From the NCBI GenBank assembly GCA_041592975.1, contig JBFHOZ010000001.1, positions 1 through 37,387 on the forward strand: 37,387 bases of DNA, in the 5' to 3' direction. Below, in pieces: positions 1 to 37,387 of the stretch; position 1 is the stretch's first letter, and each line of letters starts with the position of its first letter. The translations under genes were made by a program, and so were the position numbers. The notes under the pieces were generated by a model. That model had not been told where the DNA came from, did no database searches, and was given only the letters and a program-made list of their open reading frames with translations. Source of the stretch: Desulfuromonadales bacterium. GTDB taxonomy: Bacteria > Desulfobacterota > Desulfuromonadia > Desulfuromonadales > UBA2294.

Positions 1-532
1 CACAATGATGAACCGTCGTATCGACGAGGCCGGGATCCGTGACCTGCTCGACCGGATCCGCCAGTGTATGCCGGACGTCACCCTGCGAACCTCCTTCATC
101 GTCGGTTTCCCCGGAGAAACCGACGCCGAGTACGCCAGGCTGCTGGCCTTTGTCAACGAAGGGCATTTCGAACGGGTCGGGGTCTTCCGCTATTCGCGCG
201 AGGAGGGGACGGCGGCGGCCAGGCTGGATGACCAGATTCCGGTCAGGGTCAAACGGGCGCGTTATCACAAGCTGATGAAGGCCCAGGGGCGGGTCTCCTT
301 CCGCAAGAACCGGGAGCGGGTCGGCCGCATCGAGCCGGTGCTGGTCGAGGGGTACAGCGAGGAGACCGAGCTTCTGCTGCGCGGCCGTTCGATCAGCCAG
401 GCGCCGGATGTCGACGGTCAGGTCTATATCACCGACGGCCGGGCCCAGATCGGCGACATCGTGATGCTGCGGATCACCGATTCGTCGGACTACGACCTGA
501 TCGGCGAAATCGTCGAAGGGGAGGCGGTCTGA
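1..532 (+). CDS. rimO: Ribosomal protein S12 methylthiotransferase RimO, C-terminal part (5' end lies outside the window)
   Basis: The frame is open from the window edge to TGA 530-532. It shows a radical-SAM C-terminal region plus a TRAM domain ([41 protein letters not shown]), typical of RimO. Confidence 0.85.
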
Positions 533-535
533 CAC

Positions 536-1531
536 GTGACCCGAGCGACTGCGACATTGCTGCTGCTCGCCGCATTGCTTCTTGCCATTACCCTTCTCCC
601 TCCCCGGGAACCGGAAGGGCCGCTCATCCGCACCCGGCTGCTGATGGGGACCGTCGTTGAAATCCGCATCGAGGACACCGAGTCTGCCCGCTACGACGCG
701 GCGGTCACGGCCGCCTTTGCCGAGATGGCGGCGATCGAGCGGCGGATGAGCCCGCACCTGCCGCAGAGCGAGATCAGCCGGATCGCGGCGGCGACCGGGA
801 CGGTCGGACTCTCCGCCGACACCGCCGAGGTGCTGCAGCTGGCGCATGATGTCGCCGAGGCCAGCAACGGCGCCTTCGATGCGACGCTCGGCCAGCTGAT
901 CCGCCTGTGGGGGTTCGCCGAAGGCGAGCCGCGTCTGCCGACGGAAGAGGAGATCGCCGCTGCCCTGGCCGGTGACGGTGCAAGCAGGTTGATGATTGCC
1001 GATGGCAGGGTGGCCAAGGTCGTCGCTCCCCTGGCGATCGATCTCGGCGGCATTGCCAAGGGGTACGCCATCGACCGGGCGGTCTCTGTCCTCGCCGCCG
1101 CCGGCGTCAGGCACGCTTCGGTCAACGCCGGCGGCGACATGCGCCTGCTCGGCGACCGTTCGGGACGCCCCTGGCGGGTCGGGATCCGGCATCCGCGCAA
1201 GAGCGGCGACATTCTCGCAACCCTGCAACTGGCCGGCAAGGCGGTCGTCACGTCCGGTGACTACGAGCGCGTCTTCGAGCTGGACGGCGTCCGCTATCAT
1301 CACATCCTCGATCCCCGGACCGGCTATCCGGCCAGGGGATGCCAGGCGGTCACTGTCGTTGCCGACCGGGCGGCCCTGGCGGACGCGGTCGCGACTGCCG
1401 TATTCGTTCTCGGGCCCGGGAAGGGGCTGGCGCTGCTGGAGTCGATGCCGGATCTCGAGGGGGTGATTGTCGCCGCCGATGGTAACGTGAGCGTAACGCC
1501 CGGCCTGAGGGGGGTGCTTGAATGGCCGTGA
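536..1531 (+). CDS. apbE: FAD:protein FMN transferase (ApbE/Ftp family), membrane-anchored or secreted
   Basis: GTG start lies 4 nt after the rimO stop. There is a hydrophobic N-terminus (LLLLAALLLAITLL) and ApbE motifs GGIAKGYAIDRA, TSGDYER and HHILDPRTG. Confidence 0.9.
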   Translation: MTRATATLLLLAALLLAITLLPPREPEGPLIRTRLLMGTVVEIRIEDTESARYDAAVTAAFAEMAAIERRMSPHLPQSEISRIAAATGTVGLSADTAEVLQLAHDVAEASNGAFDATLGQLIRLWGFAEGEPRLPTEEEIAAALAGDGASRLMIADGRVAKVVAPLAIDLGGIAKGYAIDRAVSVLAAAGVRHASVNAGGDMRLLGDRSGRPWRVGIRHPRKSGDILATLQLAGKAVVTSGDYERVFELDGVRYHHILDPRTGYPARGCQAVTVVADRAALADAVATAVFVLGPGKGLALLESMPDLEGVIVAADGNVSVTPGLRGVLEWP

Positions 1532-1920
1532 ACGGCTTCTGGCGGCGGCTGACGCGCCTCGACCGGATCATCGTCATGCTGCTATTCGCCCTCTGCATCC
1601 TCCTCTTCATTGCAGTCGGCATGCGCCCTCCGGGCAGGAGCGTTCGGGTCACGGCGGAGGGAGCCACACTCTTTACGGCGCCATTGGAACGGGACCGGAC
1701 CGCCGAGCTGACGGGCCCGCTCGGGACCACCCGGATGGAGATTCGCGACGGCAAGGTCCGGATCGTCTCCTCTCCCTGCCCCTACAAGGTCTGCATCGGG
1801 ATGGGGGATATCAGCCATGCGGGTGAAATCATCGCCTGCGTGCCGAATCGCCTGCTGGTGCAGATCCTCGGCGACGAGGCGGAAGGGAAGGGGCCGGGCT
1901 ATGACCTCCTCAGCCGTTGA
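1522..1920 (+). CDS. NusG domain II-containing (DUF1312-like) membrane protein
   Basis: ATG overlaps the apbE 3' end by 10 nt. It has an N-terminal TM helix and then a small beta-rich domain with CPYKVC...IACVPN, as in NusG_II proteins that accompany ApbE and Gx transporters. Confidence 0.75.
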   Translation: MAVNGFWRRLTRLDRIIVMLLFALCILLFIAVGMRPPGRSVRVTAEGATLFTAPLERDRTAELTGPLGTTRMEIRDGKVRIVSSPCPYKVCIGMGDISHAGEIIACVPNRLLVQILGDEAEGKGPGYDLLSR

Positions 1921-2461
1921 TCCGCTTCGCCTGGAGGCGGAGCGACGCCGGATCTTCCTGGCGCTCTTTTCCGCGCTCGCCATTGCCCTGCACACCCTGG
2001 AGTTTCTCCTCCCGTCGCCGACGCCGTGGTTCCGTCTCGGCATCGCCAACATCCTTGCGGTGGTGGCGCTGTTTCTTTTCGGCGGCCGGGCGGCGTGGAG
2101 CGTCAACATGACCCGGATCGTCGTCGCCTCGCTGTTCCTCGGCACCTTCCTCTCTCCCCGGTTCTTCCTCTCGTTGAGCGGCGGTATCCTGGCGACGGCG
2201 GCGATGACCGCGAGCCGCCGGCTGGCGGGGGAGGGGATCGGCCCGGTCGGGGTCTCGGTGCTCGGCGCGGCCGGACACGTCATCGGCCAGATGCTCTGTG
2301 CCTGGCTCCTCCTGGTCCGGCATGACGGGATCTGGCTGCTGCTCCCTCTCTTCATGCTGCTGGGGGTGGCTGCCGGCCTGGTCAACGGCCTGGCCGCCGG
2401 TTTCCTGCTCGATGTTCTGCGCAAGTCGCCCCCTTTCGCCGTTGGCGGAAACGATGAATAA
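1901..2461 (+). CDS. Gx transporter family protein (heptaprenyl diphosphate synthase component I-like, PF07456-type)
   Basis: The internal ATG at 1901 overlaps the upstream gene by 20 nt, and the longer 1817 start is Arg/Cys-rich and looks non-coding. The protein is a multipass membrane protein (FLALFSALAIALHTLE, GIANILAVVALFLFG). Confidence 0.75.
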   Translation: MTSSAVDPLRLEAERRRIFLALFSALAIALHTLEFLLPSPTPWFRLGIANILAVVALFLFGGRAAWSVNMTRIVVASLFLGTFLSPRFFLSLSGGILATAAMTASRRLAGEGIGPVGVSVLGAAGHVIGQMLCAWLLLVRHDGIWLLLPLFMLLGVAAGLVNGLAAGFLLDVLRKSPPFAVGGNDE

Positions 2462-2482
2462 CCTCACCTGTCGATCAATTTT

Positions 2483-2491
2483 TGCTATAAT
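2483..2491 (+). promoter_or_regulatory. Extended -10 promoter element (TGcTATAAT) upstream of the lipoprotein gene
   Basis: tttTGCTATAATctggagccgATG has a perfect TATAAT with an upstream TG. No good -35 is present. It would give a very short leader. Confidence 0.4.
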
Positions 2492-2500
2492 CTGGAGCCG

Positions 2501-2962
2501 ATGAATAACCGTTTCCTGAAATATTTGGCCGGCGGGATGTTCCTGCTGCTATCGGCCTGCGCTCCGCCGCCGGCCGAGGTCCCGGAATTGCCCGCGGAGA
2601 AGCTGCAGACCCTGCCGGGCGCGCTTGTCAGCGATGACGGCCTGGTTATCAGCTACCCGGGAAATGTCCTGTTTGCCAACGGTTCGGTGCTGCCGCTGCC
2701 GGGCGGGATGACGCTGCTCGATCCCCTGGTCGCGCTGCTGATCGAACAGCGCGACTACCGCGCAGAGGTGACCGTCCGGTCTTCCGGGCATGGAGTGGAG
2801 TACGACCGGCAGCTGGCGGAGAAGAGGGCAGAATTGCTCGAGAGGATATGCAGGAACCGGGGGCTGGAGGAAAGCCGGGTGCAATTTACGGCGGCAGCCG
2901 GAGGCGGCCCCCCCCTGGAAATCACCCTTCAGCCGTCCAGTTCCGGCGGCTCGAATCGGTAG
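2501..2962 (+). CDS. Lipoprotein with degenerate OmpA-like C-terminal domain
   Basis: Lipobox LLLSAC. The C-terminal part resembles the OmpA_C fold (VLFANGS..L, YDRQLAEKRAELLERIC..GL). GGAG lies 4 nt before the ATG. Confidence 0.7.
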   Translation: MNNRFLKYLAGGMFLLLSACAPPPAEVPELPAEKLQTLPGALVSDDGLVISYPGNVLFANGSVLPLPGGMTLLDPLVALLIEQRDYRAEVTVRSSGHGVEYDRQLAEKRAELLERICRNRGLEESRVQFTAAAGGGPPLEITLQPSSSGGSNR

Positions 2963-3786
2963 ACGCGCCGGCAGTATTCGCAGGTGACGTCGACGGTCTC
3001 TTCCCCTTCGGTCATTCCGGCGAGCTCCTTCCGGCCGAGATTTCGCAGCATCCGGGCAACCTGTTCCCGGCTGCAGTTGCAGCGGAAGGAAAGGGGAATC
3101 GATTCGGCCTTGTTCATGTCGCCGTCGACGAAGAGCTTGCCGAGGATGTCGCGAATCGGCACCTGCTCCCGAAGCATCTCCGACAGTGGCGGGAGCTTGA
3201 GAATGCGGTTTTCGATCTCTCCGATCGCCTCATCGGGACACCCCGGCAGAGCCTGGACGATGAATCCGCCGGCGGCTTGGACGCCGGCATCGGGTCCGAG
3301 GGAAACTCCGAGGGAGACCGAGGACGGGACCTGCTCCGAAACGGTCAGGTAGTAGGCGATATCGTCGCCGATCTCGCTGGTCTGCAGCTGGACCATGCCC
3401 CGGTAAGGCTCCTTGAGGCCGAGGTCCTTGATGACATGCAGGAAGCCGGCCCTGCCGACGGCGCCGGCGACGTCGAACCGGTCGTTGCGCGGCGGCAAAT
3501 CTGCCAGCGGGTTCTTGACCGAGCAGCGGACATGCCCGTCGGCATCGGTTTCGGCATGAAGCTTCTGCAGGGGGCCGTTTGCCTCGATCGCCAGGACGAG
3601 GCGCTGTCGCCCCTTGAGCAGGCCGCCGAGCAGGGCCGTGCCGGTTGCCACCCGGGCGAGGGCAACGGTTGCCGTCGGATCGGTCCCCTGCATGACCCGG
3701 GCGGTTTCACACAGTTCGGTCGTCACCGCGACGATGGCCCGGAAATGACCTGATCTGGTAACAAAGCGGATAAGTTGGTCGCCCAT
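2929..3786 (-). CDS. hslO: Redox-regulated chaperone Hsp33
   Basis: Full-length Hsp33 pattern with the C-terminal zinc centre CNCS...CEYC (FRCNCSREQV ... VTCEYCRRVY). SD GAGGAG precedes the ATG. Confidence 0.92.
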   Translation of the reverse strand: MGDQLIRFVTRSGHFRAIVAVTTELCETARVMQGTDPTATVALARVATGTALLGGLLKGRQRLVLAIEANGPLQKLHAETDADGHVRCSVKNPLADLPPRNDRFDVAGAVGRAGFLHVIKDLGLKEPYRGMVQLQTSEIGDDIAYYLTVSEQVPSSVSLGVSLGPDAGVQAAGGFIVQALPGCPDEAIGEIENRILKLPPLSEMLREQVPIRDILGKLFVDGDMNKAESIPLSFRCNCSREQVARMLRNLGRKELAGMTEGEETVDVTCEYCRRVYRFEPPELDG

Positions 3787-3812
3787 GGCAGCTCCTCGTT
3801 GGAAATGGGCGT

Positions 3813-3841
3813 ATTATTGGCGACAGCGGGCCGGCTGTCAA
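3813..3841 (-). promoter_or_regulatory. Sigma-70 type promoter of hslO (TTGACA-17-AATAAT)
   Basis: The minus strand reads cTTGACAgccggcccgctgtcgccAATAATacg. The -35 is perfect, the spacer is 17 nt and the -10 matches 5/6, about 25 nt upstream of the hslO ATG. Confidence 0.55.
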
Positions 3842-3860
3842 GACCGGGAACACCTCACAG

Positions 3861-5459
3861 ATGACCGTTGATGCGATCCTGCCATACCTGTTGCCGCCGC
3901 TGCTCGGTGCCGTCATCGGCTACGTGACCAACTATGTCGCCATCCGCATGCTTTTCAGGCCGCTGCGGCCCTGGACCCTGTTCAGTTTCCGCATCCCGAT
4001 GACCCCCGGGATCATTCCCGCCAAGCGGGGAGAGTTGGCGGCACGGATGGGAGAGATGGTCGGCAGCCACCTGTTGACCCCCGCGGACGTCGTCAGGGCT
4101 CTCGAACAGGTTGCCTTCCGGCGCGAGCTCAAGCTGGCGGTCGAGGAGAAGCTCGGAAATTTTCTCGATCGCGACCTCGGAACGACGGTTTCGCTGGTGC
4201 CGCGATCCTTTCAGCCCCGCTTTGCCGAGATCGCCGAAGCCGCCGGCGAAAAGCTGGCTGCGATTATCATCAGCTACCTGCACACCCCGGAGTTCGCCGT
4301 CCGACTGCACGGCTTCTTGCGCGGCCAGGTCGACGCCCTCCTCGCCGCCGACCTCGAACGCTGCCTGAGTCCGCAACAGTACGATGCCGTCCGCAGCCAC
4401 GCCGATACGCTGCTCAACGGCTATCTCGGCTCCGCCAATCTGGCCGGCGCGGTCGGGCGTTTCGTCGACGAGAAAACGGCGCGGTGGCTGCGCAGCGAAA
4501 GGCCCCTGCGCGAGCTGCTGCCGGAGGACCTGGTGGCGATCCTGCTCGACCAGCTGGAGAAGGAGGTTCCGCCGCTGCTTGAAAAGTTCGGGGGGATGCT
4601 CTACGATCCCGATTTCCGCCAGCGGTTGATCGTGAAGATCCGCCAGGGGATCGAGACGTTTCTCGACTCGCTCGGCGGGCTGGCCGGGCTGCTGAGCGGT
4701 TTTATCAACCTCGACAAGGTCTATGCCCGGATTCCGGATACCCTCGACCAGGTCAGCGAGGAGGTCGCCCGCTGGCTGAAGGAGGAGAAGACCCGGGCAC
4801 AGATTGCCGGGCTGATCCGCGAGCGGGTGGAGGGGTTTCTGGAAAGGCCTCTGGCCGATTACGTCGAGAAGCTCCCCTTCGAGAAGGTCGACGGGGTGCG
4901 GCAGTTCCTCCGGGACCGGGCGGTCGCCCTGCTGCAAAGCCGCAAAACGGCAGAAACCCTTCTCGGCCTGGCAGAGCGCGGCGTCCAGTCGATCAGAAAC
5001 CGCTCCTTCGGTTCGCTGCTCGACGCCGTCCTGCCGGAGAAAGGGCGCGAACGCTCTGTCGCCGCGCTCGAGGAGCGGATTCTGAGCCTGGCCCGGAGCG
5101 AGGAGGTGGCCTCCGGAATCCGCGAAGTCGTCGCTCGACAGGTGCACCACCTGCTGAATGAACGGCCGCTCGGCCGGCTGTCGGCAAGGCTCCCCGCCGA
5201 TGTCAACGAGGAGCTGGAGGAGCTGCTTTTCCAGCAGCTGGTCGAAGTGCTGAAGAAGGAAGTCCCGATGCTGGTCGATGCCCTCAATGTCCGGCAGATG
5301 GTCGAGGCGAAAGTCAACAGCCTCGATCTGCTCGAGGTCGAGGGGCTGCTCCTCGGGGTGATGCAGGAGCAGTTCCGCTACATCAACCTTTTCGGGGCGC
5401 TGCTCGGCTTTCTCATCGGCCTGATCAACCTGCTGGTGCTGCAGCTCCGGCCGTTTTGA
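3861..5459 (+). CDS. DUF445 family membrane protein
   Basis: The N-terminal [15 protein letters not shown] motif and C-terminal [30 protein letters not shown] motif are characteristic of DUF445/YheB-like proteins. Confidence 0.8.
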
Positions 5460-5535
5460 CCGCCCGGGACTGTACAGATCGCCCGGATTCACGTATCATC
5501 GTCAAACCCGCAACACGACCACCGGAGAATTGCAC

Positions 5536-6615
5536 ATGTCGAGTACATTCGGAACCCTGTTCAGGGTCACTACCTTTGGCGAATCACACTGCAAGGCGGT
5601 CGGTGCGATCGTCGACGGCTGCCCGCCCGGCCTGCGGCTGAGCGAGGCCGACATCCAGCCGCAGCTCGATCGCCGGCGGCCGGGACAGAGCCACCTGACC
5701 ACGCCGCGCGACGAAGCGGACCAGGTGCAGATCCTCTCCGGCACCGAGGGGGGAGTGACCCTCGGCACGCCGATCGGACTCAAGGTCGACAACAAGGACC
5801 AGCGGCCGGGCGACTACGGCAGCATGCGGCAGATTCCGCGGCCGTCGCACGCCGATTATACCTACCTGATGAAATACGGCATTCACGCCACCAGCGGTGG
5901 CGGACGCTCCAGCGCCCGGGAAACCATCGGCCGGGTGGCGGCCGGGGCCATTGCCGAAAAGATCCTGCGGGAACACTACGGGGTCGAGATCGTCGCCTGG
6001 GTCTCCGCGATCGGCGCGATCGACGCGCCGGAAATCGACGCCGGGGCAATCGACCGGCAGATGGTCGACAGCACCGTCGTCCGCTGCCCGGACGCCGCCG
6101 CGGCCGGGGAGATGGAAAAGGCGATTGTCGACGCCAAGGCCGACGAGGACTCCCTCGGCGGCATCATCAGCTGCGTCTGCCGCAACGTGCCGGTCGGTCT
6201 CGGCGAGCCGGTGTTCGAAAAGCTCGAGGCGCGGCTCGCCCAGGCGATGCTGTCGCTGCCGGCGACCAAGGGGTTCGAGATCGGCTCCGGTTTCGCCGGC
6301 ACCCGCCTGCGCGGCTCGCGGCACAACGACATGTTCGTCAAAAGGGGGGATCGTCTCGGCACCGCGACCAACAACAGCGGCGGTGTCCAGGGAGGGATCG
6401 CCAACGGCGAGCCGGTCCTCTTCCGGGTCGCCTTCAAGCCGACGGCGACCATCGGTCTCGCGCAGAAGACCGTCGACATCGACGGCAACGAGACCGTTCT
6501 CGAGGCCGAGGGGCGGCACGACCCCTGCGTGCTCCCCCGCGCAGTGCCGATCGTCGAGGCGATGGCTGCCCTGGTGCTGGCCGATCTGGCGCTGGTTCAG
6601 AAAACCAGAAGTTGA
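5536..6615 (+). CDS. aroC: Chorismate synthase
   Basis: [31 protein letters not shown] and GGISNG-like GGIANGEP motifs are present. The ATG at 5536 has GGAG 8 nt upstream. The track ORF begins at a TTG two codons earlier. Confidence 0.95.
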
Positions 6616-6632
6616 TCGAGGGCGGGGTAAGG

Positions 6633-6923
6633 CTAACGGCTGGAGACAGCCGGGTCGCGAATGAGGGCCTTGGCGATTTCGGCGATCTGCCCGGCGGAGA
6701 GGTGCTTGAGGCCGGCCATTGAGCCAAGGGTGTTGATGGCCGAAGCGATCCGTGCCGGCCGGCGGTCGGGAATGCGGGTCGTCTCCAGCTTGCCGTGACA
6801 CCGGGCGCAGTTCTGCCGGTAAAGGGCCGCCCCGTCCGGTTCACTGTCCAGTTCCGGAACGTCCGCCAAGCCGGGGCTCACGACAACAAAAAGCACTGTT
6901 ATGGCAACGAGTAGCGTCTTCAT
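6633..6923 (-). CDS. Secreted monoheme c-type cytochrome
   Basis: Signal peptide MKTLLVAITVLFVVVSPGLA and a single CXXCH (CARCH). The gene is convergent with aroC. Confidence 0.75.
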   Translation of the reverse strand: MKTLLVAITVLFVVVSPGLADVPELDSEPDGAALYRQNCARCHGKLETTRIPDRRPARIASAINTLGSMAGLKHLSAGQIAEIAKALIRDPAVSSR

Positions 6924-7022
6924 GCCGGTTGAAGACTAGCAAACGGCAGGCCAATTTTCTTCACCGAAAAAAATCCAAAAATCCACTGCGTCGCCTGAAA
7001 TCCCCTGAATTTCGGACACAAA

Positions 7023-7715
7023 TTGTCAACGTTTGTTTCAAACCCGACAACGAAAAAAATCCTGGCCGTCATATGGCTGATGTTGTTTTTCGGCTGCGGT
7101 TTCTACTGGTGGCGGTCCGGCATCCCCCTGCAAAATATCCCCTATTACCTCGAATCGTGGCTTGAGCAGTTCGGAATTTTCAAGGCATCGTTGATTTATG
7201 TCCTGTTTTATACGGTCCGGCCGTTGATCCTGTTTCCGGCTTCGCTGCTGACCATTGCCTCCGGCTTGGTGTTCGGGCCTGCTCTCGGTATTCTTTTCAC
7301 CATCGTCGGCGAGAACGCCAGCGCCAATTTCGCCTTTCTGCTCGCCCGCTGGTTCGGCCGCGACCTCGTTGCCGCGCGCGAAGAAGAGGGCTCGCTGGCG
7401 GCCAGGTGGGATGAACGGCTGCGCCAAAACGGCCTGGTGACGGTCCTGGTCATGCGGCTGATCTATCTCCCCTTCGACCTGGTCAACTTCGCCTGTGGCC
7501 TGACGTCGATGCGCCAGGCCGATTTCGCCATCGGAACCTTCATCGGCATCCTGCCGGCGCTGATCTCCTTCGTCCTCTTCGGCGGAGTGGCCGCCGCCAG
7601 CAACGAGTACCGGATGCTGACGCTGGGCCTGGCGGTTCTCTTTTTCCTGCTCGGCCTGCTGATTGCCCGGCGGTTCCGGCGGCGCGAAGCAGCCGCGAGA
7701 GGCGGCGGAGAGTGA
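7023..7715 (+). CDS. TVP38/TMEM64 (DedA-related) family membrane protein
   Basis: The multipass pattern includes GLVFGPALGILFTIVGENASANFAFLLARWFGR, typical of the SNARE-associated/TVP38 family. The start is uncertain: TTG 7023 keeps TM1 intact, and ATG 7080 is the alternative. Confidence 0.75.
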   Translation: MSTFVSNPTTKKILAVIWLMLFFGCGFYWWRSGIPLQNIPYYLESWLEQFGIFKASLIYVLFYTVRPLILFPASLLTIASGLVFGPALGILFTIVGENASANFAFLLARWFGRDLVAAREEEGSLAARWDERLRQNGLVTVLVMRLIYLPFDLVNFACGLTSMRQADFAIGTFIGILPALISFVLFGGVAAASNEYRMLTLGLAVLFFLLGLLIARRFRRREAAARGGGE

Positions 7716-7755
7716 ACTACGAATTCCCTTCCGGCAAGACATTCGGGGATGAAGG

Positions 7756-7784
7756 TTGACCGGCGGCCGGGTTCGGTTTAAAGT
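7756..7784 (+). promoter_or_regulatory. Candidate sigma-70 promoter (TTGACC-17-TAAAGT) of the DsbA-like gene
   Basis: TTGACC lies at 7756-7761, followed by a 17-nt spacer and TAAAGT at 7779-7784. It is followed immediately by the 14-bp palindrome GTTGGACATCCAAC (7786-7799). Confidence 0.4.
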
Positions 7785-7812
7785 TGTTGGACATCCAACC
7801 GGGAGATTCCAG

Positions 7813-8655
7813 ATGGTTCGTATGCTGCCGATATTCCTGCTGATCCTCTCCTTTTCCGCTGCCGCTCTCGCCGAGGTCGAATGGCAGGTCGTGCAGAGCC
7901 TCCAGCTCCCGTCATCGCCGGTCGATGTGACGACCAGCGGCGACGGCCAGAGAGTCTTCGTGCTGCTCGAGAATGGGGAGGTCCGGGTCTACGATGCCGG
8001 CGGGACCCTGCAGGAGTCCGTCAGGCTCGGGCTCGGCGCCGACCGGATCGCCGTGACGCCCGACGGCGAACGGCTGCTGCTGAGCGACGCCAAGGGGCGC
8101 CAGGTGAGGATGGTGGCGCTCGACTTCATCAAGCCGATCGATATCTCCGGCTCCCCCTTCAAGGGGCCGGATGACGCAAAGGTGGTGGTCGCTGTCTACA
8201 GCGACTTCCAGTGACCGTACTGCGCGCGGCTGGTGCCGCTACTCGAGCAGGTGCTCGAGCAGTATCCGAAGGATGTCAAGCTGGTCTTCAAGCAGTTCCC
8301 CCTGGGCAACCACAAGTTCGCCGGGCCGGCCGCCCTGGCGAGCATGGCGGCCAACGATCAGGGGAAGTTCTGGGAATTTCATGACCTGCTGTTCGCCAAC
8401 TACAGCAGCCTGAGCGACGCGAAAATCAGGGAACTCGCCACCGAAGCCGGTCTGGATATGGTCCGCTACGATCAGGATATGAAGGAGAAGGGGAGTGACT
8501 ACCTGAGCCTCGTGCGCCGCGATTTCCACGAAGGGCAGCAAATCGGCGTGCGTGGTACGCCGTCGATCTTCGTCAACGGCAAGCTCCTCCGGCAGAGGAG
8601 CCTGCCCGGGTTCAGGGCGATGATCGAACAGGAGATTGCAAAGAAAGGGAAGTGA
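7813..8655 (+). CDS. Secreted DsbA/BdbD-like thiol:disulfide oxidoreductase, probable selenoprotein (UGA 8212-8214 read as Sec in a U-P-Y-C redox motif)
   Basis: Track ORFs 7756..8214 and 8233..8655 are in the same frame, with only the single TGA between them. The ATG at 7813 is preceded by GGGAGA and encodes a signal peptide (MVRMLPIFLLILSFSAAALA). Reading through gives VVVAVYSDFQ-[TGA]-PYCARLVPLLEQVL...KFWEFHDLLF...GVRGTPSIFVNGK, a thioredoxin-fold DsbA family with the TGA at the first Cys position of CPxC. Confidence 0.75.
8226..8263 (+). promoter_or_regulatory. Candidate bacterial SECIS hairpin(s) downstream of UGA 8212-8214
   Basis: Hairpin A is GCGGC-UGGU-GCCGC (8226-8239) and starts 11 nt after the UGA. 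Hairpin B (8238-8263) is GCUA-CUCGAG-CAGGUG-CUCGAG-CAGU, with 6 Watson-Crick bp, 3 more pairs after one mismatch, and a G/U-containing apical loop about 34 nt from the UGA. Confidence 0.45.
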
Positions 8656-8742
8656 CCGGCCACCCGTCAGGGCATGAAGGTGCAAAGCATTGGTTGAAAA
8701 CGAAAACAAGAAGAGCACGAAGTCGTGCTTGATTGGAAAGCG

Positions 8743-8769
8743 AAAGCCCCCGAAGAACTCGGGGGCTTT
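8743..8769 (+). terminator. Rho-independent terminator, likely bidirectional, between the DsbA-like gene and the convergent VWA gene
   Basis: aaagcccccga-agaac-tcgggggcttt is followed by ttatt. The stem is flanked by A-rich sequence upstream and T-rich sequence downstream. Confidence 0.7.
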
Positions 8770-8839
8770 TTATTGATCACTGCCTTGGTTTGTGCTTGAT
8801 TTTCCTCATGCCCTGGTGCCGGGGCCATTGACCTGCAGG

Positions 8840-9484
8840 TTATTCCAGAATCCTTTCCAGGCGCTCGAGGTCGTTGATGACCCGCCATTTTCCCTGACCG
8901 GTCTCGACCTTCTTCTTCCACTCCTCGAGCCGGCCCATGTACTTGCGCGGGTCCATGATGTCGCCGCGCAGCTTGGTGACGTTGAGGGCGACGACCTCGA
9001 TCCCCTGCAGCTGCAGCGGAATGTCGCGGACGTACCCCTTGGCGAGCTCCTCCTCCATGTCGGAGAAGACCAGGATCACCTTGCGTCCGGCGCCGGTCTC
9101 GTAGAGATACTCGGCCGCCTGCAGGATGCCGCCGGTGATGTCGGTGTAGGGGGCGCCCTTGACGGTCTTGACAAACTTGTCGATGTTGTCCTTGAAATCC
9201 CGCTTTTGCTGGTTGGAGACCGACGGCCGGCCGTCGAAGGTCATCTTCTGAACGATGTCCTTCTCGCTGAAGCTGCCGGTGTCGATCCGGGCGACAGCCA
9301 GCGAATCGCCCGGCTGCAGGGTGCCGAGCAGGTAGTTGATGATCGCCGCGGCCTTGTCGAGCTCCCGGGTATAGGTCCCGGAGGTGTCGAGCAGCATGTA
9401 GACCGCCTTGGAGTGGCTGGTGGTGTCGGAACAGCCGCCGGCCATGAGGACCAGACCGGCCAGCAGCAGGGATATTTTCTTCAT
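8840..9484 (-). CDS. VWA (von Willebrand factor A) domain lipoprotein
   Basis: Lipobox LMAGGC and a MIDAS-like DTSGT (AVYMLLDTSGTY), with later TDITGG and VFSDMEE. The start codon overlaps the stop of the upstream gene (ATGA, 9481-9484). Confidence 0.75.
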   Translation of the reverse strand: MKKISLLLAGLVLMAGGCSDTTSHSKAVYMLLDTSGTYTRELDKAAAIINYLLGTLQPGDSLAVARIDTGSFSEKDIVQKMTFDGRPSVSNQQKRDFKDNIDKFVKTVKGAPYTDITGGILQAAEYLYETGAGRKVILVFSDMEEELAKGYVRDIPLQLQGIEVVALNVTKLRGDIMDPRKYMGRLEEWKKKVETGQGKWRVINDLERLERILE

Positions 9485-10932
9485 GGGTGCACCTCCTCGC
9501 GATGTGGTGAATCGGGCTTGTCGTCGTGTGCGGATGCGGCTTGCCTTGCCGGTTTCGGTTCCCGGTGCAGCTTCTCCTCGATCCAGAGGGCCGGGAAGAT
9601 CAGCAGGTCGTACAGGGCGATGATCGCCTTGCCGAGATGGCTGATGATGTTGCCGGTCAGGCGCAGCACGAAGGCACCGGATCGCAGCGCCCAGGCGAGG
9701 GCGATGCCGATGACGGTCCGTGAAGAATGAATGAACGACTCGAGCGGAATGGCGACGAAGGTGAGGGCGAACGGCAGGACGAAGCCCATGACCATCTGCC
9801 CGGCGGTCGGGATAACGCTTTCGACCTGGGTCCTGACGGCCTCGGCTCCGGCCAGGGTCTGCCGGAGCGCCTCCATGTCGGCGGCGATCCGGTCGCGCAT
9901 GAAGGCGAGCGCCGACTCGACGCCGGCGAGGGTGAAGAGGATGATGAAGGAGATCCAGATCATCCGCTTGCGCATCCGGTCGTCGAGCTGGCCGATCACC
10001 GGGAAGAGGTGGGTGATGCGCAGCGACTCCATCAGGAACAGCCCCATCGAGATCTCCACCAGAATGATGACCAGGGCGGCAACATTGGAGGTCTTGAAGT
10101 TGCCGATGTAGCTGCCGCCGCCGACCATCTCCGACATCGGCAGGGCGATCAGGTTGAAGTTGATGATGGCGCCGCCGATGGCGATCAGCATGACCAGGCC
10201 GGAAATGAAGAACTGGGTCAGCGACGAGGACGAAAGGCGTCTTTCCGCCTGGTCCTCGCCGGCGCGGATCTGTTCGTATTCGTCCATCTTCGACGTGATC
10301 AGCTCAGAGCGCTCGAACAGCCCGGTGATGGTCTTGCCGACCTGCTCGAGGGTTTCGCTGAGCTTGCGCCAGACCGGCATCATCTTGTTGAGGGTCGCGT
10401 GGCGCTCCTGGCTCGCCTTGCGGAATTCGTCCATTGCCGACTTGTGGTGCTTGTCGAGGGTCCTGTTGATCTCACCGAGAATCTCGGCGACACCGCCGTC
10501 GGTGTTCGGCACCTGGGCGACCGCTTCGATGGCGGCGATCCAGGCGGGCGGCGACGGCGGCACCTCGGTGCTCTTGCGATAGTCCTCGTCGATGCGGGTG
10601 ATCAGGTCGGACATGCTGCGGTGGAAGGCGGGATAGGTCTGCAGGTCCCGCTTGACCACGGCGTCGACCCGGTGGAACTCCCGCTCCAGCTCCTTTTCGA
10701 CCGCGAGCGCCCCGGAGGCGAGCAGAACCTCGCGGTTGCGCTGCTTGAGGCGCTGCTCGGCGAGAATCAGCGACTTCGAGGCCATCCGCAGCGCCTGGGC
10801 GGCGACGCGGGTAAAGGCCTTGACCATGCGATGCATCTGCTGGCGCGCGAGGTAGAGCAGCACGAGCAGGATGATGACCAAAGCCGGCCAGGCGATGAGC
10901 GGATGCGTTTCGAGAACTGATAACAGAGACAT
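9481..10932 (-). CDS. Uncharacterised multipass membrane protein with a long helical (coiled-coil-like) cytoplasmic domain
   Basis: The ATG at 10932 follows AAGGAGG, while the track start at 10968 lacks an SD. A perfect TATAAT on the minus strand lies at 10981-10986. The protein has one N-terminal TM, about 230 aa of charged helical region, then 4-6 TM helices. I recognise no family. Confidence 0.75.
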   Translation of the reverse strand: MSLLSVLETHPLIAWPALVIILLVLLYLARQQMHRMVKAFTRVAAQALRMASKSLILAEQRLKQRNREVLLASGALAVEKELEREFHRVDAVVKRDLQTYPAFHRSMSDLITRIDEDYRKSTEVPPSPPAWIAAIEAVAQVPNTDGGVAEILGEINRTLDKHHKSAMDEFRKASQERHATLNKMMPVWRKLSETLEQVGKTITGLFERSELITSKMDEYEQIRAGEDQAERRLSSSSLTQFFISGLVMLIAIGGAIINFNLIALPMSEMVGGGSYIGNFKTSNVAALVIILVEISMGLFLMESLRITHLFPVIGQLDDRMRKRMIWISFIILFTLAGVESALAFMRDRIAADMEALRQTLAGAEAVRTQVESVIPTAGQMVMGFVLPFALTFVAIPLESFIHSSRTVIGIALAWALRSGAFVLRLTGNIISHLGKAIIALYDLLIFPALWIEEKLHREPKPARQAASAHDDKPDSPHREEVHP

Positions 10933-11148
10933 GCGAACCTCCTTGAAAAGACGCGATTCAGGATGCATCTCCTGATTTGGATTATATCTGCAAGGGGAGT
11001 TCCAGAAAATCCGGGGCAGTGAATTAAACTGCCTTCTCCCCTAATTCTCGCAGTTTTCAGGCGGTCTGCAAGGGGGCGGGTGTAATTGGTCGATTTTATT
11101 ATGGTGGAAACGGGTGAAGAGGCGGAGGGGGGGTAACATTTTTCGGCG

Positions 11149-11874
11149 TTAACCGCCGAGGTAGGCTTTCTTGACATCCGGGTTGTCCAACAGTTCCTGC
11201 CCGGTACCTTTGGCGACGATATTGCCGGTGTCGAGGACATAGCCGCGATGTGCAAGGTGCAGGGCGAGATTGGCGTTCTGTTCAACCAGGAGGATCGTCA
11301 TCCCTTCCTCATTGAGCTGCTTCAGCTTGCGAAAAAGTTCATACTTAAGGACCGGTGCGAGCCCCATAGAGGGTTCATCAAGTAGCAGGATTTCGCAGCC
11401 GGTCATGAGTGCACGGCCGACAGCGAGCATCTGCTGCTCGCCGCCACTCAATGATTCACTACGCTGATTCCGGCGTTCCTTGAGGCGGGGAAACAGATCG
11501 AAAATGCGCTCGTATTCGGAATCGAGATCGGCATCCTTCTCGCGCGCATAGGTTGCCAGCTTCAGGTTCTCCATGACTGAGAGATTGCCGAAGATTCTGC
11601 GACCCTCCGGAGAGAGGGCGAGGTTCAGTTTGCTCACCACGTCAGAAGGGCGGGTTTTAAGGATCGACTCGCCTTTGAACCGAATGTCGCCACCCACCAC
11701 GCGTGGGGCTTCCGGAGGAGCGAGACGGGCGACAGAGTAGAGGGTGGTGGTTTTGCCAGCACCGTTCGCGCCTATCAGGGTGACGATTTCGCCTTCATTG
11801 ACGTGAAAGCTGATCCCGTGCAACGCCTGGATGTTGCCGTACTTGACTTCAAGATTTTCGACTTGCAGAAGCAT
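11149..11874 (-). CDS. livF: Branched-chain amino acid ABC transporter ATP-binding protein LivF
   Basis: Walker A GANGAGKTT, signature LSGGEQQ and Walker B ILLLDEP. The ATG shares one base with the livG stop (TGATG). Confidence 0.92.
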   Translation of the reverse strand: MLLQVENLEVKYGNIQALHGISFHVNEGEIVTLIGANGAGKTTTLYSVARLAPPEAPRVVGGDIRFKGESILKTRPSDVVSKLNLALSPEGRRIFGNLSVMENLKLATYAREKDADLDSEYERIFDLFPRLKERRNQRSESLSGGEQQMLAVGRALMTGCEILLLDEPSMGLAPVLKYELFRKLKQLNEEGMTILLVEQNANLALHLAHRGYVLDTGNIVAKGTGQELLDNPDVKKAYLGG

Positions 11875-12680
11875 CAGATATTGTCATCTCCCAGATAAGC
11901 GGTAATAACCGCTTCGTTGTTGCGAATTTCATCCGGAGTGCCCTCGGCGATGGTCTCTCCGAAATCGATAACCTTGATATGGCTGCACAACTCCATGACC
12001 ACGTCCATGTGGTGCTCGATCATCCAGATGGTGACATCGAACTTTTCGTGAATCCAGCACACCAGGCGGATCAATTCCTTGACGTCGGCAGAGTTGAGGC
12101 CGGCGGCCGGTTCGTCGAGCAGCAGGAGCTTGGGGTGGGTTGACAGGGCACGGGCGATCTCCAGTTTGCGCTGGGTCCCGTAGGGCAGGTTCTTGGGGAA
12201 CTCGTCGGCAAAGCGCTTGAGGTTAAATACCTCGAGCAGTTCGTTGGCTTCCTCGGAAATCTGTGCTTCGCGCTGCTTGAAGCGTTTGGTGCGGAAGACG
12301 CTGCTGAAGAACCCGTAATTCAACCAGTAGTGCTGGGCGACGCGGATATTGTCGAGTACGGTCATGTCGTTCCAGAGGCGAATATTCTGGAAGGTGCGAG
12401 CGACACCCAGCGCGGTGACCTTGTGCGGCTTTAAGCCGGCGGTCGGTTGGCCGTTGACAAAGATCTCACCCGCAGTTGGCTGGTAAAAGCCGCTGACCAG
12501 GTTGAAAACGGTCGTTTTTCCGGCACCGTTAGGCCCGATCAGCCCGGTCAGCTGGCCTGGCATCAGCTTGAGGTTGAAGTCAGAGACGGCACGCAGGCCA
12601 CCGAACTGTTGGGTCATGCCGTGAACTTCGAGGACCGGTGTTTGCGATTGTTCGGGTGATATTGAATCTGCCATATTCAT
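11874..12680 (-). CDS. livG: Branched-chain amino acid ABC transporter ATP-binding protein LivG
   Basis: GPNGAGKTT, LPYGTQRKLEIARAL and LLLLDEPAAG, with a LivG-type C-terminus. The start is ATG 12680 or the TTG at 12695. Confidence 0.9.
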   Translation of the reverse strand: MNMADSISPEQSQTPVLEVHGMTQQFGGLRAVSDFNLKLMPGQLTGLIGPNGAGKTTVFNLVSGFYQPTAGEIFVNGQPTAGLKPHKVTALGVARTFQNIRLWNDMTVLDNIRVAQHYWLNYGFFSSVFRTKRFKQREAQISEEANELLEVFNLKRFADEFPKNLPYGTQRKLEIARALSTHPKLLLLDEPAAGLNSADVKELIRLVCWIHEKFDVTIWMIEHHMDVVMELCSHIKVIDFGETIAEGTPDEIRNNEAVITAYLGDDNI

Positions 12681-12698
12681 CGTGTCAGCCTGCAAGTC

Positions 12699-12819
12699 TT
12701 AACGCAAAGGCGCAAAAGGGTGAGGCAAGGCGCAAAGAGGTGCTTTGGTTTAAAACCACCCCTTGAGACCTTCCTGTATTCCTTGCGACTTTCATTTCAA
12801 CTCTGCGTCTTTGCGTTAA
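12699..12819. repeat. Low-GC imperfect palindromic intergenic element inside the liv operon (livM-livG spacer)
   Basis: Terminal inverted arms TTAACGCAAAGGCGCA (12699-12714) and TGCGTCTTTGCGTTAA (12804-12819) match 15/16 as complements. There is a central palindrome tggtttaaaacca and internal near-repeats gcaaaggcgcaaaaggg / gcaaggcgcaaagagg. Confidence 0.7.
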
Positions 12820-12823
12820 TTGT

Positions 12824-13894
12824 TTACTTAAACCTGTAAAACTTCTTCAGTTTCGGAAATATATCAGAGAGTTCACGGTTGCCCATGATCCCTTCGGGGC
12901 GGAACTGCATGACGATGACCAGCAGCAGCGGTATCATCACCCACTTGATGACGCCAGCCGAAGGTTCCCAGTCCGGGAAAACCATGGTCACCGGCGAGAG
13001 CAGGCCGTCAATAATGGCCTGCGAGCGCAACAGTTCCATCAACCCGGTGAACAGGATGGCAGAGAGGATCGCACCTGAAAGGGAGCCCATGCCGCCCAGG
13101 TAAACCATAACCATTGCTTCGGTCGACTTGAGGATGTTGAACGACTGCGGGTTAACGTAACCGATAATATGCGCATAGAGCCCGCCGGCACACCCGGCGA
13201 GACCGGCGGCAACCATGAAGTTGATGATCTTGATCTTGTTGGTGTTAACACTCATGATTTCGGCGGCAACTTCGTCCTGGCAGATGGCGTTGACGCCCTT
13301 GCCATAGGTGGAACTGATGAAGCGCCTGATCACCCAGACGTTGAATGCCGTGAAGAGAAGCACCCAGAAGAGCATCCACGGGCCATCGAAGATGTCGATC
13401 ATCGCCCAGACAGTATCCTTCATTCCCTGGAAACCGCGTGAACCACCGATGAAATCCATATTTTCGATCGCCGAGATGATCATGTAGTTGACGGCGATAG
13501 AAATGATCGCCAGGTAGTCATCCCGGGTCTTGAACGAAGGGATTGAGACCAGCAGCGAGGAAAGCGCGGCCACAACGCCGCCGATCAGAAGGATGACCGG
13601 AAAAACGAACGCCACCGAGGAGGCCGGCAGCAGGGGATCACCGAACTTGGTGCCGAAGCAGAAAACCGAGATGATCGAGGAGATGTAGGCGCCGACGCAC
13701 ATGAAACCGGCATGGCCGCAGGTGAACTCGCCCATGTTGCCGTTGACCAGGTTCAGGCTGGTCGACATGATTATGTTGATACCGATCGTCATAATGACGA
13801 TCTGGATATAGTTGTCGATCCAGCCGAAGTGCCCTGCAACCAGGATGAGCGCTGCGATGAAGACCATCAAAATGTTGAGAGAATATTGTCGCAT
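12824..13894 (-). CDS. livM: Branched-chain amino acid ABC transporter permease LivM
   Basis: About 10 TM helices, a LivM-like sequence pattern, and a position between livH and livG. Confidence 0.9.
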   Translation of the reverse strand: MRQYSLNILMVFIAALILVAGHFGWIDNYIQIVIMTIGINIIMSTSLNLVNGNMGEFTCGHAGFMCVGAYISSIISVFCFGTKFGDPLLPASSVAFVFPVILLIGGVVAALSSLLVSIPSFKTRDDYLAIISIAVNYMIISAIENMDFIGGSRGFQGMKDTVWAMIDIFDGPWMLFWVLLFTAFNVWVIRRFISSTYGKGVNAICQDEVAAEIMSVNTNKIKIINFMVAAGLAGCAGGLYAHIIGYVNPQSFNILKSTEAMVMVYLGGMGSLSGAILSAILFTGLMELLRSQAIIDGLLSPVTMVFPDWEPSAGVIKWVMIPLLLVIVMQFRPEGIMGNRELSDIFPKLKKFYRFK

Positions 13895-13908
13895 GGTTCA
13901 TCCCCCAA

Positions 13909-14820
13909 CTAGATCTTGGTGGATTGCGGGATGCCGAACAGGCCGGTCGGCTTTATCCACAGGATCAAGAGCAAAATGGTAAAGGCGAAGAGGTCACGAT
14001 AGGAGGACGGGAAGAACGTCACCACGCCAACCTCGATGAAGCCGAGCAAAAAACCGCCGACAAAAGCTCCCCTGATGTCACCGATACCACCAACGACGGC
14101 AGCGATAAACGCTTTCCAGCCGATCAGCATACCCATGAACGGTTCCAGCACCGGATAGCTCATGGCGAACAACAGGCCGGCGAGACCGGCGAAGCCGGAG
14201 CCGAGGACAAAGGTGATGACGATGATGTTGTCCATCGGAATCCCCATGAGAGGGATGGCAAACTTGTCGTAGGAAATGGCTCGCATCGCCATGCCGACCC
14301 TGGTCCTGGTGACCACCCAGTGCAGGAAGAGGAACACCACGATCGCTGCGGCAATGACCAGAACCTTCAGGTTTGTCACGGTTATGCCACCGACATTCCA
14401 GACCTGCTTTTCGATCAGCTCGGGGAATTTCAAGCGGCTGGCGCCAAGCACGGCCAGGTTTGAGTATTCCAGGATCAAGCCGCACATCAGGGCGGTGATG
14501 ACCACGTAGAGTCGGTGCGCGCCTTTGCGTCGCAATGGACGGTAGGCGATCCGCTCCAGGGTCACACCGACACAGGCGGTGAGGAGCATTGTCAAGGGAA
14601 CGGTGATGAGAAAGGCCCATGCCGGGGAGAGTCCGACGATGGGACCGAGCAGAAATCCGGCGACAAAGAATGAGATGTATGCACCGACCATGAAAATATC
14701 GCCATGGGCAAAGTTAATCAGGCGCAGTACACCGTACACAAGGGTGTAGCCGAGCGCGATGAGGGCGTAAAAGCTCCCCCACTGCAGAGCGTTCAAAATG
14801 TTTTGGAAAATGAAATCCAC
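13909..14820 (-). CDS. livH: Branched-chain amino acid ABC transporter permease LivH
   Basis: The GTG at 14820 is preceded by AAGGAAG and gives (M)DFIFQNILNALQWGSFYALIALGYTLVYG, the canonical LivH N-terminus. The track start at 14877 adds a non-hydrophobic extension. Confidence 0.9.
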   Translation of the reverse strand: MDFIFQNILNALQWGSFYALIALGYTLVYGVLRLINFAHGDIFMVGAYISFFVAGFLLGPIVGLSPAWAFLITVPLTMLLTACVGVTLERIAYRPLRRKGAHRLYVVITALMCGLILEYSNLAVLGASRLKFPELIEKQVWNVGGITVTNLKVLVIAAAIVVFLFLHWVVTRTRVGMAMRAISYDKFAIPLMGIPMDNIIVITFVLGSGFAGLAGLLFAMSYPVLEPFMGMLIGWKAFIAAVVGGIGDIRGAFVGGFLLGFIEVGVVTFFPSSYRDLFAFTILLLILWIKPTGLFGIPQSTKI

Positions 14821-14972
14821 CTGGGGTTCTTCCTTAAGATGATCTTTTGTGGTGCCGCTGAAGGCTCTGCGGCACAATACTTTGTTTGCCAGCCACCAAC
14901 TTTAATGCTTTTTGGTGGCTGCATCAATCCCTGTTTTATATCTCCGCCTCGGGGGTGCGGTGGTTTTGACAT

Positions 14973-15002
14973 AAAAAAGCGGGGGCCGTTAAAGGCCCCC
15001 GC
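14973..15002 (-). terminator. Intra-operon rho-independent terminator/attenuator between the binding-protein gene and livH
   Basis: The minus strand reads GCGGGGGCC-tttaac-GGCCCCCGC followed by TTTTTT, 30 nt after the stop of the substrate-binding protein gene. Confidence 0.65.
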
Positions 15003-15032
15003 ACTATCTTGACAGCCTGTATGTCGCCAATA

Positions 15033-16196
15033 TTACTCGGGGCAGACTGACTCCTCGAACTGGAAGCTGCCATCATCGGCAACTTTGACAATAACAGCAC
15101 ACTTGATCGGGTCGCCCTGCGCGTCGAACTTCGACGAACCGGTGACACCGTCAAAAGACTTGATCGCGGCCAGGCCGTCACGAATGGCAGCACGCATCTT
15201 GCGCGGGTTTTTCTCGACCTTGCCGGCGTTCTTGATGCCTTCGACCAGCAGGCCGATGGAGTCCCAGGTCAGGGCGGCGTAGTCGGCCGGCTCGGCCCCG
15301 TACTTAGCCTTGTAGCGGTCGATAAAGACCTTGGTGGCGCCCTTGGCGCCGGCGGCGGCGTAGTGGGTGGAGAAGTACTGGCCGTAGCACTGCTCACCGC
15401 AGAGTTTTACCAGGTCAGGGGTGCCCCAGGAGTCGGAACCCATGAAGGGGCCCTTGTAGCCGAGGTCACGGGCTTGCGGGATGATCAGGGCCACCTGGTT
15501 GTAGTTTTCGGGAACGAAAATGAAGTCCGGCTTGGCCGCAATAATGGTGGTCAGCTGGGCCGAGAAGTCCTGGTCCTTGGTGCCGTTGGACTCGTAAGCA
15601 ACGACCGGACCGAGCCCTTTTGCTTCCCAGGCGGACTTGAAGACTTCGGCCAGGCCGACCGAGTAGTCGTTGTTGACGTCGTAAAGAACGGCCGCTGTTT
15701 TGGCGCCAAACTTTTTGGCGGCAAAGTTTGCTACAACCGGACCCTGGAAGGGGTCAAGGAAGGCCGCGCGGAAGACCCAGGGGCGATCGAGCGTGGTGTT
15801 CGGGTTGGTCGACCAGGGGCTGATCATCGGAGTGCGGTTATCGTTGGCTGTACCGCCACCGGGAACAGCCTGCTTGGAGGAGTTGGGGCCGATGATGGCG
15901 ACGACCTGTTCCTGCTCGATAAGCTTGAGAGCCGCACTGACTGCCGATTCGGCCTTTGCTTCGTTGTCCATGTAAACAAACTCGAGCATGTACTTCTTGC
16001 CGCCGACCTCGAGGCCGCCGGCGCCGTTGATGTCTGCCAGGTACATCTCGGCAGCATTTTTCGAACCTTCCCCGACTTCCGGGATGTCACCGGTCAGGGG
16101 AATGTTGAAGCCGATCTTGATGGTGTCGGCTGCCAGCGCCTGGGACGATGCCAGGACGGTGGCGACAACGAATACGGAAAGAATCCCTCGCAACAT
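15033..16196 (-). CDS. livK: Branched-chain amino acid ABC transporter substrate-binding protein (LivK/LivJ-like, Peripla_BP_6)
   Basis: The ATG at 16196 is preceded by AAGGAGG. There is a signal peptide MLRGILSVFVVATVLASSQALA and a type I periplasmic binding fold (IKIGFNIPLTGD..., VVAIIGPNSS). Confidence 0.9.
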   Translation of the reverse strand: MLRGILSVFVVATVLASSQALAADTIKIGFNIPLTGDIPEVGEGSKNAAEMYLADINGAGGLEVGGKKYMLEFVYMDNEAKAESAVSAALKLIEQEQVVAIIGPNSSKQAVPGGGTANDNRTPMISPWSTNPNTTLDRPWVFRAAFLDPFQGPVVANFAAKKFGAKTAAVLYDVNNDYSVGLAEVFKSAWEAKGLGPVVAYESNGTKDQDFSAQLTTIIAAKPDFIFVPENYNQVALIIPQARDLGYKGPFMGSDSWGTPDLVKLCGEQCYGQYFSTHYAAAGAKGATKVFIDRYKAKYGAEPADYAALTWDSIGLLVEGIKNAGKVEKNPRKMRAAIRDGLAAIKSFDGVTGSSKFDAQGDPIKCAVIVKVADDGSFQFEESVCPE

Positions 16197-16279
16197 GATG
16201 CAACCTCCTTTGTCTGATGGATCAAATGAGGCGGGGGAAACGTCGCTGCCCCCGCCATGAAGAAACCGGATGGAAGCTT

Positions 16280-16309
16280 CTATTACACAGCAGAAAATTG
16301 AAATGTCAA
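16280..16309 (-). promoter_or_regulatory. Candidate sigma-70 promoter of the liv operon (TTGACA-18-TAATAG)
   Basis: The minus strand reads gcTTGACAtttcaattttctgctgtgTAATAGaag. A leader hairpin GGCGGGGG-N11-CCCCCGCC (16222-16248) lies between it and the SD. Confidence 0.4.
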
Positions 16310-16500
16310 GCATTTGTGGTCGCGCTGGCAACTATGTTCTCAACTGTTTCCGGATATTTATGTTACTATCTTCACCGTCGGGACGAAAGTCGCGGCATCG
16401 GCACGGACGGGCGATTCGGGACGGCGAACGTCACGGCGGCCTGTGCGCTGGCCGACGAAGAGCGTGGGAAGCCCCCCCCGTGGTGGCGGGTCGATCGGCG

Positions 16501-16529
16501 TTGCCTCAAGTATCGACGTCAGCTATATT
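16501..16529 (+). promoter_or_regulatory. Candidate sigma-70 promoter (TTGCCT-17-TATATT) of the REC-PilZ gene
   Basis: The hexamers lie at 16501-16506 and 16524-16529 with 17-nt spacing, about 105 nt upstream of ATG 16637. Confidence 0.45.
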
Positions 16530-16636
16530 TGCAGTTCTGAGCCGATGAAGGGGTGGCGACCTGCAACTGCCGGCGACTGCTTCGGAAGATTGTATCCGCT
16601 TCCGGGCCTGCAGCTTGACGCACCGGAGAATTTCTG

Positions 16637-17359
16637 ATGAAAGAGAAACACCGCCTGCTGCTGGTTGACGATATCCGCCTGATGCGGGGGATCGCCAAGA
16701 ATTATTTCAACCAGTCCGAGTTCCAGATCTCGACCGCGCGCGGCGGCCAGGAGGCGCTGCGCATGGCGGCCGCCATCCGGCCGCACCTGATCATCATCGA
16801 TGTCGACATGCCGGGAATGGACGGTGTCGAGTGCTGCCGGCGGATCAAGAACGACCCCGACCTGTTCACGACGCCGGTGATCCTGCTGGCGGAGAATGAC
16901 CGGGAGAAAATCGAGCACGGCTGGAGTTCCGGCTGCGACGGCCTGCTGGCGAGGCCGGTCGGCCGGCGCGAGCTGCTGACCGCGGCGCGCCAGTATGTCA
17001 CCCTGGCCAACCGGGCGGCACCGCGCATCGACCGCAATATCCTGGTGCGCTACGGCATGGACAAGGGGGAGGAGCGGCACGACTACGCCTGCAACCTGGG
17101 GACCGGCGGGCTATACCTGACCTCCGAGCGGATATTCGGCGAGGACGACGAGTTCGACATCGAGTTCCTCGTTCCGCGCAGCGACAGTGAAACCCGCTGC
17201 CGCGTCCGGGTCGCCTGGGTCAATCCGGCGGGCAAGTTGAAGCGGAACGACCTGCCTCCCGGAGCGGGGCTCGAGTTTGTCGACATCGACCGGGACTGCC
17301 GCTACCGCCTGCAGATGTTCGTCCTCGATTCGGCCCGCATGCAGCTCGGCGGAAAATAG
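16637..17359 (+). CDS. Response regulator receiver domain fused to a PilZ-like domain
   Basis: The N-terminal REC has LLLVDD and LIIIDVDMPGMDG, but the conserved Lys position reads ARP and the Ser/Thr position reads Ala. The C-terminal beta-barrel is PilZ-like with degenerate RxxxR / DxSxxG motifs (PRIDRN, NLGTGGLYL). Confidence 0.75.
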   Translation: MKEKHRLLLVDDIRLMRGIAKNYFNQSEFQISTARGGQEALRMAAAIRPHLIIIDVDMPGMDGVECCRRIKNDPDLFTTPVILLAENDREKIEHGWSSGCDGLLARPVGRRELLTAARQYVTLANRAAPRIDRNILVRYGMDKGEERHDYACNLGTGGLYLTSERIFGEDDEFDIEFLVPRSDSETRCRVRVAWVNPAGKLKRNDLPPGAGLEFVDIDRDCRYRLQMFVLDSARMQLGGK

Positions 17360-17432
17360 CGGCGCTTGTCGTCGCGGCGGTGTCGGGCAGGTGGCCTGGC
17401 ACTGTCGTTCTTTCATGGAGAAGGAGGGGGAA

Positions 17433-17801
17433 ATGTCTCGTAAGAAAGTTGTCGTTATTGATGATTGCGCCCTGCACCTGCAGCTGGTCAGGGATATCCT
17501 CGAACCGGCGGGGTTCGAGGTTCTGACCGCCGATTCGGGTATCGTCGCCAACACCTACATTTACACCACTCCGGTCCCGGATCTGCTGCTGGTCGATGTC
17601 GAGATGCCGATGATCAACGGCACGGAAAAGGTCCGATTGCTGAAAAAAAGGGACAAAAGCCGACATATCCCGACGTTGCTGATGTCGGCCAAGGCGCCGG
17701 AGGAGATGGCGGCGCTGACCCGTGATGCGGGCGCCGAGGGGTTTATCTGCAAGCCGTTCGACCAGGAGCAGCTGCTGTCGGTCATCTCCCGGTACCTGTG
17801 A
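17433..17801 (+). CDS. Single-domain CheY-like response regulator
   Basis: The ATG at 17433 is preceded by AAGGAGG. It carries a complete receiver signature (VVVIDD, LLLVDVEMP, LLMSAK, ICKPF). Confidence 0.88.
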   Translation: MSRKKVVVIDDCALHLQLVRDILEPAGFEVLTADSGIVANTYIYTTPVPDLLLVDVEMPMINGTEKVRLLKKRDKSRHIPTLLMSAKAPEEMAALTRDAGAEGFICKPFDQEQLLSVISRYL

Positions 17802-17865
17802 CGTTTTCATCCCCGGCTTCGGTGCTACAGTTGCTGAGTCGGCAAACTTCGCAACGGAAGGAATC

Positions 17866-19014
17866 ATGACCAATCGGTGCGCACAGGCACTTTCGTTTCT
17901 TCTTGTCGTCCTGCTCATCTTTCCGGCAGGCTGCAACCTTTTGGAAAAGAAGCCGTTGCAGATCGGCTTCGTCGGCGGGCTGACCGGCCGGACGGCGAGC
18001 CTCGGCGTTGCCGGCCGCGACGGCACGTTGCTGGCCGTCGAGGAGGTCAACCGTGCCGGGGGGATCGACGGCCGCCCGGTCGAACTGGTCATCAGGGACG
18101 ACATGCAGAACGAGGCGGAAGCCCTGAAGATCGTCAGGGAGTTTATCGACATGAAGCTGCCGGTCGTTATCGGGCCGATGACCAGCTCTATGGGGGTGGT
18201 CATGGCGCCGGAAATCAGTCGCAGCGACACCCTGATGGTCAGCCCGACCGTCGGCACCATGCTGCTCGGACAGCAGGACGACAATTTCCTTCGGGTTTAC
18301 CCGCAATGCATGATGATGTCCCGGTCGCTGGCCGAATTCGCCTACCATGAAAAATCGCTGCGCCGCTTTGTCATCATTTACGATGTCGGCAACAGCGCGT
18401 TTACCGAAAGCTGGAAAACATGCTTCAGCGAGCAGTTCTCGGCGCTTGGCGGTGAGATCGTCGCCGGAATCAGCTTCACCTCCGGCGGTCAGCACCGCTT
18501 TCTCGGGCTCATGGAGGAGGCTTTCGGCCATGACCCGGACGGCATCCTGATTCTCGCCAACTCCCTCGACACCGCCTTGCTGGCCCAGCAGGGGCTGAAG
18601 ATGGGGAAGGCTATCCCCCTGTTTACCAGCGAGTGGTCGATGACCAGGGACCTGCTCAGCTCCGGCGGGCAGTCGGTCGAGGGGATCACCCTCTTCCATA
18701 CCTTCAACGAGGCGTCGCGGGAAAAACGGTTCCTCGACTTCAAGGAACGCTATGTCGGGCGATTCAGCCACCCCCCCTCCTTTCCGGCGATCCATGCCTA
18801 CGATGCCACGCGAATCGTGCTGGAGGGTCTCCGCGGTGGCGCCCGAAGCGGCGCCGAACTGAAGCAGACGCTGCTGCAGCAGGCGTCCTTCGAAACGCTT
18901 CAGGGGGAACTCAGCTTCAATGCCTACGGCGATGTCAACCGGGATCTGTTCCTGACAGTGGTTCGGGAGGGGGAATTCATCGTCGTTCGCAAGGTGCCGG
19001 TCACGGATCAATGA
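17866..19014 (+). CDS. Orphan periplasmic solute-binding lipoprotein (LivK-like type I fold)
   Basis: ATG 17866 and lipobox IFPAGC. LQIGFVGGLTGRTASLGVAGRDG..EEVNRAGGIDGRPVEL is typical of the Peripla_BP_6 family. No permease or ATPase genes are adjacent. Confidence 0.85.
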   Translation: MTNRCAQALSFLLVVLLIFPAGCNLLEKKPLQIGFVGGLTGRTASLGVAGRDGTLLAVEEVNRAGGIDGRPVELVIRDDMQNEAEALKIVREFIDMKLPVVIGPMTSSMGVVMAPEISRSDTLMVSPTVGTMLLGQQDDNFLRVYPQCMMMSRSLAEFAYHEKSLRRFVIIYDVGNSAFTESWKTCFSEQFSALGGEIVAGISFTSGGQHRFLGLMEEAFGHDPDGILILANSLDTALLAQQGLKMGKAIPLFTSEWSMTRDLLSSGGQSVEGITLFHTFNEASREKRFLDFKERYVGRFSHPPSFPAIHAYDATRIVLEGLRGGARSGAELKQTLLQQASFETLQGELSFNAYGDVNRDLFLTVVREGEFIVVRKVPVTDQ

Positions 19015-19018
19015 TGCG

Positions 19019-19732
19019 ATGAAACCACTCCCCGCGCTTCTGTTCACCGTGGAGCATGGCGACAACAAGGTTCCCGAGGAGTTCGCCCACCTCTTCGCAG
19101 GAGAGGAGTCGGTCCTGGCGAGTCATCGCGGCTACGACCCCGGCGCCGGCGAACTGGCCGTCCGCTTTTCCACCCGCTTCCACGCGCCCTGCGAGCATGC
19201 CGAGATCACCCGGCTGCTGATCGACCAGAACCGCTCCCTGCACAATCGCCGGGCACTCTTCTCGGAATATACGCGCCACCTCCCGAGGGAGGTCAAGGAG
19301 CGGATTGTCGAGGTCTGTTACTGGCCCTACCAGTACCTGGTCAGGAAGAGACTCGACACCCTGCTGGCGGAGTCCGGATCGGTTCTCCACCTGGCGATCC
19401 ATTCCTTCACCCCGGAGCTGCGCGGTCGGGTGCGCAACTGCGACGTCGGACTGATGTACGACCCGCGGCGCGCGAAGGAAGCGGCGTTCTGCCGCAGGTG
19501 GCAGGAAGCGCTGCGCGGGATCTCTCCCGCGGTTCGCGTTCGGCGCAACTACCCCTACCGTGGCGCCAGCGACGGCGTTGTCCAGTCGATGCGGCGGCTT
19601 TATCCGGAGCCGGCCTACACCGGGCTGCAGATCGAGGTGAACCAGAAATACCCGTTTGGCGATCGCCAGCCCTGGAAAGAGTTGCAGAAGGTGATTGTTG
19701 ACAGTTTTGCGGTCGCTCTGGAAGGATTTTAG
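19019..19732 (+). CDS. N-formylglutamate amidohydrolase (FGase, PF05013) family protein
   Basis: FTVEHGDNKVPEEF, TRLLIDQNRS, LAIHSFTPEL and GLQIEVNQ blocks match the FGase family pattern. The gene starts 5 nt after the binding-protein stop. Confidence 0.8.
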   Translation: MKPLPALLFTVEHGDNKVPEEFAHLFAGEESVLASHRGYDPGAGELAVRFSTRFHAPCEHAEITRLLIDQNRSLHNRRALFSEYTRHLPREVKERIVEVCYWPYQYLVRKRLDTLLAESGSVLHLAIHSFTPELRGRVRNCDVGLMYDPRRAKEAAFCRRWQEALRGISPAVRVRRNYPYRGASDGVVQSMRRLYPEPAYTGLQIEVNQKYPFGDRQPWKELQKVIVDSFAVALEGF

Positions 19733-19741
19733 CCGGGAGGG

Positions 19742-20491
19742 TCAGAGGGCCTGCTTGTGCCGCTGGTTCGTGCGATTGTAGACCCGTGCGTTGTGCTCGG
19801 CCAGTTTCTGCGCCAGATGCTCGACCTCTTCGGCGGCAAGAATCCCGTTTTCGACAAAGTACTGCCCGAGTTTCTTGTGCAGGGTTCGCTGGTGCAGGAT
19901 CAGGGCCTTCACCTGCCCCGGTGAAAGCAGTCCCATGCGGATCGCCCGTTCGCCGAAGCGGGCGTACGGGCCGCGCTGCCTGATGACCGTCAGGGTATCC
20001 TCCTTTTTCAGCCAGCCGATGTTGACGGCCAGCTCGCCAAGGAGGGGGCGCTGCTGTCGCTGCCAGACCAGGGCGTTGATCAGCTGGGTGTAGCTGATCA
20101 GGCCGCGGTGGTAGAGATAGTGGCCGAACTCGAGGGTTCTCTCCGGGATGCGGCAGGAGCCCTTCCGCGTCGCCGGGGCATGGCGGCGGGTTCGGGGCGC
20201 TCCTGAATCTGATGATGGCGGCTGCCACCCCCCGCGGTCCCGTTCCTGGAAGAAGGCGCGGAGCAGGTCGTAGGCGCGGTTGACCTCCTGGAAAAAGGCG
20301 GTCTGCTGCCTGCGCACCGTCGGGGAAGAGCCGGCGAACCGGTCCGGGTGGGCCTCCTTCGCCTTGAGGCGGTAGGCGGCCTTGACGCCGTTCGGCTGAA
20401 GATAACTGAGGAATTCGCGGGAAAGCAGGAGTTCGTCCCCGAAGAGGGTACGGCAGGCGTCTATCAGGGTCGATTCAGAGAAAGCCGACAT
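19742..20491 (-). CDS. J-domain (DnaJ-like) protein with a non-canonical C-terminal helical-repeat region
   Basis: A J-domain with an HPD motif (AYRLKAKEAHPDRF ... VNRAYDLL). The C-terminus has two LGELAVN.GWL / LGQYFVENGIL type repeats reminiscent of T2SSE_N/MshEN-like modules. There is no zinc finger or DnaJ C-terminal domain. Confidence 0.75.
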   Translation of the reverse strand: MSAFSESTLIDACRTLFGDELLLSREFLSYLQPNGVKAAYRLKAKEAHPDRFAGSSPTVRRQQTAFFQEVNRAYDLLRAFFQERDRGGWQPPSSDSGAPRTRRHAPATRKGSCRIPERTLEFGHYLYHRGLISYTQLINALVWQRQQRPLLGELAVNIGWLKKEDTLTVIRQRGPYARFGERAIRMGLLSPGQVKALILHQRTLHKKLGQYFVENGILAAEEVEHLAQKLAEHNARVYNRTNQRHKQAL

Positions 20492-20614
20492 AGATCAGGT
20501 TCCGTCAGGCAGGGCCTCTTTCTGCTTTATTTGGACAAAACTCAAGGGAAGAATACAACATCCTGTATTCCACGGCAAGAGATTACAGCTGTCGATGGTG
20601 TCCGTCCGGCGTGG

Positions 20615-20800
20615 TCAGTGTTTGTGGTGGACGATAAGATTTTCCGCCCGGGCGAGGTCCTTTTCGGCAACGTAAATCTGCATCGGACCCCTGCCGGTGA
20701 CCGGTTCGGGGTGGAGTTCGTAGCGGATGCCGTATTCTCTGAGGAGGTCTTCGACACGCTGCTGGTCCGCTAGGTCGTGAGGATCGTAAAACAGTGACAT
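20615..20800 (-). CDS. Small hypothetical protein (DUF2007-like putative signal-transducing fold)
   Basis: The ORF track gives 80 aa. The internal Met (MSLFYDPHDLADQQRVEDLLREYGIRYEL...) looks like the real start. The family call is tentative and the start coordinate is approximate. Confidence 0.5.
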   Translation of the reverse strand: MSLFYDPHDLADQQRVEDLLREYGIRYELHPEPVTGRGPMQIYVAEKDLARAENLIVHHKH

Positions 20801-21198
20801 GGCCTGCCCCCTTTCCGCCGCAGGAAGTTGTCCGTACATTATAGCAGGCCGCGGCATGAATATTAGCCCCCTCTCATATCTTGCGCCGATGACGTTTTTT
20901 CATCCGGGCCCGGCAAGAACCCTGTGAAAACCATAAGCCGCCACCGGCCCCCCCCCTTCCGCCGTGCGAAGGGCGCTGGTCAGGGCAAGGAGGGAGGTCT
21001 CATTCTGCCGTCTGCGTTGATGCGAATCGATTCCTGTCCTGTTGCTGAATGCAGACGCAAATTTCAGCATGGGCATCCTTGCCGACTTCATTTATCATGG
21101 GGTGCGTGTTTGCTGGTCTCTCAGGGGAGGCAGGGCAGCCTGTTCTGGTGCCGGAGGGGGCCGATGGCGGCCCTTCGCGATTATCCGCCGGGAGTGGA

Positions 21199-21504
21199 AT
21201 GAAGACTTTTCGCATCATCGCCATCGTCGCCACCCAGGCCCCGCTCATCTACTTCGAGCTCGGCAGCCGCGACCTGCTCGGCGGATTCAACCAGACCAGC
21301 GAGGGGTTCTTTCTGATGGTCGGCCTGTTTGTTGCCGTGCCGCTGCTCAACCTCGCCTGGCTGGTTCTGGAAGCGGCGCGATCCTTCAGGATGGCCCGCG
21401 AGAAGGGGTGCAGCCGGACGATCTTGCTCCCCCTGGCACCGCTGATTTTCGTCGCCGAAGCCATCGCCATCGACCTCTACCTGCTCGGTCATGTCCGGAT
21501 GTAG
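21199..21504 (+). CDS. Small hypothetical membrane protein (about 3 TM)
   Basis: The ATG at 21199 follows GGAG. It has hydrophobic helices (FRIIAIVATQAPLIYF, FFLMVGLFVAVPLLNLAWLVL, ILLPLAPLIFVAEAIAIDLYLL). I recognise no family. Confidence 0.55.
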   Translation: MKTFRIIAIVATQAPLIYFELGSRDLLGGFNQTSEGFFLMVGLFVAVPLLNLAWLVLEAARSFRMAREKGCSRTILLPLAPLIFVAEAIAIDLYLLGHVRM

Positions 21505-21674
21505 TCATTGTTGGCGACGTCGGCTATAATTTCGATCAGTCTTTTCCGGTCACCCGGCATTTCATGAGCCAGGGGGCGTGACATGAACAAGCTGAAGCGC
21601 ATAGTTGTCATCAACGTCGAAAAGATTGTCGAACGACTCGATCTGACCTGAACCGAAGACGACGGGAGGCGTTT

Positions 21675-22556
21675 ATGCAGATCGGATTCATCGGCCTGGG
21701 GCACCTCGGCAAGGCGGTTGCCGGGCGGCTCATTGACTGCGGTCATCAGCTGATCGCCTGGAACCGGACGCCGGCAAGGCTGGAGGGGCTTGATGCCACC
21801 GCCGCCATCTCCCCGGCCGCCGTGGCCGGGCAGAGCGATGTCGTCTTCCTCTGCCTGTACGACAGCAGCGCGGTGCGGGCGGTTTTGGGCGGAGACGACG
21901 GGCTGTTCGCCGCCGATAACAACGGCCGGGTTATCATCGACCTGACCACCAACCATTACGGCGACGTCGTCGAATTCCACCGGCTCTGCGCCGACAGAGG
22001 CGCCGCCTATCTCGAGGTGCCGGTTGTCGGCAGCGTCAACCCGGCGAGCAAAGGGGAGCTGACCCTCCTGGTCAGCGGCGAGGAGGAGAGCTATCGGCGG
22101 GTCAGGCCGATTCTCGAAAACCTCGGCGCGAACATCTTCTGTCTTGCCAGGCCGGGGGACGCCTCGAAGATGAAGGTGATCAACAACATGGCCCTCGGCG
22201 CGATCATGGCGGCCAGCGCCGAGGCGCTGGCGATGGCGGAGCATGCCGGCATCGACCGACTGCAGGCCCTGGAGATCCTCGCGGTCGGCGGCGGCAGTTC
22301 GCGCATCCTGACAGCCAAGAAGCAGAAACTGCTCGACGGTGATTTCTCCGTCCATTTCTCCTCGGCCCTGCTCTACAAGGACTTCGCCTGCCTGCTGGAT
22401 CTGGCGACGACCGAAAAGAAGCCGCTGCTGATCGCATCCCTGGTCAAGGAGCTGTACGGGCGCACCTTCGAGGAGGGGATCGCGCAGGAGGATTTCGCGG
22501 CCATCTACAAACTGTTCAGCAGGCACAAAAAGGAGCCTGACGATCTGCCCGCCTGA
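21675..22556 (+). CDS. NAD(P)-dependent oxidoreductase of the 3-hydroxyisobutyrate / 6-phosphogluconate dehydrogenase-like (HIBADH) family
   Basis: Rossmann motif IGFIGLGHLGKAVA and an NAD_binding_2 plus NAD_binding_11 pattern (GDASKMKVINNMALG). SD GGGAGG precedes the ATG. Confidence 0.88.
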   Translation: MQIGFIGLGHLGKAVAGRLIDCGHQLIAWNRTPARLEGLDATAAISPAAVAGQSDVVFLCLYDSSAVRAVLGGDDGLFAADNNGRVIIDLTTNHYGDVVEFHRLCADRGAAYLEVPVVGSVNPASKGELTLLVSGEEESYRRVRPILENLGANIFCLARPGDASKMKVINNMALGAIMAASAEALAMAEHAGIDRLQALEILAVGGGSSRILTAKKQKLLDGDFSVHFSSALLYKDFACLLDLATTEKKPLLIASLVKELYGRTFEEGIAQEDFAAIYKLFSRHKKEPDDLPA

Positions 22557-22591
22557 CGGCAACGCCCCGCTGCAATCAACTCCCGGCTTGT

Positions 22592-22599
22592 TGTATAAT
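22592..22599 (+). promoter_or_regulatory. Perfect -10 box (TG-TATAAT) upstream of the small ORF at 22626
   Basis: cttgtTGTATAATggacc. The -35 is weak. GAGAGGAG SD and the ATG follow 20-27 nt downstream. Confidence 0.4.
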
Positions 22600-22625
22600 G
22601 GACCAATGAAGAGAGGAGTTGCATC

Positions 22626-22895
22626 ATGAATATTGCCTTGGCGATGCAGGATCCGGCCGGCGTCTTTGCGCGGCCGATGGATGTCTGCACCGAAGAATCG
22701 CTGACCCGCAGCCAGAAGATCGAGGTACTGAAGCGCTGGGAGTACGACGCCCGCGAGCTCGAGGTGGCCGAGGATGAAAACATGGCCGGCGGCCCATCCA
22801 GTCAGCTGGATGAAGTGCTGGCGGCCCTTCATCGACTCGGCGCCGGCCCGGGAACCGGCCATTCACCGCCGACCCGACAGGGGGGCGAGGGGTAA
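22626..22895 (+). CDS. Small conserved-looking hypothetical protein
   Basis: The gene has a good SD and its own -10 box. An acidic helical core (SLTRSQKIEVLKRWEYDARELEVAEDENMAGG ... LDEVLAALHRL) resembles a widespread small-protein family whose name I cannot give. Confidence 0.6.
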   Translation: MNIALAMQDPAGVFARPMDVCTEESLTRSQKIEVLKRWEYDARELEVAEDENMAGGPSSQLDEVLAALHRLGAGPGTGHSPPTRQGGEG

Positions 22896-22931
22896 TTGGC
22901 CGGCGCGTCTTCGTTATTCGGTTCGCTGCTG

Positions 22932-22959
22932 TTGCAAAGTTCCGTGCTTCGTTCATAAT
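22932..22959 (+). promoter_or_regulatory. Candidate sigma-70 promoter (TTGCAA-16-CATAAT) of the ferritin-like/cytochrome operon
   Basis: Hexamers lie at 22932-22937 and 22954-22959. The -10 is embedded in an AT-rich run, cataattaatgagaataagaaat. Confidence 0.45.
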
Positions 22960-23025
22960 TAATGAGAATAAGAAATGCCTCGTCCGCTGGAATTCAATTT
23001 CATGCCACGCAGAAGGAGCATGCCT

Positions 23026-23523
23026 ATGCCACAGGAATTCAACATGCAGGAAGCGATCAAGATGGCGATCCAGACGGAGAAGAACGTCATGGATTTCTAT
23101 CTCCGGGCTGCGGAAATCACCAAGAACGAAAGGGCCAAGAGGGTGTTCGAGACCCTTGCACGCGAGGAGCGGGAGCACGCCAGCAACTTTTTCGACATCT
23201 ACTCCGGAAAGGATCTCGGCTCGTTCGAGGAGTTCATGGCGACCGAGCCGAAATTCGACACCACCGTCCTTCACAACCTCGAGAAGGCGCTGAACGAGAA
23301 TGTCCACGAGCGCAATGCAATGGAGTTCGCTCTGCAGGAAGAGGAGGATCTCGCCAGGCACCTCGAGATGACCGCCGAGAAGATCGTCGACCCCGGCGTG
23401 CGGGCGGTGTTCGAAAAAATGGCCAAGGAGACCCGCAACCACTACGCCATCATCGAGTCGGAGTACGCCCACTGGATGGGCATGGTACACGAGACCGATA
23501 TCGACACCTACGTAAGGGAGTAA
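23026..23523 (+). CDS. Ferritin-like diiron protein (rubrerythrin family, no rubredoxin domain)
   Basis: The ATG at 23026 is 7 nt after AAGGAG. There are four helices with E...EXXH twice (EKNVMDFY, REEREH, QEEEDLARH, KETRNH). Confidence 0.82.
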   Translation: MPQEFNMQEAIKMAIQTEKNVMDFYLRAAEITKNERAKRVFETLAREEREHASNFFDIYSGKDLGSFEEFMATEPKFDTTVLHNLEKALNENVHERNAMEFALQEEEDLARHLEMTAEKIVDPGVRAVFEKMAKETRNHYAIIESEYAHWMGMVHETDIDTYVRE

Positions 23524-23532
23524 ACCTGAGAG

Positions 23533-23802
23533 ATGAAATCGACTGCATTGCTGGCGCTGATGCTCCTGTCAGGGGTGACGTTCGCCGTCGCCGCCGATCC
23601 GAACGACCCGAAGGAATACCAGGAGATCATCAAGAAACGCTGCACCATCTGCCACAGCCAGGAAAGAATTGAAAGCGCGATCAGAGAGGGTCGCGACATG
23701 AACGAGATCCTGGGGAAGATGATGAAGATGGGAGCCACCCTGACCGACCAGGAGCAGAAAGTTCTCGGCACTTTCTGGGGGTCGCCGATGAAAGAGAAGT
23801 GA
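23533..23802 (+). CDS. Small secreted protein with one CXXCH heme-binding motif (putative monoheme cytochrome c)
   Basis: Signal peptide MKSTALLALMLLSGVTFAVA and CTICH. The gene starts 10 nt after the ferritin-like gene. Confidence 0.7.
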   Translation: MKSTALLALMLLSGVTFAVAADPNDPKEYQEIIKKRCTICHSQERIESAIREGRDMNEILGKMMKMGATLTDQEQKVLGTFWGSPMKEK

Positions 23803-23827
23803 GATTCGGATGTCATAACCTGAACAT

Positions 23828-23855
23828 GAGACCGGCCGCGGCCGGTCTCTTCTTG
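23828..23855 (+). terminator. Rho-independent terminator after the small cytochrome gene
   Basis: A perfect 22-nt palindrome gagaccggccgcggccggtctc is followed by ttcttg. It lies only about 14 nt before the radC SD and ATG. Confidence 0.6.
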
Positions 23856-23868
23856 CGTGGAGGGGGAG

Positions 23869-24555
23869 ATGAGAACGATCAAGGAGTGGCCCGAGGACGA
23901 ACGTCCGCGGGAGAAACTGCTGCGTCGCGGGCCGGCGGCACTGAGCGACGCCGAGCTGCTGGCGCTGATTATCCGCACCGGCAGCGCCGCTGACAAAACC
24001 AGCGCCGTCGATCAGGCGCGGCAGCTGCTGAGAGGTTTCGGTTCGCTGCGGGCCCTGGCGTCGGCGCATACCCCGGAGCTCTGTCGACAGAAGGGGATCG
24101 GGCCGGCCAAGGCGGCCGAGATCCAGGCGCTGTTCGAGCTGGCCCGCCGTTTTGCCCGGCAGGAAATCCGCCCGGGCGACCGCTTTACCTCGTCGAACGA
24201 CATCTTCAACCATTACCACGAGAAGCTGCGCGACCGGAAGAAGGAGGTTTTTTTCTCCCTGCTGCTCGACAGCAAGAACCGCCTGATCCGGGAGATCCAG
24301 GTCTCCGAGGGGAGCCTCAACGCCAGCATTGTCCATCCGCGCGAGGTCTTTGCTCCGGTTATCCGCGAATCGGCGGCCGCGGTACTGTTCGTCCACAACC
24401 ATCCCTCCGGCGACCCGACGCCGAGCCGCGAGGATATCGACCTTACCGAACGACTCTCCGAGGCCGGCAACCTGATGGGGGTGCGGGTGCTCGATCACAT
24501 CATCATCGGCAACGGCAGCTACGTCAGCTTCTGCGACCGTGGGTTGCTCGGCTGA
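23869..24555 (+). CDS. radC: RadC-family JAB/MPN domain protein (UPF0758)
   Basis: N-terminal HhH region (ERPREKLL..G...LSDAELLALIIRTG) and a C-terminal JAMM motif HNHPSGDPTPSREDI. Confidence 0.9.
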   Translation: MRTIKEWPEDERPREKLLRRGPAALSDAELLALIIRTGSAADKTSAVDQARQLLRGFGSLRALASAHTPELCRQKGIGPAKAAEIQALFELARRFARQEIRPGDRFTSSNDIFNHYHEKLRDRKKEVFFSLLLDSKNRLIREIQVSEGSLNASIVHPREVFAPVIRESAAAVLFVHNHPSGDPTPSREDIDLTERLSEAGNLMGVRVLDHIIIGNGSYVSFCDRGLLG

Positions 24556-24604
24556 ATCCCCTTGCCACAGACAATGCCGCATGCTAGCTTCTTAAATATA
24601 ACCG

Positions 24605-24633
24605 GCCGGGTAATTTAACCCGGCTTCATTATT
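24605..24633 (+). terminator. Rho-independent terminator after radC
   Basis: gccgggt-aattta-acccggc is followed by ttcattatt. Confidence 0.6.
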
Positions 24634-24649
24634 CGAAAAGCCTCTTGGG

Positions 24650-24753
24650 CCACGAAGACACTAAGAAAAGAAATTTATAGATTCTTTTAACGGAGAGGCA
24701 GCCTCTCCGTTAAGGTCGATTTAGTTTTTCTTCGCGCCTTCGTGTCTTCGCGG
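24650..24753. repeat. Low-GC nested inverted-repeat intergenic element
   Basis: The outer arms CCACGAAGACAC (24650-24661) and GTGTCTTCGCGG (24742-24753) match 11/12. There are inner agaaaa/ttttct arms and a perfect central 27-nt palindrome ttaacggagaggc-a-gcctctccgttaa (24687-24713). Confidence 0.7.
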
Positions 24754-24766
24754 CAAGTATCTGGGT

Positions 24767-27145
24767 ATGACAATAAATCTCAAAAAACCTGAACTTCTTG
24801 CACCGGCCGGCTCGCTCGAGGCGTTCTTCGCCGCCATGGAGAGCGGCGCCGATGCGGTCTACGCCGGGCTCAAGGAGATGAGCGCCCGGGCCAAGGCGAA
24901 GAATTTCTCCCTCAAGGAGCTGGAGCGGATGATCTCCTACGCTCACGGCCGCGACCGAAAGATCTACGTCACCCTCAACACCCTGGTCAAGGAGAGGGAG
25001 CTGCCGCAGCTGGTCGAGACCCTCTCGGCCCTCGAGGCGATCGGCACCGATGCGGTCATCCTCCAGGACATGGCGGTGTGGCGACTGGCGCGGGAGCACT
25101 TTCCCGGGCTCAACCTGCACGCCTCGACGCAGATGACCATTCACAACAGCGCCGGAATCAAAATGCTCGAAGAGCTCGGCTTCAAGCGGGCGGTGCTGGC
25201 CCGCGAGCTGACCCTGGAGGAGATAGCCGAAATCCGCCGGCAGACCGGGATGGAGCTGGAGCATTTCGTTCACGGGGCGCTCTGCTTCTCTTTCTCCGGC
25301 CAGTGCTACTTCTCCTCCTTCCTCGGCGGCAAAAGCGGCAACCGCGGCCGCTGCGCCCAGCCCTGCCGGCGCCGCTACCGTCACCGCCGCGATCAGGGGT
25401 ACTACTTCTCGACCAACGACCTTTCGGCGATCGACCTGCTCGACGAGCTTGCAGGCGCCGGCGTCGGCAGCTTCAAAATCGAGGGGCGGATGAAGTCGGC
25501 CGAGTATGTCGCCAACGTCGTCGCGGCCTACCGCTCGGTGATCGACGCCCCGGCCGGGATGAAGCAGGCAGTCATCAAGGAGGCCAAGGAGCAGCTTCGG
25601 GACTCCTTCGGCCGGCCGCCGACCCGCGGCTTCCTGCAGGGGCCGGCGCCGAACGACATCGCCGTGCCGAACGTTCACGGCGCCACCGGCCGTTTCCTCG
25701 GAAAGATCGAGCAGCTGCATGGTGCCCGGATCAGTTTCCGGACCGGCGCGCCGCTGCACGTCGGCGACCGGGTCCGCATCCAGCCGCAGAGTGACCAGGC
25801 CGGCAAGGCCTTTACCCTCAAGGAGATTTTCCGCGGGCAGAAGAGAAGCGGTCAGGCGAAACAGGGGGAGCTCGTCACCATCGTGTCGCCGTTCCGGGGC
25901 GAATTCCGCAAGGGAGATGCAATCTTCAAGGTCTCCTCCAGCGCCGCCTTCACCATGAGTGATGCCGCCTGTCACCGGTTGCTGGCCGCCGCGGCCGAAC
26001 GGACGAACCGGGTCGTTCTTGCGGTCTCCATGCCGGACAACAAGACCCTCGAGCTGACCGCCGTCGCCGGCGGCGTTGAGCTGTGTGAGTGCTATCCGGT
26101 CGAGGCTTACCCGGCGAGAGAACGCCCCCTCGACCGCGAGGTGCTGCTCTCGGTCTTCGGCAAGGGGGGGCAGGACGGGGTTGAGCTGGCGGAGTTGCGT
26201 TGCGGCAAGCTGCCACCGGTGGTCATACCGCCGAGTCGGCTCAAGGAGATCCGCCGCGACTTCTACCGCCGGCTGCGGCAAAGCCTTTCGTCGGTTTCCA
26301 ACGGCAATACGGCGCTCCGGAGGCGGGAGGCCCTCGGCAACCTGCTGCAGCCGGCGACTGAACCTGTGGAGCGCAGCCGACGCCTGACGGTCGCCATCCG
26401 CTCCCTGCAGGAGGCGAGACTGATCGACAATCCCGAGATCGACCGGATTCTTGTGCCGCTCGAGCCGGGTGTCGAAGCCCGTCTCGGCAAAATGCCGCGG
26501 CGGCTGAAGAACGATCGGCAGCTGCTGGTCTGGGATCTCCCGTTCATCATCTTCGAGCGCGACTGGGACAGCTATGCCGCGACCGTCAGGGCGCTGCTTG
26601 CCGCCGGCTGGCGCCGCTTCCGGCTCAACAACCTGGCGCATTTCCGTTTTTTCGAGCCATCCGACGAGGCGCTTCTCGCCACCGGTTTCCGGCTCTTCAC
26701 CCTCAACTCCCAGGCCGCCCTCGCCTGGAGAGAATTCGGCGCCGAGGAGGCGACGCTCTATATCGAGGATGACCGCGAGAACATGCTCGACCTGACCCGA
26801 CGGTCAGCCGGCCTGGATTACACCATCGTCGTCTACGCTCAGGTGCCGCTGATGACCACCCGGGTGCCGATGCCGCGCGTCCGTCCCGAAAGCCCGCTGG
26901 TTTCCGGGCGCGATGAGCACTACCTTGTCCGGCGACAGAAGGGGACCACCACCCTCTCCGCCGAAACCGACTTCTCCCTTATCGGCCAGCTGCGTCAGCT
27001 GCGCCCGGTCTGCGCCAGTTACGTCATCGACCTGTCGCACCTCTCCGCTTTTTCTCCGGAAGGGAAAAGCATCCTCGCCGCCTTCCAGGCCGACCGGCCG
27101 GTACCGGCAACGTCGTTGTTCAATTTCGCCTGCGGCATGGAATAA
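24767..27145 (+). CDS. U32 family peptidase-like protein, long form (N-terminal U32 catalytic/Fe-S region plus C-terminal extension)
   Basis: N-terminus KPELLAPAGSLEA..AMESGADAVY and a near-match to the U32 signature EHFVHGALCFSFSGQCYFSS, followed by GNRGRCAQPCR. Confidence 0.9.
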   Translation: MTINLKKPELLAPAGSLEAFFAAMESGADAVYAGLKEMSARAKAKNFSLKELERMISYAHGRDRKIYVTLNTLVKERELPQLVETLSALEAIGTDAVILQDMAVWRLAREHFPGLNLHASTQMTIHNSAGIKMLEELGFKRAVLARELTLEEIAEIRRQTGMELEHFVHGALCFSFSGQCYFSSFLGGKSGNRGRCAQPCRRRYRHRRDQGYYFSTNDLSAIDLLDELAGAGVGSFKIEGRMKSAEYVANVVAAYRSVIDAPAGMKQAVIKEAKEQLRDSFGRPPTRGFLQGPAPNDIAVPNVHGATGRFLGKIEQLHGARISFRTGAPLHVGDRVRIQPQSDQAGKAFTLKEIFRGQKRSGQAKQGELVTIVSPFRGEFRKGDAIFKVSSSAAFTMSDAACHRLLAAAAERTNRVVLAVSMPDNKTLELTAVAGGVELCECYPVEAYPARERPLDREVLLSVFGKGGQDGVELAELRCGKLPPVVIPPSRLKEIRRDFYRRLRQSLSSVSNGNTALRRREALGNLLQPATEPVERSRRLTVAIRSLQEARLIDNPEIDRILVPLEPGVEARLGKMPRRLKNDRQLLVWDLPFIIFERDWDSYAATVRALLAAGWRRFRLNNLAHFRFFEPSDEALLATGFRLFTLNSQAALAWREFGAEEATLYIEDDRENMLDLTRRSAGLDYTIVVYAQVPLMTTRVPMPRVRPESPLVSGRDEHYLVRRQKGTTTLSAETDFSLIGQLRQLRPVCASYVIDLSHLSAFSPEGKSILAAFQADRPVPATSLFNFACGME

Positions 27146-27160
27146 TTCTCCGCCTGCCGC

Positions 27161-27188
27161 TTGACTTGCCGGCGCCGCCATCTAGATT
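27161..27188 (+). promoter_or_regulatory. Sigma-70 type promoter (TTGACT-16-TAGATT) at the start of a long non-coding gap
   Basis: Hexamers lie at 27161-27166 and 27183-27188, 15 nt after the U32 stop. The predicted transcription start is near 27195, about 500 nt before the kinase start codon. Confidence 0.5.
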
Positions 27189-27691
27189 GGTAAGGTGGCC
27201 TGCCTGCCAGGATCGCTCGAGGAGGCTTGCAGGAAGTGCTGTATCGTTTTCCTGCGCGCCCTGATTGCGTCCGGCATCTCGCCCCCCCATGCTGAGATGC
27301 CCCGGAGGGGAAGGCATGGCGGTCATTTCGCACGCTACAGGAAATTCTCCGCATGCCTCTTGACCGCACTGGGCCGGATAGGAACGGTCGGTGGACGCGT
27401 CAGCGGCCACAAGGTGATGGTGAACAACGACCGGATCGGCGCCGGGCCGGTCAAATGATCGCCTGGGCCCCGGCTGTTTGGCCGAACGCCGGCGCCCGGA
27501 CCGCTCCTCGCGAAGAGCATTCCAACGCATCTTGTGCGGGAATTCCGGGGCGTTGCGACATCTCGTTATACGCAGCCGGAGCCGTCCCGTTCCGGATATG
27601 ACGGTGGCGTGATCGTTGCATATTCTATTGTTCAATCATTCCAGATGCTCCAACCTGCTGTAGGCGCCAGCTGGAGCCCGGGGGGGACGGA

Positions 27692-30304
27692 TTGCCGGAC
27701 AGATTTCTGAATAGAGTACAGAATATCCGCAAACGGGTTCTCTGGCCTCTCGGCCTGACGCTGACGTTTTTCCTCCTTCTTTTTCTCGCCGTTTTCCAGA
27801 TATATCTCCAGCGTGAGCTGACCCGCGAACTGGACGGCCATATCAACTCGGTCTGGCACCTGTACGAAGAAATCCTCTCAGAGCGTGCCGATGACATGAC
27901 AAGCTTCATTGGCGCGATCGAGGGGAATGAGCCGCTCCGCCAGGCGATGGCGCTCCAGGACCGCGAGGCGCTCCTGGAGCACGCGGGACCGATCTACCGC
28001 AAGCTCCAGAAGAACCAGCCGTTCACCCACTTCTATTTTCACGCCCCGAATGGGATCAACCTGCTCCGGGTGCACAAGCCGGAAACGCATGGCGACCTGA
28101 TCGATCGCGTGACCATGAAGCAGGCCCGCAGCGCCCTGCAGGTGAGTTCTGGCGCCGAGCTCGGGCCGCTGGGAACCTTCACCCTGAGGACGGTCTTCCC
28201 CTGGTTCGTAAACGGCAAGCTGATCGGGTTCATCGAGCTTGGCGAGGAGGTCGAACCGCTCATCGAGATGGTCGCCCGCCAGAGCGGGTCGCAGATGGCC
28301 ATTCTGGTCAGCAAGAACCGGCTGACACGCAGCGGCTGGCAGTCAGGACAGGAGATGCTCGGCAGGGCCGCCGACTGGGAACTGCTGCCGGGGCATGTGG
28401 TCACGGCGGTCACCGACAGCCAGTTCCTGCAGAAGTTGCCGCGGATCGTGACGCCGGAAACCGTCTCCGGCGAGAAGAGGGTTGATATCAACCTGTTCAA
28501 CCAGCATTTCCGGGGAGGATTTCTGCCGCTGATCGACGTCAGCGGCCAGGAGATTGGCGTGATGCTGGTGGTCAGGGATATCGATGCGACGATGCAGAAC
28601 CATGGCGTGGCGACGGCGCTGGTGACGGTCTTCTGCATTCTCCTCGGCGGCGCACTGTTCCTGTCGGCTTACTCGATTCTCGGCCGGACGGAGCACACCC
28701 TGGAGCGTGCCCGACAGACCCTGATCGACGAGATCGAAAAGACCAGCCAGGCCAATACCCAGCTCGGACTGGAGATCGGCGAAAGGCGGGCCGCCGAGGA
28801 AGCCCTGCGCAAGGCACACGACGAACTGGAGCGACGGGTCGTCGAGAGAACGGCGCAGCTCGATCAGCAGAAAAAACTGCTGGAAAACCTGCTCACCAAC
28901 ATCCCCTCGCTGGTCGCCTGGAAAAATCTCGACCGGGAGTACATCGGCTGCAACAGCCGCTACGCCGCGCTGGCCGGCAGCAGCGAAGAGGAGATTGCCG
29001 GAAAGACCGACGGCGACCTTGCCTGGCGACCGTCGCTCAGGCGGCATCTGGCCGCAATCGAGGAGGAGGTCCTTGCCGAGAACAGGGCGGTGCTGGGATA
29101 TGAAGTGGTCGACGAGAGCCCCGACGGAAACGACTATTATATCTGCAGCGCCGTACCGCTGCGCGACGAGGCCGGAGCGGTGTTCGGCATGGTCAGCATC
29201 ATGCAGAACATCACCGAGCAGAAGGAGCGGCAGCGGCTTCTGGAAACCACTCTGGTCGAATCGCGACAGGCGAGTGACCGCATCGCCGGGGTCATGCGCT
29301 CGGTCGATGATGCCCTGTTCGTCGTCGATGCGGATGACAACATCCTGTTGATGAACGCGAGTGCCGGCGCCCTGCTGCGGCTGAATCCGAACGAGGTCAT
29401 CGGCCGGCCCGTGGCAAAGGCGATCTGGGTCGAATCCCTGCGGGAAAAAGTCATCGAGATCCTGCGTCGGCGCGAAGGGGGTGCGGTTTTCGATTTCGAG
29501 ATCGGCGAAGACGGCAAGGAGGCGCAGGTGATCCTCCAGGCACACAGCTCTGTCCTGGTCGACCCGCAGGGACGCTACGAGGGGATGATCTTTCTGGCGC
29601 GGGACGTGACGCGGGACCGGAGCATGGACCGCCTGAAAAGCGACTTCATCTCGGTCGCCGCCCATGAATTGCGAACGCCGCTGGCGACCATTCTCGGTTT
29701 CTCCGAACTGCTGCTGGACGGCAATGTCGAGAGTGAAGAGGACCGACGGGACTTTGTCCGGACCATACACGACAAGGCGGATGCCCTCTCCCGGCTGCTG
29801 GACGATATGCTCGATATCAGCCGGATCGAATCGGGTCGGGGGCTGGAGCTGTTCATCGAGAAGATTCCGGTCGAGTCGCTGTTCCTGCCGGTTCTCAATC
29901 AATACCGCAAACGGTTCCCGGAGCGGCGGTTCGATATCGATCTCGACGACCCCGAGCTGTTGCTGCTGGCCGACCCGGAGAAGATCGCCCAGGTTCTCGA
30001 GAATCTCCTCAGCAACGCGGTCAAGTATTCGCCCGAAAAAAGCCGGATCGCGATCGTCGGCAAAACGACTGTCGACGGCTACCGCCTGTCGGTCATCGAT
30101 GAGGGGATCGGCATGACGCCCGAGCAGGCCAGCCACGCCTTCGAAAAGTTCTACCGGGGGGACAATGCCGACAAGGCGATCAAGGGGACGGGCCTCGGAC
30201 TGACTATCGCCAGGCATATCGTCGAGCAGCACGACGGGACCATCCGGCTTGAAAGCCGGCCGCAGAAAGGGACCTGCGTCCACGTCCTGCTGCCGGTCGC
30301 CTGA
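27692..30304 (+). CDS. Sensor histidine kinase with periplasmic Cache-like domain, two PAS domains, HisKA and HATPase_c
   Basis: TTG start after GGGGGGA. TM1 is followed by a Cache-like sensor (FTHFYFHAPNGINLLRVHKPETHGD) and TM2. A coiled coil and PAS repeats follow. The H-box is FISVAAHELRTPL, the N-box is LLSNAVKYSP, and the G-boxes are DEGIGM and GTGLGL. Confidence 0.9.
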   Translation: MPDRFLNRVQNIRKRVLWPLGLTLTFFLLLFLAVFQIYLQRELTRELDGHINSVWHLYEEILSERADDMTSFIGAIEGNEPLRQAMALQDREALLEHAGPIYRKLQKNQPFTHFYFHAPNGINLLRVHKPETHGDLIDRVTMKQARSALQVSSGAELGPLGTFTLRTVFPWFVNGKLIGFIELGEEVEPLIEMVARQSGSQMAILVSKNRLTRSGWQSGQEMLGRAADWELLPGHVVTAVTDSQFLQKLPRIVTPETVSGEKRVDINLFNQHFRGGFLPLIDVSGQEIGVMLVVRDIDATMQNHGVATALVTVFCILLGGALFLSAYSILGRTEHTLERARQTLIDEIEKTSQANTQLGLEIGERRAAEEALRKAHDELERRVVERTAQLDQQKKLLENLLTNIPSLVAWKNLDREYIGCNSRYAALAGSSEEEIAGKTDGDLAWRPSLRRHLAAIEEEVLAENRAVLGYEVVDESPDGNDYYICSAVPLRDEAGAVFGMVSIMQNITEQKERQRLLETTLVESRQASDRIAGVMRSVDDALFVVDADDNILLMNASAGALLRLNPNEVIGRPVAKAIWVESLREKVIEILRRREGGAVFDFEIGEDGKEAQVILQAHSSVLVDPQGRYEGMIFLARDVTRDRSMDRLKSDFISVAAHELRTPLATILGFSELLLDGNVESEEDRRDFVRTIHDKADALSRLLDDMLDISRIESGRGLELFIEKIPVESLFLPVLNQYRKRFPERRFDIDLDDPELLLLADPEKIAQVLENLLSNAVKYSPEKSRIAIVGKTTVDGYRLSVIDEGIGMTPEQASHAFEKFYRGDNADKAIKGTGLGLTIARHIVEQHDGTIRLESRPQKGTCVHVLLPVA

Positions 30305-30306
30305 GC

Positions 30307-31065
30307 TCAGGGCACCTTTCCGAGCAGCTCCCCGACCCGCGCGAAATACTCCTCGCCGTTCATCATCATGATGCTGTTGTGGTCCCCTCGCGGGAAGATT
30401 CTGATGGTCTTGTCGGCGCTGGTGGTCGCGCCGTAGAGCTCTTCGGCGTGCCGGACGTCGACCAGGCCGTCGTTGGCCGTGTGCATGATCAGCACCGGTC
30501 CCCTGAACGCTGCGATCTTTTTTTTCTGGTCGAGGGCGGCAGCGACCGCCCGCTGCAGCTCCTGCGGACTGGCCCCGAGTTCGGTCGGGTGGACCCGCAG
30601 CAGCAACCGCTCGAGGACATCGGCGATGCCGCTTTCGATAATCAGGCCACCGGCATCGGGCCACAGCCGCGCAGCCTGCAGGGCCGGGATCGAGCCGACC
30701 GAGCGGCCGAAGAACACCGTCAGGCGCGGCTCCGAAGGGAGTGCCTCCAGCAGAGGCGCGACATCGTCGACGATCCGGCCGAGTTCCGGCCGACCGGTCG
30801 ACATGCCGTATCCGCGGAACTCAACCAGCAGTGAGTTGCAGCCGAGGCGGGCGAACACTCCCGGCAGGAAGTCGAGGTAGTCGGCGACGACCTCACCGTT
30901 GCCGTGGAAGTCGACGATGGTCGGGGCCTGCGCGTTGACTTCATGATAATGGCAGGCGAGGCGGGCATCGCCGCAGTCGACCCAGAAGGGGTCGGCGAAC
31001 GATTCCCGGCGGGGAAAAAAGTAGCGTTCGCTGATGAGGGGGTGATTGAGAATCCCGTCCGGCAC
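30307..31065 (-). CDS. Alpha/beta hydrolase
   Basis: Nucleophile elbow GRSVG, HGNGE near the N-terminus and a late D...H (NDGLVD, GDHNS). The gene is convergent with the kinase gene, 2 nt apart. Confidence 0.8.
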   Translation of the reverse strand: MPDGILNHPLISERYFFPRRESFADPFWVDCGDARLACHYHEVNAQAPTIVDFHGNGEVVADYLDFLPGVFARLGCNSLLVEFRGYGMSTGRPELGRIVDDVAPLLEALPSEPRLTVFFGRSVGSIPALQAARLWPDAGGLIIESGIADVLERLLLRVHPTELGASPQELQRAVAAALDQKKKIAAFRGPVLIMHTANDGLVDVRHAEELYGATTSADKTIRIFPRGDHNSIMMMNGEEYFARVGELLGKVP

Positions 31066-31137
31066 GACGGCCTCCTTCTGATATAATCGTTCAGGCGCGA
31101 TTCTTATTATCCGCTATCCTCCCCGGTCCCGCAAGGA

Positions 31138-31887
31138 ATGGAGATGAAAGAGCATTATCGCCAGGCAGCCGAGCTGGTCGCGCGGGCGCACCGTATCGTC
31201 GCCTTCACCGGTGCCGGAATCTCGACCGAGTCGGGGCTGGCCGACTTCCGCTCGGCCGGCGGACTCTGGGAGCGTCACCGGATCGTCACCTACCAGGAAT
31301 TCGTTGCCAGCCACGAGGCGCGCATCGAGTACTGGAGCATGCGCCGCGAGCTGATCCCGGCGATCCTCGCGGCGAAGCCGAACGGGGCGCACAAGGCTCT
31401 GGCCGAGCTGGAGAGGATGGGGAAGCTGCAGACCGTCATCACCCAGAATATCGACGGACTGCACCAGGCCGCCGGCAGCGGCGACGTTATCGAGCTGCAC
31501 GGCACCAACCTGACCGCCAGCTGCCTCGACTGCGGGAAAATGTGGCCGATCGCGGAGATCCAGGAGCGCCTCGAGGCCGACGACCTCGACCCGCAATGCG
31601 ACCGTTGCGGCGGGGCGATCAAGCCGGACACGGTCTCCTTCGGCCAGGCGATGGCGCAGTGGGTGATGAACCGGGCCTTCGAGGTGGCCGATGGGTGCGA
31701 CCTGATGATCATGATCGGTTCCTCCCTCGAGGTGCAGCCGGCCGCCGCGATTCCCGGGGTCGCCGCCCGGGCCGGCGCGAAGCTGATCTTCGTCAACCGG
31801 ACCGAAACCCCCTATGACCGGATCGCCGACCTGATTTTCCGCCGGGGGTGCGGCGAGGTGATGCGGGGGATATTGGCCGCGGGATGA
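31138..31887 (+). CDS. cobB: NAD-dependent protein deacylase (sirtuin, CobB/Sir2 family)
   Basis: GAGISTESGLADFRS, QNIDGLH and a zinc ribbon CLDCG...CDRCGG. The second ATG at 31144 has better SD spacing (AAGGA). Confidence 0.88.
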   Translation: MEMKEHYRQAAELVARAHRIVAFTGAGISTESGLADFRSAGGLWERHRIVTYQEFVASHEARIEYWSMRRELIPAILAAKPNGAHKALAELERMGKLQTVITQNIDGLHQAAGSGDVIELHGTNLTASCLDCGKMWPIAEIQERLEADDLDPQCDRCGGAIKPDTVSFGQAMAQWVMNRAFEVADGCDLMIMIGSSLEVQPAAAIPGVAARAGAKLIFVNRTETPYDRIADLIFRRGCGEVMRGILAAG

Positions 31888-31991
31888 TCGCGCCGGCGGC
31901 CTTGGCCTGATTCCTTTCGGGAGGATGTCTCCTGATCCGCGAACAGTCGGAAACGACTCGCACCGCTCCTTTCTCCGGGAAGCGAAATCCC

Positions 31992-32888
31992 TCACCCTCG
32001 CCCGAACCAGGGAGACAGCCGCAGCAGCCGCACCGCCAGGGTCTCGACCGAAATCCGTGTCTCGAAATCAAGCTTGCGCAGCCACCTGTGCGGCAGGGCA
32101 TCCAGGCCGTAGAACGCACCGGCGATCATGCCGCCGATGGCGCCGGTGGTGTCGGCGTCCCCCCCCTGGTTGACGATGCCGGTCAGGCACTCCTCGAAGG
32201 ATGCGGTCGAAAAGAGGAAGTGGAACACCGTCCGCAGGGTCTCGACCACGTAGCCGCTCGCCTGGCCATCGTAATGATTGAAGCGGAAGTTGGGGAACTC
32301 GGCGACCAGCGCGCGGGTCAGGCGATGCAGTTCGAAGCGGTCGGCACCGAGCATTGCGGCCTGGACCATGCGGCCGGTGCAGATACAGGCGGCGTCGGAG
32401 AGCGGATGGTGGTGGGTCAAATGTGCCTGTTCCAGGGCGCAGTGCTGCAGCAGCTCGTCGTCGCCGAGGGTGAAGAGGGCGACCGGCGCCATCCGCATCG
32501 CCGCACCGTTGCCGGCATCCCACTCGTTCGGCGCCACCGCCAGTTCGCCGGTACGCATGTGCTGGCGGATCCCCTTGCGCACCGTTGAGCCGATATCCAC
32601 CGGTTTGCTCCGCATCCAGAGGACGAAGTTGCGGGCGATGTCGGCGAGGTTCCATTCGCCGCAGGTTGACAGGCTGCGGGCGATGGCAAGGGACATCTCG
32701 GTGTCATCGGTCACCTGCCCCGGCTTGAGGTTGAGCCAGCCGCCGCCGACGATTTTCCGGTGGACCTTGAATTTCGCCCGGATCTCTCCCGGCGTCATGA
32801 ACTCGGTCGTCGCACCGAGTGCGTCGCCGAGCGCCAGGCCCAGGAAGGCGGCCCTGCCGCGTGATGTGACCTCGTCGCGATCATCCAC
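31992..32888 (-). CDS. draG: ADP-ribosyl-[dinitrogen reductase] glycohydrolase-like protein (ADP-ribosylglycohydrolase family, DraG)
   Basis: ARH-family N-terminus GLALGDALGATTEF and TDDTEM, and C-terminal GGDADTTGAIGGMIAGAFYG. The gene overlaps the draT stop by 8 nt. Confidence 0.85.
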   Translation of the reverse strand: MDDRDEVTSRGRAAFLGLALGDALGATTEFMTPGEIRAKFKVHRKIVGGGWLNLKPGQVTDDTEMSLAIARSLSTCGEWNLADIARNFVLWMRSKPVDIGSTVRKGIRQHMRTGELAVAPNEWDAGNGAAMRMAPVALFTLGDDELLQHCALEQAHLTHHHPLSDAACICTGRMVQAAMLGADRFELHRLTRALVAEFPNFRFNHYDGQASGYVVETLRTVFHFLFSTASFEECLTGIVNQGGDADTTGAIGGMIAGAFYGLDALPHRWLRKLDFETRISVETLAVRLLRLSPWFGRG

Positions 32889-33675
32889 CGGTCAACACCT
32901 TCACTTCGTACTCGCCGCCGATCACCATCACCTCCTCCTCCCCCTTGAGCAGGGCATTGGGGAGCAGGTCGGAGCGGAAGACCATCTTGACGACCGGCAC
33001 CTCGGCCTGCAGAACCCGGGTTCCGAATTCCCAGGCCCGCTCGAAATCGGTGGTGAAGGAGACCAGGTTGTTGAGCCGCACCAGGTGGTGGTTCCGGCCG
33101 AGATCCCTGAGAATACGCTGCTCGTTGAAATCGTTGATGCCGCGGTAGAGGGTGAGGGACGCGGTGACCGGCAGGGCGAGGCCCATCTCGTACTGGGCAT
33201 ATTCGTAGAGCAGGTCGAACTGCTGGTAGATGGCGCTGGACCGGGCCTTTCCCTGCATCCGGTCCTTGAGGTAGCGGTGGTAGGCTTCGGAGTGGATGTC
33301 CTCGATCGGCCGGTGGTGAAAGGTCGGCGCCAGGCCGAAGCGGCTCTCGACCCACCCCTTGAGCACCGCCCCCTCGCGCGAGTTCGACTCGAACATCCAG
33401 CCGCGCAAAAAACGGAGGTAGCTGTTCTTGAGGCTCTTGCTGCCGCTTCTCGACGCCTCCTGCTCCCACTGGTGCAGCTGGAAGGTGACGTCCATGTAGT
33501 CGTGGAACTGCAGGCCGCGCATCTCGCGGGTTCCGAGCTTCGCCAGCCGGTCGAACAGCAGTCGGTTCGCCTGGCGCACCCCCTGGATCTCGAGCGGCTT
33601 CGGGTTCCGGTTGAAATAGTGCGAGGCGATCACCCAGGGGGGCAGGTTGCAGAGATTGAGCGACGCCGACTGCAC
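32881..33675 (-). CDS. draT: NAD+--dinitrogen-reductase ADP-D-ribosyltransferase-like protein (DraT)
   Basis: GTG start lies 4 nt after the upstream stop. From memory, blocks EGAVLKGWVESRFGLAPTFH, LYRGINDF, VRLNNLVSFT and KGEEEVMVIGGEYEVK correspond to the conserved blocks of Rhodospirillum/Azospirillum DraT. Confidence 0.85.
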   Translation of the reverse strand: MQSASLNLCNLPPWVIASHYFNRNPKPLEIQGVRQANRLLFDRLAKLGTREMRGLQFHDYMDVTFQLHQWEQEASRSGSKSLKNSYLRFLRGWMFESNSREGAVLKGWVESRFGLAPTFHHRPIEDIHSEAYHRYLKDRMQGKARSSAIYQQFDLLYEYAQYEMGLALPVTASLTLYRGINDFNEQRILRDLGRNHHLVRLNNLVSFTTDFERAWEFGTRVLQAEVPVVKMVFRSDLLPNALLKGEEEVMVIGGEYEVKVLTGG

Positions 33676-33679
33676 CGGA

Positions 33680-34243
33680 TCAGCTCTCCATCAGGATAAT
33701 CGCTTCGGCGACTTCCTTCATCGACTTGCGCTTGTCCATGGCGATCTTCTGCATTTTCCGGTACGCCTCCGGCTCGCTCATCCCCTTCTCCATCAGCAGA
33801 CCCTTCGCCTTGTCGACCTGCTTGCGGGTTTCGAGCGCCTCCTTGAGCTTGGCGTTCTCCTCCTGCAGGTTGCTGATTTCGATGAAGCGGTGGATCGCCA
33901 GCTCGACCGCCGCCCTGAGCTGGTCGGCGTTGAACGGCTTGAGGATGTAGTTGCTGACGCCGGCGTCGCGGGCCCGCTCGATCGTCTCGGTTTCGGTCGC
34001 CCCGGTCAGCAGGACGATTGGCGCCGCGACCTTTTTGCCTATTTTTTCGGCAGCGGTGATGCCGTCCATGACAGGCATCGAGACGTCGAAGACCATCAGC
34101 AACGGGTTTTCGGTCGGTGCCAGCTCGACCGCCTGGGCGCCGTTTTCCGCCTCGACGATCCGGTCAAAGCCGTAATCGGCGAGGGTTTCCGCCACCTGGC
34201 GGCGGATCAGCGGTTCGTCGTCGGCAATCAATGCAGTCTTCAT
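33680..34243 (-). CDS. Response regulator with ANTAR RNA-binding output domain (AmiR/NasT/GnfR-like)
   Basis: The ATG at 34243 follows GAGGAGGAG. The REC has LIADDE, LMVFDVSMP and ILKPF. A coiled-coil linker is followed by ANTAR (RKQVDKAKGLLMEKGMSEPEAYRKMQKIAMDKRKSMKEVAEAII). Confidence 0.9.
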   Translation of the reverse strand: MKTALIADDEPLIRRQVAETLADYGFDRIVEAENGAQAVELAPTENPLLMVFDVSMPVMDGITAAEKIGKKVAAPIVLLTGATETETIERARDAGVSNYILKPFNADQLRAAVELAIHRFIEISNLQEENAKLKEALETRKQVDKAKGLLMEKGMSEPEAYRKMQKIAMDKRKSMKEVAEAIILMES

Positions 34244-34278
34244 TTTATTACTCCTCCTCTGGGGTGAAAACCATATAG

Positions 34279-34294
34279 TGCATATACGGTGCCA
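34279..34294 (-). promoter_or_regulatory. Sigma-54 (-24/-12) promoter upstream of the ANTAR-RR/draT/draG operon
   Basis: The minus strand reads TGGCAC-cgtat-ATGCA against the consensus TGGCAC-N5-TTGCA. GG and GC have the correct 10-nt spacing, about 35-50 nt upstream of ATG 34243. Confidence 0.6.
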
Positions 34295-34358
34295 TATGGT
34301 CTGCCGAAGGCGAGGACGCCGGCCCACGATGGGAAAAGTGGGGGAGCGCTCCGGCGAT

Positions 34359-36086
34359 TCACTCCGGTGCCGAGGCCAGTCTGTGCAGCGTACAGCCGGA
34401 TGGCGCCGCAAAAAGCGCCTGCAGCAGATCGCGGTCGCGACCGTAGATATCCTCGCGGAAGTTGACCCGGTCGTTGTCATCGACCCAGGCGGTCCAGTAG
34501 AGGACATGGACCGGCAGCGGCCGCTCGAGATAGACCCGCTGCGGTGTTCCGGCCGCCATCGCTTCGGCGATATCCGTGTCGCCCCACCCTTTCTCCTCGA
34601 GGAGGTGGCGGGCCAGCACCTCCGGCCGCTTCAGCCGGATGCACCCGGAACTGAGCGGGCGGTTGCGCTGCCAGAAGTGGTGCCGCTCGTTGGTGTCGTG
34701 CAGGTAGACGGCGTAACGGTTCGGCAGCATGAACTTGACCCGTCCGAGGGCGTTCCACGGCCCCGGCTTCTGGCGCAGCAGGCCGGGGAAGTCGTCGCTG
34801 CCGACCGTCTCCCAGTCGATTTCCGCCGGGTCGAGCAGCGTCTCGCGGTCCCAGGCGACCAGCTCGTAGTGGTTCTCATCGATGTAGGCGGGGTTGCGGC
34901 GGATCAGGGGGAGCTTGTCCTCCACGAGAATGGTCTTCGGAACGTACCAGTAGGGGGCGAACTCGATGTATTCCAGCCAGGCGGAAAACACCGGCGTCTT
35001 GCGGTAATGGTTGCCGACCACCGCCGGCATGGCGAGAACCGTCTCGCCGTTCTCGACCAGCGCGACCGAGAAATCGGCGATGTTGACCAGCAGGTAGTTC
35101 CGGCCGAGGGTCTTCGGCAGCCAGCGCCAGCGCTCCAGGTTGATCTCGATCTGCCGGACTCTCTCGGTGACCGGGACGTTCAGGGCCGCCCGGGTCCCCT
35201 CGCCGAGCACGCCGTCCGCAGCAAGGCCGTGGCGGCGCTGGAAACGCCTGAGCGCCGCGGCATCGCCGTCGGCCATGTTTTCCGGATTCCCCGCGGGAAC
35301 CTGCTCGAGGTCGCCCGAGAGCAGCAGACGGGTCCGCAACAGCGGCAGCCGCGCGTCGCTCATCCCGGGATGTACCGGTTCCCCTGCGGGAATCGTTGGC
35401 CAGCCCCCCATCGCCGCGACCTCGCGGTAGCGCTCGAGGGCTTGTTTCAGGGCGCGATAATGCTCATGATCGGGCTGCAAGTCGCGCAGCACCTTGTCGA
35501 GCTGATCGTTCTCGAAGGCGAAGCGGATGACCCGGGAGACGGCGACCTGCTCCTTGCGCAGGTCCCAGCCCTCCTGGATGGCGTCGGACGGCACCCTCCC
35601 CTCGATCATGTGGAGAAAGTAGTGGAACAGGGCGTCGGTCAGCAGGATGTCGTACCAGCCGCTCCAGCGCAGGAGCGGCAGTCCGTAGACATGCTCCTCG
35701 ATGGTAAAATGCGACAACAGTTCGCGGAAGAAGGGGAGGTGGTAGTCGGCGCCGCACAGGCCGCTGTCCGGAGTTTCGCCGAAATGGCGCAGCGCCGTCC
35801 TGATCTGTGCGCGTCCCCGGTGGTCGTCCGTTCGCCAGAGCGGCGCATAGCCCCGCTCGCGGTAGAAGCGGAGCAGCTCCCCGGCCATGAAAACCGGCTC
35901 GCCGGCGACCTTCAGGCCCGGTTCGGCCGCGATCTGGCCGATGATCTCCTTCAGGGCGCCATCCGCCCCGTCATCGGCGACCAGCGGTGTCGCCGGCACT
36001 GACAGGAAGAGCACAAGCAGCAGTGCGCTTCGGGTGAGAATCCCAAGATTGACCATACGCCGAGCCCTCTTTCTATCATACCGCAC
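34359..36086 (-). CDS. L,D-transpeptidase (YcbB/LdtD-like) with PG_binding_1 and YkuD domains
   Basis: Peptidoglycan-binding repeat AALRRFQRRHGLAADGVLG and a YkuD catalytic block YLHDTNERHHFWQRNRPLSSGCIRL. The alternative start ATG 36056 begins directly at the signal peptide. Confidence 0.88.
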   Translation of the reverse strand: MRYDRKRARRMVNLGILTRSALLLVLFLSVPATPLVADDGADGALKEIIGQIAAEPGLKVAGEPVFMAGELLRFYRERGYAPLWRTDDHRGRAQIRTALRHFGETPDSGLCGADYHLPFFRELLSHFTIEEHVYGLPLLRWSGWYDILLTDALFHYFLHMIEGRVPSDAIQEGWDLRKEQVAVSRVIRFAFENDQLDKVLRDLQPDHEHYRALKQALERYREVAAMGGWPTIPAGEPVHPGMSDARLPLLRTRLLLSGDLEQVPAGNPENMADGDAAALRRFQRRHGLAADGVLGEGTRAALNVPVTERVRQIEINLERWRWLPKTLGRNYLLVNIADFSVALVENGETVLAMPAVVGNHYRKTPVFSAWLEYIEFAPYWYVPKTILVEDKLPLIRRNPAYIDENHYELVAWDRETLLDPAEIDWETVGSDDFPGLLRQKPGPWNALGRVKFMLPNRYAVYLHDTNERHHFWQRNRPLSSGCIRLKRPEVLARHLLEEKGWGDTDIAEAMAAGTPQRVYLERPLPVHVLYWTAWVDDNDRVNFREDIYGRDRDLLQALFAAPSGCTLHRLASAPE

Positions 36087-36153
36087 TTCCGGGCAATCGG
36101 CCGTCGGCGATGCGCCTCCCCTCCGGGAGTGAGGGGAAGGCGCTGCCGGGAGG

Positions 36154-36939
36154 TCAGTTCGTGGTAATCGCCGCCGGGCGCAGGATAATCTCGATCCGGC
36201 GGTTGCGGCGCCTCTCTTCGGGGGTGTCGTTGGGGGCGACCGGGCTGTTCTCGCCGAAGGATATCGCCAGCAGCCGGTCGGAGGGGACCCCCTGCTGCTC
36301 GAGCAGGCGCACCACGCTGGCCGCCCGCGCGCCGGCGAGCTCCCAGTTGCTCGGGTACCTCTCCTTCAGCTTGCCGCTGATGGCGACATTGTCGGTGAAC
36401 CCGGCGACGACCGTCTGGTAGGGGCTCTCCTTGAGATCCCTGGCGGCCCGGGTGAGTACCTCGACCCCGGTTTCGTTCAGGTCGGCCGAGCCGGACGGGA
36501 AGAGGATCTCGTTGGAGAGGTTGACCTTGACGCCGGACTTCATCATCTCGATCTTGACCTGGTTGGCCGCCTGCTCCCGGGCAAAGGTCGCCTGGAGGCT
36601 GTTGTACACCTGCTCCTGCCGGTCGAGCTCCGCCTGGGCGGCCGCCGCCTCCGCTGCCGCCAGCTCCTTCTGCCGCTCGATTTCGAGAATCTGCACGTTC
36701 AGGGCGGCCTTCTCTTCCTGGAGCGCCCTTTTCTCGGCATCCAGCCGGGCCTTTTCCGCCTCGAGCTCTTCCTTCTCCAGCTCGACCCGCGCTTTTTCGG
36801 CGACGACCTGGTCCCGCTCCTGGACCATCGATTCGTAGGTGCCGGACGACACGCAGCCGAACAGAAGCAGCAGGGGGACGCAAGCCAGTGCGCACAGCAG
36901 CGCCGGGTAATTCAACGAAGCATAACGATCGGTCTTCAT
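36154..36939 (-). CDS. OmpA/MotB-domain lipoprotein with a coiled-coil linker
   Basis: The ATG at 36939 follows AAGGAG. Lipobox LLLFGC, then a long E/K/A-rich coiled coil. The C-terminal OmpA_C has FPSGSADL, NWELAGARAASVVRLL and NRRIEI. Confidence 0.88.
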   Translation of the reverse strand: MKTDRYASLNYPALLCALACVPLLLLFGCVSSGTYESMVQERDQVVAEKARVELEKEELEAEKARLDAEKRALQEEKAALNVQILEIERQKELAAAEAAAAQAELDRQEQVYNSLQATFAREQAANQVKIEMMKSGVKVNLSNEILFPSGSADLNETGVEVLTRAARDLKESPYQTVVAGFTDNVAISGKLKERYPSNWELAGARAASVVRLLEQQGVPSDRLLAISFGENSPVAPNDTPEERRRNRRIEIILRPAAITTN

Positions 36940-37025
36940 GTTTTTCTCCTTCTTCCGATACAGCTGTTGATCATGAACGGGATATTGCCTCAAGGCCGTG
37001 GATTTCATGCCCCCAATTCTAGCAG

Positions 37026-37053
37026 AAAAAAACCGCGCCACGCTGCCGGCGCA
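37026..37053 (-). terminator. Rho-independent terminator after the TrkA-C domain gene
   Basis: The minus strand reads uGCGCC-ggcagcgu-GGCGCg followed by TTTTTTT. Confidence 0.6.
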
Positions 37054-37183
37054 TTAATATTTCCGCGGGGGATGGACGGCGGAACGCGCCGGGCTGGAGC
37101 ATCCTCGCGGCCCGCCGGGAAGGGAGCGAGCGGCCTCACCACCTGTACCGCAATACAGCTGCAGCGCAAGCTGTTCTGGGTGG

Positions 37184-37387
37184 TCAGCTGGTAACCTGCA
37201 AAAAATCGCGCGCCCGGTTGATCGCCTCCTGGTCGCCGAGCAGGATCAGGGTGTCGCCCTGTTCGATCAACTGACCCGGGGTGATGCCGTAGTCGGTCTG
37301 ATCGTTGCGCACCAGGCCGAGAACGGTTGCCCCGGTGTTGGCGCGGAAGTCGAGCTCGGCCAAGCTCTTGCTGATGCAGCCGGCATC
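37184..37387 (-). CDS. C-terminal fragment of a TrkA-C (RCK_C) domain protein (K+ transport or channel related); 5' end lies outside the window
   Basis: My own translation of the minus strand gives ...KSLAELDFRANTGATVLGLVRNDQTDYGITPGQLIEQGDTLILLGDQEAINRARDFLQVTS*. This is the typical TrkA-C pattern. The gene is absent from the ORF track because it is truncated. Confidence 0.7.
   Translation of the reverse strand, partial: DAGCISKSLAELDFRANTGATVLGLVRNDQTDYGITPGQLIEQGDTLILLGDQEAINRARDFLQVTS

Follow-up and report, generated by a model that had tools for sequence, protein, structure and literature searches.

A predicted DsbA-like selenoprotein gene of a Desulfuromonadales bacterium that gene callers regularly cut in two

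Investigating a 37-kb contig of a Desulfuromonadales bacterium (37,387 nt; the window), we found that two open reading frames, 7756..8214 and 8233..8655, almost certainly belong to one gene, which is a selenoprotein gene of the DsbA-like type, as predicted from comparison with its relatives, and of a kind regularly cut in two by gene callers. With high confidence, positions 7813-8655 can be read as a single gene whose product is a secreted oxidoreductase acting on thiols and disulfides, of the Thioredoxin_4 type (BdbD-ScsC-DsbA fold), in which the UGA at 8212-8214 stands for selenocysteine (Sec) in a U-P-Y-C active site. On sequence grounds it qualifies as a putative selenoprotein gene: the UGA occupies a Cys column of the alignment, it recurs in other genomes with open frames around it, and it is followed by covarying stem-loops that appear to be under selection. 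Decoding of this UGA as Sec is therefore very probable, and the organism presumably possesses the capacity for it.

One reading frame across an in-frame TGA

The two open reading frames lie on the forward strand, as do all features described below, and share one frame (offset 477 = 159 x 3), with the TGA at 8212-8214 as the lone divider; the initial annotation had described exactly this arrangement, and its read-through sequence (...KVVVAVYSDFQ*PYCARLVPLLEQVLEQYP..., with Sec at the asterisk) was reproduced without any difference. Reading from the ATG at 7813 through to 8655 gives a protein of 280 residues, and we consider the locus (7813..8655) a single CDS (280 codons and a stop, codon 134 being Sec) encoding a predicted periplasmic oxidoreductase of the DsbA/BdbD/ScsC type on the basis of Pfam, Cys-containing homologues and an AF2 model. 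Seven nt upstream of the ATG, a Shine-Dalgarno-like GGGAG (7801..7805) can be read from the sequence. The region further upstream contains a weak consensus match to a sigma-70-like promoter (7756..7784; TTGACC, 17 nt, TAAAGT), and one site of this type against 0.3 expected from shuffles is by itself no sign of function. A terminator-like hairpin followed by a U-run (8742..8775; -21.5 kcal/mol, z -3.9) is located 87 nt 3' of the stop codon; it was detected by direct folding, having been overlooked by a consensus terminator scan.

The two halves of the gene agree in coding signature, with a third-position GC of 0.82 and 0.83, and neither half of 7813-8655 contains a further stop or a frameshift. 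The other genes on the contig usually end in TGA, and there is therefore no sign of codon reassignment. Full-length Cys homologues (44-55% identity) are single proteins of ~280 aa that cover 92-100% of the query and span both halves, which bears out the earlier proposal that the two frames are one gene. Homologues of ~450 aa were also inspected and consist of tandem DsbA domains, with no other informative domain. The window has one more TGA between two frames in register (2..532 / 533..1531), which was considered as a selenoprotein and rejected: a complete TRAM-domain protein is followed there by an ApbE protein with an N-terminal leader of its own.

TGA, cysteine and RNA structure in related genes

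The in-frame TGA (8212..8214), read as Sec at residue 134 of the predicted protein, coincides in the alignment with the first Cys of C-P-Y-C in 25 of 25 full-length homologues, as the initial annotation had expected for the N-terminal Cys of a CPxC motif; positions C134, P135 and Y136 are nearly invariant and C137 is invariant. Scanning the GTDB species-representative genomes for the pattern D-F-[QE]-TGA-P-Y-C-A, written as GAYTTYSARTGACCNTAYTGYGC, yielded at least 119 stretches, compared with ~4 expected by chance (estimated from base counting), and 118 of these matches are DsbA-like genes with an open frame on either side of the TGA. Such TGA-type loci are found mostly in Desulfobacterota, Anaerolineae and Nitrospirota. 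The nearest relatives of the window gene are likewise of the TGA type, the closest named one belonging to a Desulfuromonas metagenome-assembled genome (L002), to which the C-terminal half is 70% identical. The TGA is also kept in another assembly of the organism (L120), distinct from the first but 99.9% identical to the window, with 2 mismatches and 1 indel across 2.7 kb; GCA_041593795.1 is a near-identical sister of the window's assembly. That the TGA occupies the sole codon at which every one of the 25 homologues has Cys, and that it recurs elsewhere, is therefore more than chance.

Two hairpins lie downstream of the UGA. Hairpin 1 (8226..8239; GCGGC-UGGU-GCCGC; -9.0 kcal/mol, z -3.7) starts 11 nt after the UGA and has a loop that is not conserved in the subfamily, while hairpin 2 (8242..8259; CUCGAGC-AGGU-GCUCGAG; -10.7 kcal/mol, z -3.65) has a loop of the form A-G-(G/U)-U, closed by an invariant C-G pair. 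Their conservation was compared between 49 Sec-type sequences of the subfamily and 53 Cys-type genes of the same subfamily, which encode an almost identical peptide. Among the Sec-type sequences, 92.2% of the cells of the two-hairpin structure are paired, compensatory changes occur in 8 of the 12 pairs, and the covariation score of 0.330 was reached by none of 500 shuffles, slid controls being at most 46% paired. The structure is absent from the 53 Cys-type genes (52.6% paired, score 0.122, within the range of the slid controls). Taken separately, hairpin 1 is 85% paired in the Sec-type (compensatory changes in 4 of 5 pairs) vs 55% in the Cys-type, and hairpin 2 is 97% paired (4 of 7 pairs) vs 50%, with a mean of 6.4 vs 3.5 of its seven pairs formed (p = 5e-16). 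Against synonymous shuffles that preserve the peptide, the Sec-type genes reach z = -2.39 and the Cys-type genes -0.50 (p = 7e-13); the window sequence itself forms 5/5 and 7/7 pairs with z = -2.59. In the peptide LEQVLE, changes of E to Q, D or K are matched by compensating changes in the paired codon. Folding of positions +1..+51 of the window alone is unexceptional against dinucleotide shuffles (z -0.97), and the structural support therefore rests on comparison, not on thermodynamics. The stretch 8212-8275, to which the initial annotation had pointed as the place to look for a SECIS element, thus contains a SECIS-like structure that covaries in TGA-type genes only.

In the fdhF-type SECIS of E. 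coli, the hairpin recognised by SelB sits directly 3' of the UGA and exposes G/U in a small apical loop, and the spacing of bacterial SECIS elements is 16-37 nt. The window resembles this system in that both hairpins lie within 50 nt of the UGA, hairpin 1 beginning 11 nt after it, and in that hairpin 2 has in its loop a conserved G with G/U and then U after it; it differs in having two separate covarying hairpins instead of one, no sequence similarity and no Rfam match. The loop of hairpin 2, beginning 34 nt 3' of the UGA, comes close to the upper limit of this range, and hairpin 1 is at canonical spacing, but its loop is variable; the functional element may therefore be either of them or both. 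Hairpin 2 seems the more likely SelB-binding part of the candidate SECIS. Searching Rfam with the whole window at the gathering threshold revealed no SECIS family, and searching 8190-8300 at E <= 10 gave no SECIS either, the sole match being a spurious miRNA. Rfam is uninformative for bacterial SECIS elements and this miss was expected, yet it leaves the element without a curated model.

Protein architecture and relation to known selenoprotein families

The predicted protein starts with a Sec-type signal peptide (7813..7872; MVRMLPIFLLILSFSAAALA), probably cleaved after A-L-A and followed by EVEW; homologues possess a matching hydrophobic N-terminus with an A-x-A-x-V-E consensus, and pLDDT is below 60 at residues 1-20 of the AF2 model. 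No Cys occurs among the first 30 residues, and a lipobox Cys is therefore absent. Residues ~35-105 (7915..8127) form a beta-rich domain of seven strands, corresponding to about two YVTN/WD40-like beta-propeller blades: in profile comparisons residues 29-106 match 1l0q (2e-15) and residues 38-105 match 2ymu as well as designed WRAP-T propellers, and the strands from E36-41 through E97-102 are modelled with pLDDT ~90. Profiles and model thus agree with the earlier description of the upstream half as a signal peptide plus a beta-repeat region, and the two-blade domain was found in 49 of 49 Sec-type loci of the subfamily.

Residues 114-272 (8152..8628) constitute the catalytic domain, a Thioredoxin_4 / DSBA domain with a helical insertion. 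It matches Thioredoxin_4 (PF13462) with 82.6 bits against a gathering cutoff of 23.2 over profile positions 5-164 of 165, and DSBA (PF01323) with 76 bits, above threshold, though more weakly than Thioredoxin_4 and in two separate stretches. The AF2 model of the read-through protein has a pLDDT of 91 and, normalised by target length, TM values of 0.81 to BdbD (3eu3), 0.82 to 3gyk, 0.80 to ScsC (4gxz) and 0.78 to alpha-DsbA2 (6eez). The redox motif U-P-Y-C (8212..8223; C-P-Y-C in the Cys homologues) is placed where helix 1 opens, helix H136-150 beginning directly after residue 134, and Thr249-Pro250 (8557..8562; G248, T249 and P250 being invariant in the homologue alignment) form what we take to be the cis-proline loop of thioredoxin-fold oxidoreductases. 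Judged from the model, the protein is of the DsbA/BdbD/ScsC-type fold, with the helical insertion, the Thr-Pro loop and the redox motif where helix 1 begins all in place. The same catalytic fold (TM 0.78-0.82), the CPxC position and the Thr-Pro loop are shared by Cys-type BdbD, ScsC, alpha-DsbA2, BcfH and actinobacterial DsbA/TsdA (3eu3, 4gxz, 4xvw, 6eez, 7jve, 4pwo, 7unn), several of which also bear an N-terminal oligomerisation module beside the DsbA-like domain; these proteins differ in using Cys instead of Sec, in N-terminal modules that are helical and not propeller blades, and in an identity of 19-28%.

Selenoproteins of this general kind are not new, as UxxC-containing DsbA-like and DsbG-like (Thioredoxin_4) families have been catalogued since 2005-2006 (PMC1088965, PMC1794560). 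The "DsbG-like protein" family of the Zhang/Gladyshev catalogues is described as PF13462 / COG1651 with UxxC (PMC1088965, PMC1794560, PMC9312934, PMC13188914), and the "DsbA-like protein (form 1)" as PF01323 / COG2761 with UxxC, first known from the Sargasso Sea, Anaeromyxobacter, Desulfovibrio and Desulfotomaculum (PMC1088965, PMC1794560). The window protein resembles the former in its best Pfam match, Thioredoxin_4, in the N-terminal position of the Sec in UxxC, in its predicted extracytoplasmic location and in the bacterial SECIS-like hairpin 3' of the UGA, and differs from it in carrying the two-blade propeller-like domain; judged by sequence, it belongs to the DsbG-like selenoproteins in the broad sense of PMC9312934, since it combines PF13462 with a predicted UxxC. 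With DsbA-like form 1 it shares the PF01323 match, the UxxC motif and the occurrence in Deltaproteobacteria, whereas its relationship to the COG2761/FrnE type appears remote, the FrnE structures 5cnw and 5cp1 matching only part of the domain, with E = 1.7e-5. The DsbA-like selenoproteins of Deltaproteobacteria that the initial annotation mentioned are reported in the literature and are of the UxxC type (PMC1794560, PMC1088965), but the protein itself fits the Thioredoxin_4 "DsbG-like" family better than the COG2761 "DsbA-like" one.

Among NCBIfam models the best match is the equivalog NF041057 (Rcas_1661 family thioredoxin-like (seleno)lipoprotein), which belongs with the DsbG-like family and whose cutoff of 190 bits is reached neither by the window protein (71.9 bits) nor by its close relatives L002 (67.8 bits) and L021 (82.5 bits); a further difference is the predicted cleavable signal peptide without a lipobox Cys, and the window protein is therefore not a lipoprotein. 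Members of the Anaerolineae type have one hairpin at +20..+39 with the loop CGUGNU, in contrast to the two hairpins of the window subfamily. The window gene is thus a further member of an already predicted selenoprotein family, in a subfamily that lies under the NF041057 cutoff.

Alternative readings, proposed decoding and consequences for annotation

Public annotation handles the locus as two frames and calls a 140-aa product for the downstream part, and the open reading frame listing gives a GTG start at 8233, so that the UGA might end a secreted beta-domain protein while a thioredoxin domain is made separately by re-initiation. The chance of this we regard as almost negligible: the GTG, the earliest possible start 3' of the TGA, sits within the conserved CPYCARLVP motif and, as the initial annotation had recognised, is not preceded by any Shine-Dalgarno sequence, the conserved RNA hairpins would overlie the supposed start, and every homologue is a single polypeptide. 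The product would moreover be without the first redox residue, strand beta1 and the signal peptide, and therefore could have neither a complete thioredoxin fold nor periplasmic export. A pseudogene or sequencing error, i.e. a truncated, non-functional Cys-type dsbA-like gene in which TGC/TGT was changed or miscalled to TGA, requires a single third-position change from TGY and could be suspected in a metagenome-type contig for which public gene calls give two frames. It is nevertheless extremely improbable, considering that the TGA is also present in the second assembly and in 118 other species-level genomes with frames intact on either side, that the closest relatives are themselves of the TGA type, that the coding signature is kept in both halves without another stop or frameshift, and that the Sec-specific hairpins are fully intact in the window.

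The gene could also be a relic, descended from a true selenoprotein gene in an organism whose Sec machinery was lost or is absent, with the UGA terminating translation and the N-terminal beta domain alone being made. Bacteria are documented to lose selenoproteins, and the Sec trait itself, frequently (PMC1794560), and the machinery was not seen on the 37-kb contig, where Pfam annotation of 36 open reading frames revealed no selA, selB or selD and a tRNA scan found nothing, hence no tRNA-Sec (selC). After loss of the trait, however, the region 3' of the TGA should decay or go back to Cys, whereas the window gene has kept its downstream half and its two hairpins perfectly intact, the identity to the Desulfuromonas relative's gene of the same arrangement is 70%, and Desulfuromonas, a related genus, contains a documented Sec user, with six selenoproteins tabulated for Desulfuromonas acetoxidans (PMC1794560). 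We therefore consider a relic very unlikely.

With the ribosome at the UGA, the downstream mRNA would fold into a SECIS of two adjoining hairpins (8226-8239 and 8242-8259), to which SelB, carrying GTP and Sec-tRNA(Sec), would bind in order to deliver Sec; contact with SelB would be likelier at hairpin 2, whose A-G-(G/U)-U loop is invariant. The full-length protein would then be exported via its signal peptide, and Sec134 could act as the exposed nucleophile, forming a selenenylsulfide with Cys137 and exchanging with substrate thiols or disulfides. The two-blade propeller fragment may drive oligomerisation, comparable to the N-terminal extensions of trimeric ScsC, alpha-DsbA2 and BcfH, which would favour a role as isomerase or reductase. 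Among the 36 Pfam-annotated open reading frames of the window there is no DsbB, VKOR, DsbD or CcdA partner; tblastn of the window neighbours against 48 Sec-type loci gave a VTT gene in L002 as the sole match, and de novo clustering of flanking frames returned as recurrent only the gene's own two halves and their antisense shadow frame. Without recurrent neighbours, there is therefore no operon context from which to infer a redox partner.

A broader and rather speculative proposal, which as a whole we hold to be doubtful, is that the Desulfobacterota/Nitrospirota genes, with a signal peptide, two propeller blades and a U-P-Y-C DsbA domain in this order, represent a distinct selenoprotein subfamily, not individually catalogued and systematically mis-annotated, in which Sec insertion depends on a bipartite SECIS and the two-blade fragments of several subunits join into a full beta-propeller. 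The enzyme would then be a Sec-dependent oligomer in the periplasm of anaerobes, serving as a disulfide isomerase or reductase. In the bipartite SECIS, a spacer hairpin with a variable loop may occupy the canonical +11 position beside the second hairpin with its conserved A-G-(G/U)-U loop.

General knowledge of selenoproteins is unchanged by the window gene. Its family has been catalogued for ~20 years. The annotation, on the other hand, is in error: the locus should be recorded as a single CDS carrying a Sec exception at 8212-8214, and the same correction is due in at least 48 other species-level genomes of the subfamily and in ~70 more genes from sister subfamilies. Because the subfamily is beyond the reach of every curated NCBIfam model, annotation pipelines will go on splitting the gene. 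A predicted secreted Sec enzyme would join the redox enzymes of the cell envelope in a Desulfuromonadales-like anaerobe, and the 49 Sec-type and 53 Cys-type sequences provide a large natural set of closely matched genes that shows clearly how a putative SECIS is overlaid on a conserved peptide.

The interrupted reading frame and its homologues

The ORFs 7756..8214 and 8233..8655 lie in the same frame and are separated by nothing but a single TGA (8212-8214), as the initial annotation had it and as is directly seen in the sequence and its translation (...VAVYSDFQ-*-PYCARLVPLLEQVLEQYP...). The gene (7813-8655, plus strand; TGA at codon 134 of 280) likely starts at ATG 7813, which has GGGAG 7 nt upstream and opens a typical cleavable signal peptide, predicted to be cut between MVRMLPIFLLILSFSAAALA and EVEW. 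The earlier description of the two halves also holds: upstream, this leader is followed by a beta-repeat region (seven strands, residues ~35-105), and downstream there is no proper start, the first possible one (GTG 8233) lying inside a conserved motif with no Shine-Dalgarno sequence found before it. GC3 is 0.82 and 0.83 in the two halves, with the same codon-position GC signature. Many other genes of the contig end in TGA as an ordinary stop, so there is no pointer to a reassigned genetic code.

When the TGA is translated as Cys, the read-through query of 280 residues matches Pfam Thioredoxin_4 with 82.6 bits (cutoff 23.2) and DSBA with 76 bits. More than 2,000 homologues were found in a database of 5.8 billion protein clusters, the best 120 of them being mostly ~280 aa long, with 90-100% query coverage and 44-55% identity. 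In the alignment, the TGA column is Cys in 25 of 25 homologues (S-D-F-Q-C-P-Y-C), the CPxC cysteine on which it had been expected to fall; P135 and Y136 are nearly invariant and C137 is invariant. Judged by sequence, the two ORFs are thus a single polypeptide in the homologues, the stop standing exactly on the predicted N-terminal redox Cys.

Recurrence of the TGA and the hairpins behind it

One genome per GTDB species was scanned for GAYTTYSARTGACCNTAYTGYGC, that is D-F-[QE]-TGA-P-Y-C-A (16 fixed and 6 two-fold degenerate positions), for which we calculate ~4 chance matches in 1.2e12 positions at assumed equal base frequencies. At least 119 stretches match. Translation of the 119 matches listed identified 118 as DsbA-like genes with frames open on both sides of the TGA, and the sole exception (L119) as a chance match. 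The main sources among these matches are Desulfobacterota, Anaerolineae/Chloroflexota and Nitrospirota MAGs, and a Desulfuromonas sp. MAG comes nearest (70% identity in the C-terminal half). The 140-aa downstream product is also encoded on a contig of a second assembly, GCA_041593795.1, where the TGA is retained; 2 mismatches and 1 indel separate this contig from window 7997-10708 (99.89% identity).

Behind the UGA, the RNA can form hairpin 1 (GCGGC-UGGU-GCCGC, 8226-8239, plus strand, -9.0 kcal/mol) and hairpin 2 (CUCGAGC-AGGU-GCUCGAG, 8242-8259, plus strand, -10.7 kcal/mol), linked by an optional outer helix. Taken as a whole, +1..+51 does not stand out in folding from its dinucleotide shuffles (z -0.97); the window sequence alone therefore proves little, and the weight lies on comparative data. 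In an ungapped alignment of the 49 sequences of the window's subfamily among the matches listed (TGA-type, with the in-frame TGA at the first redox position), both helices are 92.2% paired, 8 of 12 pairs show two-sided changes (59 cells in total), and the covariation score of 0.330 was reached by none of 500 shuffles, no slid control exceeding 46% paired or a score of 0.078. Compensation can be purely synonymous (Arg CGG or AGG pairs with Pro CCG or CCU) or couple amino-acid and codon changes (LEQVLE CUCGAG...CUCGAG; LQQVLE CUCCAG...CUGGAG; LDQVIE CUCGAU...AUCGAG).

Cys-type relatives, which carry TGY at the same position, conserve the peptide ARLxPxLxQVL as well; as controls we therefore fetched 53 metagenome genes with the matching TGY pattern and at least 40% identity to the window's C-terminal half. 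Here only 52.6% of the cells in both helices are paired and the covariation score is 0.122 (slid controls 0.072-0.168). Hairpin 2 forms on average 6.4 of 7 pairs in TGA-type but 3.5 in Cys-type genes (Mann-Whitney p = 5e-16), or 6.8 against 3.7 in the matched-peptide subset, and the z-scores against peptide-keeping synonymous-codon shuffles are -2.39 and -0.50 (p = 7e-13); the window itself has 5/5 and 7/7 pairs and z = -2.59. The two-hairpin structure within 8212-8275, covarying in TGA-type but not in Cys-type genes, therefore tracks the TGA and not the protein sequence, as expected for the SECIS element suspected there.

Hairpin 1 starts 11 nt 3' of the UGA, which is where the minimal fdhF element of E. 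coli lies, but its loop varies across the subfamily (UGGU, UUGU, UCAC, UUUC, others). In hairpin 2 of the TGA-type subfamily the closing pair is always C-G and the loop reads A-G-(G/U)-U, beginning 34 nt past the UGA; of the two, this is the hairpin that we would favour for the contact with SelB, hairpin 1 being perhaps a spacer or stacking helix. An Rfam search of the whole window and of 8190-8300 returned no matching SECIS model. Other subfamilies have different hairpins at similar distances from the UGA, such as UUGCGCC-CGUGAU-GGCGCAA at +20..+39 in the Anaerolineae class (24 sequences; pairing reaches 97.6% and includes GC/UA switches), which fits the diversity of bacterial SECIS elements (PMC9312934).

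Some scanned loci differ in architecture. In four Anaerolineae-type genes (L007, L063, L095, L096) a single frame encodes two DsbA-like domains in tandem, both with a TGA of their own (..SDFQ-U-PYC.. and ..SDFQ-U-PAC..; in L063, minus strand, at reverse-complement offset 3766 and 552 nt downstream), and behind the second TGA comes a separate hairpin, AUCGCC-CGUGA-GGUGAU; the products probably contain two Sec residues. L004, L017, L026 and ~20 similar loci combine a lipoprotein-like leader, a Sec-type Thioredoxin_4 domain and ~320 codons past the TGA, including a C-terminal cyclophilin-type peptidyl-prolyl isomerase fusion (partial PpiA/PpiB NCBIfam matches), and have a different, single SECIS hairpin with the loop CGUGNU. 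L010 places a DnaJ (J) domain and a hydrophobic segment ahead of Sec-type Thioredoxin_4, an unusual J-domain/DsbA(U) fusion to which L032 and L085 are similar by peptide.

Probable selenocysteine decoding, family and fold

The selenoprotein interpretation of the initial annotation is supported by the homologue Cys column, the recurrence of the TGA and the TGA-specific hairpins, and we regard genuine Sec decoding of UGA 8212-8214 as highly probable. Neither a tRNA nor selA, selB or selD was found on the 37,387-nt contig; that the organism can decode Sec is inferred from its SECIS being intact, from TGA-type genes in the nearest relatives and from the published record, table 3 of PMC1794560 giving 6-8 selenoproteins each for Desulfuromonas acetoxidans and Geobacter species. 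It is improbable that the gene is a relic, left behind after its genome lost the Sec trait. The chance of a pseudogene or sequencing error is slighter still, since the same TGA stands in GCA_041593795.1 and in other genomes (the 118 DsbA-like genes among the matches listed), making an error or a private nonsense mutation very unlikely. Least probable of all are two separate products, with a downstream half that has no start of its own; public gene calls do split the gene (3..218 and 237..659 on the contig of the second assembly). Given these calls, and with no full-length Sec form among the best protein-database matches, the subfamily appears to be routinely mis-annotated; TGA-type genes 58-70% identical to the window's exist.

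Within the DsbA superfamily, selenoproteins with UxxC are established as bioinformatic predictions: in 2005, PMC1088965 described 'DsbA-like' (COG2761 / PF01323) and 'DsbG-like' (COG1651) families from the Sargasso Sea, and current catalogues hold a 'DsbG-like protein' (pfam13462 / NF041057) and a 'DsbA-like form 1' (PF01323), both UxxC (PMC9312934, PMC13188914). The Deltaproteobacterial predictions mentioned in the initial annotation are borne out by PMC1794560 (2006), which reports DsbA-like selenoproteins in Anaeromyxobacter dehalogenans, Desulfovibrio desulfuricans and Desulfotomaculum reducens. The window protein falls under the broad 'DsbG-like' definition (Thioredoxin_4 plus UxxC) but scores only 71.9 bits (relatives 68-83) against the NF041057 equivalog cutoff of 190, and, unlike that (seleno)lipoprotein, is not a lipoprotein. 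We class it as a new member of a selenoprotein family already known from prediction, within which it represents a subfamily of its own; its two-hairpin SECIS and propeller-blade N-terminal domain could interest specialists.

An AlphaFold2 model from a 26-sequence alignment (mean pLDDT 91.2, pTM 0.78) shows a thioredoxin fold with helical insertion at residues 114-272. Its top structural matches, normalised by target length, are BdbD (3eu3, TM 0.81) and a Silicibacter oxidoreductase (3gyk, 0.82), together with ScsC (4gxz, 6nen, 4xvw), Wolbachia alpha-DsbA2 (6eez), C. diphtheriae DsbA/TsdA and BcfH, and a sequence-profile search agrees. Sec134 stands shortly ahead of helix 136-150, the canonical nucleophile position; the invariant G248-T249-P250 we take to be the cis-Pro loop, and the CPYC dipeptide is that of E. 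coli DsbG. The seven strands at ~35-105, common to Cys-type and Sec-type members, match YVTN/WD40 propellers in a profile search (1l0q, 2e-15; 2ymu; the designed two-blade-derived WRAP-T) and amount to about two blades. PmScsC, alpha-DsbA2 and BcfH are oligomeric isomerases and structural neighbours of the window protein; because they assemble through N-terminal modules, we suggest that the two-blade fragment could oligomerise, giving an isomerase- or reductase-like enzyme.

Genomic surroundings

The gene is flanked by those of a VTT/DedA-family membrane protein and a VWA-like lipoprotein; across 48 related loci searched for a conserved neighbour or redox partner, only the gene itself recurs. 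Between the convergent dsbA(U) and VWA-like genes (the latter 8840..9484, minus strand), a 12-bp hairpin with U-run (8742..8775, plus strand, -21.5 kcal/mol, z -3.9), not reported by a consensus terminator scan, probably ends the transcript. Less than 5 kb upstream lie genes for the redox chaperone Hsp33 (2929..3786, minus strand) and a small monohaem c-type cytochrome (6633..6923, minus strand), neither conserved beside the Sec gene in the loci compared from other genomes. Another same-frame pair split by a single TGA, 2..532/533..1531 (plus strand), is not recoding: the TRAM-domain protein encoded by 2..532 is complete, and the ApbE flavin transferase has its own gene, starting at GTG 536.

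Two ORFs have no Pfam match: 21049..21504 (plus strand, 151 aa, good coding signature) and 9481..10968 (minus strand), a predicted membrane protein of 495 aa whose 4-nt overlap with the stop of the VWA-like lipoprotein gene suggests an operon. Adjoining DraG-like (ADP-ribosylglycohydrolase) and DraT (dinitrogenase reductase ADP-ribosyltransferase) genes (31992..32888 and 32881..33675, both minus strand), followed by an ANTAR response regulator (33680..34507), suggest post-translational nitrogenase control in this organism.

Follow-up and report, generated by a model that had tools for sequence, protein, structure and literature searches.

We propose, with a probability of about three in four, that a sigma-54-dependent gnfR-draT-draG operon serves as a nitrogen-fixation control module of the Desulfuromonadales. 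The copy described here lies in a stretch of 37,387 nucleotides (the window) on a contig from a Desulfuromonadales MAG; assembly GCA_041591715.1 has a near-identical contig of 4.7 kb. Judged by sequence and conservation, its three genes are a real operon with a sigma-54 promoter, and this operon is likely a nitrogen-limitation-induced unit that would combine an antiterminator of nif leaders with a reversible ADP-ribosylation switch for NifH. All its parts and its regulatory logic are already known, and the locus contains no new mechanism or protein family. The original prediction had treated the joining of these two regulatory layers as an arrangement that it did not recognise as described. 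Comparison with related genomes shows that it is not peculiar to this contig: the trio is the usual Desulfuromonadales layout, often contiguous with glnK-amtB and nifHDK, so what the window holds is one more ordinary case of it and no new system. A literature search for ANTAR proteins together with DraT/DraG found no paper describing a gnfR-draTG fusion. In the Desulfuromonadales, the DraT/DraG switch appears to share one sigma-54 transcript with the nif antiterminator, so that both layers would be expected under nitrogen limitation only. For the comparative regulation of environmentally important metal-reducing diazotrophs the point is modest and testable, and it aids genome annotation.

All features of the unit lie on the minus strand. 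The sigma-54 (-24/-12) promoter element TGGCACCGTATATGCA occupies positions 34279..34294, with its GG at 34293-34292 and its GC at 34281-34280. Transcription is predicted to start near 34268, which gives a 5' leader of about 25 nt (34244..34268, read from the sequence) with a ribosome-binding site, GAGGAGGAG, at 34259-34251, ahead of the regulator ATG. The first gene (33680..34243; ATG at 34243, stop at 33680) encodes a gnfR-like response regulator of REC-ANTAR type with 187 aa. It is followed after a gap of 4 nt by draT (32881..33675; GTG at 33675, stop at 32881), for a NAD+:dinitrogenase-reductase ADP-ribosyltransferase of 264 aa, which overlaps by 8 nt with draG (31992..32888; GTG at 32888, stop at 31992), for an ADP-ribosyl-[dinitrogenase reductase] glycohydrolase of 298 aa. 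GC3 is of coding type, 0.79-0.90, in all three frames, and no terminator-like sites were found inside or between the trio genes. Upstream of the promoter lies an L,D-transpeptidase gene with its stop at 34359, and an OmpA gene is also located upstream. Nothing terminator-like was detected between the L,D-transpeptidase stop and the -24/-12 element, so read-through may contribute to transcription of the trio.

The promoter element is consensus-like and of RpoN type, its function being predicted from sequence. It has GG-N10-GC spacing, and TGGCAC-N5-ATGCA agrees with the consensus at 10/11 positions; the GC lies 36 nt from the regulator ATG. It is the sole TGGCAC-N5-WTGCW match in 37.4 kb, against a chance expectation of 0.07 and a match in 7/100 shuffles. 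Of 14 other species, 11 also have a -24/-12 element ahead of the orthologous REC-ANTAR gene (12/15 with the window), in the conserved form YGGCAY-N5-NTGCW and, across these 12, at 35-69 nt 5' of the start codon. The element is the only conserved block when the intergenic region is aligned with that of L006, and it is kept in several species (e.g. L006, L002) where the gene upstream of it differs. The three remaining regulator genes (L085, L086, L087) have no such element of their own and stand close behind another gene. The near-consensus sigma-54 promoter of the original prediction is thus upheld by its being the sole match in the window and by its conservation upstream of orthologues. Dyad and k-mer counts over the 210 nt 5' of the element in the 12 species did not exceed shuffled controls, and no activator sequence common to the 12 orthologous promoters emerged beyond shuffles. 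Folding of the regulator's 5' leader was unexceptional (z = -1.5), and at about 25 nt the leader is too short for a terminator/antiterminator; no terminator-like site was detected there.

The same regulator-draT-draG trio is present in 14 further Desulfuromonadales species that were examined (L002, L005-L014, L085-L087), with identical gene order and orientation in all of them. Between tblastn matches the spacing is 7-20 nt in 8/11 loci and reaches about 100 nt in L008, and the 8-nt draT/draG overlap is found again in L085. The original claim of a single transcription unit therefore stands, given the 4-nt gap, the 8-nt overlap, the lack of a terminator and the tight packing kept in relatives. 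A sigma-54-like element, leader and terminator begin anew 3' of draG in L005 and L006, which argues that draG ends the unit. Surroundings of the trio vary: nifHD follows it directly in L009 and L010, a glnK-amtB ... nifHDK cluster encloses it in L086 and L087, and Geoalkalibacter halelectricus and Geopsychrobacter electrodiphilus also have it unlinked from nif. A GAF-PAS kinase gene is found beside or near the regulator gene in three relatives. The orfA-orfB-orfC-FKBP genes, located 3' of draG in the closest relatives, are missing from the window.

A search of the window by tblastn found no homologues of NifH, NifD, NifK, PII or Amt, in agreement with the earlier statement that nifH, glnB/K and amtB were absent; the accompanying statement that there was no cognate kinase needs one correction, as an 870-aa histidine kinase is encoded on the plus strand at 27692-30304. 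This kinase, unrelated to the trio-linked one, was considered as the regulator's partner and rejected, being non-syntenic and sharing only generic ATPase-domain similarity with the trio-linked GAF-PAS kinase. A convergent Sir2/CobB gene was likewise dismissed as a system component because its synteny is absent in every relative. Rfam searches at gathering thresholds of the window and four related loci returned one tRNA and nothing else; no curated family covers the nif leaders.

Domain matches confirmed the identities first assigned to the three proteins, REC-ANTAR, DraT and DraG. In the regulator, Pfam Response_reg (92 bits) and ANTAR (73 bits) domains were detected, and alignments with Rv1626 and GnfR showed that the acidic pocket D8/D9, the phospho-acceptor D53 and K103 are retained. 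Its identity is 49% to Geobacter sulfurreducens GnfR and 50% to Mycobacterium tuberculosis PdtaR (Rv1626, PDB 1S8N), which has the same two domains and is the best solved-structure match (167 bits). We know of no link between PdtaR and nitrogen fixation genes. The DraT-linked regulators, including that of the window, form one group in 98/100 bootstraps, with PdtaR outside; GnfR is sister to this group in 72/100 bootstraps of a tree with only two outgroups. The regulator's orthologues adjoin nif genes in L009, L010, L013, L086 and L087, a GnfR-like location that is not seen within the 37 kb window.

DraT matches the DRAT model (PF07357) with 365 bits, its residues 7-260 aligning with positions 2-256 of the 256-position model. 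In an alignment of 34 sequences it keeps each of the 14 invariant and 21 near-invariant columns, including R178, S206, E246 and E248; we take R178, S206 and E246-x-E248 to be the positions expected in an Arg-specific ADP-ribosyltransferase, and their role to be catalytic. Phylogenetic placement, which the original prediction had proposed, puts the protein inside the DraT clade and among nif-linked DraTs. In a neighbour-joining tree it groups with L005 and L006 in a subclade that has L004 as its sister; in L004, draT and nifH are 4.3 kb apart. The Desulfuromonadales clade contains nif-linked copies interspersed with unlinked ones, and the window's branch lengths are ordinary. The PF07357 family is small (297 clusters at 50% identity, E <= 0.001), and draT stands beside nifH in most sampled loci. 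No solved structure of any DraT relative was found. DraG matches ADP_ribosyl_GH with 229 bits and exceeds the cut-off of the equivalog TIGR02662 dinitro_DRAG (420.6 bits, cut-off 337.05). It also matches the Rhodospirillum rubrum DraG structure 2WOC with 321 bits, and its GATTEF, TDDTEMS and GGDADTTG align with the same motifs there. The kept motifs GATxEF, TDDTEMS and GGDADTTG presumably form the binuclear metal site. Several Desulfuromonadales DraT proteins carry wrong labels in public records.

A connection to nitrogenase comes from the leaders of related genomes. The nifH leaders of L004, L009, L010, L013, L015 and L090 contain, just 5' of a terminator, the RNA site published for GnfR, CAGGCAANGGCGCC, or a sequence close to it. 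The suggested search for dual-hexaloop ANTAR targets thus succeeded in relatives; in the 37 kb window it yielded no leader with a terminator. Six CAGGCAANGGCGCC matches at <=2 mismatches occur in the window, with 2.6 expected, and were rejected as regulator targets, all being coding and lacking a terminator. Desulfuromonas sp. CSMB_57 carries an unlinked trio; its nifHDK genes are found on a separate contig, where they are preceded by a sigma-54 promoter and by a terminator-containing leader of GnfR type, and no ANTAR gene accompanies nifH. By analogy, CSMB_57 would be the best model for the window. Its unlinked trio with a full nif cluster elsewhere makes an alternative DraT substrate unlikely. 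Two NifH candidates for this MAG, obtained in a search with the L004 NifH, were discarded as both came from other samples.

The following sequence of events is envisaged. When fixed nitrogen is limiting, RpoN-RNA polymerase would be activated at the -24/-12 element by an enhancer-binding protein of NtrC/GnfM type; activator and inducing condition are both extrapolated from Geobacter. The three genes would be transcribed into one mRNA and translationally coupled, as promoter and operon structure suggest from sequence and conservation. The REC-ANTAR protein, phosphorylated by a kinase presumably encoded elsewhere, would bind hexaloop hairpins in nif leaders, and probably in glnK-amtB leaders as well, and so block terminator formation, a role suggested by G. 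sulfurreducens GnfR and by the leaders in relatives. DraT and DraG would be made simultaneously with nitrogenase and could switch NifH, their probable target, off by ADP-ribosylation and on again with a change in ammonium or energy status. In the genome of the window, the module would have been separated from nifHDK and the orfA-orfB-orfC-FKBP genes lost.

Evidence against this reading includes the absence of nif, glnK, amtB and any GnfR-type leader from the 37 kb. It could be explained if the trio were independent of nitrogen fixation, with a PdtaR-like general regulator and with DraT/DraG acting on a substrate other than NifH, nitrogenase having been lost or never served. The regulator's 50% identity to PdtaR, as compared with 49% to GnfR, and the unlinked trios of G. 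halelectricus and G. electrodiphilus would agree with this, as would a report that nifD is missing in part of a related order, the Geobacterales (PMC8516083). We nevertheless regard it as unlikely, as the window's DraT is nested with ordinary branch lengths among nif-linked orthologues in a small family whose sampled loci mostly have nifH as a neighbour, DraG scores above the dinitro_DRAG equivalog cut-off, and CSMB_57 pairs an unlinked trio with nifHDK under a GnfR-type leader. In Desulfuromonadales with a trio away from nif, the genome of the window included, the module might instead have gained a wider role, with a target other than or besides NifH, a broader nitrogen-stress regulon and a signal fed in by a clade-specific GAF-PAS kinase and not by the sensor-less GnfK; we consider this quite improbable.

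Transcription itself could be organised differently from the sigma-54 operon that we favour. The -24/-12 match might not be a working promoter, with the genes being read through from the L,D-transpeptidase/OmpA genes or served by an unrecognised sigma-70 promoter. The interval from 34359 to the element is free of terminator-like sites, chance produced a match in some shuffles (7/100), and the regulator genes of L085, L086 and L087 have no element of their own and lie close to the preceding gene. This explanation is nonetheless doubtful: the element is kept in 12 species although the upstream gene varies in several, the only sigma-70-like match scores 9/12 and overlaps the ribosome-binding site, and Geobacter gnfR is RpoN-dependent by experiment (PMC2995071). 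It is very improbable that the adjacent genes would form separate transcription units, for example with draTG constitutive as in Rhodospirillum. Expression of draTG in R. rubrum is low and constitutive, and this alphaproteobacterial analogy is the one argument for such a division, the sequence offering none; neither a promoter nor a terminator could fit into the 4-nt gap or the 8-nt overlap, and order and orientation are constant in 14 other species, with close spacing in most.

Among characterised systems, draT-draG of R. rubrum and Azospirillum brasilense reversibly switch the nitrogenase Fe protein by ADP-ribosylation. Both enzyme families occur in the same order in the window, where, unlike in those species, they form the distal part of a sigma-54 operon headed by a response regulator, which implies induction together with nitrogenase. 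In alpha-, beta- and gammaproteobacterial loci, draT stands beside nifH and the ANTAR gene is absent. In G. sulfurreducens, the gene to compare with that of the regulator is gnfR (GSU2822; Ueki & Lovley 2010, PMC2995071), for an ANTAR response regulator of nitrogen-fixation genes, with the same REC-ANTAR architecture (188 vs 187 aa). Its promoter is RpoN/GnfM-dependent by primer extension (PMC2995071), and we located TGGAACACTTTATGCT upstream of the gene at a similar distance to the start codon, sharing with TGGCACCGTATATGCA the ATGC(T/A) -12 box; the comparison with GnfR drawn in the original prediction is therefore apt. Like gnfR, the regulator orthologues of relatives lie upstream of nifH, and nifH leaders of relatives also carry the GnfR RNA site with a terminator. 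However, gnfR is monocistronic, with a terminator of its own ahead of the nifH promoter, whereas the regulator gene of the window is fused to draT-draG, away from nif. The Geobacter partner kinase GnfK lacks a sensor domain, unlike the GAF-PAS kinase that accompanies the trio in three relatives. Pelobacter seleniigenes (L086) and the related genome L087 have a cluster of GAF-PAS kinase, glnK-amtB, REC-ANTAR, draT, draG, orfA-C, FKBP and nifHDK genes, in which the same trio is similarly packed and the regulator is 66% identical to that of the window. There the trio sits inside the nitrogen cluster without its own -24/-12 element, whereas in the window it stands alone, without orfA-C/FKBP and with its own promoter.

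The three minus-strand genes of the trio encode, in order, a 187-aa REC-ANTAR protein (receiver plus ANTAR domain; ATG at 34243), a 264-aa DraT (GTG at 33675) that matched the DRAT model over its full length with 365 bits, and a 298-aa DraG (GTG at 32888). DraG scored 420.6 bits against the NCBI dinitro_DRAG equivalog (cut-off 337) and 321 bits against the R. rubrum DraG structure 2WOC, and it keeps the motifs GATxEF, TDDTEMS and GGDADTTG. DraT starts 4 nt past the REC-ANTAR stop and the DraG GTG lies 8 nt ahead of the DraT stop. Third-position GC is of coding type in all three frames, and no terminator-like sites were found inside or between the genes. Re-examination of the sequence confirmed the coordinates and features of the original prediction, which had described a sigma-54 promoter followed by these genes. 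The three gene identities are established by sequence and comparison, and the packing is operon-like.

The sigma-54-type promoter element, TGGCACCGTATATGCA (34294-34279, minus strand), has GG-N10-GC spacing and is the sole match to TGGCAC-N5-WTGCW in the whole window, where 0.07 would be expected by chance. The REC-ANTAR ATG is 36 nt downstream of its GC, with the ribosome-binding site GAGGAGGAG in between. Alignment of other species on the start of the regulator gene revealed YGGCAY-N5-NTGCW in 11 of 14, with 36-69 nt between GC and start codon. When the window is aligned with the related locus L006, whose upstream gene differs, intergenic conservation is limited to the -24/-12 element. In the three species without the element, Geopsychrobacter electrodiphilus (L085), Pelobacter seleniigenes (L086) and a 3.6-Mb genome (L087), the regulator gene lies close behind a GAF-PAS kinase gene (L085) or amtB (L086, L087) and probably belongs to a longer operon. 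The gnfR gene of Geobacter sulfurreducens has an RpoN-type promoter by primer extension and is activated by GnfL/GnfM under nitrogen fixation (Ueki & Lovley, PMC2995071); in our comparison, TGGAACACTTTATGCT stands 62 nt ahead of its start and has in common with the window element the unusual ATGC(T/A) -12 box. No activator sites common to the upstream regions of orthologous elements were found. The element is conserved in most of the genomes with the trio, and a promoter is predicted there. A 9-nt inverted repeat (ACCATATGG ... CTATATGGT; 34300-34270, minus strand) flanks it on both sides; the downstream TATATGG also occurs in the related locus L005, but conservation does not extend to the whole repeat.

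A DraT profile scan of species-representative genomes detected a DraT relative in at least 588 of them; the closest 80 loci were retrieved and analyzed with tblastn. The ten closest species (L005-L014), Desulfuromonadales-type without exception, each have a REC-ANTAR gene directly upstream of draT-draG. The other loci retrieved, which came from a Geobacteraceae MAG, other Deltaproteobacteria-labelled MAGs, Verrucomicrobia, Fibrobacteres, and Alpha-, Beta- and Gammaproteobacteria, have no such gene, and most of them place draT a few hundred bases from nifH. The trio also occurs in Geoalkalibacter halelectricus, G. electrodiphilus, P. seleniigenes and the 3.6-Mb genome. It is followed directly by nifHD in L009 and L010, and L086 and L087 share the order GAF-PAS kinase, glnK-amtB, REC-ANTAR, draT, draG, three small ORFs, an FKBP gene and nifHDK. 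The window's closest relatives belong to Desulfuromonas, Geopsychrobacter and Geoalkalibacter, and a 4.7-kb contig of MAG GCA_041591715.1 codes for an identical DraT. In the DraT tree, the window forms a group with L005 and L006, adjacent to L004 (draT 4.3 kb from nifH), in a clade where nif-linked and unlinked members are intermixed. This placement and mixture disfavour a diverged DraT paralogue. By sequence and comparison, the window's genes belong to a clade in which physical linkage to nif is common, and the presence of the trio in all ten closest species and four more indicates that the window carries the module standard in Desulfuromonadales, here detached from nif. Many public genomes plainly show the arrangement, all its components come from characterised families, and its regulatory logic is that of the Geobacter model; no published description of gnfR fused to draTG was found in the literature searched. 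It is of modest interest that in Desulfuromonadales the post-translational switch would be co-transcribed with the antiterminator under a nitrogen-type promoter.

The window regulator is 49% identical to G. sulfurreducens GnfR (L088, 9061-9627), no closer than to M. tuberculosis PdtaR (50%). In a small tree, DraT-linked regulators formed a single group (98/100 bootstraps) with GnfR as sister to the exclusion of PdtaR (72/100). Context is more telling than sequence as to GnfR identity. The regulator gene occupies the position of gnfR, upstream of nifH, in several species, and the nifH leaders of L004, L009, L010, L013 and L015 each carry the published GnfR RNA site, or one closely resembling it, immediately ahead of a terminator; the core of this site, GGC-AANGGC-GCC, would form a hexaloop hairpin. 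The closest analogue of the window is Desulfuromonas sp. CSMB_57, with the trio on one contig (L012) and nifHDK on another (L090). There, nifHDK is preceded by TGGCACGCCCAGTGCA and then a CGGGCAAAGTCGCC hairpin and a terminator, is accompanied by other nif-type genes (NifX-like, radical-SAM, molybdate ABC transporter and homocitrate-synthase-like), and has no ANTAR gene beside nifH. G. sulfurreducens differs in that draT/draG were not found within 10 kb of nifH and gnfR has downstream a GC-rich hairpin and T-run of its own, then the nifH promoter and published leader (L088, 9628-10000), and is therefore monocistronic. By analogy with the Geobacter model, a GnfM/NtrC-type protein would activate the window operon under nitrogen limitation, a kinase encoded elsewhere would phosphorylate the regulator, and the regulator would antiterminate at nif and glnK-amtB leaders. 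NifH is the presumed DraT/DraG substrate.

The original prediction that the window lacks nifH, PII and Amt genes was borne out, as tblastn found no NifH, NifD, NifK, PII or Amt homologue. It also noted no cognate kinase; a sensor histidine kinase (27692-30304, plus strand; 870 aa; dCache_3, two PAS, HisKA, HATPase) does lie 1.7 kb from draG. This kinase shares only generic ATPase-domain similarity with the trio-adjacent GAF-PAS kinase of other genomes and is not syntenic with the trio. Orthologous GAF-PAS-HisKA kinases (L085 8393-9970; L086 4181-5770; L087 6248-7825; 47-70% identity between genomes), encoded 30 nt ahead of the REC-ANTAR gene in Geopsychrobacter and a few kb ahead of it in L086 and L087, are candidate cognate kinases, unlike the sensor-less GnfK of Geobacter.

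A conserved orfA-orfB-orfC-FKBP set follows draG in L004, L005, L006 and L085-L087 and is missing from the window. In L005 (5990-7574) and L006 (5120-6675) it has its own sigma-54-like element TGGCCCGRWTCCTGCT, hairpin leader and terminator, and draG therefore ends the upstream unit; in L004 an exact GnfR RNA site precedes the set. In the window, a Sir2/CobB NAD-dependent deacylase gene (31138-31887, plus strand) converges on draG with 104 nt and no recognisable terminator between the stops. It adjoins the ADP-ribosylation genes here and is syntenic in no relative; evidently, a rearrangement has occurred at the locus immediately past draG. In close relatives, synteny with the trio is confined to the L,D-transpeptidase and OmpA-family genes upstream of the operon and does not extend to the kinase, hydrolase and Sir2 genes. 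Elsewhere the window carries housekeeping genes, whose products include ApbE, Hsp33, chorismate synthase, RadC, U32 peptidase and an alpha/beta hydrolase. A 495-aa ORF (9481-10968, minus strand) has coding-type GC3 (0.86) and no Pfam or NCBIfam matches. Within 11149-19732, where no sigma-54-like element was seen, a minus-strand Liv-type ABC transporter operon (binding protein, two permeases, two ATPases) diverges from genes for a REC-PilZ protein, a second binding protein and an N-formylglutamate amidohydrolase.

Among public records, several full-length DRAT-family proteins from Desulfuromonas (P0014, P0029, P0055) carry the name 'N-acyl homoserine lactonase' in NCBI and UniRef, which looks like a propagated misannotation. 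The L013 contig (JBFWJC010000003.1) is titled 'MAG: Pedobacter sp.', yet carries Desulfuromonadales-type gnfR-draT-draG and nifHD, suggesting a binning or labelling error.
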